A program made the position numbers and the translations under genes. Positions 1 to 64,000 of a DNA stretch of 64,000 nucleotides are shown one piece after another; position 1 is the first letter of the stretch, and the number at the start of each line of letters is the position of its first letter. Source of the DNA: Syntrophales bacterium (lineage in GTDB: Bacteria; Desulfobacterota; Syntrophia; Syntrophales; UBA2210); contig CAXXNF010000002.1 in NCBI GenBank assembly GCA_963666365.2, positions 1,792,001 to 1,856,000 on the forward strand, given 5' to 3'. The notes beneath the pieces were generated by a model that saw only the letters and a program-made list of their open reading frames with translations, was not told where the DNA came from and searched no databases.

Positions 1-4
1 CATA

Positions 5-556
5 GTGCTATTTTTTTTCATTACTACACAGAGTTACTGGGAAACAAAAAACGACAAGATCACATTTTTATTGTTTTTAATGGGCGCAATTCTTGTCGCG
101 GTTGCTTCATTGGGGAGGATGTGGTGCTCACTTTATATTGCTGGTTATAAAGATGATAAACTGATTACACAAGGTCCTTACTCCATTTGCCGGAATCCTT
201 TGTATCTCTTCAGCTTGATAGGAGTTGTTGGAGTTGGTTTCGCCACTGAAACTTTGACTTTTCCAATAGTTTTCATTATTCTTTTTGCATTTTATTACGG
301 ATTTGTTATCAAAAGTGAAGAAGAGCGACTCAAGAAACTTTTTGGATTTGAATTTGAAGAATACAAAAAGAAGGTGCCTGCATTTTTCCCAAGGTTTTCG
401 TCTTTTGCTGAACCTGAAAATTACAATGTGAAACCCATTGTCTACAGAAGGCATATTTTTAGTGCATTATGGTTTATTTGGTTACTTGGAATACTCGAGG
501 TAATTGAAGGAATGAAAGAAATCGGATTCTTGAAATCCTTGTGGTCGATATATTGA
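5..556 (+). CDS. isoprenylcysteine carboxylmethyltransferase (ICMT/PEMT) family membrane protein, probably 5'-truncated by the window edge
   Basis: LITQGPYSICRNPLY and EEERL...FEEYKKKVPAFFP motifs; hydrophobic helices; followed by an attC-like site. Confidence 0.8.
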   Translation: MLFFFITTQSYWETKNDKITFLLFLMGAILVAVASLGRMWCSLYIAGYKDDKLITQGPYSICRNPLYLFSLIGVVGVGFATETLTFPIVFIILFAFYYGFVIKSEEERLKKLFGFEFEEYKKKVPAFFPRFSSFAEPENYNVKPIVYRRHIFSALWFIWLLGILEVIEGMKEIGFLKSLWSIY

Positions 557-559
557 TCA

Positions 560-631
560 GCCTAACCGCATCAACTCGGACTGGCAATTCCGCGGCGCTC
601 CATTGCCAGCCGGTTATGAGGATCGTTGGCT
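560..631 (+). other. attC-like integron recombination site
   Basis: GCCTAAC...imperfect palindrome (CGGACTGGCAAT/ATTGCCAGCCG)...GTTGGCT, lying between a stop codon and the next RBS. Confidence 0.75.
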
Positions 632-646
632 TAAAGGGGGAACGAT

Positions 647-2632
647 ATGGGTACAAGCCAAAAGCCGAACAGCGATGCGGAGCATCGTCACGAAGAGAGA
701 CCCGAGGAAGCGGGCAATCAGGAGGCCTTGCGAGCTTCGGAACTTCGCTATCGCAGGCTCTTTGAGTCGTCCCGAGACGGCATCCTGATCCTGGACGCCA
801 CGACGGGGGTGGTAGTGGACGTGAATCCGTTCTTGGTCAATCTATTGGGTTACTCGCGTGAATTCTTCCTCACCAAGAAAGTTTGGGAGTTGGGCTTCCT
901 TGGGGATGCCATCGCCAACGAGGACATGTTCAGGAAATTGCAGGCAAAGGGCTATATCCGCTACGAAGACCTGCCGCTGGAAACCAGCGACGGGCTGCCC
1001 ATCGAGGTGGAGTTCATCAGCAACGTCTATCTCGCGAACGAACAGCGGGTGATTCAATGCAACATCCGCGAAATCACCGAGCGCAAGCAGGAGAAGGAAC
1101 AGATCAGATTCCAGGCTGACATCATAGAGAATTCTCCCGTGATCACCGCTTATCACGACAAGAATTTGAACGTGGTATGGATAAATAAAGCCTACCAGAA
1201 AGCGACAGGATTAAACCTTGAGGAAGTAAGGGGGAAAAAGTGCTACCAGATCTGGAATCTGTCAAAACCATGCCGGGGTTGTCCCGTGATCACGGCAATA
1301 GAAACCGGAGAGAATGCTTCCAATGAATTGACGCCCGACAATCAGGACCATTGGCCGGAGAGTCAAGGATATTGGTTATGCCAAGCCGTGCCTTTCCGCG
1401 ATAAACAGGGCACCGTTATTGGCGCCCTTGAATTCGCGGTTGACATCACCGAGCGCAAGAAATCGGAAGAGGCGCGGGAGAAACTCCAGGCCCAACTCAA
1501 CCAGGCACAGAAGATGGAGTCGGTGGGAAGGCTGGCCGGCGGGGTGGCCCACGACTTCAATAATATGCTGGGCATCGTCCTGGGATACACGGAACTGGCC
1601 TTGGAACGGGTCGGGTCGGACGAATCCCTGCATGCCGACCTGGAGGAAATCCGGAAGGCCGCCCATCGCTCCGCCGACCTCACGCGCCAGCTATTGGCAT
1701 TTGCCCGGAAACAGACCATTGCGCCCAAGGTGCTTGATTTAAATGCCGCGGTGGAAGACATGCTCAACATGCTGCGACAGCTCATCGGAGAGGACATTAA
1801 TCTGGTCTGGAAACCCGACCGGGGTCTCTGGCCGGTCAATATGGACCCTGCACAGATCGATCAAGTGATGGTCAATCTTTGCATCAACGCCCGGGACGCC
1901 ATCACGGGTGTTGGCAGAATTGTCGTAGAGACGCGAAACACCACCGTGGACGAGGCATACAGCGCCCAGCAGGCGGGGTTTACTCCTGGCGAATACGTGA
2001 TGTTGACCGTGAGCGACGACGGCTGCGGCATGGATGCCGAAACACTCCTGAGCATCTTCGATCCTTTCTTCACGACCAAGGAAGCGAGCAGTGGAACCGG
2101 CCTGGGGCTGGCCACCGTGTATGGCATCGTCAATCAGAACAACGGCTTCATCAACGTTTACAGCGAGCCGGGCCAGGGAACGGCCTTCAATATCTACCTG
2201 CCGCGGTACGCGGCCAAAACGGAGCCTCTGCCGAAACAAGTTCCGTTACAAACGAAAGAGCTCGGCCATGAAACCATATTGCTCGTGGAAGACGAACCGG
2301 CGATCTTGAAAATGACCACGATCATGCTGGAACGCCATGGTTACACCGTGCTGAAGGCGAGTACCCCGGGCGAGGCCATGCGCATGGCAAGGGAATACAC
2401 CGGCCGGATCGACCTGCTTTTGACCGACGTGATCATGCCCGAGATGAACGGCCGCAATCTGGCCAAGAACCTCGTGTCCAACCGTCCGAGCCTCAAATGC
2501 CTGTTCATGTCGGGCTACCCAGCCAACATAATCACAAAACACGGGGTGCTGAACGAAGGCGAACATTTCATCCAAAAGCCATTCTCGGTGAACGATTTAG
2601 GGATGAAGCTGCGCGAGGCCCTGGAAGGCTGA
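647..2632 (+). CDS. PAS-PAS hybrid sensor histidine kinase with C-terminal receiver domain
   Basis: two PAS domains; GGVAHDFNN H-box; DPFFTTK/GTGLGL G-boxes; LLVEDE...DVIMP...KPF receiver. Confidence 0.95.
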   Translation: MGTSQKPNSDAEHRHEERPEEAGNQEALRASELRYRRLFESSRDGILILDATTGVVVDVNPFLVNLLGYSREFFLTKKVWELGFLGDAIANEDMFRKLQAKGYIRYEDLPLETSDGLPIEVEFISNVYLANEQRVIQCNIREITERKQEKEQIRFQADIIENSPVITAYHDKNLNVVWINKAYQKATGLNLEEVRGKKCYQIWNLSKPCRGCPVITAIETGENASNELTPDNQDHWPESQGYWLCQAVPFRDKQGTVIGALEFAVDITERKKSEEAREKLQAQLNQAQKMESVGRLAGGVAHDFNNMLGIVLGYTELALERVGSDESLHADLEEIRKAAHRSADLTRQLLAFARKQTIAPKVLDLNAAVEDMLNMLRQLIGEDINLVWKPDRGLWPVNMDPAQIDQVMVNLCINARDAITGVGRIVVETRNTTVDEAYSAQQAGFTPGEYVMLTVSDDGCGMDAETLLSIFDPFFTTKEASSGTGLGLATVYGIVNQNNGFINVYSEPGQGTAFNIYLPRYAAKTEPLPKQVPLQTKELGHETILLVEDEPAILKMTTIMLERHGYTVLKASTPGEAMRMAREYTGRIDLLLTDVIMPEMNGRNLAKNLVSNRPSLKCLFMSGYPANIITKHGVLNEGEHFIQKPFSVNDLGMKLREALEG

Positions 2633-2658
2633 TATGGTTCCATCATCAACTGATTACA

Positions 2659-2690
2659 GGCCAACAACCGCATTAACTCGGACTGGCAAT
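2659..2690 (+). other. truncated attC (left arm only)
   Basis: GGCCAACAACCGCATTAACTCGGACTGGCAAT matches the left arm of the 560-631 site. Confidence 0.6.
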
Positions 2691-3045
2691 GTCAGACTTA
2701 ACTTTTAAGAAAATTGAATAAAGTATTAAAGACAGAAAGAATTTACATCCTCCGTTCCTCAAAAATGTCAAAACATACAAACCATCTTTGGAATTGGAAG
2801 AAACAGCTTTCAGTAACGAAGCGTTGGAGAAAAAAGCCAAAGAACTCAAGGCGCTATCAATTTCCATTGTGACAAAGTGTGAATCATGCATGAAATAGCA
2901 TTTGGATCAAGCTCCGCAAGCAGGTGCAAAAGATAAAGAAATTTAAGAAACTATCGATGCAGCAATTGAAATGGGTGGGGGTCGGGCTGGCGCTTACGCC
3001 CGTTTCGTGTTAAATGCGCTTGAATATTTTAAGAATAATCGCTGA
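2689..3045 (+). pseudogene. carboxymuconolactone decarboxylase/AhpD-family pseudogene
   Basis: manual translation MSDLTFKKIE*...KELKALSISIVTKCESCMK*HLDQA...AGAKDKEI*ETIDAAIEMGGG; CxxC motif and three in-frame stops. Confidence 0.75.
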
Positions 3046-3273
3046 TATTTACAACCTATTGTGCCATGGTCCGATGGGAACGGTTTTAACACCTTCGCCC
3101 TGTGGTTCCTGAATGCAAACGTTGGTATTTCCAAAAGAGAGGTGTCGTATTTTCATAAGTCCTTTCAGCAGCACTTTTCACTTGACTTGACGCGAAAAGG
3201 CGGGGCGCAAGTCGGTTTTTATGCTCACTGGCAGATGCACATCTGAGGCGACAGATGTATCCATCGTGCCGAT

Positions 3274-4131
3274 TCAAAGCATTTCCAGGCGTTCGACAAT
3301 GAAGAGACCGGCCTTGCGGCTGTGCGTGGCGCGATTGCTTTCCATTATTTCCAGTTGAGCGCCTGGTATGGACTGTGCGATTTCTTTCACCTCTTCCACA
3401 TTATGAAGCCGGTCGCTCCGCGCTCCTATGATGATCACAGGGGAGGTGATCAAGGGGAGTTTCGGCCGCACACTGTACCCCTTCATACTGAGTGCGCTTG
3501 CCTTCAACCTGCGGAAATCCGCTCCGTCGATAGTGCCTTCGTACTTTTTCAACTGCTCCGGTTCCCTCGTTTTATCGATGCGAAAGGCGCCGATGTACCA
3601 TTTGATGAATCCCTTGACGAAGGTGTAGGCCCCGGGTGGAATGCCTCTTGCAACAAAAAAGGCCCACGCTGGAATGCGAAATTCCGCATTCGGCGCAATG
3701 GCAATGGTAAGTGCGGGACGCCGCAACCCCCGGCTCAGATAATCGAGAATAGCCGTCGATCCCAGAGAACTGCCCACTAACACAAAGGACCGATCATGGG
3801 GAACTGTCGCTTCGAGAATTTCGTGAATGTCATCCACCATGCGGGAAATTGAAAACTCAACATTCCTTCGTTCCGGGATGCGGGCACTCTTTTTTTCGCG
3901 GGATTCAACGTAAAGAGTTTTGTATCGGGGAGTGAGTTCTTTCAGGGCACCCTCCCAGCCGTTGATTTCCGAGATCCAGCCTGCAACGAAGCACACAATG
4001 GGTCCGTTCTCATCGCCCTGTGGAGGGGTAAAGTCGATTACCTTCAGGGCCGCACCGTCAGAGAGGCTGATGCTACACTCCGTAACAGCGACGTCCGGAT
4101 TTGTGCAAAAGGAATAGCGCTGATCGGTCAC
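3274..4131 (-). CDS. alpha/beta hydrolase
   Basis: GSSLG nucleophile elbow; C-terminal Asp/His. Confidence 0.85.
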   Translation of the reverse strand: MTDQRYSFCTNPDVAVTECSISLSDGAALKVIDFTPPQGDENGPIVCFVAGWISEINGWEGALKELTPRYKTLYVESREKKSARIPERRNVEFSISRMVDDIHEILEATVPHDRSFVLVGSSLGSTAILDYLSRGLRRPALTIAIAPNAEFRIPAWAFFVARGIPPGAYTFVKGFIKWYIGAFRIDKTREPEQLKKYEGTIDGADFRRLKASALSMKGYSVRPKLPLITSPVIIIGARSDRLHNVEEVKEIAQSIPGAQLEIMESNRATHSRKAGLFIVERLEML

Positions 4132-4183
4132 CTGATGGAACCCTTCCTCATTGTATCCTGTTCAATCCTCTGCTATTCACGCA

Positions 4184-4678
4184 TCAAACCCCTCGTCCAC
4201 GGGCTTCTTCGAAGGGGATGGAATCAAGAATGAGCGTGGACATATACTCTCTGAGGTCTTCAGGATGAATGGAATCTTCGCATATGGCCAGCGCACGGAC
4301 CGATATCCCCGCCTGGTGAACGGTTTCCCGATCGCCCGATATCAGCGGATGCCACCATTCGAGGTCCTTGCCTTCGGCAAGACGGCGATAGGCACAGCTC
4401 AACGGCAGCCATCGAAATGCATCGGGTGAATCAGGACTTAACGAGATACAGGATGGGACATAATGGCGACGATTTGTGTAGTGGCGACACCGGCAGCTCT
4501 CGATATCCAGAAGGCGGCACGCCACGGCAGTGTAGAAGACACACCCCGTCGTCGAGTCTTCTATCTTATGGAGACAGCATCGGCCACAGCCGTCGCAGAG
4601 CGATTCCCATTCCTCCCCGGTCATGTCGCTGAGGGGCTTTTGTTTCCAGAACGCTGTCCTCTTCGTCTCCATGATCAA
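4184..4678 (-). CDS. YcgN/UPF0260 cysteine-cluster protein
   Basis: EWESLCDGCGRCC, WLPLSCAYR and WHPLISG motifs. Confidence 0.9.
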   Translation of the reverse strand: MIMETKRTAFWKQKPLSDMTGEEWESLCDGCGRCCLHKIEDSTTGCVFYTAVACRLLDIESCRCRHYTNRRHYVPSCISLSPDSPDAFRWLPLSCAYRRLAEGKDLEWWHPLISGDRETVHQAGISVRALAICEDSIHPEDLREYMSTLILDSIPFEEARGRGV

Positions 4679-4718
4679 GAATGTACCGTCTTTTTTAACT
4701 GAATACCCCTGCCCCCGT

Positions 4719-4907
4719 TTAAGCTTTCTCTTTGCTTTCTTTGAAAAAATTATGCAGGAATTCCTCTTCCATGGGAGAGAGATTGAATTCCTGTCCCGCC
4801 TGCTGAATCAGCTTTGAGAGAGAGGGGCTGTCCGATTCTTCAAGTCTGCTCGAAATCGACTTTATTGCCTGCCTCATCTTTTCGCCCTTTGGTTGCACCA
4901 CTGCCAT
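4719..4907 (-). CDS. small hypothetical protein
   Basis: 62-aa ORF with AGGAG RBS, co-directional with its neighbours. Confidence 0.6.
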   Translation of the reverse strand: MAVVQPKGEKMRQAIKSISSRLEESDSPSLSKLIQQAGQEFNLSPMEEEFLHNFFKESKEKA

Positions 4908-5014
4908 ACTGCGTCTCCTTTCAAAAAGTCGTCTCTTAGAGGTAATGCATACTACACTATCGGCGAAATATTATCCATCCTGAAATATTGACGGCTTCGT
5001 AATAAAAAGCTTCA

Positions 5015-5809
5015 TCATGTCGATGGGTATCCAATCATGTAGGTAACTTTTCTGGGAAGCCCTTCCACCTCTTCCTGTCCGATTTCCCATGTATAGGTCT
5101 TCAGCTCCAGATCGGAGATCAGTGCTTTCAATTCACCAGTGGAGTAAGTGCGAAGCGATGAGATCACACCGTCAAAGGTGATGATAAACGGCAGGAGCGG
5201 CAAGAGGTACGTCCAGAAAAACCGTGAAAGACGGAACGGACGAATAAAAGGGGTCAGGGTAAGCACCATGAGCGGAAGCACGAAAATCATCTGGCATATG
5301 GCAAAGACGTTTCGTTCGGTTGCCTCAAAAATGCCGATACCCCGTTTTCTGCGTATTGCATCGTTGAGTATCGCCTGCGCCTCATTGGGAGAGAAATGAT
5401 GGAAGGCATTGAAAAATGTCCTGAATCCATCGAGATTTTCGGGGATGTCAACAGCGTCGACGGACCGTGGGCAGTATCGAAGACCGTTGGATGAGGAGTT
5501 GTGGATTTTTACCGATGCACTGTTGGGATTCTTGTCGGTGAGACACACAGAAAGGGGGAACCGTTCCTTTTCTTGAAAGTGATGATAGAGACGCGGCCAT
5601 GGCCCACCCCCGCCTGAGCAAAGATCAAGTATCCTCCGCGTGCCCGATTTTTCCAATGCCCGGCGAAGATAGGGCACGCACGGGGCGAACACATTGCTTG
5701 CATTCTCAAAATATTGAAGAAAGTCGGTGGCACTATCGAGAAGAAGCTTCGGGCACCAAGACTGATCTGAAAGTTCTGTCAGATGGTAGCGCTTCATTGA
5801 ACTATCCAT
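5015..5809 (-). CDS. class I SAM-dependent methyltransferase-like protein
   Basis: ILDLCSGGGGP motif I; NAFHHF. Confidence 0.8.
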   Translation of the reverse strand: MDSSMKRYHLTELSDQSWCPKLLLDSATDFLQYFENASNVFAPCVPYLRRALEKSGTRRILDLCSGGGGPWPRLYHHFQEKERFPLSVCLTDKNPNSASVKIHNSSSNGLRYCPRSVDAVDIPENLDGFRTFFNAFHHFSPNEAQAILNDAIRRKRGIGIFEATERNVFAICQMIFVLPLMVLTLTPFIRPFRLSRFFWTYLLPLLPFIITFDGVISSLRTYSTGELKALISDLELKTYTWEIGQEEVEGLPRKVTYMIGYPST

Positions 5810-6058
5810 TCTTTTCTTGATAATCGCTCCTGCATATGTTCATACTGTACCATAAATGATACAATCAAATCGAGCGAGATTGTAAAGGGAATCGTTTATG
5901 GCGCCAGCATATTCTCAGCATTTTCTCCTGAAAGTAAAGTTTCATGTTGTGTTCAACACGGTATATGGTTACAATGTCTACATTTTCTACAATGAGGAAT
6001 GACGTAACGTCTTATATGGGTTTAAAATAGCTACATAACAACACAAAGGAGGACAGCA

Positions 6059-7513
6059 ATGGGAATTCGTACGCCTGAAGAGTACAAGGAAAGTTTGCGC
6101 GATGGAAGGCGGGTCTATATCCGCGGAGAAAAGGTAGAAGATATTACGAAGCACCCGATTCTCGGCATTACCTGCGATACCATAGCCGGCGGGTATGAGT
6201 TGACGGCATCGGAAAATCCGGAAGTGCGAGATCTTTTCGTGGCGCCTCACCCCGAAACGGGTGAACCGATAAACCGCCTCTTCATTACCCCCCATAACAC
6301 GGAGGATCTCAAAAATCGCACCAAGATGATTCAGACGTCCATTAAAATGATCGGCAGTCTTCCCTTCGGCAAGGATATCGGCACGGATTGCCTCAATGCG
6401 GCCTTCGTAGTGGCCGGCCAGATGGGCAAAACAGAGTATCAGGAAAATGCCAAAAACTTTCTCGAACACCTGCGAAAGAACGATCTCCATACCTGCGGCG
6501 CCGTGAGCTGCGTCAAAGGTGATCGCTCAAAGGAACCGGCCAAGCAGAAACACCCCGACTATTACCTGCACGTCGTCGACAAAAATAAAGACGGCATCGT
6601 GGTCAAGGGCGCCAAAATCCACATCACCAGCGCACCGGCGGCTAATGAAATAATCGTCGTACCTACTCGACAAATGCGGGAAAACGAGGGGGATTATGCC
6701 GTCAGTTTTGCCATACCGGCGAATACGGAAGGGATCACCTTTATCTGCCGCGGCGGGCGTGGGGCCTGGACAGACCACGAATTTCATGCCGACCGTCCCG
6801 TGCGGGAACTGACGGAAGCAATGATCGTATTCGACAATGTCTTCGTGCCCTGGGATCGGGTATTCATGTGCGGCGAATGGCAGTTCTCCATGCTGATTGC
6901 TTACACCTTCGCTACTTTCCATCGGTTCACGGCAATCAGTTACAAAGTGCCGGCCGTTGAAGTCATGGCGGGTTGCGGTGTGGCCATGGCAAAATATAAC
7001 GGTCTCGATAAAGTAGGTCATGTGAGAGACAAACTGGCTGATATCGCCGCCTATGTGGAGACACTGAGGGCACTGACGAATGCGGCGGCCCAGGACCCCG
7101 TCATGTACGGCGACATCGCTGTGCCCAATCCGCTCATCGCCAACATGGCGAAACTCCATTTTGCCAGTAAATATCATGCCTTCATGGAACTTATTCAGGA
7201 TATTTCCGGTGGGATCGTTGCCACTGCGCCCGACAGGAAAGACTGGGAAAATCCGGATATTCATGACTATCTGGAGCATTATCTGGGAGGGTCGGAAAAA
7301 TACAGCACCATTGATCGCCTGAAGATGATTCATGAGACGATGCGTCATGTTTGCTCCCATGAATCGGCCTTCCATGAAGTGACGACGGTCCATGCCGAAG
7401 GGTCCATGGCAGCGCAGAAAATGATGGTGCTGGCCGAATCGCCCCTCAAGCAATACGAGGAGATGGCAATGGCGGCTGCCGGCATTACGCCTCTTGAGAA
7501 GGTCAGGTTGTAG
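6059..7513 (+). CDS. 4-hydroxyphenylacetate 3-hydroxylase / 4-hydroxybutyryl-CoA dehydratase family flavoprotein
   Basis: RTPEEYKESLRDGRRVYIRGEKV, KGDRSK, GAKIHIT, FDNVFVPWDRVF. Confidence 0.85.
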   Translation: MGIRTPEEYKESLRDGRRVYIRGEKVEDITKHPILGITCDTIAGGYELTASENPEVRDLFVAPHPETGEPINRLFITPHNTEDLKNRTKMIQTSIKMIGSLPFGKDIGTDCLNAAFVVAGQMGKTEYQENAKNFLEHLRKNDLHTCGAVSCVKGDRSKEPAKQKHPDYYLHVVDKNKDGIVVKGAKIHITSAPAANEIIVVPTRQMRENEGDYAVSFAIPANTEGITFICRGGRGAWTDHEFHADRPVRELTEAMIVFDNVFVPWDRVFMCGEWQFSMLIAYTFATFHRFTAISYKVPAVEVMAGCGVAMAKYNGLDKVGHVRDKLADIAAYVETLRALTNAAAQDPVMYGDIAVPNPLIANMAKLHFASKYHAFMELIQDISGGIVATAPDRKDWENPDIHDYLEHYLGGSEKYSTIDRLKMIHETMRHVCSHESAFHEVTTVHAEGSMAAQKMMVLAESPLKQYEEMAMAAAGITPLEKVRL

Positions 7514-7717
7514 AAAACCCGACTGCGCCCTGTTCCTTTCATTGCCTGCGAAATGGGTTCATTGCGGAGACAGGGGGTGGCAGTGTCGCGGCAACGGCCC
7601 GGCGAAAAAACATTTTCCGTCGGGCCGTACTTCATTCCTCGCAGGACCTTGCAATTCCGCTCCTTGACCTCCTGCCTTCTCTTGTCTATAATCGGTAAAA
7701 CTTTCACATGAAAGGAA

Positions 7718-8377
7718 GTGCACATGGATAAAGATCCGGATATCGATATCATCGAACTTGCCGACACTGTGGACAAGGAGGAAGAAGGAGTGCAACAGAA
7801 CTTCGATGACGAGTACGATGATGAGCCTCGGTCTTCTTTCACCCTCCAGAAAAAAACTCTCTACATCGGGGGTGCAATCGTACTCGTGGTAATTGTCATT
7901 GTCGCCCTGCTGTCATCATCGGGAGAGAGCGATATCTCAAAGGCTGATTTTAGCGCCCTGAGTGAGCGCATTGAACATATTGAAGCGCGGGTGTCCGATC
8001 TGGAGGGACTCGAAGGTCGTATTTCCGTTGCATTGCAGGCACAGAAGAGCGCCCTGAAGGAAACTGTCACCGAGGCCGCCGGAACGGGGGGAACCATGGT
8101 ACAACAGCTCGACCTGCTGGCACGGAAAGTAGAAGCGTTGCAGCAGAAAATGGGATCCGTCGTGAAGGAGGCCCAGGCCATAAGGGCCGACAAAACGGAA
8201 CGAACACAGGTGCAGAAGGCCCGGTATCACGTGGTAAACCGTGGAGACAGTCTCTATGGCATTGCCAAAAAATACGGGCTTTCCGTAGAGAAGCTTTGTG
8301 CCCTCAATAAGATTTCAACCCGGAAGCCCATCCATCCCGGGCAGAAGCTCCTGGTTTCCGTCGCTGCGGGGTCGTGA
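7718..8377 (+). CDS. membrane-anchored coiled-coil LysM protein
   Basis: one TM helix, coiled coil, C-terminal YHVVNRGDSLYGIAKKYG LysM. Confidence 0.85.
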   Translation: MHMDKDPDIDIIELADTVDKEEEGVQQNFDDEYDDEPRSSFTLQKKTLYIGGAIVLVVIVIVALLSSSGESDISKADFSALSERIEHIEARVSDLEGLEGRISVALQAQKSALKETVTEAAGTGGTMVQQLDLLARKVEALQQKMGSVVKEAQAIRADKTERTQVQKARYHVVNRGDSLYGIAKKYGLSVEKLCALNKISTRKPIHPGQKLLVSVAAGS

Positions 8378-8387
8378 GAGTGCCGCA

Positions 8388-8425
8388 GGCAACGGTTTCC
8401 TCCACCTGCGGAGGCAACCGTTGCC
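8388..8425 (+). terminator. stem-loop downstream of the LysM gene
   Basis: GGCAACGGTT...AACCGTTGCC inverted repeat; no U-tract. Confidence 0.4.
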
Positions 8426-8536
8426 GTGATGATAGGTGCGCATGCGAATTGTCCCTTCCCCGCGCGGCGAAACTCACCAAGGTGAACCCCTGTATCTTTT
8501 ACTGTACTTTGGCGGAAATGCTCTTATAACGACACC

Positions 8537-9499
8537 ATGATTCCCCTTCGTGATACAATTCGCTCCAAAAATTATCCCGTTGTCAACATGACGCTGATTG
8601 TGATCAATGTCCTTGCAGGAATCATTGAGCTGGGACATTTACCTGAAATCGACGCCTTCATCTTTACCTACGGCCTTGTGCCTGCCCGCTACACCGTGCC
8701 GGAACTGGGCGTGCACTTCAGCTTTGGCGAACAAGCCCTGGCCCTTGTGTCATTTTTGTTTCTCCATGGCGGATTTTGGCATCTTCTGGGCAATATGTGG
8801 TTTCTCTACATATTCGGCGATAACGTAGAAGACACCCTGGGGCCGTTGCGCTACCTGGTATTCTATCTTCTCTGCGGGTGGGTTTCAGGACTGACGCATT
8901 TGTTGTTTAATTTTTATTCCCAGGTGCCCACCATAGGTGCAAGCGGAGCCGTCGCCGGCGTGATGGGGGCCTATTTCATCACCTATCCACGCTCCAAAAT
9001 TCTCACTTTGATTCCAATTATCATTATTCCCTTCTTTGTGGAGATTCCTGCTGCCGTATTCCTGGGGCTATGGTTCCTTTTTCAGTTTTTAAGCGCTTCT
9101 CTTGCCGATGCACACGCGAGCACTATCGCATGGTGGGCCCATATCGGCGGTTTCGTCGCGGGGATGGTGTTTTTAAAAGTGTTTCAAAGGTTCCCCCAGG
9201 CCGGGGCACTATCAGAGGTGCGGCAAAAAACAGTCAAAAGACGATCGCCGCGGCTTCACGTAATCAAAATGGCGCGCAGGGGAGATAACTTTTACGGAAC
9301 GATGGTGATCACTGAAAAGGAAGCCCTGAGGGGCACGCGAAAGACTATCAGCATTCCCCGCGGGTTTCAGAAGACACTCTTTACGGTGACAATCCCACCG
9401 GGTGTTAAGAACGGTCAGATCGTCAGGCTGGCCGGAATTGCGGGAAGACTCGGTGATACACCCGGTGGAGACGCCTTTCTGAAAGTGGCGGTCGAGTAA
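8537..9499 (+). CDS. rhomboid intramembrane serine protease with C-terminal DnaJ-C-like domain
   Basis: HLLGNM, GASG, AHIGG motifs; C-terminal VTIPPGVKNGQIVRLAG. Confidence 0.9.
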   Translation: MIPLRDTIRSKNYPVVNMTLIVINVLAGIIELGHLPEIDAFIFTYGLVPARYTVPELGVHFSFGEQALALVSFLFLHGGFWHLLGNMWFLYIFGDNVEDTLGPLRYLVFYLLCGWVSGLTHLLFNFYSQVPTIGASGAVAGVMGAYFITYPRSKILTLIPIIIIPFFVEIPAAVFLGLWFLFQFLSASLADAHASTIAWWAHIGGFVAGMVFLKVFQRFPQAGALSEVRQKTVKRRSPRLHVIKMARRGDNFYGTMVITEKEALRGTRKTISIPRGFQKTLFTVTIPPGVKNGQIVRLAGIAGRLGDTPGGDAFLKVAVE

Positions 9500-9560
9500 A
9501 AAGCAGGAAACGTCAAAAAGCAAGAAAGTTTAAAAGTGTCTTGAGTGAGGATTAATAATT

Positions 9561-9809
9561 ATGAAAGATGCAGTATGGAAGGTCGTGTGCCATGCACCGG
9601 GGATGGTAAATGCGAATATCATTCTCGGAAGACTCGAGACCGAGGGTATCCCGGTGAAACTGGAATATGAAGCGGTCGGTCCGATTTACGGGCTGACCAT
9701 CGACGGTCTCGGAGATGTGCGGGTCCTCGTTCCCGAGGACTGTCTGTCCCGCGCCCGGGAGGCTTTGGCCGAAACCTATGAGGAAGAAGAAATTATGTGG
9801 AACGAGTAA
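9561..9809 (+). CDS. DUF2007-like putative signal-transducing protein
   Basis: ANIILGRLETEGIP...VRVLVPED pattern. Confidence 0.7.
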   Translation: MKDAVWKVVCHAPGMVNANIILGRLETEGIPVKLEYEAVGPIYGLTIDGLGDVRVLVPEDCLSRAREALAETYEEEEIMWNE

Positions 9810-9830
9810 TCGGGGCCGTAACGGGCGCTG

Positions 9831-10097
9831 TCATGCCCGGATAATGGTCCAAAGTCCCACGGCGATAAAGGCCGCTCCGGCAACTTTCACCATGATTTTT
9901 TCGTTTATAAACTGAGAAAGCGCGGCGCCTACAAAGACCGCCAGTGCCGAAGCCGCCACAAGGGCAAGGGCGGACCCCAGGAACACCACAGCCTTGTTGT
10001 TCTGCGCCCCCGATGCATAGAGCATGGTGGCTAGTTGCGTTTTGTCCGCAATCTCCGCAATAAAAACAGTCGCAAATACCGTGAAAAACAGTCTCAT
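9831..10097 (-). CDS. TMEM165/GDT1 (UPF0016) family cation transporter
   Basis: FIAEIADKTQLAT (ExGDKT-like) motif; hydrophobic. Confidence 0.85.
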   Translation of the reverse strand: MRLFFTVFATVFIAEIADKTQLATMLYASGAQNNKAVVFLGSALALVAASALAVFVGAALSQFINEKIMVKVAGAAFIAVGLWTIIRA

Positions 10098-10225
10098 TGT
10101 TCATCCTCGCGTTTCATTCTTTCCCACTGCCGTCGGTCGCTGCTTCATGCCTTCCGCACACTCTTTCCAATTGAACGATCCTTCAAGAGACTTGAATGAC
10201 AGGCGGCGTCCTTTCTCGAAGCATT

Positions 10226-11239
10226 TCATGATAAAATACCGTCGAGGGGGGCGGCACAATGCGGACAGGCGTGCCCTTCCAGGTCTATCCTGTTGACAGT
10301 AAATCCGAACCGTTCGATCAGGAGGTGGCCGCAGGAGGCGCAGAAGGTGTGTTCTCCCTCGTCACCGGGGATGTTTCCTGTGTAGACGTACTTCAACCCT
10401 GCCTCTTTACCAATGTTCCATGCGCGATGGAGCGTTGCGCGTGGCGTCGGCGGGGTATGCCCCATTTTGTAGTGGGCATGGAAGCGGCTGATGTGCCAGG
10501 GGGTTTCGGCCCCCAGTGAGGCGATAAACCGGGCGATATCCCGAAGCTCTTCATCGCTGTCGTTGAGATCGGGAATGATCAGCGTGGTTATCTCTATCCA
10601 GATGCCCAGATCCTTCAGTCTTTTCAGACTGTCCAGGACCGGTTGAAGCCGTGCCCCGCAGTATCTTCTGTAGAAATCATCGCTGAATGATTTAAGATCG
10701 ATATTGGCGGCATCGAGAAAGGGAGGCATCAGCTCGATACATTCCTGCGACATGAAGCCGTTCGACACAAAGACGTTGCCGATGCCGTTCTTTCTGGCAA
10801 GTAATCCCACTTCGGAGGCAAATTCAAAAAATATTGTCGGTTCCGTGTAAGTATACGCGATGGTTCGTGAACCGCTTTGAACGGCCCTCTGTACCACCGA
10901 TTCCGGAGTGCGTTCGCTTCCCATGATTGTTCCTTCATCCCGTGGCATCTGGGAAATGCTGTGATTCTGACAGAAGGTGCAGCGAAAATTGCAGCCCACC
11001 GTGGCGACCGATAGCGAACGTGATCCGGGATAGACATGAAAAAGCGGTTTTTTTTCAATGGGATCAACATTTTCCGCAATGACCATTCCGTAGACGAGCG
11101 TATGAAGTCTGCCGTCCCTGTTTTCCCTCACGCCGCAGACTCCTCTGTGAGAGGGAGCGATAGTACACTTATGCGCGCAAAGATGACAGCGCAGGCGATC
11201 GTCTGAAAGTCTTTCGTAGAGTAGTGCTTCTTTCATCAT
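10226..11239 (-). CDS. amrS: AmmeMemoRadiSam system radical SAM enzyme
   Basis: N-terminal CHLCAHKC...CGVR, DPIEKKPLFH, CNFRCTFCQN. Confidence 0.88.
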   Translation of the reverse strand: MMKEALLYERLSDDRLRCHLCAHKCTIAPSHRGVCGVRENRDGRLHTLVYGMVIAENVDPIEKKPLFHVYPGSRSLSVATVGCNFRCTFCQNHSISQMPRDEGTIMGSERTPESVVQRAVQSGSRTIAYTYTEPTIFFEFASEVGLLARKNGIGNVFVSNGFMSQECIELMPPFLDAANIDLKSFSDDFYRRYCGARLQPVLDSLKRLKDLGIWIEITTLIIPDLNDSDEELRDIARFIASLGAETPWHISRFHAHYKMGHTPPTPRATLHRAWNIGKEAGLKYVYTGNIPGDEGEHTFCASCGHLLIERFGFTVNRIDLEGHACPHCAAPLDGILS

Positions 11240-12009
11240 TCTTTCATTTCCCGTGTCGCTGTGCCAGGTACGCGTTCATTTCCTCCCAGCGACGTCTTTA
11301 TGGAATTTTTTATCGGCTTCTGGAGCGTTCTCCGAGTGAATACAACGGGGAAAGAGACCCCTACAAAGGCGCCGAAGGGATTTTTCATCGGAGAAATTTT
11401 TTCTTCGATCTGTTCCGCAGCGGGGTACCATGAAAGAGGGAAAAAGATCACGCTCCCCCATCGAACGGGCACATCGCCCATAATATGCTTTACCATGCTG
11501 ATGAGATTGAATGGGCCAAGAAAATACGTGACGGATTCCATCGGGGCACAAATCGATCCCGCCTTCCTCAGAGTCGACGCCGAAAAAGACATCCGATTCA
11601 ACACACCCAGAAAGACCCGGTTCCTGCTGACCCGTATGGCTTCGCTGACGGCCTTTCGGATATTGCCTGCCTTTTCGAGGGATGTGATCATGGTAACGAT
11701 ATCGAATTCATTATCAGAAAAGGGGAGATCATCGCAGTCTCCCCGGTAAAGATCGGCCTGTTTCCCCATTTTTTCCCGTGCCGCCTCAAGAATGAAGGGA
11801 GATGTCTCGACACCGGTGACCGTACATCCTTTTCGCTTAAAACGGGCGAGATGATGACCTGTTTTACATCCCACATCGAGCAATCGTTCGCCGGTCTGCG
11901 GTTGGAGAAGCGACATCACGAGCTCACACTCACGCCTGTCGGTATAGGCGCCTGTGGATGACGTGAGCCACCGTTCGTAGGATCTGATTATTTCTTCATC
12001 CCGGCCCAT
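11236..12009 (-). CDS. class I SAM-dependent methyltransferase
   Basis: LLDVGCKTG; LPFSDNEFDIV. Confidence 0.8.
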   Translation of the reverse strand: MGRDEEIIRSYERWLTSSTGAYTDRRECELVMSLLQPQTGERLLDVGCKTGHHLARFKRKGCTVTGVETSPFILEAAREKMGKQADLYRGDCDDLPFSDNEFDIVTMITSLEKAGNIRKAVSEAIRVSRNRVFLGVLNRMSFSASTLRKAGSICAPMESVTYFLGPFNLISMVKHIMGDVPVRWGSVIFFPLSWYPAAEQIEEKISPMKNPFGAFVGVSFPVVFTRRTLQKPIKNSIKTSLGGNERVPGTATREMKE

Positions 12010-12094
12010 GGTCTTAGTTCACTCTTTGCCCCAGAGTTTCCAGCACACTGATGAGCGGGCATAACCCACCTATGATCCCTGTGATGTATATACG

Positions 12095-13087
12095 CTAGCC
12101 ACCGATTGCGGACATGCCTCTCACGCATTTTTTTCTTGATGTCTGATAAGAGGGACCATCATAGGATTGGGGTTTTTTGCTGATAATATCGCTGATAAGC
12201 GCTCGCAGATGACGATCGCTGCACCCCTCCCGCAAGGGGGTTTTCAGGTCCACTGACGGCTCATCCGAAAAGAGACAGGCCCTCAAATTGCCGTCCGCAG
12301 TTAAGCGAAGTCTGTTGCAGGATTCGCAGAACTGATGACTCATGGCGCTGATGAAGCCTAGTTCACCCCGGGCGCCCTCAATTTTGACTACGCGCGCCGG
12401 GCCGTGAGCTTCGTCCCTATTTCTGCCGAGATAAACCAATCGGTGGATCCGTTTTAATTGTTCTATAATCACATCGTTTGAGAGGTGCGTAAACTGCTCG
12501 TCCATAGTTCCGCCAATAGGCATATACTCTATAAATCTGACTTGATAGGGACGCTCCAGCGTGAGCCCGGCGAAGTTTTCTATCTCATCGTTATTGAAAC
12601 CGCGGATTCCCACAATGTTGATCTTTATCGGCGCAAATCCCACTTGATGTGCCTTTTCGATGCCGCGAAGCACCCGATCGAGGTCACCGCCGCGAGTGAT
12701 TTTTTTGTACTTTTCAGGGATCAGTGAATCAAGACTTACGTTAATGCGGCGGATGCCTGCATCGAAAAGGGGTTCGGCAAATTCTTCAAGGAATATCCCG
12801 TTTGTGGTGAGGCTTATGTCCCGAAGACCTTCCACTGTGCCAAGCTCGGCGAGAAAATCCACCACACCACGACGCACCAGGGGTTCGCCCCCGGTAACTC
12901 GGACCTTGATAATACCGTTTTTTACGGCCACATTTACTATTCTGAGGATTTCTTCATAACGGAGAATATCCTCGTGTCCGATAAAAGAAAGCCCCTCTTT
13001 GGGCATACAGTATATGCAACGCAGGTTGCACCTGTCGGTGATGGAAACCCTCAGGTAGTTGATGGTTCGATTATATCCGTCAATCAT
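12095..13087 (-). CDS. moaA: GTP 3',8-cyclase
   Basis: YLRVSITDRCNLRCIYCMP, FCESCNRLRLT, C-terminal MSAIGG. Confidence 0.96.
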   Translation of the reverse strand: MIDGYNRTINYLRVSITDRCNLRCIYCMPKEGLSFIGHEDILRYEEILRIVNVAVKNGIIKVRVTGGEPLVRRGVVDFLAELGTVEGLRDISLTTNGIFLEEFAEPLFDAGIRRINVSLDSLIPEKYKKITRGGDLDRVLRGIEKAHQVGFAPIKINIVGIRGFNNDEIENFAGLTLERPYQVRFIEYMPIGGTMDEQFTHLSNDVIIEQLKRIHRLVYLGRNRDEAHGPARVVKIEGARGELGFISAMSHQFCESCNRLRLTADGNLRACLFSDEPSVDLKTPLREGCSDRHLRALISDIISKKPQSYDGPSYQTSRKKCVRGMSAIGG

Positions 13088-13166
13088 GCAATTCGGTACA
13101 ATCCTTTACGTGTGTTTCGCTAAAGTAGCTCTGTCTATCACAGTTTGTCTTGCAAGGCAAGAATCC

Positions 13167-14591
13167 TTAGATTCCCAGACGCGCCCGATATGAAACGGTT
13201 ACTTCGCCGTCTTTTGCAACGGGAATGTCAAAACGGACCGTGAAGGCGTCAACCTTCCGATAGGGGTGACTGTTGCCGGTGATTTCCCAGTTGCCGTAAA
13301 TCGGTTCGATAATGTTTACGGTAATGTCTTCCGCCTTGTGGTTTTTCAGGACAATCTCCCACTCCGATTCAAAAAGCCGCGACGTGATCTGACGGAAATC
13401 GGTTTGCGTTCTCTCAGCCACGATATCAAAGGCCTCTCCGACCTTCAGCGTCACCGTCTCATCTTTCGGCGTGTGAATGATTGAGTCCTCGCCGATGAAC
13501 TGCTGGCTTCCGGCGGCATCCTTTTTGTAGAGGCGAATCACGCCGGCCGGAAGCGGCACGCCCAAATTGTTTCCCGCGGCATTCATGAAGGAGATATGAA
13601 CCTCCACCGGCTGTGTATGCTTCTTGCCGGCATAGGGGCGGGTGAAATATCCCTTCGTACCATACACGCTGTAAGTCTTTGTCACTCCCACAGGGGCAGC
13701 CTCCAAAAGACTGATCTGCTTCGTCTGGTTGTTCTTGATGGTGGTTCGCCGCAGGAGATCGTAGATATGATATTCGAAAAAGGGCTGTTCTTCGAACTGA
13801 GGCGCCGCTTTGGCGGCCAGCAGTTCTCTTCTTACGGCCATGTCGGCCTGCGGCGCCTTTACACGGTTCACTTCTCCGGCGATCAGCTTGAGTTTCGCAT
13901 CACGATAGGTGGCGCCGCTTTTGTTGTCGATGGTGACCCACCCTGCGAGCTCCGAAGAGATATCATCTTTGTCGAGAACCATGACATAATCAGCTTTCCA
14001 GTCAATGTTCCCGGTGAGGTAGGACACCTCAATCTGCTGCGGCGTTGCCGACCGACTTTCAAAAAGCCAGGTAAGCGTGGGCTTAGCAATCAAATTTTCC
14101 GGAATCTCGGGAAGGACCTTAATGCCGGGGTGTCCGATGTAAATCTCGCCGTCGATCCGGTAAATCTCATCTTCGTTATTACTGAGGAGAGTGGCTTCAA
14201 CGACATCTTTTCGATCCTGGTACCTGTTCCAGTCGACGATCTTGATTTGTTTCCCCACATACTTGTCGAGAAGCTTTCTGCCGTTCATAAGATCGTATTC
14301 ATAATTTTGTTCCAGAATTCTCAATGCCTGGGGTGTTCCTGCCGAGGATACATGAACCGTCACGGGCATGATGTGGGCCGCCACATCCATAAAGCGCAAT
14401 TCTCCCATGCCGGCGTGAAGGGACACGGTCCTTGTGTCCTTCACGAGGCCTATATTGCTGTTGTAGACTGTTATTTCCATCGCGTTCTGATCGTCGGCGG
14501 TGCTTTTCAAAAGGGGGATCTCTGCCCACACGCCCGTGGCGAAAAGAAGAGCGAACAGACATACAATACCGTATCTGAGCTTCATATGCAT
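13167..14591 (-). CDS. secreted DUF4139-domain protein
   Basis: signal peptide after AGGAG RBS; ITVYNSNIGLVKD, EQNYEYDL, WKADY, LPAGVIRLY. Confidence 0.82.
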   Translation of the reverse strand: MHMKLRYGIVCLFALLFATGVWAEIPLLKSTADDQNAMEITVYNSNIGLVKDTRTVSLHAGMGELRFMDVAAHIMPVTVHVSSAGTPQALRILEQNYEYDLMNGRKLLDKYVGKQIKIVDWNRYQDRKDVVEATLLSNNEDEIYRIDGEIYIGHPGIKVLPEIPENLIAKPTLTWLFESRSATPQQIEVSYLTGNIDWKADYVMVLDKDDISSELAGWVTIDNKSGATYRDAKLKLIAGEVNRVKAPQADMAVRRELLAAKAAPQFEEQPFFEYHIYDLLRRTTIKNNQTKQISLLEAAPVGVTKTYSVYGTKGYFTRPYAGKKHTQPVEVHISFMNAAGNNLGVPLPAGVIRLYKKDAAGSQQFIGEDSIIHTPKDETVTLKVGEAFDIVAERTQTDFRQITSRLFESEWEIVLKNHKAEDITVNIIEPIYGNWEITGNSHPYRKVDAFTVRFDIPVAKDGEVTVSYRARLGI

Positions 14592-14684
14592 TCTCCTTCC
14601 CTTGTTTTCAAGTACCTTAAAGAATACCATGTTTCGAGGATGAAGAGCAGCGTTCTTTTGTATGACACGTTGAGACAACTGATT

Positions 14685-17297
14685 TCATCTCACACCGGAT
14701 ACTTTCTGTAAAATGTATATGACGTCCCCCGGGTCTATTTTGTTGTTCTTGTTAAAGTCGTAAGAAAAAATATTGTCCGTAAGTGTGATGGGTCCGTCCG
14801 GTGCCATTCCTGCGATCAGACGCAGCACAAGAATCGCATGGAACAAATCCACGGGGACAAAGGCGTCCATTTTCATGAAAAAGGCGTCTGTGCCACCAAA
14901 ATAATTTTGTTCCAGGAAAGATCCATAGGTGAAGCCTGCCGTCAGCAGTGTGCCATCGCTGCTGAGCGATACCGCCTGAGCATAATCCGCAAATAATCCT
15001 CCTCCCAGCTGTCTATTCCAGAGCACGTTACCGCTGCCGCTGTATTTCCTCACCAGTGCATCGGGCCCGGAAGCGCCCACCACATAGACATCTCCCCAAG
15101 GATCTATCGATATGTCGCGAATTTCGTCCATATAATCCCCTGCGGCGCCAAACTGGTCTGTCCATAATTCGTTTCCTGCACTGTCATACTTGCGGATAAA
15201 CGCATCAAAGGGAGGGCCTTCGAATGTTTTCCCCGGTAAGGCGCTGTCCGTTCTCCCTGCCACGTAGACGCCGAACCGGCTGTCTACCTCCACCGCCAGT
15301 GCATGGTCCTCTTCGGGGGTGCCGAACTGGCGTGTCCATAGTTCAGTGCCGCTGCTATCGTACTTGCGCACATAGGCATCAGATCTGCCCAGATAGGTTT
15401 GTCCGGGAAGCGCCGAATCGGTTATTCCCGCAAAATATATGTTATGCCGACTGTCGACGGCAAAGCTTGTAGGCTCTGTGATATCGTTCAATTGCGTAGT
15501 CCAGAGCATAGTGCCTTCGGCATTGTACTTGTGGACGTGGGTATGTCCTCCGGCGTAGATTTCATGGGAGTACCAGGCAATATATACATTGTTGTCATCA
15601 TCCAGTCTTACTCCTATTGCCTCATCGGGAGCCTCGGTACCGAACTGGCGTGTCCACAGCTCCATACCCTGTGTGTCATATTTGCGTAAGAATACGTCCG
15701 GCGCTCCTGTGTTTGTCTGGCCGTGCAATGCACCGCCGGTCGTGCCCGCTATATACTGATTGCCTGCTCCATCAACTGCAAGATCACTGACCATTGTTCC
15801 CATGCCTGTGCCGAATTGCACTGTCCAGCGTCTTTTACCGTCGCGGCTCCACTTACTGACAAAGGCATCCCATCCCCCGCTCCAGGAACTATTCTCGTAC
15901 CCAGGAAATTCACCATACGTTTTGCCGGCAACATAGACATTCCCTTTGCCATCGATACCTATGGCATGTGCCTCATCTTCGACGTTGGTGCCAAGCTGCA
16001 GAGCCCAATCAACCCCTGCGGGGAGTGAGTGCGATGCTGCCGGAATATCGGATAAGCCCATGAGGAATAGATCTGATCCTCCCAGGTGGGTCTGGCCCGG
16101 GAGGGCGCCATTGACTATTCCGACCATATAGATGGCACCATCTGGACCTATCGCGATGTCATCGGCGGAATCGGCACCACCCGTGCCGAACTGCCATGTG
16201 ATAATTTCATTCGCTTCGCTATCACATTTGGTGACAAAGGCGTCTTCTCCGCCCACCCCGATCTGGCCTGGAATACCGCCATATCGCGTTGAACCTGTTA
16301 TCAAAAGGTTGCCGGCATTATCTATTGCCATCCCCGTCGCGTATCCCCAAAAGGGACAAAGCCACAGTTCGTCACCATTCACATCGAATTTGGCAACAAA
16401 ACTGCCATTCAACTGTCCTGCCACATAAATTTTGCCGTCAGGACCACGCGCAAGTCTCAGAGCTGAGTCGGCAAAGGCAGTGCCAAACTGCTGCGTCCAT
16501 AGTTCGTTTCCTTCACTGTCGTAGGCACGGAGGAAGGCATCTGCATAGCCCCGGTTCGTATGACCGGGGAAGGCGCCGTATGTATATCCTGCCACATATA
16601 TTCTGTTATGTTCGGTATCCGCCATAACATCAACGGCGACATCTTCGCTCGGTGTGCCGAATTGATATGACCAGAGCCGGATGCCGCTGCTGTTGTATTT
16701 GGTAATGAAGGCATTCGAATCGGTCCGTCCCGTAATGTAGGCATTTTCCTCACTGTCCAGGCTTACTGCGAGGGGCTCGTCCTGGTTTTCGGTGCCGAAC
16801 TGGCGCGTCCAGAGTTCCTTTCCTGTTGCATCATATTTGCGGATGAACGCATCGTGCTGTCCGGAGTGTGTCTGGTCAGGGAAGCTTCCCCCGGTGGTCC
16901 CTATCACATAGGCGTTTCCCTCACCGGTCACGGCAACGTCACCGGCACGGTCGCCCATGGCAGTGCCGAATTGACGTATCCAGATCAGTTCACCATTGCT
17001 GCTGTATTTCATTGTATAGGCATCTACGTCTCCAGATCCACTTTGCCCCGGAAGAACGCCGATGGTCCATCCGACGACATACAGGTTGCCCGAATTATCC
17101 ACTCCCACACCGGTGGCGTTGTCCTCGGTCGTTGTGCCTGTCTGTTGAATCCAGGAGATATCCGCACCGGATACTGTGGGGAACATGATGCCTGTCATCA
17201 GCACGAGCGTCACTGCTGCCAGTGCAAATATTTCCGCGCGGTGTATCATGGAGATGGGGTCAGCCTCCTGTTGCAGCCTCTTCCGCGTTTCTTTCAT
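14685..17297 (-). CDS. SBBP-repeat double beta-propeller protein with C-terminal dockerin-like tail
   Basis: many DAFIRKYD..G.ELWTRQFGT repeats; tail DFNKNNKIDPGDVIYILQ; start codon uncertain. Confidence 0.85.
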   Translation of the reverse strand: MKETRKRLQQEADPISMIHRAEIFALAAVTLVLMTGIMFPTVSGADISWIQQTGTTTEDNATGVGVDNSGNLYVVGWTIGVLPGQSGSGDVDAYTMKYSSNGELIWIRQFGTAMGDRAGDVAVTGEGNAYVIGTTGGSFPDQTHSGQHDAFIRKYDATGKELWTRQFGTENQDEPLAVSLDSEENAYITGRTDSNAFITKYNSSGIRLWSYQFGTPSEDVAVDVMADTEHNRIYVAGYTYGAFPGHTNRGYADAFLRAYDSEGNELWTQQFGTAFADSALRLARGPDGKIYVAGQLNGSFVAKFDVNGDELWLCPFWGYATGMAIDNAGNLLITGSTRYGGIPGQIGVGGEDAFVTKCDSEANEIITWQFGTGGADSADDIAIGPDGAIYMVGIVNGALPGQTHLGGSDLFLMGLSDIPAASHSLPAGVDWALQLGTNVEDEAHAIGIDGKGNVYVAGKTYGEFPGYENSSWSGGWDAFVSKWSRDGKRRWTVQFGTGMGTMVSDLAVDGAGNQYIAGTTGGALHGQTNTGAPDVFLRKYDTQGMELWTRQFGTEAPDEAIGVRLDDDNNVYIAWYSHEIYAGGHTHVHKYNAEGTMLWTTQLNDITEPTSFAVDSRHNIYFAGITDSALPGQTYLGRSDAYVRKYDSSGTELWTRQFGTPEEDHALAVEVDSRFGVYVAGRTDSALPGKTFEGPPFDAFIRKYDSAGNELWTDQFGAAGDYMDEIRDISIDPWGDVYVVGASGPDALVRKYSGSGNVLWNRQLGGGLFADYAQAVSLSSDGTLLTAGFTYGSFLEQNYFGGTDAFFMKMDAFVPVDLFHAILVLRLIAGMAPDGPITLTDNIFSYDFNKNNKIDPGDVIYILQKVSGVR

Positions 17298-17663
17298 GTG
17301 GTTGGGTTCTCCGTTTATGAGTTGTTTTTTCAAAAAACGCGACTCTATTTTCTCACTGTTTTTAGAGGCAATCAATAGTTAAGTTGAAAGACAACGACCT
17401 GTGGCAAACAAGGAAATACTGCCGTGGACATTGCTGCATCAATTTCTGTCAGACAAAGACCGACGGGATGTAGGATGACACCCCCTTTTTAATTCAGACG
17501 AATGCCGATACCCAAATAATTAATTTTACTGTATTCGACCATTGTCTCAGGGCAAAGCAAGCGATGGCTGCTGCAGTTAACCCGACACGCAGGTCCTTTG
17601 CGCAGAACCCAGGTTCTGACGCCTATGGCGCGTGCCCGAAAATAAAGGAGAAGGAGGCGAAAA

Positions 17664-19637
17664 ATGGCTGATATTAACGAACAAGATTTTTACAATAAGG
17701 TGTTTCCCGTTCCCGAACGAGTGCGAGAAAAGTCCTATATCAAGGGAAGAGGAGAATATGAAAGGCTGTACAAAGAGTCAATTGAAAACCCCGATGCCTT
17801 CTGGGCGCGAATGGCCGAGGAAAGGCTGACCTGGTTCAAACCCTTTGACAAGAATAAAGTTTCCGATTGTTCTTTCGGCGACGATCTCCACGTAAAATGG
17901 TTTGAAGGGGGCACACTGAACGTAAGTTACAACTGCCTGGACAGACATCTTGAAAAAAAGAAAAATAAAGCCGCCATTATTTTTGAAGGAAACGATCCCA
18001 GCGACTGGAAAGTGTACACTTACTTCGACATGTACCGTGAGGTGAACAAGTGTGCAAACGTACTGAAGGGGCTGGGGGTCAAGAAAGGGGATCGCGTATC
18101 AATCTATCTTCCCATGATTGCCGAGCTCGCCATTGCCATGCTTGCCTGCACCAGAATCGGCGCAGTTCATTCCATCGTCTTCGGAGGGTTTTCCGCCGAA
18201 GCGTTGAGGGATCGCATCAATGACTGTAAGGCCGAAATCCTCATTACCTGCGACGGCACTTACAGAGGCGCGAAGGCGGTGCCCCAGAAGGCCAACGCCG
18301 ACAAGGCCCTGGAGGAATGCCCTTCGATAAGAACGCAGATCGTGGTAAAGCGCACCGGGCTGGAAGTTCCCATGAAGGAGGGACGGGATCAGTGGTATGA
18401 AGCATTGATGGCCGATGCCGCGCCCTATTGCGAGCCAGAAAAAATGGATGCGGAAGATCCCCTCTTTATTCTCTATACATCAGGTTCCACGGGACAGCCG
18501 AAAGGCGTGCTGCACACCACCGCCGGATATCTCCTCTATGCGTCCATGACTCAGCAGCTTGCCTTCGACGTGCGCGATGAGGATGTGTATTGGTGCACGG
18601 CCGATATCGGCTGGGTGACGGGACACAGCTACGTGGTATATGGACCACTCTGCAACGGTCATTCGAGCATCCTTTTCGAAGGCGTTCCCAGCTATCCCGC
18701 TTATGACCGGTTCTGGGCCGTCTGTGAAAAATACAACGTCAACAACTTCTATACCGCCCCCACGGCGATCCGCGCCGTGGCCAAGGAAGGCGACGAATGG
18801 GTAGATAAACACGACCTTTCCTCCCTGCGCGTTCTGGGGTCTGTCGGCGAGCCGCTGAATCCCGAGGCGTGGTGGTGGTATTACAATAAGGTCGGCGGCG
18901 GTCGATGCACCATCGCCGATACATGGTGGCAGACCGAAACGGGCGGCCATATGATTCTTCCTCTTCCCGGCGCAATCGACATCAAGCCCGCGAAGGCCAT
19001 GGTTCCCTTCTTCGGGGTTCAACCGACGCTTTTGAGCGAAGACGGAAAGGAAATTGAGGGCCCCGGATCGGGTGCGCTGTGCATTAAGGCGGCCTGGCCC
19101 GGCATGATGCGGGGCATCTGGGGCGATCAGGGGCTCTTCAAGGAAAATTATTTCTCCCAGTTCCCCGGCTACTACTTTTCCGGCGACGGCGCCGAGCGCG
19201 ATGAAGATGGAGATTACCGTATCACGGGCCGTGTTGACGATGTCATCAACGTATCCGGCCACCGCATGGGCACCGCTGAAGTCGAAGCGGCCTTGACATC
19301 GCATCCGGATGTTGCCGAGGCGGCCGTGGTGGGTTTTCCCCATGACATCAAGGGACAGGGGATCTTTGCCTATGTCACGCTCAATAATAATGTAGAAAAA
19401 ACGGAAGAACTGAAAAAGAAACTTGTTGCCCACGTGAGAACCGAAATCGGACCGATAGCCACACCCGATAAGATTCAGTGGGCCGAAGGTCTCCCCAAGA
19501 CCCGTTCAGGAAAGATTATGCGGCGTGTGCTTAGAAAAGTGGCGGCAAGGGATTTCACTGACTTCGGCGACACGTCGACCCTGGCCGAGCCGGGCGTTGT
19601 CGACGATCTCGTGTCCGAGAGAAAGAAGATCGCGTAG
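17664..19637 (+). CDS. acs: acetyl-CoA synthetase (AMP-forming)
   Basis: YTSGSTGQPKG, DTWWQTETGG, PKTRSGKIMRR. Confidence 0.97.
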   Translation: MADINEQDFYNKVFPVPERVREKSYIKGRGEYERLYKESIENPDAFWARMAEERLTWFKPFDKNKVSDCSFGDDLHVKWFEGGTLNVSYNCLDRHLEKKKNKAAIIFEGNDPSDWKVYTYFDMYREVNKCANVLKGLGVKKGDRVSIYLPMIAELAIAMLACTRIGAVHSIVFGGFSAEALRDRINDCKAEILITCDGTYRGAKAVPQKANADKALEECPSIRTQIVVKRTGLEVPMKEGRDQWYEALMADAAPYCEPEKMDAEDPLFILYTSGSTGQPKGVLHTTAGYLLYASMTQQLAFDVRDEDVYWCTADIGWVTGHSYVVYGPLCNGHSSILFEGVPSYPAYDRFWAVCEKYNVNNFYTAPTAIRAVAKEGDEWVDKHDLSSLRVLGSVGEPLNPEAWWWYYNKVGGGRCTIADTWWQTETGGHMILPLPGAIDIKPAKAMVPFFGVQPTLLSEDGKEIEGPGSGALCIKAAWPGMMRGIWGDQGLFKENYFSQFPGYYFSGDGAERDEDGDYRITGRVDDVINVSGHRMGTAEVEAALTSHPDVAEAAVVGFPHDIKGQGIFAYVTLNNNVEKTEELKKKLVAHVRTEIGPIATPDKIQWAEGLPKTRSGKIMRRVLRKVAARDFTDFGDTSTLAEPGVVDDLVSERKKIA

Positions 19638-19696
19638 GAGACATACCTTTAAGAATTATCAATAGTTGAAGCACCATTTATAGTGGCGTTCAGGCG

Positions 19697-19728
19697 AGAG
19701 GCCGGAATTGATACCGGCCTCTTTTTTT
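19697..19728 (+). terminator. rho-independent terminator
   Basis: AGAGGCCGG-loop-CCGGCCTCT followed by a T run. Confidence 0.8.
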
Positions 19729-19760
19729 GTGCATCGGCCCCGGGACGATTCATTTGGGTC

Positions 19761-19814
19761 TTGACATTTTCACCGTGAAGTGTAAGGATGCTTAATATTG
19801 TTAGAGGTATCTAA
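19761..19814 (+). promoter_or_regulatory. sigma70-like promoter with DtxR/MntR-type palindrome
   Basis: TTGACA at 19761; TTAGAGGTATCTAA palindrome at 19801-19814, upstream of a DtxR-family gene. Confidence 0.5.
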
Positions 19815-19830
19815 AATAAAAGGTCCCCCC

Positions 19831-20346
19831 ATGAAAAACAGGCGCAAAATTATGCTCACTGCAACAATGGAAGATTATCTCAAGGCGATTCTTACTCTTG
19901 AAACGTTGAAAAAATATGTGAGGGTGCGAGATATCGCACAAAAAATGAATGTGCGGGTGCCCACGGTCACCAGCATGATGACTACTCTGGCTGAGCGGAA
20001 TTTGGTAAGCCATGAAAAATATGAACATGTTGAGCTGACAGGCGAAGGAACGCGCATTGCTCGTGAAATACTTGAGCGGCACACGACGTTACGGAAATTT
20101 CTTGTTGAAGTGCTGCGTGTTGATGAGAAAACGGCGGAAAAAGATGCCTGTGAGATGGAACATGCGGTGAGCACTCTCACCCTGGCACGGTTGGTTGCCT
20201 TTATGGAGGTGATAAAGAACTGTTCGAGCAGGAAGAAAGACAGCGGAGGAAACGCAAGGGAATACGCCCATGATTTTGTTGATTGTCTGGAGAAGATGAA
20301 ACGTATCAAAGAGGATTCACGGAGCGGCGTACATATCTGCCGTTGA
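19831..20346 (+). CDS. DtxR/MntR family metal-dependent regulator
   Basis: MEDYLKAI, HTH, DACEMEH. Confidence 0.9.
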   Translation: MKNRRKIMLTATMEDYLKAILTLETLKKYVRVRDIAQKMNVRVPTVTSMMTTLAERNLVSHEKYEHVELTGEGTRIAREILERHTTLRKFLVEVLRVDEKTAEKDACEMEHAVSTLTLARLVAFMEVIKNCSSRKKDSGGNAREYAHDFVDCLEKMKRIKEDSRSGVHICR

Positions 20347-20381
20347 ATATAATAGAAATAAAATAAAAGGAGCGTTACACA

Positions 20382-21281
20382 ATGCAAATAGCAGTTACGG
20401 CAACTGGACCTTCACTGGATGATCAGGTAGAAATCCGCTTTGGAAGGGCATCGCATTATATATTTATCGACACGGAGTCCATGAACTTCGATGTGATAAA
20501 AAATCCGAACGTATCCGCCGGGGGCGGCGCGGGCATTCAGTCGGCGCAGCTGATGGCGAATCGCAGCGTGACACATGTACTGACGGGGAACTGCGGACCC
20601 AATGCCTTCAGCGTATTCGGTGCTGCGGGGATTCAGGTGATTCCCGGTGTTTCCGGCACCGTCCGTCAGGTCGTCGAACAATTCAAAACCGGTTCCGTAA
20701 CACCCGCAGACCGGGCCAATGTGGAAAGCCACTTCGGCATGGGCCTGGGAGGCGTTGGTAATGCGAAAGGTATCGACGGCCCGGCTATGGGAACAGTCGT
20801 TGGCCGCGGCCTGAACGGCGGCCGTGGTACAGGCATGGGTGGCGGCCGCGGCATGGGCGGCGGCCGCGGCGGCGGCCGTGGTATGGGCATGGGAGGACGG
20901 CGCAGCAATGGGTTCTCAAGAAGTACAGAAATCAAGAGAGGTACGGGGGAATTTGACCGGGGTGAAGATTTCAAAAAGACACCGGGATATCCGCGATCCG
21001 CGCAGGCTGACGAGGAAAAGAGCCGTCTTTTACAAAAAAAACGAGACCTGGAACGACAATTACGGGAAGTGGAAGTGCAGATGGACAGTAGACAAAGAAC
21101 CGGGAAATCCGGAATCGCCCGCGTAGATGTCTCGGTCTGTACAGGGTGCGGGATTTGCGAAGATATCTGCCCTGCAGGCGCCATTACCGTCAATGAGAAC
21201 GCAGTTATTGATGGGGATGCATGCACGGGCTGTGGAATATGCATTCCCGAATGCCCTGTCGGGGCACTTACCCTGAGCTGA
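20382..21281 (+). CDS. NifB/NifX-family protein with Gly-rich linker and 2x[4Fe-4S] ferredoxin domain
   Basis: RFGRA, GAGIQSAQ, GNCGPNAF; two CxxCxxCxxxCP motifs. Confidence 0.85.
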   Translation: MQIAVTATGPSLDDQVEIRFGRASHYIFIDTESMNFDVIKNPNVSAGGGAGIQSAQLMANRSVTHVLTGNCGPNAFSVFGAAGIQVIPGVSGTVRQVVEQFKTGSVTPADRANVESHFGMGLGGVGNAKGIDGPAMGTVVGRGLNGGRGTGMGGGRGMGGGRGGGRGMGMGGRRSNGFSRSTEIKRGTGEFDRGEDFKKTPGYPRSAQADEEKSRLLQKKRDLERQLREVEVQMDSRQRTGKSGIARVDVSVCTGCGICEDICPAGAITVNENAVIDGDACTGCGICIPECPVGALTLS

Positions 21282-21301
21282 TGTGAAAGGCTGAGCTCTA
21301 T

Positions 21302-22162
21302 ATGAAAATCTGTTTAGACTGTTACCCCTGTTTTCTCAGGCAGGCGCTTGAAGCAAGCAGAATAGCGGGAGCGGATGATAAGGTGGAGGAAAAAGTGCTG
21401 CATTCGCTCATGAGACTGTTGTGCACTCTTTCAGGTGAGAAGACGCCGCCACAGATCGGAAGACATATCCACCGTATAATCCGAGAGATAACAGGCAATC
21501 CCGATCCCTATAAAAGAATTAAAAGAAATCATAATCAGCAGGTGATGGGAATAGAACCTAACCTCACGGAGCTCGTTCACGACGCGCATTTACCCCTGGT
21601 GCATGCCTTGAAGCTCGCCGGAACGGGGAATCTCATTGATATGGGACCGGAACGAAGATGGAACCGGGTAGAAGAAATATTCGATGATTTTATGAGCGGT
21701 GATTCCGCATATTTCGATTATGAATCATTTGAAATGGCACTCAACAGCGCTGAAACCCTGCTTTACATTGGGGACAATGCCGGCGAAATTGTGTTGGACA
21801 AAATATTGATACGTCTGCTTATTGAACAACGGGGGCTTGACATTACCTATGCGGTCAGAGGCGCGCCCGTAATCAATGATGCGACCCGTGAAGATGCGCG
21901 GTCGGTGGGAATGATGGACATCGTAAATGTCATAGACAGCGGCGACGATATGCCCGGCATTGACCTGGAATCATGTTCCGATGAATTTGTTGATTGCTAC
22001 TGCGGGGCGGATATGATTTTGGCGAAAGGGCAAGGGAATTATGAATCATTGAGTGAGAGAAGTGAAAATATTTTTTTTCTGCTTCGCGCCAAATGTCCTC
22101 TTATCGCTGAACATATCGGCTGTGATATCGGTGACTTGGTTTTAAAAGGAAGCCTTTCGTAA
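21302..22162 (+). CDS. DUF89/ARMT1-like damage-control phosphatase
   Basis: CYPC, GNLID, DNAGE, KGQGNYE. Confidence 0.85.
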   Translation: MKICLDCYPCFLRQALEASRIAGADDKVEEKVLHSLMRLLCTLSGEKTPPQIGRHIHRIIREITGNPDPYKRIKRNHNQQVMGIEPNLTELVHDAHLPLVHALKLAGTGNLIDMGPERRWNRVEEIFDDFMSGDSAYFDYESFEMALNSAETLLYIGDNAGEIVLDKILIRLLIEQRGLDITYAVRGAPVINDATREDARSVGMMDIVNVIDSGDDMPGIDLESCSDEFVDCYCGADMILAKGQGNYESLSERSENIFFLLRAKCPLIAEHIGCDIGDLVLKGSLS

Positions 22163-22197
22163 AAACGGTCCTGTATCTTGAGTTCAGGATAGTCACA

Positions 22198-23136
22198 ATG
22201 AGAAAGAAGAGGACAATGCACTACACATTCGGACCCGTGCCGTCACGGCGTTTGGGAAGATCGCTGGGTGTCGATCTTGTACCCTTTAAAACATGCACAT
22301 TTGATTGCATCTATTGTCAATTGGGAAAAACCACCGATAAAAGAGCGGATCGCCGGGAGTTCTTTCCTGCACAGGACATAATTCAGGATGTACGGGAACG
22401 GTTGCAGGAAATCCCGCGTCCCGATTACATAACCCTTTCGGGTTCAGGCGAGCCCACTCTTTACAGTCGGATTGAAGAAATCATTTCCGGCATCAAGGCC
22501 GTAACCGATGTACCCATCGGTCTGTTGACCAATGGATCGCTTTTTTGGATTGACGAAGTCCGGGAAGCGGTGAAGGAGGCGGATCTTATCATTCCATCAC
22601 TCGATGCCGGCGATAAAGAAATCTTCTCCTATGTAAACAGGCCTCACTCTGAAATTACCTTCGAGAAAACGGTAGAGGGACTGTGCAGTCTTCGAGAATC
22701 GTATCGAAAACCCATATGGCTGGAGGTGTTTCTCGTCGGAGGGGTAACGGACATCAAAGGGGAGGTTCACAAAATCAACAGATGGGTTCAACGCATCGCA
22801 CCGGACCGCGTACAACTCAATACCGCCGTCAGAACTCCCGCTGAGGGATTCGTAGATACCGTAAGCAAGAAAAAAATGGAGGAACTCAGCACTCTTTTCG
22901 GGTCATCATGCGAGGTGATCGCCGATTATTCGAAAATCCACAGCCACGACGAATTCCAGCACAGGCAGGAGGATGTTTTCGATCTTCTAAAACGGCGGCC
23001 CTGCTCCGTTGATGATATTTCGAACGGACTGAACATGCACAGGAATGAAGCGGTCAAATATGTACAGGAATTGATTGATCAGAATTTGATAAAAAAAGAA
23101 TTGCATGGGAATCGGGCCTTGTATTTTGCCACGTGA
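22198..23136 (+). CDS. radical SAM protein
   Basis: FGPVPSRRLGRSLG; CTFDCIYCQ; GSGEPTL. Confidence 0.88.
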   Translation: MRKKRTMHYTFGPVPSRRLGRSLGVDLVPFKTCTFDCIYCQLGKTTDKRADRREFFPAQDIIQDVRERLQEIPRPDYITLSGSGEPTLYSRIEEIISGIKAVTDVPIGLLTNGSLFWIDEVREAVKEADLIIPSLDAGDKEIFSYVNRPHSEITFEKTVEGLCSLRESYRKPIWLEVFLVGGVTDIKGEVHKINRWVQRIAPDRVQLNTAVRTPAEGFVDTVSKKKMEELSTLFGSSCEVIADYSKIHSHDEFQHRQEDVFDLLKRRPCSVDDISNGLNMHRNEAVKYVQELIDQNLIKKELHGNRALYFAT

Positions 23137-23456
23137 GATCATGACGGGAGAACCCGGAAGCGTACGTACAAGCGGAGGGTTACACTATTCGTGGTTCCAT
23201 GTTCCCCAAAAAACAGAAGAACATCGGAGAACGCAACAGGGCGAAGCCGGGTTGTCCTGCACATTGTAATGGCTATTGTAAACAGCCGTTATATGGTCTT
23301 TATCTGATCATTGCATTTTTCGGCGTGCTGTGCATAATATTTTTTTTATCCAAGCGCCATGATGGCAGTTCAGTGGTACACACCCCCAACAGTCAAACAT
23401 GTCAGACTCATAATCGGTGCTACTGAAACGAATGATCATAATGAAGGAGGGATATA

Positions 23457-25067
23457 ATGATTGATCGAAGCACTCGGTTTGTCAGGCCTGCGATCGCCCC
23501 CGAGGAATTGGCTGTCCTGAAAGGCAAACAGATCCATTTTGAGAGCATCGCTGAAATGGTAACGGTGCGCGCCCGCGAGATTCCTGATGCGGTCCATGTG
23601 TATTACTACGAAGATGTGATCACCTATGCCCAGACCAATGAGCGGGCCAACCGCGTTGCCAATTACCTGAAAACGAAAGGGGTGGTCAAGGGCGATACGG
23701 TTTCCGTGATGGTTCTGAATTCGCCGGAAATTTACTATACCATGTTCGGCGCACAGAAACTGGGCGCCGTCGCCGGCGCCATCAATTACATGCTCAAGGC
23801 GCCTGAGATCGCTTATGTCCTGGAGGACTCAAAACCGAAAGTGGCCTTTATAGGCAGTGAATACATGGAGGAATTCAGCAAAGGATGGGAACTCGCCCGC
23901 CATAAGCCGGTTGTGGTGGAGGTGCGGACAGGAATTGATCACGGTTCGACCATCGCCGGGGAAACCCTGAAAAATATTCTGGATCACTATCCCGATGATG
24001 AGTGTCTCGTGCCGCAGTCCCTTGACGATCCATTTATGCTTCTTTATTCCTCGGGGACGACCGGCATGCCCAAAGGCATTCTCAATTCAAACAGAAACGA
24101 ATTGGCCATGTGTCGTGATCTGGGTATGCTGGGCATCTATGAACCGGGCGATGTAATGATGATCATCCTTCCCATGTTTCATACAAATCCCCTCGCCGTG
24201 TTCAGCTATCCCGTGACCTATCATGGCCTTACATTATGCATACGAAAGTCCTTTTCGCCCTCTGATTTCTGGCCCTCTCTGACCCGCTACGGCGTAAACA
24301 TTCTTATGGCCGTGCCCGCCATGTACGCCTATGTCTACAACATTGCCGATCCGAAAACCATTGACTATGACAAGTTAAAGCTTCGCTACGCCTTTGCCGG
24401 TTCCGCCCCCATACCACTGGAACTGGTGAAGGGATTCAAGGAAAAATTCAATGTGCAGATCATCGACGGCTACGGCCTTACAGAGGCAACCGGGGCTTCC
24501 GTCCTGAATTTCAGAGCACCGGAGAACCATACATCCGTCGGGATTCCCCTCGCAGGTCAGGAAGTTGAGATCATGGATGACGACAACAATATCCTCCCCT
24601 ACGGCGAACGGGGCGAGATCTGCATCAGGGGTGAAGCGGTGATGATGGGATATCTGAACAAGCCTGAGGACACGGTGGAAACCATCAGGGACGGATGGCT
24701 CCACACCGGCGATATGGGCCATATGGACGAGACGGGCTTTCTGTACATCTCCGGACGGAAGAAAGAGATGATCAACAGAGGCGGAGAAAACATTTATCCC
24801 CGGGAGATAGAAATTCCGCTTGAGAAGCATCCAAAGATTGCCGAGGTTTCCGTCATCGGGGCGCCCGATCCTGCTTTGGGTGAGCGGGTACGGGCCTGTA
24901 TTGTGCTGACAGAGGGATGTGACATGACGGCCGATGAGGTAAAAGAGTACCTCAAGGATAAAATCGCAAAATACAAAATTCCTGAGTATGTTGAATTTAT
25001 GAATGAATTTCCCAGAAATCCTACAGGGAAGATTCTAAAACAGGAGTTAAAAAAAATGTTCAGCTAA
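23457..25067 (+). CDS. acyl-CoA synthetase (AMP-binding)
   Basis: YSSGTTGMPKG, GYGLTE, HTGD, PTGKILK. Confidence 0.9.
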   Translation: MIDRSTRFVRPAIAPEELAVLKGKQIHFESIAEMVTVRAREIPDAVHVYYYEDVITYAQTNERANRVANYLKTKGVVKGDTVSVMVLNSPEIYYTMFGAQKLGAVAGAINYMLKAPEIAYVLEDSKPKVAFIGSEYMEEFSKGWELARHKPVVVEVRTGIDHGSTIAGETLKNILDHYPDDECLVPQSLDDPFMLLYSSGTTGMPKGILNSNRNELAMCRDLGMLGIYEPGDVMMIILPMFHTNPLAVFSYPVTYHGLTLCIRKSFSPSDFWPSLTRYGVNILMAVPAMYAYVYNIADPKTIDYDKLKLRYAFAGSAPIPLELVKGFKEKFNVQIIDGYGLTEATGASVLNFRAPENHTSVGIPLAGQEVEIMDDDNNILPYGERGEICIRGEAVMMGYLNKPEDTVETIRDGWLHTGDMGHMDETGFLYISGRKKEMINRGGENIYPREIEIPLEKHPKIAEVSVIGAPDPALGERVRACIVLTEGCDMTADEVKEYLKDKIAKYKIPEYVEFMNEFPRNPTGKILKQELKKMFS

Positions 25068-25139
25068 AAAGACAGATGTAATTGCCTGTGGGACAGTGAG
25101 CCCGCATAGAAATATCAGCAGGCAGCCGGAAATGGAAAG

Positions 25140-25178
25140 GTCGGAGACAGCGGATGAGCAGCAGTCTCCGACTTTTTT
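25140..25178 (+). terminator. rho-independent terminator
   Basis: GTCGGAGAC...GTCTCCGAC plus TTTTTT. Confidence 0.75.
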
Positions 25179-25183
25179 ACTAG

Positions 25184-25228
25184 TTGACATAAGGAATAAT
25201 GAATGTTAGTTGAGAATAATTATTATTT
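25184..25228 (+). promoter_or_regulatory. promoter with Fur/Per box
   Basis: TTGACA at 25184; ATAAT-T-ATTAT core at 25216-25226, upstream of fur-family gene and katG. Confidence 0.55.
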
Positions 25229-25245
25229 AGAATCGAGGGTTCCCA

Positions 25246-27911
<2,666 letters not shown>

Positions 27912-28128
27912 TCGAAGTATACGCATTATGAGGGGTTCAGAAACTATTCCGATCTGAACTCCTCAGATTGCGGATGAATGAAGAGATACTCTGTGTGATC
28001 TGAGGGCATCTTTTAGCGTTCGCGGGAGACTATGTGCAACAAATATAGGCGGCGTTTCGTTGTCCTGCAGTTTGAAACGCGTCTTTACACCTGATTTTTT
28101 GAATAGGAAGAGGTTCCTTCCGACGCAC

Positions 28129-29199
28129 CTATTCATTTTTTAAAATAGTTTCGTTAAGATTCGCTATGGTGCTTTCCATATCAAAGCCAAATTGTTGCGC
28201 CGCATCCCTGACCGACAGAAATAATCCCTGGCAGCATATACACGTTCCCGTTTCCTCTTCAAGCTGTTTGAACAGTTCTTCCGTTTGGCGATGAGTACTG
28301 ATGATATCCAGAACCACTGTTTCTGGAGTTACGATCCCTCCTTTGTCGGTATTCATTACATCACGCAATGCCCGTGGTATGTTCCTGATGATTTCGATCA
28401 CCTGTGTGGCCGGTGTGGGAGAGGCGTACTGCCCGGCAACCCGGTTGACCCGCATGGCAGCCAGGGCGGCTTTCTGTAACGGCATTCCGCCATCGATGAG
28501 GACAGAGACAATACCTGTCAGCGTGTCGCCGGTTCCTCCTATGGCTTCCATGGCCTCGGCGGCAGGCTCACTTACCGTTGCGAGAACCCCCTGTTCGCTG
28601 GCCAGATAATCCCGTTCTCCTTTCACGAGAAGATATCGGGCCGCATTCCCGTGTGAGTATGCACGGGAAATCAGATCGGGAACACGCTGTTCTTCATGAA
28701 GGATGAATCCCCTCGTATAGAAGGGATGCGGCGCTTCCTCATCTGCCAGGAAGGCAAGTTCACCCGCGTCGGGCGTAAAGAGATCATAGAGCGGCGCCTC
28801 CCCGCTCATTTTCGCCGCATACATGTATCCTGCATCTGCTATGAGTGTTGGTTTCGGAGATACCCCTCCAAGAATTTTTTGTAACCGTTTTTGCCAGTGG
28901 ACGATGGGCTGTAGATAATGAAAGGTAATCGTTTCAAAGCGGGTCCGCGGCAACACGTCGGCCAGGTGGGCGTAGAGATGACGACTTCCTTTCCCTGTGC
29001 CCGTGTCCCCTACAATATACGTGAAAAGGGATCGGCCGAGGGTATCCGCCGTCACGGCGGCTGCCGCCAGCAGTGCCGGAGTTCCCCTGTTGACATCAAT
29101 ACATTTCCCGCCGACCTCAAGTATCTCATTCGTCAGCCGGACTTCACCTTCACAAAGCGGGAAATCCTTTGAGGGAACTGTTCCCACTACGCAGAGCAT
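28129..29199 (-). CDS. ribokinase-fold (carbohydrate kinase / NAD(P)HX dehydratase-like) protein with C-terminal Cys domain
   Basis: TPDAGELAFLADE, GGTGDTLTG; last gene of the yedE cluster. Confidence 0.72.
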   Translation of the reverse strand: MLCVVGTVPSKDFPLCEGEVRLTNEILEVGGKCIDVNRGTPALLAAAAVTADTLGRSLFTYIVGDTGTGKGSRHLYAHLADVLPRTRFETITFHYLQPIVHWQKRLQKILGGVSPKPTLIADAGYMYAAKMSGEAPLYDLFTPDAGELAFLADEEAPHPFYTRGFILHEEQRVPDLISRAYSHGNAARYLLVKGERDYLASEQGVLATVSEPAAEAMEAIGGTGDTLTGIVSVLIDGGMPLQKAALAAMRVNRVAGQYASPTPATQVIEIIRNIPRALRDVMNTDKGGIVTPETVVLDIISTHRQTEELFKQLEEETGTCICCQGLFLSVRDAAQQFGFDMESTIANLNETILKNE

Positions 29200-29747
29200 C
29201 GGCGTTGAACCTCCTCGTAGGCCAGCTGAAGTGCGTAACCGCAGAGCGTGTGACCTGTTTCACGGGGGCTCGGCGCGCTTTCAATCGTTTTCCCTATCAT
29301 GGCGGCAGCCAGATAGGGCACATCGGGGCAGCCGCCTCCCGATATATTAACAATAGTGCGGGTGGCCTTATCCACCGTCAGCTTCATGTTGGCCGCCCGC
29401 ACCATAAGATATGCGTCAAAATCCTTGATCTGAAAAATGTCGACCGGTTGAAGCAGGGGGCTGGTAACAGGAACAACTTTCAGTGGCGGCGCCCCCTTTT
29501 CGGTGAGAACCTTGAGGATCTGCAATTCTTCAATCAACGGGAATTCTATGACAAGGTCACATCCCTGGCGGATTTCCGGGGGGGGACCCATGACCCGGAC
29601 ATCCCATCCATTCTGTTTCAAGACGGTTTCCGCCTGGATAACCTCGCCTGTATTTTCGAATACGAGCATGCCCCGGTCCGCTCGATCGGTCATGTCGGCG
29701 GATTCGCACGCCAAGCCCGTTCGCTTTAAAAAGCTCAGTACTGACAT
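29187..29747 (-). CDS. DUF3343-domain protein
   Basis: FENTGEVIQAE...PPPEIRQGC; GGGCPD; start reassigned to 29747, after the tusA-like gene. Confidence 0.75.
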   Translation of the reverse strand: MSVLSFLKRTGLACESADMTDRADRGMLVFENTGEVIQAETVLKQNGWDVRVMGPPPEIRQGCDLVIEFPLIEELQILKVLTEKGAPPLKVVPVTSPLLQPVDIFQIKDFDAYLMVRAANMKLTVDKATRTIVNISGGGCPDVPYLAAAMIGKTIESAPSPRETGHTLCGYALQLAYEEVQRRCSA

Positions 29748-29754
29748 AGGATTA

Positions 29755-29973
29755 TCAGCCTTTTTTGATTGTAATGTGATATTCAGAAGCCTCCTCGGTG
29801 ACAGAGGCAACATTCCAGCCTTTGCCCTTGGCGGCCCGGGACACATTTTCCTTTGAAGCGTCGCTGTCAACCAGCACAATGAGTTCATCCGCTCCTCCGG
29901 CTTTGATTTCGTCAAGCGTCATAAGGACCGGCTGGGGACAGGAAAGTCCGCGTGCATCAACTGTTTTTGACAT
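29755..29973 (-). CDS. TusA/SirA/YedF family sulfur/selenium carrier
   Basis: VDARGLSCPQPV motif. Confidence 0.9.
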   Translation of the reverse strand: MSKTVDARGLSCPQPVLMTLDEIKAGGADELIVLVDSDASKENVSRAAKGKGWNVASVTEEASEYHITIKKG

Positions 29974-29989
29974 AATTAGGCTCCTTCCG

Positions 29990-31084
29990 TTATGCTATTT
30001 TCTTTCTCATGGTGAATCCTATGAACAGACACACCGCAATGCCGATAATCACAGCAGGGATGCCGTAGGGGCCGACGCCCTGAGGTGAACTGGCGAGGCC
30101 GAAATTATGGGCGATCCCGGCGCCAGTGATCATGCCCATTACAAAGACCGCGGCATCACCGTCCCCTTCTCCGGACAGGAAGAGCTGGCGCCCGGGACAT
30201 CCGCCGGCAAGACAGAATGCCAGGCCGGAGAGCGCCATGCCCGCAAAATTCCAAATATGCATCGTGTGAGCGACAGGCTGCCCCGCGAATCCCGCCTTGA
30301 ACTGGCCGAGGATGAAATTGACGATGAAAGCGGCGGCGATCAGCGCGATGAACCCCGACAGGAGATGGGACTGGCGGAAGAGAACGAAATCTCGGATGGC
30401 GCCCATCGTGCAAAAGCGGCTCCTCTGTGCGAGAAAGCCGATTAAAAGACCTACGATAAGAGAAATCACCAGGGGGGCGTGCAGGGAACCGGGACCCTTG
30501 AGACTGTAAAACAGGACCCCGCTTTTCTCCTTCCCCTCGATCTGGGGAAACACCAGCATGAGCAGAAGCAGCCCCACCATGAAGAGGGGAAGCATCCATC
30601 CCGCGGCAGCGTGCGTCTGTTGTGTCCGTCCCAGGGTATAGCCTTTCTTCAGGAACAGTGTTCCGATCCAGATACCGAAAATAAGACCCAGAAGACCGAG
30701 GATGGCGTTCCCGTCTCCACCAGCCAGTCGCAGCGCTGCCCGCCAGGGGCATCCGAGAAAGACGAGCGCTCCGATCATTGCAAAAACGCCCAGGAAAAAA
30801 CGCACGATAGGCGCGGAACCAAGACGGGGTCGGAATTCCTTGAAGAGATATGCGGCGATCAACGATCCGATGACGAACCCTATAATTTCGGGACGGATGT
30901 ACTGCACTACCGCGGCTCGATGCAGGCCGAGCGCGCCGGCAATATCCCTCTCGAAGCAGGCGACGCAGATTCCCATATTACCGGGATTTCCCAGTTTCTG
31001 TAAAAGCGGCGCGAGAATGCCGATGATAATTCCAACGCCGATGATGCCCCAACGCCCTGCGAAGATGTTCTTCACTCCCTTCAT
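29990..31084 (-). CDS. yedE: YedE-family putative selenium transporter
   Basis: GNPGNMGICVACFERDIAG, GCPWR, RFCTMG, GGCPGRQ. Confidence 0.88.
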   Translation of the reverse strand: MKGVKNIFAGRWGIIGVGIIIGILAPLLQKLGNPGNMGICVACFERDIAGALGLHRAAVVQYIRPEIIGFVIGSLIAAYLFKEFRPRLGSAPIVRFFLGVFAMIGALVFLGCPWRAALRLAGGDGNAILGLLGLIFGIWIGTLFLKKGYTLGRTQQTHAAAGWMLPLFMVGLLLLMLVFPQIEGKEKSGVLFYSLKGPGSLHAPLVISLIVGLLIGFLAQRSRFCTMGAIRDFVLFRQSHLLSGFIALIAAAFIVNFILGQFKAGFAGQPVAHTMHIWNFAGMALSGLAFCLAGGCPGRQLFLSGEGDGDAAVFVMGMITGAGIAHNFGLASSPQGVGPYGIPAVIIGIAVCLFIGFTMRKKIA

Positions 31085-31479
31085 TCCACTCCTCCATAGA
31101 TTGGTTTTTTTGCTGCTTCAAAACCCTACTCTGCATGACACGTGTGTGGCTGCTTCGGGCGGGTCAGAATCCAACTGACAGAAAGTATACGATCCTCATA
31201 GACAGAGCGCACACATTTCATGACCGCATCTGTACAAACAAAATTAGAATATGTCAAATTCAAATATAGAATAATATATTTTGGATGATCAATATTCCGA
31301 TGGCCCTATGCGTATTCTGTTGTAGAGCAAATTTGAGGCACTGAAAGGCAATGGCAGGCATGTGCAAGATTGCTGGTACCCAGTACGACGATCAGAGAGA
31401 CGGGAGGAGTTCCGGATTGATCAAGAGGATCTCCCTATGAGGTTTCGTGCATATCACATAAAAACTTCAACCACGTGAG

Positions 31480-32253
31480 TTAAATTTTTTTCCCAATATA
31501 GAACACATAGCCGTAAAAGTCTTTATATCTGTAATATAATTCAGTTTCATGCCTTTGGTCTGCTATGAATGCTTCAGCAGTTTTGTTTCCTGCATATTTT
31601 TTCAAAAAGTTTTCCTGGACAGGAATTTGCGGATCATAAAAATGTTCAGTCCAACAATTTTCAGGCAGAACAAAGGTTGCAATTGGGATATATCCGGCTT
31701 TTTGCATTTGTGACACCTTGTGTGCGATAGTCGCTATTTCCGGATAAGCATCCTTCCAGAACTTGTCGATTTCGACAGGTCTCTCTTCATTAAACCACGA
31801 GGCCTCAGAAACGGCAATATAGCCTCCGGTTCTCAAAAACGTACGCCATTCATTCAAGCCCCGTTCAAACCCGATATTATAGATGGCGCCTTCGGACCAG
31901 AGCAGATCCAGTTCTTCATGCCGAAAGGGAAGGTTGTCCATCGAACCGACAATGCCTTCCACCCTTTCCTGAAGATTCCTCTTCCGGCTGTTGGCGTTGA
32001 AAATATCAATAAAGACGGGAAAGAGATCAAGGCCTGTGATGTGCCCGGAGGTATGATCGGCCAACACCATCGTCTGACCGCCGGTTCCGCACCCTATGTC
32101 AGCAATCTTTGATTCATCGTTCAGGGTGTCGATAAAGCTCAACGCTTTAAGCGTTACCTCGGGGCTTCCCGGCCCTTGTCGCTCCAGACTCGAATAATAT
32201 TCGCAGATCAGCGCATAATCAAACTCATGAATTGATGCAGTGTTTTCACTCAT
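31480..32253 (-). CDS. class I SAM-dependent methyltransferase
   Basis: [28 protein letters not shown]. Confidence 0.85.
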
Positions 32254-32294
32254 TGGTTTTCCTTTCCCCCTTTACTATTGCTGTAATTGTGTCG

Positions 32295-33048
32295 TTACTG
32301 TTCTGCCGGATGAAGACGTGCACGAATCTTTTCCCACACATATGTAGTCAAGAAGCACTCATCCATATTCACAAGCATGCTTTGAAATTTAGGCCAGGGA
32401 ACTGAAAAACTCAGCAGATCTGGTATGACCCACCCCCTGGCGCTCGGGTCCAATAGACCAATGACAGCTCTTGGATCCTCGGATTCCAGTTCTTTCATCG
32501 GAAACGCAACAAGCATTTCACAACCTGAACAGAACGGTGCTATAACCCCATGGGGTGTCATGGTATCGTAATTTGCAAGACCATGCAGCCCCGAAAGAAT
32601 GTCCGGCGTGCAGAAGAAAAATACGACCTGCGGGTCATCGTTTTCATTTAATAAATCCCATCCGTTTGAAGATCAGATATTTCTTGCTGGCTTTCAGGGG
32701 AGGGCCGTGTGTAAACATGGCCTCTACATGGGCCGGGCTATTTTTATATTTTTCGACATTCACCAAAAAATCTGCTGTCCTTTCGTCAGCTGCCGCGGTC
32801 ACAAAACCCAGTAACCCTTTTGAGGCCCAACAGCCAAGGTTATCCTAGTTGAACGCGCGTGCTTTGCCCTTCCGAACAGGGACCAATTGGCCGAAAATAC
32901 AAGTTATGCCATGTCTGTTTGGCTTAGGTGCATCAGGAAATTCAACATCATTCAGATCATCGGAATAGAAACGCGCTATCGGGAGCTCACTTCCGGCAAA
33001 GTACTTTTTCCACTTGTCGATGAAACTTCTCTTGATGTCCAGATCCAT
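32295..33048 (-). pseudogene. DUF169-family pseudogene
   Basis: split into ORFs 32845-33048 and 32295-32561 by an in-frame TAG and a frameshift; VIAPFCSGC, AVIGLLDPSAR. Confidence 0.7.
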
Positions 33049-33080
33049 ACCATTCTCCTGCTTCAGGGTTGTGAGCATTC

Positions 33081-33143
33081 ACAGAACGTACGCCGATGTA
33101 ACACAGCACCGACCGGTGCAGTCGAATCCGGCGACTGTAAGCC
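33081..33143 (-). other. degenerate attC-like site
   Basis: ACAGAAC...CGCCG/CGGCG imperfect palindrome...GTAAGCC between two minus-strand genes. Confidence 0.4.
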
Positions 33144-33156
33144 GGCCGTCTCCCTT

Positions 33157-33555
33157 TCATCTCGAGTCGCCCTCTCTTATATCTCTGCGCAGTTCTTCTG
33201 AATAGTCAGAGAGCCTTCTTCGTCCTTCCATGTCGAGAAGAAACCCCAAATCGGCTGCACGGTAACAGATCTGTGTCACAAGACTTTCGATGGAGCTCCT
33301 GTCTTCGAGCCCTTCTTCAACAGCGTGCTGGATAGATACTCTTATGCCGCGTCGAAACGATTCCGCTGGGCCTGGCGCATCGACTATCTCTTTTGCTTCG
33401 CCATAGGAACGCTGAATAGCAGCTACGCTTTCTTTCGGTACCCCCAGCGCTTGAGCCAGACGCGACGGATCCCACTTTTCCCGTTCAGCCTTTTCCAGAA
33501 TGTCCACATCATCCGGCATGTCATCCATCGGCACATGGGATGACAGCAACTCCAT
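33157..33555 (-). CDS. hypothetical protein (5' end possibly frameshifted)
   Basis: 132-aa ORF between two attC-like sites. Confidence 0.5.
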   Translation of the reverse strand: MELLSSHVPMDDMPDDVDILEKAEREKWDPSRLAQALGVPKESVAAIQRSYGEAKEIVDAPGPAESFRRGIRVSIQHAVEEGLEDRSSIESLVTQICYRAADLGFLLDMEGRRRLSDYSEELRRDIREGDSR

Positions 33556-33722
33556 GCAGGTCCAGCCCTGTCGTGCGCGGGCAATTTTCTCTCTGGCAAT
33601 GCGGGGAATACCTTTAAAGTCGCTTTGGGTACAGAGAATATAGGTTCTGGCAGCACCTGTAGTTTCGCTCCATCAAACTGCAGTTTTTCCACATACGGTG
33701 GAGGCGGCTCCGAAAACTTCTC

Positions 33723-33800
33723 GCCTCACGCTCCTCGTAAACGGATGGCAATTGAGCGTATCGGAATTGCCGGTCCGGGCGGTTGATGCGGTTGTCAAAC
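33723..33800 (-). other. attC-like site, same family as 560-631
   Basis: minus strand GTTTGACAACCGCATCAAC...GGACCGGCAATTCCG...ATTGCCATCCG...GTGAGGC; contains the stop codon of the upstream gene. Confidence 0.7.
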
Positions 33801-34493
33801 GTCATTATCAAAATCAGGATACAGTTTTTTCATACAGTTGGGACAAATTCCGTGGCTGAAGTCAGCTTCCGGATGTTTAATCAGGTAGTGTTCGATAGAA
33901 TGCCATTGGCCTTGCTTATCCTTAATGGCCTTGCAGTTTGAACAAATGGTCACTATTCCTCGAAGAGCCTGCAGTTCCATCAAATAGTCTGTCAGTCGTC
34001 TGTTCTTATCTCCCAATATCTGATTCATATATATCAGTTCAAGATTGCTCTCTATAATGCTTTTGAATTTTACCATGAGTTGTTCGATAATCGTGGAGTA
34101 TTCGTTTCGTTTTCTATCCAGCACACAGATTGTTCCAAATGGGCTTCCATCCGGCATGAACACTGGAAAACCCAAATAGGATATCATACCTAGCTTTACA
34201 TCCGGGTTGTTTTTCCAATTGTCGTCTGCCAATGCATCAGAAACCAGAAGTTTACTTCTTGATTTAATTACGGTTTCACAATAGAGCCCTGAATTCTCGA
34301 AGTATTCCCTCTCTCCCGGATGATAGGGATTTCCTTCGTTTCGACTTGAAATGAAGACTTCAATATCAGGGTGGCTTAACCTCATGATCAATGCGGCAGG
34401 CAGGTTGCAGACCTGAGCCAGGATATCAACGATTTGCTGCCAGTTTTCTTGAAAGTCTTCGGGGATGGCAATCCCCATTCTTTCTTTAATCAT
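33795..34493 (-). CDS. GAF-domain protein with C-terminal Cys/His zinc-ribbon-like domain
   Basis: YLGFPV...FGTICVLD GAF; ICSNCKAI...FSHGICPNC. Confidence 0.85.
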   Translation of the reverse strand: MIKERMGIAIPEDFQENWQQIVDILAQVCNLPAALIMRLSHPDIEVFISSRNEGNPYHPGEREYFENSGLYCETVIKSRSKLLVSDALADDNWKNNPDVKLGMISYLGFPVFMPDGSPFGTICVLDRKRNEYSTIIEQLMVKFKSIIESNLELIYMNQILGDKNRRLTDYLMELQALRGIVTICSNCKAIKDKQGQWHSIEHYLIKHPEADFSHGICPNCMKKLYPDFDNDV

Positions 34494-34520
34494 CGGCGAC
34501 TCCGAATATTAAAGCTTCAC

Positions 34521-34603
34521 TTATCCCGACTGCCTGCGGTCGGGATAAACATTTTAATCAGCGGCGCTTTTTTTGCGCCTGCTGGTTTTATCGCTTGATA
34601 CCG
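34521..34603 (-). repeat. palindrome from the gene-less cassette family plus degenerate attC
   Basis: ATCCCGACTGCCTGCGGTCGGGATAAAC resembles 62161-62188; followed by CAGCGGCGC-T7-GCGCCTGCTG hairpin. Confidence 0.55.
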
Positions 34604-34608
34604 TAACT

Positions 34609-35916
34609 TCATGGATTTGCCGTTAATTCGAGCCAGTGCATCGCCATTCGGAGATTGGCTTGGGCCCACTGAAGAGGGACATGATCATTTGGTTCGTAAG
34701 AACCGTGATCGAGGAAATAGGCTTCAGGACATTGCAATGCCATCACGTTATTCGTCCCTTTCGTCAGTTGCCCAAGAGAACGATTCAGATAATGTGCCTG
34801 CAGCAATCGGTCCTCATTCTTTCCGCCTGTCAGCACCCTCATGCCATAACAGCATGAAATTATAGGATCAAAAATGCACCACTGGGCCTCTTCCCCAGGC
34901 GTTAGATACGTATCTCTTGATTTGATTTTTTCGTTGAGATCGTCGGTGCGATCGCCAGGAGAGAACAGGCTTCGGTAATCAGCGCACCAATATGAATCAC
35001 CAAGATACCGACGTATCCCTATAGTGCCCTTAAGAACAGTAGAAACGTCGCTTACTATTATAGATGCCATTGGGGAAGCAACTATGTTCAACGGGTAAAC
35101 CAGGAACAACAATGCCGCATCATAGCGCCGTCTCGTTGCACTGTCAGGTCCTAAACACTCATGCGGCAATATTGTATGCAATGACTCTTCACCTTTTTTA
35201 ATCAGGCAGGTTAAATAATTTTTGTTAATGCTGAATGCCCTAAAAAAAGAACGATCAAAAAAATTGTGGAGTCTGCATAGATCATAAAACTCGTGCAAAC
35301 CGGCGACAACAGTCCCTATTGAAGATGCTGAAACTTTGCGCACCTCTTCCCAATGGCCGCTATCCTGATCCTGCCAATACTCAATTGCATTAAGATATCG
35401 CACTACATCTACAAGAGTTTGAATCTCCGTCTCTTTGATTTCAATAACCCCTTCCTTTCCCATCTTGCTGAATAACCAAATAAAGTAACCTATTGCGTCA
35501 TTTTGTGCGTGCGGCCATTTTTGTGTGATTTCTTTTATTTTTAATGCATCAAAACGAACGTGAGGTCTTTTCATTGGGTCTGCGGCCACACATGGGTTCT
35601 TAATCACCTGCTCCATCCGGAATCGCTGACTTTGGAAGAAGTGCATCAGTGAAAGCGTGGTATTGGCTGCCGTTACCCGATCGCCCCAAAAAAAATGCGC
35701 ATGTGCAATATGCACGTTATCACGCACCCAGGCATTTTGATAGCCGGATGCATCGTCATTATTTGCTGAAGATGAAGCAGGAAAAAGGCCGCTCTCAAGG
35801 CAGGAAAAACGAAACGTATCGTTCCGAAGCAAAAAATCATATAACCGTTCAACATCTGCGCGTCGATATGGCAGGCACAGATAATCAAGTATTGTTTCAT
35901 TGTGAATGTGAAGCAT
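34609..35916 (-). CDS. glycoside hydrolase family 15-like / phosphorylase-kinase-like (alpha/alpha)6 protein
   Basis: WVRDN, HAQND, DSGHWEE, GIRRYLGDSY, CPEAY, PLQWAQA. Confidence 0.72.
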   Translation of the reverse strand: MLHIHNETILDYLCLPYRRADVERLYDFLLRNDTFRFSCLESGLFPASSSANNDDASGYQNAWVRDNVHIAHAHFFWGDRVTAANTTLSLMHFFQSQRFRMEQVIKNPCVAADPMKRPHVRFDALKIKEITQKWPHAQNDAIGYFIWLFSKMGKEGVIEIKETEIQTLVDVVRYLNAIEYWQDQDSGHWEEVRKVSASSIGTVVAGLHEFYDLCRLHNFFDRSFFRAFSINKNYLTCLIKKGEESLHTILPHECLGPDSATRRRYDAALLFLVYPLNIVASPMASIIVSDVSTVLKGTIGIRRYLGDSYWCADYRSLFSPGDRTDDLNEKIKSRDTYLTPGEEAQWCIFDPIISCCYGMRVLTGGKNEDRLLQAHYLNRSLGQLTKGTNNVMALQCPEAYFLDHGSYEPNDHVPLQWAQANLRMAMHWLELTANP

Positions 35917-36074
35917 AAGATTAATCGTTTGGGTGTCTCACAGCACACCACTTATTAAACCTGCGGCCATTACTATTAACCAAGTCCAAAACCCGAGAAG
36001 AGAGTCATACGCTGACGCAATCAACGCAGCGAAACAAATAGCTATTCTTCCCACAAAACTCCAAGACGTCCAGT

Positions 36075-36169
36075 GGGTCCGCAGCTGCGCTGCGGACCGA
36101 ACACAACGATAATTTTCAGAGAGCCGCCAGATCAAGCCGCGTATTCGTTCGCCGCAGGCGGTCGGGATG
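36075..36169. repeat. degenerate copy of the 62.04-62.19 kb element with internal deletion
   Basis: aligns by eye with 62045-62130 and 62174-62185. Confidence 0.65.
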
Positions 36170-36297
36170 CATGTTTCGGGTATCCTAGCGGGCGCATCAC
36201 TTCACTCGGTCAAATTCATCCGATGGTTCGGCAAAACCGTTATTTCAAATTCTGTCAAGAATGAAGACCTGATTCAGCGGTTTTCAAAATAAGCTAT

Positions 36298-36723
36298 TTA
36301 CTTATCCCTTTTTCCCATCGCACTACGTTCATTATTTAACTCTTTCAGAAGGGCTGAAAGAGCCCAATGTTCTGAAAACGGCGTGAGCGTCGCCCACAAA
36401 GGGCGAGGCAATCCAGTGCCTTTGTAATGGGTAAGAATGTGGTGAAGCTCTCTTTCAGTAATTCCGGACATGACAACAGCACGTTCAATATTACAATTCG
36501 TGTTTCGTCCCGTCTGATTGGGCAAAGTCAGCAAATCACAAAGGCATTTCTCGGTATCTGCGTCTGTGGCAAAAATTACCGGAACATCTTTAATCTGAAT
36601 GGCGTCCAGTAATTTCATCAACGTTTTCTGTTCTGATGGCGTAAAGCCGCATACCAGCAAGGCTCTTGGCCCATACATCCGTTCCGTCGATTCTCCGACC
36701 TTTTTAAATGTCCCTTCACTCAT
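36298..36723 (-). CDS. DUF3783-domain protein
   Basis: LWATLTPFSEHWALSALLKEL..E C-terminus. Confidence 0.75.
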   Translation of the reverse strand: MSEGTFKKVGESTERMYGPRALLVCGFTPSEQKTLMKLLDAIQIKDVPVIFATDADTEKCLCDLLTLPNQTGRNTNCNIERAVVMSGITERELHHILTHYKGTGLPRPLWATLTPFSEHWALSALLKELNNERSAMGKRDK

Positions 36724-36840
36724 GATGACTTCCTTATATTTATTGCCGAACGCTACTCATAACCAGTAGCCGGCTGTTATGGTCCCTCCGGATCATGATT
36801 GAAGTTTCCCCACTTTCAAAATCGCCCGGCAATCACTTCA

Positions 36841-37587
36841 TCACCGCTTCATCAGCGCGAACACGCCCCAGCCAAGGTATTCGCGCGTGTAAGCGGCGTA
36901 ACGCTCGGGTTCCGAGGTTAATGTGGCTCGAACATCTTTCGCGAACTCGTCGTCTGGATTGGCTTCCAGCCATTGGCGCATGGTGAGCCACTTGACCGCC
37001 TCGTACCTGTCCCAGCTGTCTTGGTCGGCCAGAACCATTTCCACAACATCGTAGCCAAGATGGCTGAAAGACGCGAGCAGTTCTGGAAGCAGGAGAAAAT
37101 CGGAGATCGAGTTGGCAAGACACCCCCTGGCAACATCTTCCGTCGGAGGTAACTGCCGCCAGTAGGGCTCACCGATGAGGATGATCCCTCCGGTGCGGAG
37201 GCTCTGCGCCAGAAGCTCGATAGTCCCGACGACTCCCCCGGCGATCCACGTGGCGCCGACACAGGCAGCCACACCGACCTTCTCGTCAGAAACATAGCCG
37301 GCAGCATCGCCATGGATGAACCTGACTTGATCGGCGACGCCGAGTTCTTCAGCGCGGAGTTTTGCGTGCTTGGTGAACAACTGACTCATGTCGATGCCGA
37401 TGCCGATGACTCCGTAATCGCGTGCCCACGTGCACAGCATCTCTCCCGATCCGCTGCCAAGGTCGAGCACTCGGGTCCCCGTTTCCAAACGCAGCGCCGC
37501 GCCGAGAGTGGCGAGCTTTTCCTTTGTGAACGGGTTATGGATGCGGTGAGCACTCTCGGTGATGTTGAAGATCCGTGGAATGTCCAT
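36841..37587 (-). CDS. YjhP-like SAM-dependent methyltransferase
   Basis: MDIPRIFNITESAHRIHNP, VLDLGSGSGE, REYLGWGVF. Confidence 0.85.
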   Translation of the reverse strand: MDIPRIFNITESAHRIHNPFTKEKLATLGAALRLETGTRVLDLGSGSGEMLCTWARDYGVIGIGIDMSQLFTKHAKLRAEELGVADQVRFIHGDAAGYVSDEKVGVAACVGATWIAGGVVGTIELLAQSLRTGGIILIGEPYWRQLPPTEDVARGCLANSISDFLLLPELLASFSHLGYDVVEMVLADQDSWDRYEAVKWLTMRQWLEANPDDEFAKDVRATLTSEPERYAAYTREYLGWGVFALMKR

Positions 37588-37746
37588 TGCAGAAAATCTC
37601 CTTACGGGATTTTTACCATTATAGATGGTTTGCGATAGCATGGAGTCGTACTTTGACTATTGACTGAAATTGAAGAATCATTTCCGTATCTAGTCAGGAG
37701 TCAACGGCCTGACCCCATTCCCGCCCGATCGTTGCAATTGCGTGCC

Positions 37747-38121
37747 TTATTCTTTGGGATAATACTTGACATTACGCATATTTTTGAAATCTGAATCCTG
37801 AGTCCAGAGAATTGCTTTGAATTCTTGAGCCGTTGCGAGAATGATACTGTCCGCCATGGGAAGATTATGCTCCAAACTTAGCTTGGAAGCGGCAATTGTC
37901 AAAGGTGTGTTTATGTCGACAACAGTTCCTTTTTGCATAGCCACAACCGCCTGCAATGCTTCATTCTCGCCGGACTCTCGAAGAATGACCTTGAATACCT
38001 CGTATATCGTTACGGTTTGTACAACAAGCAAAGCGGAATCACTGAGCGGGGCTAAGAAATACTGGGCATTAGGCTCATCTGCGAAGTAGGCAAGCCAGCC
38101 TGAAGAATCAACTATATTCAT
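37747..38121 (-). CDS. vapC: VapC/PIN-domain toxin
   Basis: VDSSGW, YEV, ADSII, TQDSDF acidic PIN residues. Confidence 0.9.
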   Translation of the reverse strand: MNIVDSSGWLAYFADEPNAQYFLAPLSDSALLVVQTVTIYEVFKVILRESGENEALQAVVAMQKGTVVDINTPLTIAASKLSLEHNLPMADSIILATAQEFKAILWTQDSDFKNMRNVKYYPKE

Positions 38122-38324
38122 AGCCGATCTCCCTCGCGGTTTAATTCCGTATTGATCCCCTTGAGGAATCCACGAAGCTCTTTGATATCACGTTCCGGTA
38201 TTAGTTCAATGCGCCCGGCATATTCAACAATTTGCATTTTTTGTCCAGGATAAAGCTTCAATGCCTCCCTGACTGTTTTAGGTATAACGACTTGGTATTT
38301 TGGTGATACAGTTACCGTTGGCAT
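38118..38324 (-). CDS. AbrB/MazE-type antitoxin
   Basis: VSPKYQVVIPK; 4-bp overlap with the toxin gene. Confidence 0.9.
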   Translation of the reverse strand: MPTVTVSPKYQVVIPKTVREALKLYPGQKMQIVEYAGRIELIPERDIKELRGFLKGINTELNREGDRL

Positions 38325-38354
38325 GCCAATACCTCCATCGATATAGTATGTGCT

Positions 38355-38384
38355 ACGATATCATTATCGATATAATTGTGTCAA
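38355..38384 (-). promoter_or_regulatory. promoter of the TA cassette
   Basis: minus strand TTGACA-18 nt-TATCGT, with repeated ATCGAT palindromes (likely operator). Confidence 0.5.
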
Positions 38385-38394
38385 TTATACTGAT

Positions 38395-38453
38395 GCCCAA
38401 CGCAATCATCAGCCGCGGCGGGGTGCGTCGTCTGCTGCATGTTGTGGCTGGGC
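38395..38453 (-). other. attC-like site
   Basis: GCCCAAC...CATCAGC/GCTGCATG...GCTGGGC. Confidence 0.65.
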
Positions 38454-38627
38454 AGCGTAAACCTATATTCCTGCCGCATGGGCGGCTTGAATCGCCTGGA
38501 GATACTCATCACGGGTTCCGTACTTTGTGCGTGTGGAACCCTTCTGATCAAATTCCCCAAGATCAAAAAGATCATAGATCCCGTAAACGGTATCTTCAGC
38601 CCCGGCTGCGCCTTTGTACGCTGGCGG
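38454..38627 (-). pseudogene. alpha-amylase (GH13) internal gene fragment
   Basis: manual translation [57 protein letters not shown]. Confidence 0.78.
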
Positions 38628-39264
38628 TTACTCCCTTATGGCGTGCTTGAAACGCCTCACGAATGATTTTGTTTTTTTCTTTTTGCCGTGATTTGCAGCC
38701 AAGCTCACCGAGGTCACCCAGTTCAGTCATTGCCACTTCATGGCAGGATGGGCAAAGTCCATGAGTCAATTGTGGCATTTGATCGGCCTCGAAAAGCCTG
38801 AAATGAGCTAAGCCCTCTTCAATTTCGGCCCATTGTCCCGGCAAGACTTTAATCTTCTTACACATGCTGCACACTGTCACCAATTCCGTTGATCTCGGTG
38901 TATCCGCGTCAAGCAGTCTGACTGGGTCCCTGGGCTCCGTTCGGAGGATTTTGCTTGTCATTTGGATATGTTCATCTGGTAGGGGCTCGACAAAGAGTTC
39001 GAGGTATCTTCGTTCACTGGGAGAATCGCACCGGAACGGAATAGGCCGCAAAGGCAGACCACATCTCACTCGTCTGAACAACTCCTGATAGAGATATCGC
39101 GTTTCGGGGCCTTGAATGAATTCCCACAGCTTGTGTCCCACCACATCTTCCGGACGCAGGGAACTGCCCCAAAGATTAGCATCAGCGAACCTGTCCCAAT
39201 TGGCGCTGACGCTTACGATAGTATCGGTGCTGTCAATTCGGTAAATGAAAACATCGTTGCTCAT
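38596..39264 (-). CDS. PAS-like protein with C-terminal Cys/His zinc-ribbon-like domain
   Basis: [34 protein letters not shown]...LTHGLCPSC. Confidence 0.7.
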
Positions 39265-39280
39265 GTTATCTCCGTTTGTC

Positions 39281-39350
39281 ACCCAATGGGGCCGCGGCTG
39301 AGCGGCGGATCGAAGAAAATTTTAATTTTCAGAGGACCGGTACATCAAGC
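39281..39350. repeat. left part of the 62.04-62.19 kb element
   Basis: CCCAATGGGGCCGCGGCTGAGC...GAAGAAAATTTTAATTTTCAGAGGACCGG..ATCAAGC. Confidence 0.72.
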
Positions 39351-39405
39351 TTGCAGCGCAGCTGAAAGCGTCCCCTGCACCCGGCTTGCTGTGTTCACTT
39401 TGTAG

Positions 39406-39480
39406 CTATTGACTCAACAATTTGGAACTGGCAATTCGATTGAGACTCACACCTGACTCAGTAGCTTGTATAGCCCATTT
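39406..39480 (-). pseudogene. HicB-type antitoxin C-terminal remnant
   Basis: translates WAIQATESGVSLNRIASSKLLSQ*. Confidence 0.45.
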
Positions 39481-39486
39481 CCTATG

Positions 39487-40056
39487 TTACAGACCAGCCC
39501 GTTCCAGCCAGTACAGCAACAGAAAAATAAGCAAAGCCACCGGCATGACAACAATCCAGTCATTTACGTTGAACAGTCGCGGCAAGGTAATATCGCCAAA
39601 ATCGCCCTTGTTCAGAATACCTTGACTGAGCTGGGGATAAAGAGCAGCAAACAGACCAGCACCAATTATAATGCCTGCTAGTCCGCCAAAAATGGCATCC
39701 AGATAACCATTACCGACTGCGCCTGCAATAGTGCCGGGACAATAGCCCAACAAGGCAAAACCGATCCCAAAAATTAATCCACCAATAACATTTTTACCAA
39801 CTGAACCTGATTTGGGATAAAGCTCTACCCATCTCATGGTTTTCATACAATAAATACCGATCATTCCGGTCAAAACCGCGGAAAGCATAATTTTTAGCAC
39901 AGTGAAATCCGTCAGCAAAAGCTGGCCGATGATTACGTCATATTTTGTTGCGCCGCCTTTCTGGAGCAGAAAGCCAAACACAATACCAAACGCCAACCCC
40001 CAGATCAGGGAAGATTTATCTTTTTGGGATGTATTTACCAGTTTTTTTGTCTGCAT
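39487..40056 (-). CDS. YeeE/YedE family sulfur-compound transporter subunit
   Basis: FGFLLQKGG, GYCPGT. Confidence 0.85.
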   Translation of the reverse strand: MQTKKLVNTSQKDKSSLIWGLAFGIVFGFLLQKGGATKYDVIIGQLLLTDFTVLKIMLSAVLTGMIGIYCMKTMRWVELYPKSGSVGKNVIGGLIFGIGFALLGYCPGTIAGAVGNGYLDAIFGGLAGIIIGAGLFAALYPQLSQGILNKGDFGDITLPRLFNVNDWIVVMPVALLIFLLLYWLERAGL

Positions 40057-40067
40057 ATTCTTCTACC

Positions 40068-40586
40068 CTAACCGATTAATTTGAAGATTAGTTGAGCCGT
40101 CAGGATACCGCCTATAAAAAAGCAGATGGCAGAAATCCAGCTTGAAACGGCAAGCTGCAGCGTACCGCTTATACCGTGGCCGCTGGTGCATCCATCTGCC
40201 CAGCGGGCGCCGAAACCGAGGCAAATACCGCCTGCCAACGCAACGATGACTCGCAGTACCGGGTCAGTGCCAAATACATTTGCCCAGATCGAAGGAACCC
40301 ACTGCCAGTAAAAATCACCAGACAACAGCGACGAAATCATTGATCCGATTACAATGCCAACAACCAGCATCCACTGCCAATCTACAACCAGCGTTATCCT
40401 TTGGTAGTACGGTTTTAAATTGACTTTTTCCCCGAAAAAAAGTTTTTCGATCATCCCGCTAGCCTTGGCAAAGGTCGTGGAGCATGCAATCGGGTTTCTG
40501 GAAATGAGAAAACTGAACCAGCTTAAAATCCCAATGCCGATTCCCACTACATAGGGTGACCAGCGTATTTCAGTTAAAAATTCCAT
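40068..40586 (-). CDS. YeeE/YedE family sulfur-compound transporter subunit
   Basis: WSPY, GARWADGCTSGHGISG. Confidence 0.87.
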   Translation of the reverse strand: MEFLTEIRWSPYVVGIGIGILSWFSFLISRNPIACSTTFAKASGMIEKLFFGEKVNLKPYYQRITLVVDWQWMLVVGIVIGSMISSLLSGDFYWQWVPSIWANVFGTDPVLRVIVALAGGICLGFGARWADGCTSGHGISGTLQLAVSSWISAICFFIGGILTAQLIFKLIG

Positions 40587-40604
40587 ATGATTACCTTTCG
40601 ATTG

Positions 40605-42056
40605 TTATGCTGTTTCCCAGTGTTTTTTTATTGGATCGTAGTTTGAGGAAGATCTTGATCCATGAGGATTTACACAAACCCGGCATTCCCTGGTATACCC
40701 GGCAGCGCTGTAGCCTGTCATTCCACCGGCAACGTTATAAATATCGGTAAATCCATGCTGTTTAAGAATGCTCGCGCCAAGACTGGATCGATTCCCCGAA
40801 CTGCAGATAAGAATGGTCTTTTTATTCTTATTCAGCTCAATATAACGAGTGCGAAGCTCAGATACCTGAATATTGATGGCGCCTTTGATGTGGCTGTCCT
40901 CATATTCCAACGGCGCACGCACATCCAGAAGTACAAAATTGGCTTTGCCAGTGATCATGTCGTGCAGTTCTTCGGATGAAATTAATTCTATATGACTGGT
41001 CTTGAGCCCTGCCAAAGCCCAGGCAACCATCCCCCCATCGAGATAACCAACAATTCGATCCACACCCGCCCGGCGAGCCCATATATTAGCTTCCAGCGCT
41101 TTTTGATAATCATCAACCACAAGCAGGAGATCCTTATCCGTGGGTAAAACCCAACCGGCAAATGTAGGAAAATTGCCATTGATATCTAGATGCCATGCAC
41201 CTGGGATGTGCTGACTGCCAAAGCTATAATAGCCACGGGCATCAAGCACCAGAAGGTTTGGGTCCTGTATTCGCTGTTTGAATTGATTTGCGCTTAATTC
41301 CTCCATAACGGGCAGATCGGCAACCAGGGCCGGCCCCTTACGGTTGATATCGCTGCACCGGCTGAAGTGATCCGGCGCCGGAGGCATATTCTCGGTGAGT
41401 GATTTAATAAATGCAGACTTTTCCTTAATTTTTAATATTGAATTAAAGTTACGTTCATAACCGATAGTGGTACGCCATTTGGCGCCCATTGCACGACCGC
41501 ACAATGAACCTGCGCCATGTGCTGGATATACTTCTACATAATCGGGCAGCTTGAGTAATTTGTCATGCACGCTGTGAAAAAGTTTTCCTGCCAGTTCTTC
41601 AGCCATATTCGGGAATAAATCAGGTCGCCCCACATCACCGACAAATAGCGTATCTCCTACAAACGCACCGACCGGGCTATCCGATCGTGATTTGTCTATT
41701 ACGACGTAGCTGAGATGTTCCGGGGTATGCCCCGGTGTTTCCAATACTTTTAGAAGCATATCTTCCAATTCGATGGAATCGCCTTCCGACAGGGCGACAT
41801 GATCGAAGCTACACTTTGCCGATTTTGCCACATAAATTTTTGCGCCTGTTTTTTTTGCCAAATCCATGTGTCCGGAAACGAAATCGGCGTGAAGATGAGT
41901 TTGAAGAATGTGGGTAATATGTACACCTAAAGCGCGGGCTGCAGTGATGTAGTCGTCCACATCCCTCTGAGGGTCAATCACTGCACAGGAAGTCTTGCCT
42001 GCGAGAATATAAGAGCTATGAGCAATTTTACCGATGAAAAAATGTTTAAGTAGCAT
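40605..42056 (-). CDS. MBL-fold persulfide dioxygenase-like / double rhodanese fusion
   Basis: THLHADFVSG, TPGHTPEH, GRPDL, CSSGNRS. Confidence 0.9.
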   Translation of the reverse strand: MLLKHFFIGKIAHSSYILAGKTSCAVIDPQRDVDDYITAARALGVHITHILQTHLHADFVSGHMDLAKKTGAKIYVAKSAKCSFDHVALSEGDSIELEDMLLKVLETPGHTPEHLSYVVIDKSRSDSPVGAFVGDTLFVGDVGRPDLFPNMAEELAGKLFHSVHDKLLKLPDYVEVYPAHGAGSLCGRAMGAKWRTTIGYERNFNSILKIKEKSAFIKSLTENMPPAPDHFSRCSDINRKGPALVADLPVMEELSANQFKQRIQDPNLLVLDARGYYSFGSQHIPGAWHLDINGNFPTFAGWVLPTDKDLLLVVDDYQKALEANIWARRAGVDRIVGYLDGGMVAWALAGLKTSHIELISSEELHDMITGKANFVLLDVRAPLEYEDSHIKGAINIQVSELRTRYIELNKNKKTILICSSGNRSSLGASILKQHGFTDIYNVAGGMTGYSAAGYTRECRVCVNPHGSRSSSNYDPIKKHWETA

Positions 42057-42144
42057 GCACAATTCCTCCTCGTAGTCCTTTTATGATCTGAGTACATCGT
42101 TATATGCTATGCACATGCAATCCGTGAAAAGATTGCACACTGCT

Positions 42145-42813
42145 TTATAAATAGAACAGATAAAAAACGGTCACAACAATAAAGATAAAAAGCAGCGTCA
42201 TTCCTCCCCCGGCTTTAACATAGTCTGCATTGCGATAGCCTCCGGCAGACATCAGCAGCGCATTGACCTGATGGGTAGGCAAAACAAATGAATGTCCTGC
42301 ACATACCGCTGCCATTCGCGCCAATGGGCGGGGATGAAACCCTCCAATTTGCGCCATACTCATCACAAGCGGCGCCAGTACTACAATAGCGCCCACATTG
42401 GACACGAACAGTGAAAATAAAGTGGACAACACCGCAACGGTCAAAAGTAAAAGCACAGGATGCTTTCCCTGAACCAGCATCATCATTTGCTCTGCTAAAA
42501 ATGCAGCGGCTCCGGTTTTCTGCATAGCGACGCCCAAAGGAATGAGCCCGGCGAGCAGGAAAACAACCTTCCACTCTATGCATTGATAGGCTTCCTGAAT
42601 ATCGAGCACCCCTGTCAGCACCATTGCAATTGCTCCAGTGAAAAATGCCATTGATATGGGGAAACCTGCCAGGGCGAACCCAATGGCAGCGGCAAAGCAC
42701 AGCACAGCAGCCCATGTTTTTGACGGATCTTTCTTTTCGATGGCAAAAGGAGTCGCCACCACAAAATTAGCATCCGATTTTAGATCATGAATCTTCCCGG
42801 CACACACGATCAA
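42145..42813 (-). pseudogene. C-terminal fragment of an SLC13/TrkA-C permease
   Basis: FLLAGLIPLGVAMQKTG, PTHQVNAL; N-terminal half is missing. Confidence 0.72.
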
Positions 42814-42914
42814 AATCAGAGCTTTTCGCGGCTACGCGAAAATACTCTGCATTTTTTGTTTGGACAATTTCCTTCTCCTGTCATTTCAGAATCCATTGAT
42901 GGACAAGAGGATCA

Positions 42915-42975
42915 GACCGGTAGATCAAGCCGCCTGTTCGTCCGCCACAGAAGACGAAAGTCGCGGCCCCGTTCA
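42915..42975. repeat. right part of the 62.04-62.19 kb element
   Basis: GACCGGTAGATCAAGCCGCCTGTTCGTCCGCC...AGTCGCGGCCCCGTTCA. Confidence 0.7.
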
Positions 42976-43037
42976 GCATAACCGGCTGGTAAAAGCTGCG
43001 CCGCTTCGCTATGCAGCTTTTACCAGTCCGAGTTAAT
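42976..43037 (-). other. attC-like site, same family as 560-631
   Basis: minus strand GCATTAACTCGGACTGG...CCAGCCGGTTATGC. Confidence 0.65.
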
Positions 43038-43061
43038 GCTGTTTTACTGCACCCATTTGAC

Positions 43062-43466
43062 CTACCTTGCAATTACATGGGTTGTGGTGACTTCAGCTAA
43101 CAGCTTATCTTTATTTCCAATCACACGGGTCCTGATAACAAGTACTGACTTCCCCTTACTCACAAATCGAGCCTCTGCCAAAATTTCTCCGTCTCTTTGG
43201 TTGCCGATCAGATTCGTATGAATATCTATTGCAAGAGGGAATCCTTTTCCGTTTTCCTCAATGGTTTGACCTTCAAGAGCAAGAACCGAAGCGGTAACAT
43301 CAGCCAACCATATCATCGCACCAGCCTGCACCGTGCCATAAGGATTCAAAACACCGGCGGTAACCGGCATACGACTAATAACGCAATCCGCGCTCCGCTT
43401 CTGGATATGAAAATCTATATATCCAGTTCTTTTAGCCGAGTTGATATGGTCTTGCAATTTACTCAT
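43062..43466 (-). CDS. PaaI-family hotdog thioesterase
   Basis: NPYGTVQAGA..LAD motif. Confidence 0.85.
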   Translation of the reverse strand: MSKLQDHINSAKRTGYIDFHIQKRSADCVISRMPVTAGVLNPYGTVQAGAMIWLADVTASVLALEGQTIEENGKGFPLAIDIHTNLIGNQRDGEILAEARFVSKGKSVLVIRTRVIGNKDKLLAEVTTTHVIAR

Positions 43467-43484
43467 GATTACTCCATCGGAAAA

Positions 43485-43556
43485 TAATTATCGATGTCTT
43501 CACCGACAGAAACGGAGTGCAGCGGAGTTTCTGCCGGGTGCGAGGCAAGGTTCACC
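43485..43556 (-). other. degenerate attC-like site
   Basis: R'' GGTGAAC contains the antitoxin stop codon; CAGAAAC/GTTTCTG stem. Confidence 0.5.
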
Positions 43557-43770
43557 TCTTTCTTCCTTCCCGAATAATATCCATTATTTCTTGTGTGGTA
43601 ATTTTTGCTTTAATTGAAGGCACATCCAGGGGGGAAGAAACGACTTTTTCCGGAACCAGCGCAAAGGTCCTGCCGTCCTTTCTTCGGATGAGTACTTTTC
43701 CCGTGTTTTCTGCCTGATCAAAAATCATGGAAAGTTCTTGCCGCGCTTCAGAATATGTAAAAATCCGCAT
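43552..43770 (-). CDS. Phd/YefM-type antitoxin
   Basis: TYSEARQELS...VLIRRKDG. Confidence 0.8.
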   Translation of the reverse strand: MRIFTYSEARQELSMIFDQAENTGKVLIRRKDGRTFALVPEKVVSSPLDVPSIKAKITTQEIMDIIREGRKR

Positions 43771-43855
43771 TTAAAACCTCCAGAGTTTCAACGTTACAAT
43801 TTGAGGCCGATGCGATCAGTTTTCTATCCAATGTCAATAAGGGAACCTTGCATCT
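43771..43855 (-). pseudogene. frameshifted C-terminal remnant of a PIN toxin
   Basis: PLLTLDR / LIASASNCNVETLEV directly upstream of the antitoxin. Confidence 0.45.
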
Positions 43856-43896
43856 GATTCAATCTTCAAAACCATCCCAGGATTATCGAACCTTTT

Positions 43897-43981
43897 TCCC
43901 TGTAGCCCGCGGCTTCTTGAACCATGGATTAGTACCGAGCTCTCGTTCCTCGACTCGGGACTAATCCTGTATTTGTTGGGC
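43897..43981. other. attC-like hairpin fused to an IS91-like end motif
   Basis: CCCTGTAGCCCGCGGCTTCTTGAAC + GGATTAGT/ACTAATCC hairpin + GTTGGGC. Confidence 0.5.
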
Positions 43982-43987
43982 AAATAA

Positions 43988-44653
43988 TCAGTTAACGGCG
44001 TTACCCTCTCTACCCAGCATAATACTCTGTGAGAATACCCAGATTATTGAAATAAAGAAAGCCAACCATTCCCAAATTACAGGTGTATTCCTACTGACCA
44101 TTCCTCGTTCATGGAACCCGACAAGGATGGCAAAGACTAAATATACAACCACCAACAGGAAGCACAAGAAAGGAAGAATTTTAGGAATACCTTTTAACGA
44201 TAATTCCTTAATGCCAATGATGGTTTGAAGAATGACAACGCCCAGAAAATATAGCGGGATACCCATTTTGTGAATTGCAGCAGACACATTATAAGGTACG
44301 GCGGTCATGATGACCGTGCCCGCAGTGGAAACCAAAGCAATCATTAGGGTCGTGACAATGAACGCCCGGCCTGCACCTGATTGGCCAAGCCGGAGGATTA
44401 ACAGGACAATAACAAGATACCGTATTGGTGCCGCAATGAGGGTGCCGGCATTGAATGTGATCTGCGGCCAACCAGCTGTGGCCCCAATATCACTTAAAAA
44501 TGTGCTAAAAATTGAGAAGTCTGAATGTCCTGGAAGATACACAAGAGTTGCAATTAAAACAACGAGTATTCCCCAAATGCCTGCGATTATTCCGACCAGC
44601 CTCAAAGCAGACGGAATATGAATAACTACTCTATTAATCTGATTTGCATGCAT
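43988..44653 (-). CDS. DUF998/Frag1-like membrane protein
   Basis: multiple TM helices; FLSDIG, IH, WEW. Confidence 0.65.
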   Translation of the reverse strand: MHANQINRVVIHIPSALRLVGIIAGIWGILVVLIATLVYLPGHSDFSIFSTFLSDIGATAGWPQITFNAGTLIAAPIRYLVIVLLILRLGQSGAGRAFIVTTLMIALVSTAGTVIMTAVPYNVSAAIHKMGIPLYFLGVVILQTIIGIKELSLKGIPKILPFLCFLLVVVYLVFAILVGFHERGMVSRNTPVIWEWLAFFISIIWVFSQSIMLGREGNAVN

Positions 44654-44709
44654 TTCTCACACCCAACGCTGGATTGTCCTCTGTGACACCCGGAGCATCA
44701 AAGTCGGTA

Positions 44710-45135
44710 TCACCTGGCTGGCTCGTCCGCCCAGGATTCATGTGAATGTATAATCTGCCAGCCCTGTTGACCTTTCTTCCATATCAGTGTGAATACATGT
44801 TCGGATATGGTAGTCTGACCGCCCTTCATCTGCATGTCGACCCTCTCTTGACTCGTGAGCAGGGCTGTATCCGGAGCAATAGGAGTAACCTGCACTTCGT
44901 GCAACTCCAAATACTGACTTTCTCTCATGGAGAAGTTGGACGCTATCACCTGAACCCAGTCACCTCGCGTGCCAAACAAGACTCCCCCTGCAACGGTGGA
45001 AACAAACTCATCCCTGCTATAGCATTTCTCCCAGAGAGCAATATCCTTCTGGTTTATTGCGGCTACCATCTGTGCAAATCTTTCAGTTACTTCCTTCACG
45101 ATGCGTGCCTTATCCAAGTCAATGGATGATTCCAT
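44710..45135 (-). CDS. NTF2/SnoaL-like protein
   Basis: FTLIWKK...WQIIHSHES C-terminus; an in-frame upstream signal-peptide segment (from 45231) is broken by a TGA. Confidence 0.8.
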   Translation of the reverse strand: MESSIDLDKARIVKEVTERFAQMVAAINQKDIALWEKCYSRDEFVSTVAGGVLFGTRGDWVQVIASNFSMRESQYLELHEVQVTPIAPDTALLTSQERVDMQMKGGQTTISEHVFTLIWKKGQQGWQIIHSHESWADEPAR

Positions 45136-45267
45136 GAGAGTCCTCCTTTCAGTGTTCCGAGTCCATTCAGCCAGTGCAGAAAGTCAACAGACAAATGTTG
45201 TCACAATAACTGCCAGGATATTCGTCTTCATGACTCTTGCCTTTTCCCTTCCACATCTCATTAGCGA

Positions 45268-45340
45268 ACATAACGCCTGTTTAACCCGCTTTTTTCAATG
45301 CGTAGCGGCGAAAAATATGGGGTTGAAACATCTGTTGAGC
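45268..45340 (-). other. attC-like site
   Basis: ACATAAC...TGTTTAACCC/GGGTTGAAACA...GTTGAGC. Confidence 0.7.
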
Positions 45341-45358
45341 CTGTCTTCCTTTAAAATT

Positions 45359-46105
45359 TTACAATTCGTACAGCCTCCTGTATTTGTCGTACTGACGTTT
45401 CAAAATATCTTTTCTCCGCTCCGATCCGTGAGCGGGAAGATAGATTCCGCAACCGGTATCGAGAAGTTTTTTCCAACTTTCAACCATCATTCCTACGTCA
45501 TCCGCGAATGGAGGAAATACCGAACCTGCAAAGACTCCAAACATCGCATCGCCAACAATGGCTATTTCGTCGTCGATTATTACGCTGATCGACCCCGGCG
45601 TATGACCGGGCGTATGGAGAATGTATCCGGGAAATCCAAAGGGTTCCAGTCCAAATTCCCCGTCCACCGAAAAATCGTAATCGGTCGGTTCGTATCCAAG
45701 CCGCTCAATCAGTTTTGTTTTGTACAATATTCTGCTCAAAATCTTTGTTAAAAACACTGTTCCGCCAATTCTTGGATTTTCACCATTCTTCAAATAGTCC
45801 CCTTCACTTTTGTGGACGATAACAGAAGCCTTGTAGGCTTTCTTGAATTTTGCTGCGTTTTCGGCATGATCGAAATGGCAGTGGGTCAATATGAGGGAAA
45901 CGGGCAAATCTTCTTTCACTCCAAGTTTACCGAGGTTTCCCTCCAGGCATTTCCAACTCTTTTCCCTTCCCGTATCTATTAGAAGAAATCTGTTTTCCTT
46001 TGAAACCAGATAACAATTGCACCTTCCCCACAAAACCCTGTGGATCATAACACCGTTTCTAGTAGTCCAGTATTTCATTTTTTGTACTGTTGATGCTCGT
46101 TCCAT
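45359..46105 (-). CDS. MBL-fold metallo-hydrolase
   Basis: THCHFDH, TPGHTPGS, GDA, PAHG; start placed inside the cassette boundary. Confidence 0.85.
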   Translation of the reverse strand: MERASTVQKMKYWTTRNGVMIHRVLWGRCNCYLVSKENRFLLIDTGREKSWKCLEGNLGKLGVKEDLPVSLILTHCHFDHAENAAKFKKAYKASVIVHKSEGDYLKNGENPRIGGTVFLTKILSRILYKTKLIERLGYEPTDYDFSVDGEFGLEPFGFPGYILHTPGHTPGSISVIIDDEIAIVGDAMFGVFAGSVFPPFADDVGMMVESWKKLLDTGCGIYLPAHGSERRKDILKRQYDKYRRLYEL

Positions 46106-46121
46106 AGAAATAGTAATTCCT

Positions 46122-46185
46122 ACCCAACGAAAGAGAACAGGGGGGCGGGTGGCAGCCCGCGTCCTTCTGGATTGAAGGGTGCGGC
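46122..46185 (-). other. attC-like site related to 62182-62245
   Basis: ACCCAAC...GCGGGTGGCAGCCCGCGTCC...GTGCGGC. Confidence 0.6.
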
Positions 46186-46188
46186 TCT

Positions 46189-46594
46189 TTAACAATTTAC
46201 CCGAATTACTTCAGCGTGCAATTTCAAGCCGAGGGCATGCAAAACTTTCAAGATGGTGTCAAACCCTGGGCTTCTTTCTCCAGAAAGCGCTTTGTAAAGA
46301 CTTTCCCTGGAAAATAGCTTTCCATCTGAACGGGCAAGAACCCAGATGTCGTTTTGTGATGGACGTGAACCTCCGGGTAATGGAAACCTGATGCTCTGGT
46401 AGAGCTAGTAACAATTCTGTTGATGGAAACTGAGTTTCAAGAACTGAAGCAACCTCTGAAGGGAAACCATTGGCCTCTTGCCATGAGTAAGCAAGGATAC
46501 GAACGGAATAGCCCTGTCGCCAGTGTTTGTCTGGCTCGGCCAGAAACTGCGCCCACTGCTCTGCGTTTGAAGTTTGGATATAAATTTTGCTCAT
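46189..46594 (-). pseudogene. DUF6946-like pseudogene
   Basis: LAEPDKHWRQGYS..LAYSWQ..GFP; frameshift before LPGGSRPSQNDIW; internal deletion. Confidence 0.6.
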
Positions 46595-46711
46595 GCAGCT
46601 ATAAACTCACTTCAGAGGGCTAGCAAGTCATTTATTCGGGTGTGTTATACAGAAACTACATAACGCACTCCCTCCCCGTACTGACGGTCACAATAATCCG
46701 AGCTGCTCGCC

Positions 46712-46752
46712 AAAAAACAAAAGCCCTGCTTCTCTTTTTGAAAAACAGGGCT
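46712..46752 (-). terminator. rho-independent terminator
   Basis: AGCCCTG...CAGGGCT followed by a U-rich tail on the minus strand. Confidence 0.7.
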
Positions 46753-46975
46753 GTTACCGGCAAGCCATATCTCCTCCTTTTTATCTCATACGAAGGACCA
46801 ATCTTTTGTGATTACATACACCTCATCGTATTGTTGTCAACTTATTTTTGCTATTTTGATGAAGTTCTTGCCTGTCCATCCAGTCAAAGGTACCTCTTTT
46901 CAAGAAAATTCAGGGTTAAAAAGGAATAACAATAGAAGGCCGCGTCAAATCAGTATAGGAGTCTGTATCTGGAAC

Positions 46976-47060
46976 ATTCCAGGGACAGTATACTTAATTT
47001 TACATCATCGGGTATTCACAAAGACTGCCTCAGTTGAATTAAGTATACTGTCCCTGGAAT
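46976..47060. mobile_element. 85-bp MITE/REPIN-like element
   Basis: perfect 24-bp inverted repeat ATTCCAGGGACAGTATACTTAATT around a 37-bp spacer; related to the RAYT IRs at 54249 and 54877. Confidence 0.8.
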
Positions 47061-47274
47061 TCAATTCAAAAAAGACCGACGCCGGTTTAAATTCGGGCGT
47101 TAGCGCCTTGATAATCTCGTCTTCTTTCCGGGTACGGTCAAGCGGAGCGAGTAGACGCACCGGTAACGCGCCATACACAATAAACGTGTCGGTTTCACAC
47201 AAAAGCGCTGCCGAGGTCCCGCTTAGCGCGATATGGCTGAAACGAGAACTGAATTGATATACTGGATTTACCAC
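47059..47274 (-). pseudogene. truncated 5' copy of the cyclodehydratase/YcaO gene
   Basis: near-identical to 53896-54111; cut at the MITE. Confidence 0.9.
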
Positions 47275-47291
47275 AGCAGGCAATCGGTCGG

Positions 47292-47543
47292 TTAACACCA
47301 AATTGAAGCTGCCACCCGCTCTTCCAGATTATCGAGGTTGGTCTCGCCTTCCTCCATATGCGGGATAACGAGGATCTCCTCGTTGGGGGCTTCTTCGAGA
47401 ACCCTGATTTTTACATAATCGGGAATTTCGACGTTCTCGCTCCTCAATACTGCGATTGGATCGCTGATGAGCCGTTGCTTGTACTCAGCATCGCCCCACG
47501 CTTTGGCTACAACCTTGGCCCACAGCTTGTTCATATCATTCAT
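47292..47543 (-). CDS. NHLP (nitrile hydratase-like leader) RiPP precursor; predicted core SIWC
   Basis: GGAGG RBS; VVAKAWGDAEYKQRLISDP..VL...IP leader signature; ends LEERVAA-SIWC. Confidence 0.88.
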   Translation of the reverse strand: MNDMNKLWAKVVAKAWGDAEYKQRLISDPIAVLRSENVEIPDYVKIRVLEEAPNEEILVIPHMEEGETNLDNLEERVAASIWC

Positions 47544-47660
47544 TACTGATACCTCCACTATGGAATTTATCTGCTTGCGAAGCAATCTTCTAGCAAGTTT
47601 AATATGTTGGCTCTATATCACCTGGGATATTGCAATGCAAGATTAAACTACATACTTCAG
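47520..47660. repeat. 141-bp direct repeat (promoter, RBS and first precursor codons), second copy at 54108-54248
   Basis: ungapped alignment with a constant offset of 6588. Confidence 0.9.
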
Positions 47661-47908
47661 AGTTGCAGCTCTGAGATCGTTTTTTCATCTGGAGCTATAG
47701 ATATGCCTTGACGAGGGATCAGAGATGTAGAATAAGTCAACAACTTAACATCAGAACGTTTCCGGGGTTCCCAACGTGCTTCTTTTTGGCCGCTGGTTGA
47801 CGCCTGATTTTGGGCAATGCTACAATTGCATCGGTCATGGCGGTAAGAAAGTGAATGTTTGATCCCGGTATGAGATGCGCCGAGCTGTCTTTTCCTATTA
47901 ACTGAATT

Positions 47909-50044
47909 ATGAAGGTTTCGGATATGAAGAACCGAAGAGTTATGCTTATAAACGCGTGTAATCCTCCGGTTAACCTCACCTATCCTTATTCATTTGTTCA
48001 AGTGGGCGAGGTGGCCGACCGCTTTGGAATTGTCATCCAGTCCATTGAACTCTTCGGCATTCCGGAAAATGAATGGGCGCAATTCCTGTGCTCCCGTCAG
48101 GAGGAATTTCGTCCGGATCTGATCGGAGTCACCCTCCGGAATACCGACTCCATGCTCTCCAGCGATTACATCCGGCGACCCCGGAACCGGGAGTATCTTT
48201 GCCCTTTTCAGGCCACCTTCTTAGAAGGGGCGCTGGAGGGGTTCTCTCCTTACTTTCCTGTCCACACCACCCGGCGACTGATTAAAATCCTGCGCCGAAT
48301 CACGGACCTTCCGGTCGTGGTCGGGGGCTACGGTTTCTCGGTGATGCCGGAACGTATGATGGATTTTCTTCGGCCCGACTACGGGGTGAGGGGCGGACCT
48401 GACGGCTTCTTTGAGAATTTCGAGGATATCCTCTCCCGCCAACGACTTCTGGAAGTACCCAATCTGCTCTATTGGGAGGGCGAGGAGCTTTGCGCCGGAC
48501 CGCTTCGTTTCTTCGGCCCGGCTCCACGGCGGGAATACAACGAGGAAAATATTCGAGACCGCGCCCGCTTCCTAGCTGCCCGCTATCTCCCAATTTCTCC
48601 CCTTTCCCGGTCGGTTCCGCTTGAGATCATCCGGGGCTGCCCCAACCGGTGTGCTTACTGTTCCGAACCCCTGGTCAAGGGCAGACAACTCCAGTACCGG
48701 GACCGGGAGGTGATCCGGGAAGAGATTGAGTTTCTGGGGCGGCACGGCTTGAATCTCCTCTGGTTCATCTGTTCGGAGATGAACACGGAAGGGAACCAGT
48801 TCATGCTGGAGCTGGCCGAGGATATGATCCGGATTAATGAGAAACGGGATGACGCTGAAAAGGTGAAGTGGTATGGGTACTATCTCCTTACCCTTTCCCC
48901 GGACGAGCTCGGTCTCTTGAGACGTTCGGGTTTCCTGGGGGGGTGGAACGATATCGTCTCATTAGATGATTCGAACCTCTCGCGGATGGGATTCCCGTGC
49001 CAGAGCAAGAACCAGATCGAGAACCTCTTTCAGATGACGGTTTTTGCCCGGGATGATTTAAAACGGAAGGGAAAGAAATCGATGACACCGGAAGAACGGC
49101 TTTTTTACGATCCGAACCATCGGGGCACCTTTGGGATGGATAATATCTGCAATCGCGGTTGGAGCCTCTTTCTCGGCAACCCGGAGACCACGGCCGAGAC
49201 CATCCGGATTACTCTGGAAAAGTTCGACCGGAAGGGATTAGCAGATTACTACGATGTGTGTTTTATCTCCCGGGCGACCAGGGTTTACGATTACATAGAT
49301 GGGATAGATCCGGAGCGCGACCGTCTCTGCTCTTTCACGCCCTCGGGTGCGGCGGCAACAGTTGATTATGTCAATCCTACCTTCTGTTTTCCGCATGATC
49401 TGCTCGCCCGGCTCGGTTCCCCCGAAGAGATAGAAAGCTTATTTACCTTGTTGGAGAATACCTATTTCTCCCGTCACCACCTATTTCAGAAGGATTGGAA
49501 CTGGTTTTTGAATCGAAACTCCAGCCCGGCGCGGTTCGGGAGAGCTTTCCGGGATGCTCTCTCCCGGGCTCGACCTCCCTTTCCAGGGGATCTCAGCCGG
49601 CTTGGTGAGGTGCGAAAATTTTTCGATTACCTGTCTGGAGATCCGTGCCCGGAACGGATCGGGTTGCTCTTCAATCCGACCCCCGGCCGGAAACACCTTC
49701 TTAATCTCGCCGCTTGGGGCGCCATTCGTTTTGTGCTCTCCCAGCACCGGGAAGAGTTGGCCCCGGTCCGGCAAATCTTGGCTCTGCCGGATTCTTACCC
49801 GGGTGGGGTGGAGCCCTCTGAGTTCCGGGTTGCCCGCTTGATCTATCGGCGGTTTGACTCCGAACGGCAGCTTCGAAAAGCTCTTCGTTCCGAACCCGGC
49901 CTCCGGCGGGGAAAACTTGAAGATCTTTTGCTGGAATATCTGCTCTATAGGAATAACCTGGTCTTACGGCCGGACTACCGCCCCTTTTTCCTGACCGAAG
50001 ATTCGTTCGGGGAGAGCGGGCTGGATGATGAAGAGTTAACTTAA
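47909..50044 (+). CDS. cobalamin-dependent radical SAM protein, TsrM-like
   Basis: LIGVTLRNTD and PVVVGGYGFSVMP in the B12 domain; CPNRCAYCSEP..KG; CSEMN. Confidence 0.85.
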   Translation: MKVSDMKNRRVMLINACNPPVNLTYPYSFVQVGEVADRFGIVIQSIELFGIPENEWAQFLCSRQEEFRPDLIGVTLRNTDSMLSSDYIRRPRNREYLCPFQATFLEGALEGFSPYFPVHTTRRLIKILRRITDLPVVVGGYGFSVMPERMMDFLRPDYGVRGGPDGFFENFEDILSRQRLLEVPNLLYWEGEELCAGPLRFFGPAPRREYNEENIRDRARFLAARYLPISPLSRSVPLEIIRGCPNRCAYCSEPLVKGRQLQYRDREVIREEIEFLGRHGLNLLWFICSEMNTEGNQFMLELAEDMIRINEKRDDAEKVKWYGYYLLTLSPDELGLLRRSGFLGGWNDIVSLDDSNLSRMGFPCQSKNQIENLFQMTVFARDDLKRKGKKSMTPEERLFYDPNHRGTFGMDNICNRGWSLFLGNPETTAETIRITLEKFDRKGLADYYDVCFISRATRVYDYIDGIDPERDRLCSFTPSGAAATVDYVNPTFCFPHDLLARLGSPEEIESLFTLLENTYFSRHHLFQKDWNWFLNRNSSPARFGRAFRDALSRARPPFPGDLSRLGEVRKFFDYLSGDPCPERIGLLFNPTPGRKHLLNLAAWGAIRFVLSQHREELAPVRQILALPDSYPGGVEPSEFRVARLIYRRFDSERQLRKALRSEPGLRRGKLEDLLLEYLLYRNNLVLRPDYRPFFLTEDSFGESGLDDEELT

Positions 50045-50200
50045 TGCCCGGTACCGCTGCAAAAAATCAGTATCTCGCACCAAAATCCACACTTGGCAGG
50101 GTTATGGTAAAATGTGCAAATACGTCCCACTATCCCATGTTTGGCTTCCGGCCCGATCATGAATCTGGGCGAGTTGTCCCTTGGTAGTCATTGGGGCCTA

Positions 50201-51910
50201 TTACAATTCAAAGTCGCGGTGCGTAACCGCATAATATTGGGAATAGACAAACCGCACCAGGACAACCAGGGCGAAGACCAGGGTGAGCGGCGCCAGCGCC
50301 TGTAGCAGTCTGTTCTCGGCCGCATGGTGCGTGATGAATTCATAGAACGGCAGCAGGAAAAAGATGACGGTGAACACGGTCCCGAGTAGGCCGTACCCCA
50401 ACAAGAACGCCCGGTTCACGCCCGCGAATTCTTCCGCCTGGGCCGGCTCGGTGGTACCGCACAACCGGAAGACCAGGTAGCGCAAGTAGCGGAAGGAGCG
50501 GGAGCGCAGGTTCTTGATCCCGGACCAATCCATGAGCACGTAATATCCGTCCAGGCGCAGGAACGGGTTGAGGTTGAAGAGCAGGGAGATATAGCAGATG
50601 CAGGCTAGGGCCAGCACGAGCGTATCGAGGCCCGGCAGTACGGACGAGATGAAAAAGCTGCACCAGAAAAGACAGCTGCCCAGGGCAAAAGTCGTAAGCG
50701 GACCGGCCAGGGAAATAATAGCCCGCTGCCGCCAGTCCTTTAAACGCCAGGAGGAAGAGACATCGCAATAGAAGATAAAGGCCGCCAGGTAGAACATTAA
50801 GCCGAGACGGTAGATGCGGCAGCCGTAATGTTTGCTGGCCACGCCGTGCCCAAACTCGTGGATGATGACGATGAAAAAGAGTCCCAGGTAGACCAGGGCA
50901 AACAAAGTCGGGTTTGAGGAAACGAGCAGCGGCAGGTGCTTGGCCTGTTCCACGATCCGCGTCTGGTCGAGCCACAGCGGCACCAGCCCGGAGAGTGCGA
51001 TCAGGAGCATCAGGAAAAAGCCGGCCGGCGTTGCCAGGAAGCCGAGGCTGTGGTACACCGCGGTGACGGCGCGGTCGGCGTGACGGATGGAAAAATCCGG
51101 GTTAAGAAACCGCAGTAGCACGCGTTTGGCGCCGGGGGTGGACCTTTGCCCTTCGGTCTCGTCCAGCATTCCTTCCGCTTCCAATTTTTTATAGAGCGCT
51201 TCCAAGCGAGAAGGATGGATGAGTCCGTGTTCGTCAACAAAGCGCAGGTAGAGCTCGCGCACGGTGACGCTGCCGTCGAAGCGGCTGGCGAACCACGCAT
51301 ACTGCCAGTCAAGCTCCAGAATCTTGCCGGTACCGGTATCTTTTAGCAGGGCTCTGCCCGGAGCGCCGCTGGCGGGCGGTTCTCCGCCGTCAACGATTAT
51401 GCGCGGCAACAGCCGCGGCGCCACGCTGAGCACCCAGAGCTGCTTTTCAGCATGGGCGGGTCGGAAGTATCGCTCCATAATAAACTTTTGCTCTTTGCTG
51501 CTTCGGAAAAGGCGGACCCGGTCCATCCAGTGCTTTACCTGATGCAGCCAGAGGGTGTCGGTGTTGATATCTTCCAGATCGATATCGCCGGTGCCCAGAG
51601 TGAATTCTCCAAGCAGTTCCGGGGCCAGGGGAAGCCCGTTGCGGTAATGTACTTCGATCCGTAGTTTTTCGGCCAGGATGGCCATCTCGATTTTGATTAC
51701 CTCGCCCGGCGCCTGCCGCAGCAGCTCGCCGTATACTTCTTCAATGGCCGCGAGCACGGCCTGGTAAAATACCGGCGACAGGTCTAAACGGTGCAGCAAT
51801 GTGCTGGCGAGGTCAAAGATCGTTGTGAAGTTGTCGGCGGTAACCTCGCCGGTATAGGTCATCCTGGTTGCGGTTGGGACCGCGCGGTTTGGTTTCACCG
51901 GCTTCGCCAA
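50201..51910 (-). CDS. M50 (site-2) metalloprotease fused to N-terminal HATPase-like and PqqD/RRE-like domains
   Basis: HEFGH, LAGP, NLNPFLRLDGYY; AAIEEVYGE...WMDRV; FDGSVTVREL...LEAEGML. Confidence 0.82.
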   Translation of the reverse strand: MAKPVKPNRAVPTATRMTYTGEVTADNFTTIFDLASTLLHRLDLSPVFYQAVLAAIEEVYGELLRQAPGEVIKIEMAILAEKLRIEVHYRNGLPLAPELLGEFTLGTGDIDLEDINTDTLWLHQVKHWMDRVRLFRSSKEQKFIMERYFRPAHAEKQLWVLSVAPRLLPRIIVDGGEPPASGAPGRALLKDTGTGKILELDWQYAWFASRFDGSVTVRELYLRFVDEHGLIHPSRLEALYKKLEAEGMLDETEGQRSTPGAKRVLLRFLNPDFSIRHADRAVTAVYHSLGFLATPAGFFLMLLIALSGLVPLWLDQTRIVEQAKHLPLLVSSNPTLFALVYLGLFFIVIIHEFGHGVASKHYGCRIYRLGLMFYLAAFIFYCDVSSSWRLKDWRQRAIISLAGPLTTFALGSCLFWCSFFISSVLPGLDTLVLALACICYISLLFNLNPFLRLDGYYVLMDWSGIKNLRSRSFRYLRYLVFRLCGTTEPAQAEEFAGVNRAFLLGYGLLGTVFTVIFFLLPFYEFITHHAAENRLLQALAPLTLVFALVVLVRFVYSQYYAVTHRDFEL

Positions 51911-54111
51911 TCGTCGAGCCGTATGCCGCAGTTCGAGTAGAAGAACGGGATGCGGCTCTGCTCTGCGGCGAGCCGGGGCGCCGGCAGCCAGCCGGCCCGG
52001 ACCGGCAAGTCGAAGAGGCGGGCGGTGGCGAACCGGGGCCAGAAGCGGCAGAGGCCGGGCACAATGACTCGCGTAACCACAAGCCCGTGCCCGGGCCGAG
52101 TAAGATCGATGGCCACGACCTCTAGGCCTAGCGCGGCACCGCGGGCCACCAGCAGTTCGATATCGTCTTTTAGGTTGCCGGTTTCCTGGCGCGGGAAATC
52201 GCTCGCTGTCCGTCGGGGCGCGTTAGCGGGGGCGACAAACGGTTTGGCCCAGAGTGGTTCCGGATCGTACTGCAAGCAGAAGTCGTGGAGCCGGAAATGG
52301 GGGGTCCAGTACCAAGACTGGCCCAACTCGGTGACGGCTCGATTCAGGGCGATGCCGGGATCAAGGTCGGCACCGAAACCCATTCGCGGGATCTCGCTTG
52401 GATTCGTGCGGTGGCGCGCCACTGCGACCACCACAGGCACATTAAAATCGTGGGTCAGGTCGAGAGCGTAGAAATCCCAGCCGTGCCGATCAAGATAGGC
52501 GCCCAACGGTTGCATTTGGGGCAGGGAGAAGGAATCGAGATCGAGCGCTGGCCGGGGGATCTGGTTGCACCACCAGATTGTGGCCGCATCCCGCTCAATT
52601 ACCTCGAGAAAACCGTGCAGCAGCGCTTCCTCAAGGCACCCACCCGAGGCTAGGCCGTTGGTGGCGGCATCGGCATAGTTTGTGCCATCCTCAGGAGGAA
52701 TCGAGAAATAGACGAAGGAGCGGGGCACCAGGCGCTTGGCCCGGTGGGTCAGGGACCAAGCTGGCGTCCAGGTTAGCTTCATGTCCGGTGCAAAATTGCC
52801 GGGGCCGAAGACGGGATCGGGCGGGCGGGTCGCGGCCCACTCCAGGTAGTCTGTTTCGTCGCAGCCGTAGATGCGGTGCGGCGGAACGGCTTCCCCGGCA
52901 ACTTCCGCATAACACGCCTGCACTACCGGTTCGTCGCCGCGATAGTAAGCCGAGGTCCGTTCGATCGCCTCGGCCACTGCGCTCAAACGCCCCTGCAGCT
53001 TCGTGAAGCCCTTGCCGTTACCGCCTGTGGGAACGAGGGCGCGCTTACGGTCGAAAAACCCAGCGTCGATAGGTACCGAAAAATGCGCGAGATGCGGGTA
53101 ACCGAATTCCGGCGGTACGCCGGCGAGCGGCGCCACGCGCTGCACAATCCCGGTGTGCGGGCTGATAAGCGGTTCGAGACTCGCCATGGCCTCCGCCGAG
53201 TCCCGGATGCGCAGACCGTTCTCCCGTGAGAGCTGACGGGGACGGGAGGTCAGGGTGAGCGGGGGCCCACTGTCGGGCCGGGCCCGGCGGGGGGCGCAGG
53301 TTTGGCATTGGCTGTCGTTGTCGACGCGATGGCAGCGTAGCGCTGCAGTGGCCAGATCGACGGTTACCAGGTGACCGCTAAATGCCGCGGCGGCCGGGCC
53401 GGTACCGGTTTTGCCTATTTCCGCCGCGAGCAGTTTGAACGTCGCACTGAGCGAGGCCTCCGAGCGTTCGCGGGAAAGGCGGAGCGGCTGGCCCGAAGTG
53501 CTATGGTCCAAGTGCCAGGCTTCAAGGCTGTGATTGCGTCTCAGCCGGGATATCAGACAGCCAAAGCAAGGATCGCCGTCGTGGCCGAAGCGCGGTCCGA
53601 ACCAGGGAACGCGGCCGACCGCCTTTACCGGGAGCCAAGACTGGCCGTGACTCCGGCTTGTGGCAAATTCGGCCAACTGCGGATCAAGGTAGTCGTCAAT
53701 GATGACTATTCTGAGCGGCAAGGGAACTAGGGCGGCCAAGTAGTGTTGCAAAAGCGGGCCAGCGCTGGGTTCCGTTCCTAAATCCACGATTTCCGAGAAC
53801 GCGTTTTTCCGGCTGGGCATTGCGTTGGCCGCGGTTAGCGGCCGCTTCGCGGCCGCGCTGCCGCCGGTCTCGAGGAAACCACCGTCGTGTAGCCGATTCA
53901 ATTCAAAAAAGACCGACGCCAGTTTGAATTCGGGCGTTAGCGCCTCGATAATCTCGTCTTCTTTCCGGGGACGGTCAAGCAGAGCGAGTAAACGCACCGG
54001 TAACGCGCCATACACAATAAACGTGTCGGTTTCACACAAAAGTGCTGCCGAGGTCCCGCTTAGCACGATATGGCTGAAACGAGGACTGAATTGATATACT
54101 GGATTTACCAC
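51895..54111 (-). CDS. fused TOMM cyclodehydratase (RRE, E1-like and YcaO domains)
   Basis: WFGPRF..PCFGCL, CQTC, AEAIER, TNGLASG..LEEA....EVIERDA, VIVPGL. Confidence 0.92.
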   Translation of the reverse strand: MVNPVYQFSPRFSHIVLSGTSAALLCETDTFIVYGALPVRLLALLDRPRKEDEIIEALTPEFKLASVFFELNRLHDGGFLETGGSAAAKRPLTAANAMPSRKNAFSEIVDLGTEPSAGPLLQHYLAALVPLPLRIVIIDDYLDPQLAEFATSRSHGQSWLPVKAVGRVPWFGPRFGHDGDPCFGCLISRLRRNHSLEAWHLDHSTSGQPLRLSRERSEASLSATFKLLAAEIGKTGTGPAAAAFSGHLVTVDLATAALRCHRVDNDSQCQTCAPRRARPDSGPPLTLTSRPRQLSRENGLRIRDSAEAMASLEPLISPHTGIVQRVAPLAGVPPEFGYPHLAHFSVPIDAGFFDRKRALVPTGGNGKGFTKLQGRLSAVAEAIERTSAYYRGDEPVVQACYAEVAGEAVPPHRIYGCDETDYLEWAATRPPDPVFGPGNFAPDMKLTWTPAWSLTHRAKRLVPRSFVYFSIPPEDGTNYADAATNGLASGGCLEEALLHGFLEVIERDAATIWWCNQIPRPALDLDSFSLPQMQPLGAYLDRHGWDFYALDLTHDFNVPVVVAVARHRTNPSEIPRMGFGADLDPGIALNRAVTELGQSWYWTPHFRLHDFCLQYDPEPLWAKPFVAPANAPRRTASDFPRQETGNLKDDIELLVARGAALGLEVVAIDLTRPGHGLVVTRVIVPGLCRFWPRFATARLFDLPVRAGWLPAPRLAAEQSRIPFFYSNCGIRLDDWRSR

Positions 54112-54248
54112 AGCTTATTCATATCATTCACTACTGATACCTCCACTATGGAATTTATCTGCTTGCGAAGCAATCTTCTAACAAGTTTAATGTGTTAGCT
54201 CTATATCACCCAGGATATTGCAATTCAAGATTAAACTACATACTTCAG

Positions 54249-54900
54249 GGAATTCCGGGGACACCTTACTTATCTCTTTTTTTAGATCCAGGGCTTTGAT
54301 GCTTAAGTCTTCGGCCCAAAAGGTGTTCCATTGTCCCAATAAAAGAATCAGTTCCTAAGGGCCGACCGGTTCATTCGTGTTTTCTAAATAACGCTATTTC
54401 CTGATCCTGAGCATCAAAGGACAAGAAGTCTTCCCAAGGCTCATTTACTATTTCCAGCAATGGCTTTGTTTTTACAAGGATATCATCTTTGCCTTTCATA
54501 TGTGGACTGGCACTACTCCATTGCCAGTCGCCAGGCTTTTTTTTCACCAAGCCTGCCCGAACAGGATTTACTTCCACATATCTAGTACATGCTAAGAGAT
54601 ACCCCTCATCCATGATAAAAGATGAAAACCTTCCCTGCCATAAGTGCCCACGCCATCCTTCACGAAAATTGATCCATCCTGTGTATCTTCTGTGCGCTTC
54701 ACCAATTGCCTGATTCAAACCTTCCTTTGTTTCAGGTACAACAATCAATCGTTGAAAAATGTGTGCTTCTGCCTGTTTTCTTAGTGTGTTACATGATGCG
54801 GGATTCCCGGCGCTATTGCTCTTGCTATTCGTGCCATGTTTAGAATCAATCAAACTGGCTGGCTTTTGTCAATAATTAAGTAAGGTGTCCCCGGAACTCC
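54249..54900. mobile_element. defective RAYT (REP-associated tyrosine transposase) element with 24-bp terminal inverted repeats
   Basis: GGAATTCCGGGGACACCTTACTTA at 54249-54272 and its inverse at 54877-54900 (1 mismatch). Confidence 0.8.
54266..54837 (-). pseudogene. RAYT/IS200-like transposase pseudogene
   Basis: MARIARAIAPGIPHHVT..., GHLWQGRF, RYVEVNPVRAGLV, WQWSS, RKHE*TGRPLG; stops plus an internal deletion that removes the HUH motif. Confidence 0.82.
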
Positions 54901-54927
54901 CAAATAAACATATCTATTTCACTTTCA

Positions 54928-55009
54928 ACCTAACGTCAAACCTAACGCGCGAGGGAAGGCCAGAGCGAAGCGGCGGCCTTCACTCGTCGCGTTCAGGTTC
55001 TTGTTGGAC
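54928..55009 (-). other. attC site
   Basis: ACCTAAC...AACCTAACGCG/CGCGTTCAGGTT...GTTGGAC; R'' is complementary to R' at 58679-58685. Confidence 0.85.
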
Positions 55010-55940
55010 GTCTCCTTGATGGAGCAGTTTCCTGGCTTCTTCGACGAACCCTTGCAGGTTGGGTGCCGCTGGAGGATCGTCGAGCAGTGCCTGAAGCGTC
55101 TTCTTCGCGTCTGCCACTGAGCCCCGGTGATACTACAGAACTCCGAGCGCCAGGCGGAGTTGCTTCCTGTCAGGGAAGTGGGCGATTGACTGGGAAATGA
55201 AACTGACGCATTGGTTTATCATCTCTTCCTCATATGAGGTCTTCTTGGCAAGGCCGAGACGGTACTGGTCCCTGGACCGTCGCAGGTCGCCAGTGAAGTT
55301 GTAGAGAAAGGCTAGTCCGAGGTTGCCGATGGAAGCGGCTCGCGGAGCCAGCAGATCAGCTTTCTCTTCCGCTCTGATTGCTCCCCTAATGTCCCCGGAG
55401 AGAAAGAGATAGATAGCTCGCGAGTTCTCGTGAATGGAGTTCTGGGGATCGAGTTTGGCCGCCTGTGTGACGTTCTTCAGCCACGCGGCGAGCAGATTGG
55501 GCGGGATGTCGTATATCTTTCCCTCAACTAACCACTTCCTGTACTGGTCGCCCGTTGCCATGGTCAGGGCATAAGCCAGATCAAACTGCACCTGCATCTG
55601 GAATCGTCTTACGGGAAGCGAGGTCTTCTTTGGGAACGCAGCCCTAAGATCCACGTGCAGCGGTCCCAGTATCTTTGCAGCTTCATCATGTCGTCGGTCG
55701 ATCAGCAATGCCAACCCAAGGACGTTGCGCACGACGATACCAATATCCTTGGCAACAAGTCGCTGGTCAGCGATTCGTGTTCCCTCACGTACGTGAAGTT
55801 GACGCTCAACAAGCGACATCGCCAACGTTTCGTGGCGTGAACGGTGGATGCGTGCAGGTCGGTGCACACAGGTAATGGAGATGTCAATGGTCTTTTAAAA
55901 ATGAGCCATTTTCGGTCGTGAAAACTGAGCCACTCGCCTC

Positions 55941-56711
55941 TTAACCATGGTCCATTTTTTCCTCCCCTTGCTCAGTGTTTTTCCGAAGTCTGTAACTGTT
56001 GCCCCGGATATTTATTATAATGCTGTGATGGAGCAGGCGATCCAGAAACGCCGTGACGATGACCGGATCGTGAAACAGCTCGGTCCAGTCGGAAAAGGCC
56101 TTGTTGGACGTGATCACAGTGCTGGCCTTCTCATAGCGGTTGGCAATGAATCTGAAAAAAAGGTTGCATTCCTCTCTGTCGATTGGTGTATAGCCGACCT
56201 CGTCAACGATCACCAGTGCCGATTTGTAATAGCTTCTTCCTCTGCCTTTGCGTCCTGCCTCGTGATCTTTTTTCAGTTTCCCGATTAGATCCTCCATCGT
56301 CGTAAAGTAAATGCTCATGCCCGCCTGACAGGCCTTCAATGCGAGAGAGACGGCCAGGTGGGTCTTGCCCACGCCCGGAGGCCCCAAAAAGATGACATTC
56401 CCTTTCTCACGGATAAAGGTCAGATCGAAAAGCGACATGACTTTCTGACGATCCAGCTTGGGTTGAAAGGTAAAGTCGAATTCATCAATGCTCTTGATAA
56501 AGGGGAGCCCCGATATCTTCAGCGCCGTTTCCACCCGTCGCTGTTCCTTGCAGGCGATTTCCTCTTCCAGCAGTTCGTCGAGAAAGGAAAGATAGCTTGC
56601 GCTTTTTTCCTCGGCCGTTTTGGTCGCCTGTACAAGTATGGCGCCCATTCGGGAGAGCCGAAGCCGCGTGAGACTGGACTGTATGCGATCGACAAGCAAT
56701 GTCTCGTTCAT
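55941..56711 (-). CDS. istB: IS21 helper ATPase
   Basis: GPPGVGKTHLA Walker A; DEVGY; TSN; DRLLHH. Confidence 0.95.
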   Translation of the reverse strand: MNETLLVDRIQSSLTRLRLSRMGAILVQATKTAEEKSASYLSFLDELLEEEIACKEQRRVETALKISGLPFIKSIDEFDFTFQPKLDRQKVMSLFDLTFIREKGNVIFLGPPGVGKTHLAVSLALKACQAGMSIYFTTMEDLIGKLKKDHEAGRKGRGRSYYKSALVIVDEVGYTPIDREECNLFFRFIANRYEKASTVITSNKAFSDWTELFHDPVIVTAFLDRLLHHSIIINIRGNSYRLRKNTEQGEEKMDHG

Positions 56712-57967
56712 AGGCCCATCTCCCCGACGAGCGAGTCATACAGCGCTGTGGGACGGATTTCAACGTCCATGGTGGCATAGGACGACTTCAAGGGACTGAT
56801 GGTGCATTTGGCGCGTCCCTTACCGTGTCTGCCCCGGCCATATTTGCGCTTGTTCATCTCCCGGTCTTTTCTGAGCGCCTCGTAGAAGCGGGGATCTTGG
56901 ACCAAGTTCCCCTTGCCTTCCGGAATGTCGTACGTCGCCAACAGGCAATCGTCGTGGAATATCCGCATGCATCTGTCCTTGACCCGTAAAATCAGATGCT
57001 TCCCCACCACGGTATGGGGCACTACATAACTGTTGCCTTCGAAACGGACCAGGCAGTCCTTGCTGACCTTGCGGTACACGCGGTACGACGTATCGAAAGG
57101 GCGGGAAGGCAACGCCTGTAAATGAGGAAGTTCGCGGGCGAAACGGCACGCTACGACTTCATGGGTGGTGCCGTGCACACGCTCGTCTTTCATTGCAATC
57201 CATTGCTGAAGATCTCGATTGGCCGTTGTGAGACACACATATCCGTACCCCCTCCAGAACCCTTCACGGATGAAATGGTAGGGCCGCTCGACTTTTCCCT
57301 TCACCCAGGCGGCATAGGCGGGGGCAACCGCCGGTTTGAACCCATTATGCAGCGCAAAGGCCATCAGCGTGTCGTTGAATCGATCTTTGCCGGCCAGTTT
57401 CCCGATGAACACGTTTCTCATGCGATCGTAAAGTATCTCCGCCGGGATGCCCCCGAAATGTTCGAAGGCGCGAATATGACAATCGAGAAAGGTGGGCAGG
57501 TCGCATCGCTCAATGAATTCGCCATACAGTTTTCTGGAGTATCCCAGAATCATTGAAAACAGATAGAGCTTCTTGACGCTCCCGTCGGCATTGGCAACCT
57601 GGAATTCACCAAAATCCACCTGCGCCTGAAAGCCCGGCTCCGTCTCAAACCGCATATAGGCCACGCGCTGTTGTTCCGCTTTGAGCTGATGCACCTGCCT
57701 TTTCACGATTTCATAACTTCCGGTAAATCCCATTGCACGGAGCCGATCATAGAGCAGGGTGGCCCTGTACTCGCCGTCTTCCTCCAACCATGCCGCAATA
57801 TTGTCCCTATAGGGATCTACGAGACTCTTGCGCTTCGCCTTCTCTCTCGTAACTCCCTGATCCCCTTGATTCTCTATATACTTCTTCACCGTGTTCCTGC
57901 TGATCCCCAGCTTCCGTGAAATGTGCCTCTGGCTCAGTCCTCTTCTCTGTAATAACAATATGTCCAA
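56708..57967 (-). CDS. istA: IS21 transposase
   Basis: N-terminal HTH; RFETEPGFQAQVDFG; KGKVER. Confidence 0.95.
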   Translation of the reverse strand: MDILLLQRRGLSQRHISRKLGISRNTVKKYIENQGDQGVTREKAKRKSLVDPYRDNIAAWLEEDGEYRATLLYDRLRAMGFTGSYEIVKRQVHQLKAEQQRVAYMRFETEPGFQAQVDFGEFQVANADGSVKKLYLFSMILGYSRKLYGEFIERCDLPTFLDCHIRAFEHFGGIPAEILYDRMRNVFIGKLAGKDRFNDTLMAFALHNGFKPAVAPAYAAWVKGKVERPYHFIREGFWRGYGYVCLTTANRDLQQWIAMKDERVHGTTHEVVACRFARELPHLQALPSRPFDTSYRVYRKVSKDCLVRFEGNSYVVPHTVVGKHLILRVKDRCMRIFHDDCLLATYDIPEGKGNLVQDPRFYEALRKDREMNKRKYGRGRHGKGRAKCTISPLKSSYATMDVEIRPTALYDSLVGEMGL

Positions 57968-58678
57968 AACGGTCTCCTTTTTTTCAAATCAGCCACCTCG
58001 ATTACTCTGAGATAAATAACCATACTTTACTCATTCATCTCATTAACTCCACCTCTAAGTGGCTCACTTTTAAACGACCATTTTTGGCTCAGTTTATCAC
58101 GACCATGAACAGGAGAGCTTGGAGAACCCTGTTGTCTTCCCATCAGCTGACTCCTGCTGCTCAAATGGCCCCCAAACAGCAACAACGCCACGGGATTCCC
58201 GCAGCATGCGCGTGGCCTCTTCTGCTGAGTCCAGAGAAAGGTTGGGAGGTAGGCGCTTGAGATGGAACCGCACTCCCAGTTCATGGGACTTGATCTCTTG
58301 CCTCAGATGGACAAACAGTCGGTCTATCACGTCCTGTGTGGCTGGTGCTGCATTGGGGGCGAAGAGAATACCAAGCTCGTTCCTCTTGAAACGTGGAACC
58401 GAGCGAATCCGGGACCAGAACCCCGCAGCGATGAAAGGCGCGAGAAGGAACCCAAGCAGATAGAACGCACGACACCACCCGAGTGCCCCGTCGCAGCCCA
58501 AGGAATTCAGCAACAGTACTACGTCGCGGCCGACTGCCCGCACAACACCGTAGTAGAGCGCTTCGGCCGCCAGCAGGAGCACAACCAAGCCGTCAGCGAA
58601 GTGCAGCCTTTTCCGGAGAAACTGCAGGATGTCGATCGCCTTGTCCATGGTTGCGACTGGTTCTCCTTCTTTTCCTCC

Positions 58679-58739
58679 GTCCAACGCCCGGCATCAACGG
58701 CCCGAGGTACGAGGGTCCGCTTGGATGCCGATGTTAGGA
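58679..58739 (-). other. attC site of the CBASS cassette
   Basis: GTCCAAC..CGGCATCAA/TTGGATGCCG..GTTAGGA; contains the Cap15 stop codon; complementary to 60398-60404. Confidence 0.88.
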
Positions 58740-59393
58740 TTTACTTTCCCCTTCAACTGAAAATGCACCTTGTGCGTCTGAGAATCGCGTACATAAATCA
58801 TCGATACGTGAGGTAAAATCCATCGTTCCAGTAGTTTTACGATCAGTCCAGTATTTTGCAGTAAGTGTTTCTGGTTTCAGACTCGGCCCGTGAGTCTCAA
58901 TGATGATGGCACCTTGGTGCATCTCACTAATTCTTTCGTCTCGGAGGTGAACATTGGGCTCATTAGTATAAACCCCGATAATTTGGAAACCGTTACCATT
59001 GGGTGACGGTCTTACATGGTCCGCGATAAACCATGACTCAGATTCAGGGGTCATTAGATGCATTTGAAGCTTAGAAAGCGTCTGCTTGACGCCCATATAG
59101 CAAACAATCATTGGGACACGTTCATTGGTTTCGGGGCTTACATAACTTGATTGGAGTTCGACACGCCATGTTCCCCTAAGATCGGGCCGCTTGACGAACC
59201 AACCGTGAAGAAATGAGTGACGCCATAAGACAAATTCAAAGAGTAATCCGAGCCCGACTAAGCAGCTGACAACAACACTGAAGGGGCGGGCATGAGACCA
59301 AGATATAGGTGTGCCCTGACATAACAGCACAATCAGCCAAATGATCACGGCAATGGCAAGGAAAGCTGTAATATGGAGTCGATCAAGTTTCAT
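58734..59393 (-). CDS. cap15: CBASS Cap15-type effector (2 TM + beta-barrel)
   Basis: two TM helices, then RPDLRGTW, IGVYTNEP, HQGA, YWTDRKTTG; ATGA overlap with the cyclase. Confidence 0.85.
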   Translation of the reverse strand: MKLDRLHITAFLAIAVIIWLIVLLCQGTPISWSHARPFSVVVSCLVGLGLLFEFVLWRHSFLHGWFVKRPDLRGTWRVELQSSYVSPETNERVPMIVCYMGVKQTLSKLQMHLMTPESESWFIADHVRPSPNGNGFQIIGVYTNEPNVHLRDERISEMHQGAIIIETHGPSLKPETLTAKYWTDRKTTGTMDFTSRIDDLCTRFSDAQGAFSVEGESKS

Positions 59394-60316
59394 ATTGGCT
59401 TTACTCCAACATAATCCCACGCCGCATTAATAAAAGCGTGTGCTTGTTCTCGTGTCCATGGTTGCACTACATGGAAGAGGTATTTGATGTCATCAACTTC
59501 ACACCATTTATCGCAATTTGTCACTTCGTTAGTATTCTGCCATAGATATCTTAGCACTGACTGGACGCGGTCTACCCAAGTATACTTATCAAAACACCAA
59601 TTTGGTGCATTCCATACAAGACATTCAAGAAGATAACCAGGAACGGCTTTTGCCTGATCGTTGCCTAAGTCCTCCAATTCAATACGCAATTTCTTCAAGA
59701 TGCGAACCATTCCTTTAAAGCGTTGACTTGTGGAGCTGTTTTTTGAGACACCATTTTCGTAGTGCAACGGAGTAGATGGCCAGTAATCTACTAGACGCTC
59801 AGGATAATTCTCGATTCTGCGTATGCTATTGTCGGGGTAAAGAGCAACTCCTGCACGATAACTACCATTGTCCCAATAATGTCGAAATTCGAAAAGTGGC
59901 ACAACATCAGCTTCAACTCGTGTCTGAGTTGCTTTGATATCAAAGGCCTTGTTACCTCGTTTTACTGCAGCGATGCCAAAGTAATCGACGAGGGCTCCCT
60001 CTAACTCATTTTTGAACTGTGAGAAAGAGTAGCCAGCATCACTGTTTCCAAAATCGGCATGCTTTTTCCCTTCTGGATACTGTGAGAGGAAGTAATCGTA
60101 GAGCATCACACCAACGTCTACGTCGCTGTCTTGACGAACATTAACACGGTTGCGAAACGATCCTTGTGTGAAGACTTGTATTTTTCTATGTTGAAGTTTC
60201 GGGCTTTGACTAACTGCGGCTTTAATAGCTCGAATGACTCGCTCACAGCGTTCCTGCTCAGTCTTACTGGGCGACTGTGCCCAAAAGGTAAAAGTACTCT
60301 CCCAATCACGACTCAA
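59390..60316 (-). CDS. cdnE: CBASS cGAS/DncV-like nucleotidyltransferase (CdnE-like)
   Basis: QGSFRNRVNVRQDSDVDV, GNKA, ADVVP, NYP, FKGMVRILK, YLLECLVWN. Confidence 0.9.
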   Translation of the reverse strand: MSRDWESTFTFWAQSPSKTEQERCERVIRAIKAAVSQSPKLQHRKIQVFTQGSFRNRVNVRQDSDVDVGVMLYDYFLSQYPEGKKHADFGNSDAGYSFSQFKNELEGALVDYFGIAAVKRGNKAFDIKATQTRVEADVVPLFEFRHYWDNGSYRAGVALYPDNSIRRIENYPERLVDYWPSTPLHYENGVSKNSSTSQRFKGMVRILKKLRIELEDLGNDQAKAVPGYLLECLVWNAPNWCFDKYTWVDRVQSVLRYLWQNTNEVTNCDKWCEVDDIKYLFHVVQPWTREQAHAFINAAWDYVGVKPI

Positions 60317-60397
60317 TGCAATTCTCCCTATGAATTTATCTACAAATTATGAGGACTGATAATGTTTTCATTTTCTTCACTCTTCGTCTACTAGTAA

Positions 60398-60480
60398 TCC
60401 TAACGCCTGCGCATCACCGGCGGCCTGCCGTAGCCGCTTCGTGGCGAAGGCGGACGTCCGCGTGCATGCGCTTGTTAGGG
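60398..60480 (-). other. attC site
   Basis: TCCTAAC..GCGCATCAC/GTGCATGCGC..GTTAGGG; contains the upstream stop codon; complementary to 61043-61049. Confidence 0.88.
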
Positions 60481-61035
60481 ATTTAGTGATTCAATTTCTT
60501 CTTGCCAAAAATTTTTTACAGATTCAGCAATCTTCATAAAACTTGTTTCAATTCCATCTTTTGTCTCAATAATCAGTTCTTCAGTAGGGGAAATTGATAT
60601 GCCATTAATTTTTTTAATTTGAGAAATTGGAACGCCATTAATCTTGGAAATTTTAGTAATTGGCACACCATTAACTTTTGAAATTCCCCCTTTTGAAGCT
60701 TGCTTCGCGGACTTCACAATATTCACTGTGCTATTGTGATAATGTTTATAAATGATCGACAAATCGTGACAAATTTGAAGTTCAGGACACAGCCGGTAAA
60801 CCTTTTCAAAAAATATTTTCCAAGTTTCGCATCCTTTTTCTTCTAACGCCTTATTAGTATCGGGATAATTAAAAACCTTATCCGTTAGATGCCATGCTGT
60901 TAATGCGAAATTAATTGCATGATCAACATGCTCGTTGATGTCTTGTCCGACAGATTTGGATAGTCGTCCATACTCTCTATTTAATTTCTTTAAATCTTCA
61001 AAAGGGCTTGAATTTCTAAATAATTTATCGTTCAT
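60475..61035 (-). CDS. hypothetical cassette protein, possibly HEPN-like, with a 3x KINGV repeat
   Basis: single-ORF cassette; NFALTAWHLTD and ICHDLSIIYKH; ISKVNGVPITK-ISKINGVPISQ-IKKINGISIS. Confidence 0.75.
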   Translation of the reverse strand: MNDKLFRNSSPFEDLKKLNREYGRLSKSVGQDINEHVDHAINFALTAWHLTDKVFNYPDTNKALEEKGCETWKIFFEKVYRLCPELQICHDLSIIYKHYHNSTVNIVKSAKQASKGGISKVNGVPITKISKINGVPISQIKKINGISISPTEELIIETKDGIETSFMKIAESVKNFWQEEIESLNP

Positions 61036-61042
61036 AATCCCT

Positions 61043-61110
61043 CCCTAACGTTGTGGATGAGGGGCGCGCCGCGATTTTTTGCCGCGTCCCTCTCTAGCCG
61101 CTTGTTAGAG
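61043..61110 (-). other. attC site
   Basis: CCCTAAC...GAGGGGCGCG/CGCGTCCCTC...GTTAGAG; complementary to 62037-62043. Confidence 0.85.
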
Positions 61111-61112
61111 CT

Positions 61113-62012
61113 TTACTCGATGGACGCTCCTTTACCGAAATTACATTCATTGCAGAGCGTTCGTAGATTATCAATTACCGTCTTTCCGCCTTTTGACCAA
61201 GGAACGATATGATCAACATGTAGCTCAAGGTTTGCTGTATTGGCCGGGCTTCGACCGCATTTTTCACATTTGTAGTTTGATCTCTTTAAAATTTTCCATC
61301 GACGCCCAAGAGGTATATCTCTTCTCTCTGGAACTGGTACTGATTGTTTCCTCTGCTTCGGACCATTAATGGTCGGAGGCGGAGCGGGCTGGTCGGAGTT
61401 TGCATATTCCACAAATGCCTCAAGAGCTTTATTCCACGTACCCCACTTTACAATATATGCTTTTCCACCAACTTTAGACGGCGGTGCTGACATTTCTCGA
61501 TAATATGGCTCCCTACCAAGGGTAGACCACATTAACAAAATATTCTCGTAACACTCTTCTTCTGTATATCGTCGCCCATGTGTTTTTGCTTGGAGTCCTG
61601 CACGCTTTAATGCCGCATTCCATGAGCCGAATCTTCTGCGAACTGTATCTGGACTTATAGTTGAGTGATCTCTGAACTCATTAACTGTTAACGTTTCCTT
61701 TCCAAGCGTTCGCGCAACTTCTATAACTTGTAAAAGCACCTCATCATCCATTGCTTTTGCGCCCTGGCGTTGAGTTTTTTCAGATAATGTTGGCGTATTG
61801 TATAAATGAGGGAATCCGGAAATCGTTAGTGCGTTTTTCCAACTTACGAAGCGTCTACGAACAGTGGTAAGACCTACTTTAGAATGTTTTTGGAACTCTG
61901 CGGTAGAAAGGGTACCGCTTGATACAAGCCTACAAACTCTTTTAATTTCTGCAATTAAATTATCATCCGAATAATCAGAAAGACGTTTTAGTTTAAACGA
62001 AAATTTTTTCAT
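61113..62012 (-). CDS. HNH endonuclease with homing-endonuclease-associated repeats
   Basis: three TVRRRFGSWNAAL-type repeats; CEKCG...LHVDHIVPWSKGG...NLRTLCNECNFGK; start placed inside the cassette boundary. Confidence 0.88.
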   Translation of the reverse strand: MKKFSFKLKRLSDYSDDNLIAEIKRVCRLVSSGTLSTAEFQKHSKVGLTTVRRRFVSWKNALTISGFPHLYNTPTLSEKTQRQGAKAMDDEVLLQVIEVARTLGKETLTVNEFRDHSTISPDTVRRRFGSWNAALKRAGLQAKTHGRRYTEEECYENILLMWSTLGREPYYREMSAPPSKVGGKAYIVKWGTWNKALEAFVEYANSDQPAPPPTINGPKQRKQSVPVPERRDIPLGRRWKILKRSNYKCEKCGRSPANTANLELHVDHIVPWSKGGKTVIDNLRTLCNECNFGKGASIE

Positions 62013-62036
62013 AATTGTGCTGTAAAAATTTTTGTG

Positions 62037-62188
62037 CTCTAACGGGGCCGCGGCTGAGCTGCGGTCCGAAGAAAATTGTAATTTTCTGAGGACCGGCAGA
62101 TCAAGCCGCGTGTTCGTCCGCCGCAGGCGGCGGCACGTGGCGACAGTCGCGGCCCCGTTCATCCCGACCGCTTGCGGTCGGGATGAAC
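62037..62188 (-). mobile_element. gene-less 145-bp cassette: long branched attC-like site plus a 32-bp palindrome
   Basis: AACGGGGCCGCG...CGCGGCCCCGTT outer stem; GTTCATCCCGACCGC-TT-GCGGTCGGGATGAAC. Confidence 0.7.
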
Positions 62189-62245
62189 GGCCAGCATCAG
62201 CGGCGCGGGCGGCAGCCCGCGTCCGCCTGCATGCTGTGGTTAGCC
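62182..62245 (-). other. attC site
   Basis: GATGAAC..CAGCATCAG/CTGCATGCTG..GTTAGCC; complementary to 63249-63255. Confidence 0.85.
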
Positions 62246-62262
62246 CAATGTGTTTTCATATT

Positions 62263-62541
62263 TTATCTAAATCTCCAGAAGCCTCTTTGACCAGTATAGG
62301 TAATAGTTCCATTCTCTGACTTAAGGAATTGAAGAGCGTTTCTAACAGTATGATTCCATTCAGGCTGATTATTACCTGAGCGACAGTTTTCAGAACAGTA
62401 ATAAGTATCGTCGCAAAGTGCTGGATATTGGGCTTTAACAGCACTGTAAATTTCATAAATGGTTCTGGTGCCTCTAGGAAGAAATGAAAATCTAGAGGTT
62501 ATTAAATTTTGATATAAATCAATCTCTTTTGGACGAGCCAT
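62263..62541 (-). CDS. small winged-helix-like protein
   Basis: GGAG RBS; IYEIY..V...WNHTVRNALQ.LK...RGFW pattern. Confidence 0.65.
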   Translation of the reverse strand: MARPKEIDLYQNLITSRFSFLPRGTRTIYEIYSAVKAQYPALCDDTYYCSENCRSGNNQPEWNHTVRNALQFLKSENGTITYTGQRGFWRFR

Positions 62542-62560
62542 ATTTGATCTCCTTGCCTTA

Positions 62561-63232
62561 TTACTGATGATCTCGGATAATACGAGCAATTGTATCCAAA
62601 GCTCTTGTAAGTTGAACTGCGACTCTTTCCCAAGCTACTCTTGCTGCTTTATCTCCTGATGAGTAACCCCACATATTTGACTCACGATGTTCAGCGACAA
62701 TCGGCATCGTAAAAGTAATTGGATTCTGCCCTCGATTATCTTGCACTTCCAAATCAAGCCATGCAGCTCCGTTCCACCAGCCTTCGCCGGAAAATGTACA
62801 CCCAAAAACCGTCTGCTCAGACGATATAGATCCAACAACAGGACCCCATGGGCCAACTGCATTTATCTTTGCTGAATCTACAGAATTTAAAAAATCAACT
62901 GATGACACTAAACGACTTCCAAACGAAGAACCCAGTGTTACAATTCGAATGCGAATAGAAACTCGACCGGCAGGTGTTTTTTGGAAGTAGTCTGTCCATT
63001 CAATAGATGAACCATATAATCGGCTTAGGTCCGTCTGAAGTATTGCTGCTGCATCATTTGGTATTTGCGATGTTCGCCCATCGAATACAGAACCAAGGAT
63101 TGCAGGAGATATTACGAGATGTGTACGCGGAGTTCCAGAAATGATAGGGCAAATCACTCTTTCTGTGGCACACCCATTCAATAATGCTAAGGTAATGAGA
63201 ATTGTTGAAACACAACATGAGATTTTGATCAT
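62561..63232 (-). CDS. hypothetical lipoprotein
   Basis: GGAGG RBS; signal peptide with LLNGC lipobox. Confidence 0.75.
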   Translation of the reverse strand: MIKISCCVSTILITLALLNGCATERVICPIISGTPRTHLVISPAILGSVFDGRTSQIPNDAAAILQTDLSRLYGSSIEWTDYFQKTPAGRVSIRIRIVTLGSSFGSRLVSSVDFLNSVDSAKINAVGPWGPVVGSISSEQTVFGCTFSGEGWWNGAAWLDLEVQDNRGQNPITFTMPIVAEHRESNMWGYSSGDKAARVAWERVAVQLTRALDTIARIIRDHQ

Positions 63233-63252
63233 TGTGTCTCCTCCAGAAGGCT

Positions 63253-63468
63253 AACATTTAAGGTTGTATGCGGAGTTAGCCATAATTCCGCATACAATCC
63301 TGTTGGACTAAGCCGCAACTCGGTGTTTCCCTATGGGGATTCAATAACGCGGCTTCGTCCAACATTTAAGGTTGTATGCGGAGTTAGCCATAATTCCGCA
63401 TACAATCCTGTTGGACTAAGCCGCAACTCGGTGTTTCCCTATGGGGATTCAATAACGCGGCTTCGTCC
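63253..63468. repeat. perfect tandem 2x108-bp repeat; each unit is an attC-like hairpin plus an IS91-like end motif
   Basis: 63253-63360 equals 63361-63468; TTGTATGCGGA/TCCGCATACAA stem flanked by AAC and GTTGGAC. Confidence 0.9.
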
Positions 63469-63680
63469 TATTTTTCCATTAAAATATCGATATGGTCATT
63501 GATTGAATAGCGTTTTTACGAAAAAGCCCGGCAAAAAATGCTCCTTTGTTGCTGTGAGCGCTGTTGATGCTGCCTTCGGTGGCGTGGATGTTGAGACATA
63601 TCTCCGAAAAGGGCGCACAGATCCGACGCAATCTTTTGGTGTTCCGATATTCGACTGCAATCATTGATCAACATCCCTTT

Positions 63681-64000
63681 CTATGGAGGCCACCTACCGG
63701 TTTGTGACAGAAGAACCTCCTTCCGCACCATGATTCCCTTGCCGCAATGGGGGCATATCCGAAGATCAACGCCGGTCACCCGGAGGAATGTCTCTTCCCA
63801 GGGTTCTTTGGGGGAATCATTTTTCTCTGCCTGTTCCGGTATGCCGAGGAGCTTTTTGCACTGAGCAAGCTTTCTCTTTCGGTTTCGGTTGCTCAGCAGT
63901 CCGTAATAGCGGATCTTCATGAACTGATCGGGGAGAATGTGCAGGAGAAAGCGACGGATGAACTCGAAGGCGTCGAGGGTCATGAGCTTGGTTGCGCCTT
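63681..64000 (-). CDS. IS91-family transposase, C-terminal part (runs off the window)
   Basis: EFIRRFLLHILP..FMKIRYYGLL; CPHCGKG; terminal PP. Confidence 0.9.
   Translation of the reverse strand, partial: GATKLMTLDAFEFIRRFLLHILPDQFMKIRYYGLLSNRNRKRKLAQCKKLLGIPEQAEKNDSPKEPWEETFLRVTGVDLRICPHCGKGIMVRKEVLLSQTGRWPP

Follow-up and report, generated by a model that had tools for sequence, protein, structure and literature searches.

A REP-bounded segment of the window (the whole 64,000-nt stretch of DNA analysed here) carries a candidate RiPP cluster that, on balance, we regard as horizontally acquired, rearranged and probably still working. It falls in a subfamily of NHLP (proteusin-type) pathways in which, on comparison of precursor and protease sequences, the leader end E-x-R-x-A-A replaces Gly-Gly and the partner is an RsbW-like + RRE + M50 protease. 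On the same comparisons the subfamily is widespread, and no description of it was found in the literature. The predicted product is probably a very small modified peptide, made from the last four residues of the carrier (SIWC). The features of the segment are:

46977..47059, no strand: inverted REP-like 20-mer pair (TAAGTATACTGTCCCTGGAA) that folds into a long hairpin and marks the segment's left boundary (pattern count and RNA fold)
47059..47277, minus: dead duplicate of the first 73 YcaO codons (RRE winged helix), directly after the precursor
47292..47543, minus: the only intact precursor gene, a 79-residue NHLP leader (ends EERVAA) + core SIWC + TAA
47520..47660, minus: repeat copy a, covering the region upstream of the precursor, the ribosome-binding site and the precursor's opening 8 codons
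47909..50044, plus: TsrM-like cobalamin / radical-SAM-type enzyme, 711 aa, divergent from the precursor
50201..51910, minus: membrane protease, 569 aa, RsbW/SpoIIAB-like domain + RRE + M50 site-2 protease
51895..54111, minus: fused RRE / E1-like / YcaO cyclodehydratase, 738 aa, GTG start
54105..54131, minus: remnant of a second precursor copy, mini-ORF GTG-NDMNKLW-TAA (read from sequence)
54108..54248, minus: repeat copy b, equivalent upstream region and ribosome-binding site, now in front of the mini-ORF and YcaO
54253..54896, minus: REP-associated tyrosine-transposase-like region, right boundary of the segment, with gene 54371..54853 inside inverted REP-like 20-mers

Precursor, cyclodehydratase and protease

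The precursor has 83 residues, ends ...NLEERVAA-SIWC-TAA and is preceded by a GGAGG ribosome-binding site. It belongs to the NHLP family by TIGR03793 (59.7 bits, cut-off 50.9; 59.4 bits in the genome search), in agreement with a sequence-only reading of this DNA that had proposed an NHLP precursor ending LEERVAA-SIWC; no other NHLP match occurs in the genome. The Gly-Gly motif of the family is absent, the leader ending in VAA. The nearest precursor found, L081, is 53% identical and ends IEDRIVA-SYWT-stop; its YcaO gene starts 57 nt after the precursor, and the start of the encoded protein is 47.6% identical to residues 1-63 of the window YcaO, against 26-35% for the other YcaOs. The next closest precursor (P0269/P0164) is 45% identical and ends EERLAA-TLWT. 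Across SIWC and these two relatives the core follows [ST]-x-W-[CT], with Trp the only invariant residue.

The domain scores of the YcaO protein are those of an azoline-forming fused cyclodehydratase (TOMM SagD-type YcaO + E1-like + RRE): PF02624 gives 278.9 bits, TIGR03882 88 bits (cut-off 36.9) and TIGR03604 a borderline 221.5 bits (cut-off 219.25), and an N-terminal winged helix is present. Four Zn cysteines and conserved E/R residues are retained. The protein keeps 74 of the 98 positions conserved in 30 relatives and differs at 24, the most of any sequence in the set, and it carries a 14-residue tail beyond the family's C-terminal ...IPFF end. A free proline-rich C-terminus is important in YcaO cyclodehydratases.

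The protease combines an RsbW/SpoIIAB-like domain (residues ~13-150), an RRE (~165-250) and an M50 domain, and alignment with homologues places its true start probably at the ATG at 51862. An RRE-containing M50 protease had been claimed, and the evidence agrees with it: PF02163 scores 42.7 bits with HEFGH and NPFLRLDGYY motifs present; the protein model (pLDDT 73.6) matches the lasso-peptide RRE 6jx3_B (TM 0.66, probability 1.0, E 0.049); and the daptide protease HMM (NF041824) covers residues 187-551 at 173.4 bits, below its equivalog cut-off of 300. The architecture is that of an RRE-fused M50 protease, in which a PqqD-like RRE fold precedes the HExxH / NPxxxxDG membrane domain. The model also matches the fold of RsbW (6m36_A, TM 0.87). 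The Asn and Gly-rich boxes that bind ATP are, on our reading of the alignment, missing from the RsbW-like domain. Eight relatives of the protease agree at 104 positions, and the protease departs from them at 34 of these.

The absence of accessory genes read from the sequence also held. A search of the 4.0-Mb genome (94% complete) gave no match to a SagB-type dehydrogenase (TIGR03605) or a C39 peptidase (PF03412), and no ABC exporter was present among the ORFs scanned at 29990..63232 of the window.

A TsrM-like enzyme beside an invariant tryptophan

A cobalamin radical-SAM-type gene is present, as had been read from the sequence. All family members keep its CxxxCxxC motif (C244/C248/C251), and among solved relatives the family profile scores highest against TsrM (6wte, 97.8 bits), with CysS second at 34 bits; the Pfam scores for B12-binding (24.2 bits, cut-off 32.1) and Radical_SAM (25, cut-off 29.5) are both below cut-off. 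Similarity to TsrM, the thiostrepton tryptophan C2-methyltransferase (PDB 6wte/6wtf; 575 residues versus 711 here), covers the cobalamin domain and the cluster motif and ends at about residue 290, and the score against the TsrM equivalog TIGR04428 is 58.1 bits, short of the cut-off of 500. In PMC8992657, TsrM is described with an Arg under the corrin ring and a Glu on the unique iron. The counterparts of TsrM Arg69 and Glu273 in the alignment are R77 and E290 of the window enzyme, which are invariant in 25 family members and place the enzyme in the TsrM-like mechanistic type, where only the Arg is discriminating since a Glu at this site is common in radical SAM enzymes (PMC8992657).

The proposed methylation of the core Trp is plausible in view of the enzyme's resemblance to TsrM, including its equivalents of Arg69 and Glu273; the enzyme's family, on the other hand, does not keep company with the pathway. 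An NHLP, YcaO or M50 gene lies within 8 kb at none of 66 family loci, and the family occurs at none of the 73 metagenome precursor loci or the six phylum loci described below. With no RiPP gene in those 66 loci, the role of this enzyme is the weakest link of the pathway.

It is quite possible, though we lean against it, that the pathway consists of precursor, YcaO and M50 protease only and that the TsrM-like gene is a passenger in the one mobile segment, its substrate being some free small molecule (tryptophan, for example) with no relation to the peptide. TsrM itself reportedly acts on free tryptophan. Besides the 66 loci, such a role would fit the heterogeneous neighbours of the family (10 loci scanned), where one member is a fusion with MbtH, adenylation and carrier domains and so points to an amino-acid substrate; the closest relatives, which are single genes in Asgard archaea; and the GC content of the gene (51-61%), which lies under that of YcaO (57-73%). 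Against it, the gene sits inside the common REP-bounded GC-rich segment, divergent from the precursor and 323 nt away, Trp is the one residue that the core keeps, and the precursor-protease family elsewhere recruits radical SAM enzymes of various kinds, among them the B12 type of L084, which is unrelated.

A rearranged segment

The REP-like pattern occurs 4 times in the window versus 0 expected (pattern search). At the left boundary it forms a hairpin with a predicted folding energy of -41.4 kcal/mol (z = -6.7), and at the right boundary the 20-mers at 54253-54272 and 54877-54896 bracket the transposase-like gene (NF047646, 35 bits, under the cut-off of 80). Between them lie two diverged direct repeats, 47059-47277 matching 53896-54114 at 96% identity and 47520-47660 matching 54108-54248 at 94%. 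The sequence-only reading had bounded the cluster at 47059 and 54248, which are the outer ends of this repeat structure; it was silent on the repeats and did not see the rearrangement that set the precursor apart from YcaO and left a dead YcaO stub beside it.

In the present arrangement the sole precursor lies 6.8 kb from the intact YcaO gene and adjoins the YcaO stub, whose homology with the intact gene ends at the REP hairpin and whose translation reads with 6 amino-acid changes, two of them Leu-to-Pro. The intact YcaO gene has lost its own precursor to a deletion that ran from one GCTGTGG word to another, kept the frame and left the mini-ORF; the GTG start of YcaO overlaps the stop of this mini-ORF. 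The rearranged gene order is real: its junctions are spanned in contigs of three other studies, and the deletion junction is covered by contigs of two other studies.

Such a history could also be that of a decaying remnant whose product is no longer made, an explanation that we consider unlikely. The duplication, the deletion of one precursor copy and the dead stub speak for it, REP/RAYT-like and IS21 elements flank the segment, YcaO and the M50 protease are the most deviant in their alignments, YcaO has its C-terminal extension, and the YcaO differences between strains are mostly non-synonymous (6/8). Yet the precursor and the three large frames are intact with catalytic motifs present, the deletion left the reading frame intact, along with the overlapping stop and start through which YcaO translation is coupled, a 24-nt indel in another sample likewise keeps the frame, and the arrangement persists across samples of several studies. 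The precursor no longer stands in front of YcaO, which speaks against a working cluster. Differences seen between strains are few, 9 non-synonymous versus 6 synonymous, a ratio that indicates only weak constraint.

A family of precursors ending in R-x-A-A

A metagenome survey yielded 73 NHLP loci, 31 with an R-x-A-A precursor and 42 others. An M50 homologue is present in 14 of the 31 and in none of the 42, and among R-x-A-A loci of at least 6 kb in 12/17; YcaO is found in 11/31. Beside full-length protease homologues the cores run from 1 to 25 residues. Among 401 sampled genomes of the host phylum, 7 (the window's own included) gave strong matches to the N-terminal module of the protease (E <= 1.6e-81), and at the six other loci NHLP genes accompany the protease in 3/6 and YcaO in 3/6.

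Some members have cores of only 1-2 residues (C, IW, LF, VI). These, and the joining of an RsbW/SpoIIAB-like fold with a site-2 protease in one protein, could suggest regulated proteolysis, in which the NHLP-like protein would be a protease substrate and not the precursor of a natural product: an RsbW-like sensor/site-2 protease removes a short C-terminal cap from it and bares its ...LAA end for degradation. We take that end to resemble the ssrA degradation tag. This is very improbable given that many family loci bear a RiPP signature (YcaO, azoline dehydrogenase and radical SAM genes, Cys-rich hypervariable cores, several precursor copies) and that the RsbW-like domain lacks its ATP-binding boxes.

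Judged by the SYWT and TLWT ends of the two closest precursors, the four-residue core is genuine, as the sequence-only reading had supposed when it named longer cores in homologues as the sign of a premature stop. A nonsense mutation at the TAA after SIWC, with an original core of 12 residues (SIWC-x-PTDCLLW) and the next in-frame TAA overlapping the YcaO start, would agree with the 7 further open codons (including Thr and Cys) before the GTGGTAA start/stop overlap, with the other copy's deletion being in frame with that second stop and with the 10-13-residue cores ending CW or CAW in some relatives, but it is largely refuted already and highly unlikely, since both of the nearest precursors have cores of exactly four residues in the same pattern, L081 passes to its YcaO gene without a comparable extension, and we calculate that a 7-codon open stretch has a chance of ~70%.

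A possible route to the product

In the working cluster that we favour, the precursor would be made from the left repeat copy, and translation of YcaO would be coupled to the 8-codon remnant ORF. The N-terminal RRE of YcaO would bind the leader, and YcaO with ATP would close Cys4 onto the Trp3 carbonyl to give a C-terminal thiazoline; it might also close Ser1 onto the Ala(-1) carbonyl. With no dehydrogenase gene found, the rings would remain azolines. The least certain step is methylation of the invariant Trp by the TsrM-like cobalamin enzyme, probably at indole C2. Finally the M50 protease would dock on the folded leader via its RsbW-like and RRE domains, cut at A79|S80 or one residue before, and may free a 4-5-residue product at the membrane. 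The sequence-only reading had proposed cleavage behind VAA to a tetrapeptide with an N-terminal Ser oxazoline; by established azoline chemistry we infer this to be impossible, because the ring needs the Ala(-1) carbonyl.

A further possibility, which we hold to be doubtful, is that the 79-residue NHLP domain is a reusable type of scaffold for a 4-5-residue azoline-capped 2-methyl-Trp peptide made via a peptide-acting TsrM-type methylase, and that the R-x-A-A NHLP / RsbW-RRE-M50 family is a general small-metabolite platform. If true, no TsrM-type methylase (non-radical, cobalamin) would have been shown before this one to act on peptide-bound tryptophan; the family would convert 1-6 C-terminal residues (C, IW, LF, VI, FIFK, WMTWW, FFGAPS and others) into small metabolites; and the logic would be pearlin-like without aminoacyl-tRNA ligases, giving a product of small-molecule size.

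Relation to known systems

The sequence-only reading had recognised no described class in this gene combination, a view that lacks support or goes too far: an NHLP precursor with an LCCCW core, YcaO and a Trp-modifying enzyme is described for the srp clusters of sponge microbiomes (PMC10858898), and an RRE-fused site-2 protease that removes leaders for daptides (PMC10036551). In srp, the YcaO SrpC makes thiazolines on SrpE, and the leader-dependent brominase SrpI modifies the Trp side chain. The window shares the NHLP/proteusin leader, the very short core (~5 residues in srp) and the YcaO. It differs in its VAA leader end (a Gly-Gly boundary is marked for MprE7 in PMC10858898), in its [ST]xW[CT] core, in its RsbW-like + RRE + M50 protease and in its candidate Trp-directed enzyme, a TsrM-like cobalamin protein in place of a flavin halogenase; no flavin-dependent peptidyl Trp brominase is present among the segment's four genes.

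The Mpr cluster likewise uses an RRE-bearing fused YcaO (MprC) on a structured NHLP leader (~81 residues), with ten precursors (MprE1-10) that receive 2-6 azolines each, the FMN oxidase MprD and a Gly-Gly boundary (PMC12455567), whereas the window has one precursor with a four-residue core, and the genome search turned up no oxidase gene. Haft 2010 (PMC2887384) describes the NHLP family with a Gly-Gly motif for cleavage and a C39/ABC system as its export partner, unlike the window with its VAA end and no C39 match in the genome.

Products of 1-4 residues on a much longer ribosomal peptide are known from cittilins (a tetrapeptide), crocagins and pearlins, and in pearlins the M50 proteases TglG/TmoG release the product (PMC10885120). 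As far as their descriptions go, their leaders are unrelated, as is their chemistry, which involves biaryl coupling, pyrroloindoline formation or aminoacyl-tRNA ligases, and the pairing of an NHLP leader with YcaO seen in the window occurs in none of them; none of the segment's four proteins matches the LanB-like peptide aminoacyl-tRNA ligase of the pearlin pathway. Similarly, the daptide enzyme families named in PMC10036551 have no match among the four genes. The daptide protease MpaP/DapP has an RRE N-terminal to an intramembrane site-2 (M50) protease (PMC10036551), and the window protease shares this N-terminal fusion, differing in its extra RsbW-like N-terminal domain and in its NHLP-type precursor.

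Gene content and core of the cluster

The sequence-only reading had proposed four RiPP genes at 47059-54248, and a precursor, a YcaO, an M50 protease and a radical-SAM-type gene are all present there and intact:

47292..47543, minus strand: NHLP-leader precursor, with GGAGG 7 nt before the ATG; TIGR03793 59.7 bits (cut-off 50.9)
47909..50044, plus strand: radical-SAM-type enzyme, 711 aa; sub-threshold Pfam B12-binding and Radical_SAM matches, invariant CxxxCxxC
50201..51910, minus strand: M50 protease, 569 aa; PF02163 match, NF041824 173 bits (cut-off 300)
51895..54111, minus strand: YcaO, 738 aa; PF02624 278.9 bits, TIGR03604 221.5 bits (cut-off 219.25), TIGR03882 88 bits

Across the 4.0-Mb genome nothing but this precursor matches the NHLP model; its C-terminus reads ...NLEERVAA-SIWC-TAA. 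The YcaO, whose N-terminus gives a weak winged-helix match, is likewise alone of its kind in the genome. The absence of a flavin dehydrogenase and a C39 peptidase, first noticed for the cluster, extends to the genome (94% complete), in which neither a SagB-type dehydrogenase nor a C39 peptidase was found. Promoters and terminators predicted at 46800-48000 show no excess over shuffled sequence (3 vs 2.3 and 1 vs 1.0, respectively).

Whether SIWC is a genuine core can be judged from related precursors. A HMMER search of 1.84 billion representatives returned 1861 hits at E <= 0.001; among the best 150 of these, which were examined, no relative exceeds 50% identity, and many of the 39 short sequences carry an E-x-R-x-A-A leader end followed by a short core. 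A word-indexed search matched only the window's own protein, and 401 genomes of the host phylum hold no closer precursor with an [ST]xW[CT] end (best other match 89 bits vs 153 for self). Using eight aligned precursors as a query, a metagenome scan recovered 73 loci. The nearest of them, L081 (53% identity), has a precursor ending IEDRIVA-SYWT-stop, and 57 nt after this stop begins a gene that shares 47.6% identity, over its first 63 residues, with the N-terminus of the window YcaO, compared with 26-35% for the remaining YcaOs. The next nearest precursor, P0269 (a longer form of P0164; 45% identity), ends EERLAA-TLWT. The check suggested earlier, for homologous precursors with short W/C cores, thus yields SYWT and TLWT, both of which also stop after four residues. 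Three independent genes therefore end four residues past the leader, giving the pattern [ST]-x-W-[CT].

The alternative, that the TAA after SIWC is a premature stop, would have the core continue in frame as PTDCLLW-TAA. This continuation is without a counterpart in L081, and SYWT and TLWT have the same length as SIWC; judged on these sequences, truncation would be very improbable. We consider it highly probable that this is a real RiPP cluster with a genuine four-residue core, and we favor the proposed mechanism as a whole with rather less assurance.

Comparison with known NHLP systems

NHLP precursors were defined by leaders that end in Gly-Gly, by ABC/C39 exporters and by cores about 26 residues long (PMC2887384). 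The Mpr system is a characterized combination of NHLP leader and YcaO (PMC12455567). In the srp clusters (PMC10858898), an NHLP precursor has a five-residue core (LCCCW) with thiazolines, and a leader-dependent Trp brominase has been characterized. The srp clusters likewise combine a long folded leader with a tiny azoline/Trp core, whereas the present segment differs from them in its leader end, its protease and its proposed Trp chemistry. If the proposal is true, srp-type logic would be widened to a new leader end, protease and Trp chemistry. The product would then be of tetrapeptide size, with a C-terminal thiazoline carboxylate beside an indole, and we speculate that it could serve as a signal or metal ligand.

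A family of R-x-A-A precursors and M50 proteases

Classifying precursors by the residues preceding the core, and counting partner genes by HMM and tblastn, allowed us to ask which genes accompany this leader end. An R-x-A-A-type precursor occurs in 31 of the 73 metagenome loci. A homologue of the window's M50 is found in 14 of these 31, a count that takes in incomplete matches where contigs end (L088, L091) and one match split into two pieces (L092); of the 17 R-x-A-A loci spanning 6 kb or more, 12 have it. No M50 homologue was found in the 42 other NHLP loci, Gly-Gly types included (0/24 of those of at least 6 kb). Because near-duplicate loci are present (e.g. L083/L084, L089/L090 and L105/L108), these counts refer to loci and not to independent events. 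The matches that cover most of the protease have E-values of about 1e-76 to 1e-90 at 30-36% identity.

The R-x-A-A precursors carry 56 distinct cores of 1 to 25 residues, 13 of which have at most six: C, IW, LF, SYWT, FIFK, FQTAS, WMTWW, WFFPK, WWQTFV, WNHFFV, FFGAPS, FFGVPS and FFGIPE. Partner enzymes vary as follows:

L086, L102, L112: YcaO and ThcOx-type dehydrogenase
L099: SPASM radical SAM enzyme
L084: B12 radical SAM enzyme of 528 aa, unrelated to the window enzyme

In the host phylum, the N-terminal module of the protease has a match at E <= 1e-8 in 19 of 401 sampled genomes and at E <= 1.6e-81 in seven, the window's own among them. At the six other strong-match loci, NHLP genes lie beside the protease in three and a YcaO in three; the four that were scanned with Pfam contain radical SAM or dehydrogenase genes. 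If true, this would be a large precursor-protease family, easily mined, with many cores of one to six residues.

Some members have cores even shorter than SIWC. On a contig of 33% GC (L092, 3980-5963 and neighbors), an R-x-A-A NHLP precursor ending EKRIAA-C, with a single-Cys core, lies beside an M50 homologue; further neighbors are two PLP enzymes (Cys/Met metabolism and PALP), a methyltransferase and broken AMP-binding fragments, and the locus looks like scaffold-based biosynthesis of one amino-acid derivative. A complete host-phylum genome (L174, G077:C1:2779000-2798900, at about 3900-11600) encodes an NHLP precursor ending GERLAA-VI, a two-residue core; the same locus carries an ABC transporter, an RsbW-RRE-M50 protease and a pair of radical SAM genes.

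Domain structure of the protease

We modeled residues 1-320 of the protease with AlphaFold from nine aligned homologues (mean pLDDT 73.6). The fold of residues ~13-150 matches that of the anti-sigma kinases RsbW and SpoIIAB (6m36_A, TM 0.87 on target), and four homologues give weak Pfam HATPase_c_2 matches; as read from the alignment, the domain is without the Asn and Gly-rich ATP boxes. We infer that the folded NHLP leader may dock on it. Residues ~165-250 match the RRE, a leader-binding winged-helix domain, of a leader-bound lasso-peptide structure (6jx3_B, TM 0.66, probability 1.0, E 0.049). The daptide protease model NF041824 aligns to residues 187-551, with a score under its cut-off, and the HExxH and NPxxxxDxYY motifs are intact. 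In daptides, the leader is removed by a site-2 protease that carries a fused RRE (PMC10036551), and the epipeptide and pearlin pathways also use M50 proteases (PMC10885120).

The open-access literature searched yielded no R-x-A-A NHLP precursor paired with an RsbW-like, RRE and M50 protease, and the term 'M50' is absent from the RRE-Finder and RRE-definition papers. As regards precursor residues 75-79 and the family consensus E-E-R-L-A-A, the cleaved leader would end ...LAA. This resembles an ssrA-type degradation tag, and such an ending might flag the used leader for disposal.

A TsrM-like enzyme and the core tryptophan

Against solved structures, the family profile of the 711-aa enzyme scores 97.8 bits for TsrM, 34 for CysS and 18 for TokK. 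TsrM is a tryptophan C2-methyltransferase, and the family-invariant R77 and E290 align with its Arg69 and Glu273. In TsrM these two residues hold the cobalt five-coordinate and keep SAM off the cluster (PMC8992657); the same paper states that a Glu at the place of TsrM Glu273 is common in these enzymes. In a language-model atlas, one of the nearest clusters (0.95) is the 'Tryptophan 2-C-methyltransferase family', which serves as a lead only. An indole C-methylase is therefore a plausible identity for the enzyme, and Trp is the sole invariant residue of the core. Methylation of the core Trp, as opposed to that of a free molecule, is a tentative step, to which we give slightly less than an even chance. 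If true, a TsrM-like enzyme acting on a peptide would extend non-radical cobalamin methylation beyond its known scope.

The enzyme's closest relatives (38-44% identity) come mostly from Asgard archaea, with further ones in Myxococcota, Streptomyces and cyanobacteria; a search of 61 related genomes yielded nothing but distant matches, none above 58 bits. No NHLP, YcaO or M50 gene was detected within 8 kb of its relatives at 66 loci (tblastn, and HMM on six-frame fragments), and neighbors are heterogeneous in the ten loci scanned. A TsrM-like gene in an R-x-A-A NHLP/RsbW-RRE-M50 cluster was likewise not found in the open-access literature. The closest relatives (L015-L024, L042 and others), from Hodarchaeota, Heimdallarchaeota, Thorarchaeota and further Asgard groups, stand as single genes and show no conserved neighbors in the loci scanned. 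At L026:7907-11962, in a record labeled UNVERIFIED_CONTAM Amycolatopsis, a TsrM-like member is apparently fused with MbtH-like, adenylation and carrier-protein domains in a 1351-aa frame.

Direct repeats and state of the genes

The coordinates 47059 and 54248 are the outer ends of two direct repeats, in which 47059-47277 equals 53896-54114 (96%) and 47520-47660 equals 54108-54248 (94%). Read on the minus strand, the left copy runs from an upstream region through the precursor into the first 73 YcaO codons, where a REP-like hairpin ends it; the right copy runs from the upstream region through a remnant into the full YcaO. In the right copy the precursor is lost from codon 9 on, by a deletion between two GCTGTGG words. 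What is left is a mini-ORF, GTG-NDMNKLW-TAA, and because its TAA overlaps the YcaO GTG start, YcaO translation is probably coupled to it. The translation of the YcaO stub next to the precursor differs at six residues, two of them Leu-to-Pro changes, and the stub looks dead. The rearranged arrangement is no assembly artefact, because contigs from other studies cross both junctions: X3 (2023 nt, four differences) and X5 span the deletion, and X4 spans the REP/stub junction.

The full-length YcaO keeps its four Zn cysteines and conserved Glu/Arg motifs. Of the 98 positions that 30 relatives conserve, it deviates at 24, more than any other sequence in that set, and its tail runs 14 residues beyond the family C-terminal ...IPFF. 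The M50 protease deviates at 34 of 104 positions invariant in eight relatives. An outlying lineage, a specificity altered to suit the tiny core, or relaxed selection may account for these deviations.

Other samples show fifteen differences, nine non-synonymous and six synonymous; contig X5, from a sediment metagenome, also has an in-frame 24-nt deletion at 53827, in YcaO linker residues ~90-100. The precursor stretch 47206-47652 is covered by one run only, possibly the window's own source, and we draw no inference from it. Two of the fifteen variants, P10S and E56K, match what the dead stub carries, a hint that the repeat copies may exchange sequence by gene conversion.

Two further readings of the repeats were set aside. 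An argument for selection from intact frames, with the age of the repeat taken from its divergence, was dropped, since two inter-copy differences recur as variants in other samples and the divergence is no clean clock. The idea that the precursor and YcaO RRE were swapped in as a low-GC unit (GC ~0.50 in the repeat, ~0.60 just beyond) gives no conclusion, because GC varies equally elsewhere in these genes.

Boundaries and flanking genes

REP-like 20-mers bound the segment, with four matches in the window (none expected) and none elsewhere in it. The left pair folds as a hairpin (-41.4 kcal/mol, z = -6.7), and between the right pair lies a gene weakly similar to REP-associated tyrosine transposases (35 bits, cut-off 80). 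The segment has a GC content of 51-73%, versus ~45% outside, a composition that fits horizontal acquisition.

Just right of the cluster lies an IS21-type element (55941-57967; IstB 55941..56711, IstA-like transposase 56708..57967). Beyond it are a gene with a Cap15 cyclic-dinucleotide receptor domain, a CBASS-type defense effector (58734-59420), with unannotated genes adjoining, and an HNH endonuclease with homing-endonuclease repeats (61113..62162); the region around 58734-62162 looks like a variable island. To the left, a 111-aa ORF at 46259-46594 adjoins the REP hairpin and is probably a truncated gene, because it aligns only to the first 69 of 214 DUF6946 model positions. Upstream, the minus-strand sulphur-transport (two split ORFs) and rhodanese/metallo-beta-lactamase genes at 39487-42062 appear unrelated to the cluster.

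Follow-up and report, generated by a model that had tools for sequence, protein, structure and literature searches.

The window analysed here, a stretch of 64 000 nucleotides from a contig of a Syntrophales bacterium, contains a 7 kb block of four genes, each of which is an intact ORF: a RiPP precursor gene, a radical SAM (rSAM) gene, a protease gene and a YcaO gene. The precursor (P0210, 83 amino acids, 47292..47543, minus strand) carries an NHLP leader; its likely start is the ATG at 47543, found behind a GGAGG, and a longer form of the ORF extends to 47585. The rSAM gene (P0001, 711 amino acids, 47909..50044, plus strand) encodes what its PDB and Foldseek matches indicate to be a TsrM-type cobalamin-dependent methyltransferase of the radical SAM fold. 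It is on the strand opposite to that of the precursor, 366 nt from the start codon of the latter; on its other side are the M50 and YcaO genes (50201-54111), whose operon ends 157 nt away. A sigma-70-like promoter match (TTGACG, an 18 nt spacer, then TG-TACAAT; 47797..47826, plus strand) is found about 80 nt 5′ of the rSAM start; it agrees with the hexamers at 10 of 12 positions and is a consensus match only.

The precursor scores above the cutoff of the NCBIfam NHLP model TIGR03793 (59.7 bits for a cutoff of 50.9) and matches Pfam NHase_alpha with an E-value of 6.8e-13. Its C-terminus reads ...LEERVAASIWC, so that the putative core holds a Trp next to a Cys; the presence of Trp in the core, as stated in the initial annotation, is thus borne out by the terminal EERVAASIWC. 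With about 4-7 residues (…VAASIWC) this core is very short, and it lacks a Gly-Gly cleavage motif. When relatives of the precursor were sought by a word-based search, the 83-amino-acid form of the window itself was the sole match. The YcaO gene (738 amino acids, 51895..54111, minus strand; Pfam YcaO, E 7.7e-83) codes for a cyclodehydratase fused to an E1-like leader-binding part: it passes the SagD-type model TIGR03604 (221.5 bits for a cutoff of 219.25) as well as the leader-binding model TIGR03882, cyclo_dehyd_2 (88 bits for a cutoff of 36.9). The remaining gene (569 amino acids, 50201..51910, minus strand) encodes an intramembrane metalloprotease of the M50 type with an HExxH motif (Pfam Peptidase_M50, E 5.6e-11), which stays below the cutoff of the NCBIfam daptide_HExxH model (173 bits for 300) and is likely to be the leader protease.

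The block bears the traces of rearrangements. About 80 codons from the 5′ end of the YcaO gene recur as a truncated duplicate at 47005..47301 (minus strand); homology stops at 47059, the repeat (47059-47277, equivalent to 53896-54114) is 96% identical, and phmmer detects the truncated copy with an E-value of 2.4e-37. The promoter and 5′ end of the precursor gene also recur, at 54105..54248 (minus strand), in a second copy from which the body of the precursor is deleted; there, 54108-54248 repeats 47520-47660 at 94%. What is left of the precursor in this copy is a remnant of 8 codons and a stop (54131-54105), a 249-nt deletion having occurred between two copies of GCTGTGG, and the YcaO start now stands directly 3′ of the precursor ribosome-binding region. 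These direct repeats enclose the rSAM gene along with those for M50 and YcaO, a layout which would fit duplication of the three genes as a whole unit. Given the truncated YcaO copy and the deleted precursor copy, the adjacency of the rSAM and RiPP genes may be secondary.

Scans with Pfam and NCBIfam showed the block to be bordered on either side by fragments of genes and by genes of mobile elements; IS21 and REP-transposase remnants flank the region. Among the 40 window ORFs scanned there was no thiopeptide or quinaldic-acid pathway gene, no SagB-type dehydrogenase and no exporter (C39/ABC), and within the four-gene block the same Pfam and NCBIfam models revealed no other enzyme that could take a methylated small molecule as substrate or attach it. 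A foreign, high-GC island was considered for the four genes and rejected: their GC3 values, 0.64-0.75, fall inside or close to the interval covered by the housekeeping genes of the window, 0.55-0.72. It is the immediate flanks of the block that have a low GC3, rather than the block a high one.

The initial annotation had quoted four motifs from the rSAM protein, and all four are present in the 711-amino-acid ORF 47909-50044 (plus strand); the TsrM motifs that it gave beside them agree roughly with those of the Kitasatospora setae enzyme in the phmmer and profile alignments. All motif coordinates that follow are on the plus strand, and invariance refers to an alignment of 34 family members. The downstream cobalamin motif, G73-V-T75-L-R77-N-T-D80 (GVTLRNTD, residues 73-80, 48125..48148), corresponds to GVTVRNTD in TsrM, for which a G-x-T-x-R cobalamin motif is defined in PMC9204698; R77 aligns with the lower-axial Arg69 of TsrM (Gly65-x-Thr67-x-Arg69), and both R77 and D80 are invariant in 34/34 members. 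The Gly-Gly cobalamin-binding motif PVVVGGYGFSVMP (P135-VVVGGYGFSVMP147, residues 135-147, 48311..48349) has PVVGGGIGFSTMP as its TsrM counterpart, and its G139, G140 and F143 are invariant. The cluster motif C244xxxC248xxC251-S-E253-P254-x-x-K-G258 (48638..48682) is matched by CSHCVEPDAKG in TsrM: C244/C248/C251-S-E253-P is aligned to C227/C231/C234-V-E236-P, and the three cysteines, E253, P254 and G258 do not vary. At the position of the ‘GGE’ SAM motif is S289-E290-M-N292 (48773..48784), which the profile alignment places on T-D271-S272-E273-F-N of TsrM, with C288-S289-E290 opposite D271-S272-E273 and with S289 and E290 invariant. Judged by its place in this alignment, E290 would be the positional equivalent of Glu273, which in TsrM ligates the unique iron, and a Glu there is common in radical SAM enzymes.

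Likeness to TsrM, well beyond what chance would produce, is also found at the level of whole-sequence and fold comparison. With the single protein as query, phmmer returned TsrM (6wte) as the top match in the PDB (E 4.6e-12), in three aligned stretches that coincide with the motif regions. A profile of the 34 family members raised this to 4.5e-27 across TsrM residues 4-277, the next matches being MgmA, as runner-up, at 3.3e-08 and CysS at 6.4e-07. An AF2 model of the 711-amino-acid enzyme was obtained with a pLDDT of 88.8 and a pTM of 0.90; Foldseek placed 6wte/6wtf (TsrM) first for it (E 3.9e-20, TM 0.62-0.66 on the TsrM length), ahead of TokK, CysS, OxsB and MgmA, and the whole fold matches TsrM, TokK, CysS and OxsB with E-values from 1e-14 to 1e-20. 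The model thus predicts a cobalamin-dependent (class B) protein of the radical SAM fold, made of a Rossmann domain, a barrel and a Cys triad. Library models were less responsive: Pfam B12-binding (24.2 bits) and Radical_SAM (25 bits) were each below gathering, and the NCBIfam scores, the best being rSAM_ladder_B12 with 95.3 bits and then BzaD with 71.1, all remained far below cutoffs. For TIGR04428, the TsrM model, the enzyme reached 58.1 bits where 500 are needed, and two sister models score higher; orthology to TsrM was rejected. The description ‘TsrM-like’ is supported: of the solved structures, TsrM comes nearest in both sequence and fold, and its hallmark residues align with residues invariant in all 34 members. 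Both proteins have an N-terminal cobalamin Rossmann domain followed by a radical SAM barrel, share G-x-T-x-R with the lower-axial Arg, GG-x-GFS-x-MP, CxxxCxxC-x-E-P-x-x-K-G and S-E-x-N, and are encoded beside RiPP genes. They differ in that identity in the structural alignment is about 19% and that the window enzyme is longer by about 135 residues, with a C-terminal helical region for which the PDB offers no fold match.

This region was already singled out as a long extra C-terminus in the initial annotation. It is real, but it is common to every full-length homologue and so not peculiar to the window gene. It comprises residues 427-711 (285 amino acids, 49187..50041, plus strand), is mostly helical and conserved family-wide, and has a pLDDT of 88.1 in the AF2 model. 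No Pfam match was found for it, and Foldseek with the region alone gave 0 PDB matches at E≤0.001, the best E-value being 0.097. The extension is a trait of the whole family, members outside RiPP settings included, and does not represent an adaptation to peptide substrates. Neither Pfam and NCBIfam scans of the enzyme nor Foldseek of its C-terminal 285 amino acids detected a leader-binding domain of the RRE type, although an enzyme that lacks one may still act on a peptide. The proteins that share this architecture, a TsrM-like core followed by a large helical C-terminal domain, constitute a previously undescribed family of about 680 amino acids, with 90 representative clusters at E≤1e-30 (83 of the homologue clusters are full-length) distributed among Asgard archaea, Actinomycetota, Myxococcota, Cyanobacteriota and Chloroflexota. 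A tblastn search of 72 556 plasmids with the enzyme gave no match. The window protein departs from the family at 11 of 83 highly conserved columns, the sixth highest number among the 34 members, and mostly by conservative changes; a change of substrate was sought in these deviations and gave no clear signal.

Beyond the family, the closest sequences (E 1e-22 to 1e-14) are uncharacterised cobalamin rSAM proteins of 450-560 amino acids, such as P0085 and P0110, for which TsrM is the best match. They belong to the same supergroup; like BzaD and the ladderane-lipid rSAM proteins (TIGR04385, TIGR04072) they differ from the family in having no long C-terminal domain. For BzaD, methylation of an aromatic sp2 carbon is the predicted reaction (PMC12931638). 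A search with P0085 gave 749 matches, from its own family only, and among the 120 listed none is shown past the TsrM cutoff.

What chemistry may be expected from such an enzyme? A 2022 review (PMC9204698) names TsrM as the sole known case of a cobalamin-dependent radical SAM enzyme that acts without radicals, and adds that low sequence similarity hampers telling which other members do likewise. The hallmark residues described for TsrM are Arg69 under the cobalamin and Glu273 on the unique iron (PMC8992657, PMC9204698, PMC12931638), both of which have been linked to non-radical catalysis (PMC8992657, PMC9204698), together with Glu236, located between cobalamin and cluster, the polar nature of which is presented as an exception among solved enzymes (PMC12931638). 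Their aligned counterparts R77, E253 and E290 are invariant in 34/34 family members. R77 or E290 taken alone is no proof of non-radical chemistry, because a Glu at the ‘GGE’ position is described as common across radical SAM enzymes (PMC8992657) and the Arg occurs in 10/10 proteins of the ladderane type. In a motif table of 74 sequences, in which TsrM residues were taken from HMMER alignments to 6wte (neither the table nor the tree holds a bona fide TsrM or BzaD), the Arg was present in 74/74, ladderane type included, and is therefore not exclusive. The combination of an acidic residue at the E236 position with a Glu at the E273 position gives a clean contrast: it was found in 34/34 family members and in 15/15 of the outgroup proteins with TsrM as best match, which carry the Arg as well as an acidic residue behind the Cys motif and the Glu of DSEFN. 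By contrast, 0/10 of the sequences passing the ladderane-lipid rSAM model have it; at the two Glu positions all 10 have Tyr plus Val/Thr/Ile. The three invariant hallmarks and this contrast at two positions provide a signature, open to testing, by which polar might be told from radical chemistry at the sequence level. On this basis we consider that the enzyme probably carries out a methyl transfer of the TsrM type.

In the TsrM-type scheme, cob(I)alamin would be methylated by SAM and Arg77 would lie beneath the corrin; we propose that, with Arg77 in this place, methylcobalamin therefore remains five-coordinate and reactive. The methyl group would then be transferred as a cation equivalent onto a nucleophilic sp2 carbon. 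At this locus the enzyme could serve as a tailoring enzyme of a small NHLP-derived peptide, along the following lines. The fused YcaO protein would bind the leader and cyclodehydrate the Cys and/or the Ser of the C-terminal S-I-W-C, the methyltransferase would methylate the indole ring of the neighbouring Trp, with C2 as the likeliest position, and the leader would be removed by the M50 protease. That the substrate is a peptide derived from the precursor seems to us close to an even matter. C2 of the Trp as the site of methylation is a doubtful proposition, and the complete picture, a first TsrM-type methyltransferase acting on peptide-bound Trp and a tiny NHLP peptide ending in 2-methyl-Trp-thiazoline, is similarly speculative and on balance unlikely. 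If the enzyme does methylate peptide Trp, C2-methyl-tryptophan would join the RiPP modifications and the TsrM type would acquire a new substrate mode; in open PMC and bioRxiv we found neither a TsrM-type enzyme acting on peptidyl Trp nor an NHLP/YcaO cluster with a cobalamin methyltransferase. Complex prediction for the enzyme and the 83-amino-acid precursor gave 0.00 in both runs, made without controls, and is counted neither way.

Co-occurrence of the homologues with NHLP/YcaO genes had been set beforehand as the test of the peptide-Trp idea, and its outcome goes against it: relatives of the window NHLP, YcaO or M50 proteins are found at 0/72 homologue loci. At least 4 kb of sequence was available on both sides for 44 of these loci and on one side for 16 others, and the procedure recovered 3/3 YcaOs and one NHLP used as controls. 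Pfam detected no RiPP gene among 43 representatives of conserved neighbour clusters, nor in the 62 neighbours at the 11 loci whose protein is most similar to that of the window. Among the loci compared, the window locus alone puts the enzyme inside a small RiPP cluster. The earlier claim that the enzyme methylates Trp within the precursor is partly supported. Its basis is gene adjacency, in a block bordered by fragments and mobile-element genes and with a core Trp beside the Cys that a YcaO would cyclise; the plasmid-borne relatives of the fused YcaO, with their varied tailoring enzymes, also favour a link to the peptide. The 72 loci and the missing leader-binding domain speak against it.

The contexts of the relatives suggest a substrate of low molecular weight. 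In this alternative, the enzyme is of the TsrM polar type and acts on a small molecule, for example free Trp, a different indole or some electron-rich aromatic compound, its proximity to RiPP genes resulting from rearrangement or co-transfer; we regard it as a serious contender, although with rather less than an even chance. Besides the absence of RiPP genes from all 72 loci, the precedent of TsrM is in its favour, an enzyme encoded in a RiPP cluster, yet reported to act on free Trp (PMC11285071). TsrM takes free L-Trp within a thiopeptide (quinaldic acid) pathway, of which the 40 window ORFs scanned showed no gene. The closest clade, of Asgard origin (38-44% identity), has no conserved neighbourhood, and relatives from actinomycetes, proteobacteria and myxobacteria sit amid small-molecule enzymes: they have GFO/IDH/MocA oxidoreductase, cupin/JmjC, SDR, P450 and SnoaL neighbours, with ATP-grasp, NRPS C-A, carbamoyltransferase and TPP enzymes also nearby. 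That bacterial members are found in neighbourhoods resembling biosynthetic clusters, as would a tailoring enzyme open to recruitment, is counted in favour of the peptide link. For the small-molecule alternative, the C-terminal domain shared by the whole family points to one class of substrate, and the duplication and deletion scars, with the IS21 and REP-transposase remnants, indicate that the region was reshuffled. On the other hand, chance landing of an unrelated or housekeeping gene between a precursor and its maturation operon is improbable, no other enzyme of the block could make use of a methylated small molecule or attach it, and repeats that bracket rSAM, M50 and YcaO together would fit duplication of the whole unit. 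Should the peptide not be the substrate, the question shifts to the small-molecule substrate of the family in Asgard archaea and actinomycete clusters.

A conventional class B radical methylase, using 5′-dA chemistry on an unactivated sp3 carbon of a peptide or of a small molecule, with the TsrM-like residues as ancestral baggage, is distinctly improbable. Such an enzyme is the usual expectation for a gene of this kind beside a precursor: PoyB/PoyC and BotRMT1-3, like Mmp10 and MgmA which act on proteins, share the cobalamin-dependent rSAM fold and a ribosomal-peptide context, and most characterised cobalamin rSAM enzymes of RiPP clusters are described as radical C-methylases (PMC11285071). 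The sites could be Ile or Val/Ala C-beta, by analogy with the bottromycin methylases or PoyC. The enzyme has kept its CxxxCxxC motif and its radical SAM barrel, the Glu at the GGE position is reported as common in radical enzymes (PMC8992657), the cluster of Mmp10 is described as fully ligated and yet its chemistry as radical (PMC9692996), and the top NCBIfam score, 95 bits, goes to a ladderane-type model. But the enzymes in question are described as methylating unactivated sp3 carbons by radicals (PMC11285071, PMC12931638), and between cobalamin and cluster the solved radical methylases are reported to have Trp/Tyr/Phe (PMC12931638) where the family has a polar Glu. Glu plus Glu in 34/34 members is opposed to Tyr plus Val/Thr/Ile in 10/10 ladderane passers, and the PDB matches of the family to radical methylases are weaker than that to TsrM by about 19 orders of magnitude. 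Finally, that the cluster is a decaying remnant in which the enzyme has no current role in the genome appears very improbable: the truncated YcaO copy, the precursor deleted from the copy before the intact YcaO, the adjoining transposase genes and fragments and the lack of a SagB-type dehydrogenase or exporter among the 40 ORFs scanned would agree with decay, but all four ORFs are intact, the rSAM protein keeps each family-invariant residue, one precursor copy retains its Shine-Dalgarno and start codon, and the YcaO of the other copy starts directly behind the precursor ribosome-binding region.

A TsrM-type enzyme acting on peptide-bound Trp, if confirmed, would also offer a first functional access to the family, whose roughly 90 clusters combine the TsrM catalytic triad with a new C-terminal domain and occur widely among Asgard archaea and in biosynthetic clusters of bacteria. 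As for the locus itself, its closest parallels are NHLP/TOMM clusters with a fused E1-like/YcaO protein: the precursor is recognised by the NHLP model, and the YcaO by both the SagD-type and the leader-binding models. It departs from them by its core of about 4-7 residues devoid of a Gly-Gly motif, and by an intramembrane protease of the M50/daptide type in place of a SagB dehydrogenase or a C39/ABC exporter. The plasmid-borne relatives of the fused YcaO show the same order, being located behind a precursor gene, and are accompanied by varied tailoring enzymes; in the window, the sole extra enzyme is the TsrM-type methyltransferase.

The cobalamin radical SAM gene is an intact forward-strand ORF (47909-50044, 711 aa), preceded some 80 nt 5' by a sigma-70-like promoter match (10/12 positions), and it contains all four motifs quoted in the initial annotation: GVTLRNTD (residues 73-80), PVVVGGYGFSVMP (residues 135-147), C244xxxC248xxC251-S-E-P-L-V-K-G and S289-E-M-N. 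In the public protein set the enzyme appears solely in a 444-aa version (P0002, 48710-50044) that begins at an internal GTG (residue 268) and so has neither cobalamin domain nor Cys triad; homologues of full length favour the 711-aa ORF over this version. Since the only Pfam matches (B12-binding, 24.2 bits; Radical_SAM, 25 bits) are sub-threshold and all NCBIfam scores are under cutoff, i.e. 95 bits for the top model, rSAM_ladder_B12 (cutoff 360), 71 for BzaD (cutoff 450) and 58 for TsrM, TIGR04428 (cutoff 500), the protein is, judging from its sequence, a cobalamin-type radical SAM protein outside every curated family.

Its description as TsrM-like, i.e. similar to the tryptophan 2-C-methyltransferase of thiostrepton biosynthesis, is borne out by sequence and by fold. 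When all PDB sequences were searched with the single protein, the best match was TsrM (6wte, E 4.6e-12), in three stretches coinciding exactly with the motif regions; a profile of 34 family members again gave TsrM (E 4.5e-27, covering TsrM residues 4-277), with MgmA (3.3e-08) and CysS (6.4e-07) as runners-up. The AlphaFold2 model obtained with the 34-member alignment is confident (pLDDT 88.8, pTM 0.90), and its top Foldseek matches are four TsrM chains (E 3.9e-20 to 1.5e-19; TM 0.62-0.66, normalised on TsrM length), TokK, CysS, OxsB and MgmA ranking below. By alignment, R77, E253 and E290 are equivalent to Arg69, Glu236 and Glu273 of TsrM. According to passages of two reviews (PMC8992657, PMC9204698), Arg69 sits in a Gly65-x-Thr67-x-Arg69 motif and shields the lower face of cobalamin, its change to Lys abolishes Trp methylation, and Glu273, within Asp271-Ser272-Glu273, coordinates the unique iron and prevents SAM cleavage; a caveat for E290, found in a passage of the former (PMC8992657), is that Glu in the 'GGE' position is common among radical SAM enzymes. 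A third review presents Glu236 as a polar exception, radical methylases having Trp, Tyr or Phe between the two cofactors (PMC12931638).

These positions were tabulated in 74 sequences, grouped by best-scoring model only and including none above the TsrM or BzaD cutoff: the 34 family members, 15 outgroup sequences scoring best with TsrM, 10 passing the ladderane model and 15 scoring best with it below cutoff. Arg at the R69 position is present in every group (34/34, 15/15, 10/10 and 15/15) and therefore has no discriminating power. An acidic residue at the E236 position together with Glu at the E273 position occurs in 34/34 family members, 15/15 TsrM-best sequences and 9/15 of the below-cutoff ladderane group, and in 0/10 of those passing the ladderane model, which have Tyr with Val, Thr or Ile. 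It is mainly because the two positions co-vary, with the family falling on the TsrM side, that we predict polar rather than radical methyl transfer for the family.

A word-based search gave 83 clusters of full length (608-710 aa), with 28-44% identity at 86-99% coverage; among those that have a name, many are labelled as Asgard archaeal MAGs. An exhaustive search of 1.84 billion representatives gave 90 proteins at E<=1e-30, rising to 254 at <=1e-10 and to 1206 at <=0.001. Invariant in the 34-sequence alignment are R77, D80, G139, G140 and F143 in the cobalamin motifs, and C244, C248, C251, E253, P254, G258, S289 and E290 in the Cys/Glu motifs. Conservation extends over the whole C-terminal half; the 'long extra C-terminal region' of the initial annotation is thus real but is a family trait, not one peculiar to this protein. 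Modelled alone, residues 427-711 reach a pLDDT of 88.1, and no PDB fold matches this model at E<=0.001 (best 0.097). The protein has a TsrM-type catalytic core, but lies in a distinct family and adds a domain without recognised fold. The nearest sequences outside the family (430-560 aa, E 1e-22 to 1e-14) score highest in NCBIfam with TsrM (240-285 bits, cutoff not reached) or with the ladderane-lipid radical SAM model, whose cutoff some of them pass. In a feature-based atlas search, useful as a lead only, a 'Tryptophan 2-C-methyltransferase family' cluster ranked third, after two radical-SAM/B12-binding clusters without a name (651 and 717 aa), which we take to be family members. The protein departs from 11 of 83 highly conserved family columns (6th of 34 in rank), a deviation that gives no clear sign of a substrate change.

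On one side of the gene, 366 nt from its start, lies an NHLP precursor on the reverse strand (47292-47543; TIGR03793, 59.7 bits against a cutoff of 50.9). The precursor is likely to start at ATG 47543, eight bases after a GGAGG, giving 83 aa that end in NLDNLEERVAASIWC, a form also in the protein database. It has no Gly-Gly site, and because the NHLP model match stops near L87 of the 97-aa ORF, the core would be at most about 4-9 residues. On the 3' side, convergent with the radical SAM gene, are an M50-type intramembrane metalloprotease (50201-51910; daptide_HExxH, 173 bits, cutoff 300 not reached) and a fused leader-binding/YcaO cyclodehydratase (51895-54111; above cutoff for both TOMM models). 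The protease match runs from residue 187 on, the first ~186 residues being without family match. No SagB dehydrogenase or exporter was present among 40 window ORFs scanned, nor a second NHLP ORF in the window.

The locus has evidently been reshuffled. Direct repeats (47059-47277 = 53896-54114, 96%; 47520-47660 = 54108-54248, 94%) enclose the radical SAM, M50 and YcaO genes, an arrangement which fits duplication of a unit comprising these genes, the precursor and the promoter, followed by partial deletion. In the left copy the promoter is followed by the intact precursor and by just some 80 codons of YcaO; the right one has the promoter, an 8-codon precursor remnant and intact YcaO, the precursor body (249 nt) being lost between two GCTGTGG copies. 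The sole intact precursor stands before the YcaO stump (47005-47660; partial duplicate 53896-54248). At the left border is a truncated DUF6946 gene (46259-46594; first 69 of 214 profile positions only), and at the right one a REP-associated tyrosine transposase fragment (54371-54853; 35 bits, below cutoff) and two ORFs of 419 and 256 aa (55941-57967), which look like IstA/IstB and which we take to be an IS21 pair. A foreign origin of the four-gene block was rejected, its GC3 (about 0.61-0.75) being within or near the range of window housekeeping genes. Further right, one of the ORFs at 59390-60316 and 61113-62162 matches an anti-phage nucleotidyltransferase model (147 bits, cutoff 350) and the other, weakly and C-terminally, an IscB-type RNA-guided endonuclease (42 bits, cutoff 175). 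At 10226-13087, a class I methyltransferase gene lies between two radical SAM genes unrelated to the present one, for an AmmeMemoRadiSam-system protein (347 bits) and for MoaA (376 bits).

The initial annotation had also proposed methylation of Trp within the precursor, to be judged by co-occurrence of homologues with NHLP/YcaO genes. A genome scan gave 72 loci, from Asgard archaea, Streptomyces and other actinomycetes, Myxococcota, Cyanobacteriota, Chloroflexota and Pseudomonadota, with flanks of 4 kb or more on both sides in 44 and on one side in 16. Relatives of the NHLP, M50 and YcaO proteins were found at 0/72 (phmmer, window proteins against all locus ORFs, E<=1e-3); the same procedure on control plasmid loci recovered YcaO in 3/3 (E 1e-86 to 1e-96) and one NHLP precursor. 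In these loci the homologues thus do not co-occur with such genes. In favour of the proposal are the position of the gene in a RiPP block and a core Trp beside a cyclisable Cys. These two features, the habitual presence of the family in biosynthetic clusters, and the lack of any other block enzyme able to use a methylated small molecule lead us to favour, with a little less than even confidence, action on a precursor-derived peptide; that the methylation site would be Trp C2 of this peptide is less likely, though still a fair possibility. Action on a small molecule is the alternative, to which we give a sizeable minority chance: it agrees with the 0/72 count, with the reshuffled locus, with a C-terminal domain that is family-wide, with the failure to find a leader-binding domain in the enzyme, and with TsrM itself, which, though encoded in a RiPP cluster, acts on free Trp according to a passage of PMC11285071. 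Searches of the open literature, with subscription papers outside their scope, found neither a TsrM-type enzyme acting on peptidyl Trp nor an NHLP/YcaO cluster with a cobalamin methyltransferase. What is new here is a TsrM-type core that belongs to a family of its own, carries an extra domain of unrecognised kind and occurs in a RiPP setting unseen in its relatives.

Conserved neighbours in the bacterial loci (among them GFO/IDH/MocA oxidoreductase, cupin/JmjC, SDR, methyltransferases, sugar epimerase/dehydratase, NRPS C-A, carbamoyltransferase, P450, SnoaL, ATP-grasp, TPP enzymes and KAS III) look like small-molecule biosynthesis. For the 11 loci nearest the window protein, a scan of 62 neighbours showed neither a RiPP gene nor a conserved pattern. 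In a quick ML tree of 68 rows (the window protein, 6 outgroups and the 61 locus ORFs that reach 560 aa, omitting the remaining 11 loci, whose ORFs are partial), the protein is sister to the Asgard clade (SH-aLRT 87), its nearest sequence coming from a Thorarchaeota MAG (44% identity). A neighbourhood recurring in Streptomyces and Kitasatospora (L015, L019, L023-L026, L030, L033, L034, L056 and L061), with GFO/IDH/MocA oxidoreductase, cupin/JmjC, SDR, methyltransferase, NAD epimerase/dehydratase and several ORF families without Pfam match, resembles a so far uncharacterised gene cluster for a small molecule; high-GC DNA may have given rise to some of its unnamed ORF clusters as antisense artefacts. 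NRPS C-A and carbamoyltransferase genes adjoin the homologue in 3/3 loci from an unclassified bacterial MAG (L031) and Thiohalocapsa (L035 and L065), the latter two with a sulfotransferase-type ORF and L065 with SDR and cupin genes besides. Of two cyanobacterial loci, L037 carries two family members (706 and 524 aa) on opposite strands, a few hundred bases apart, and in L068 the homologue gene is apparently split into ORFs of 427 and 305 aa.
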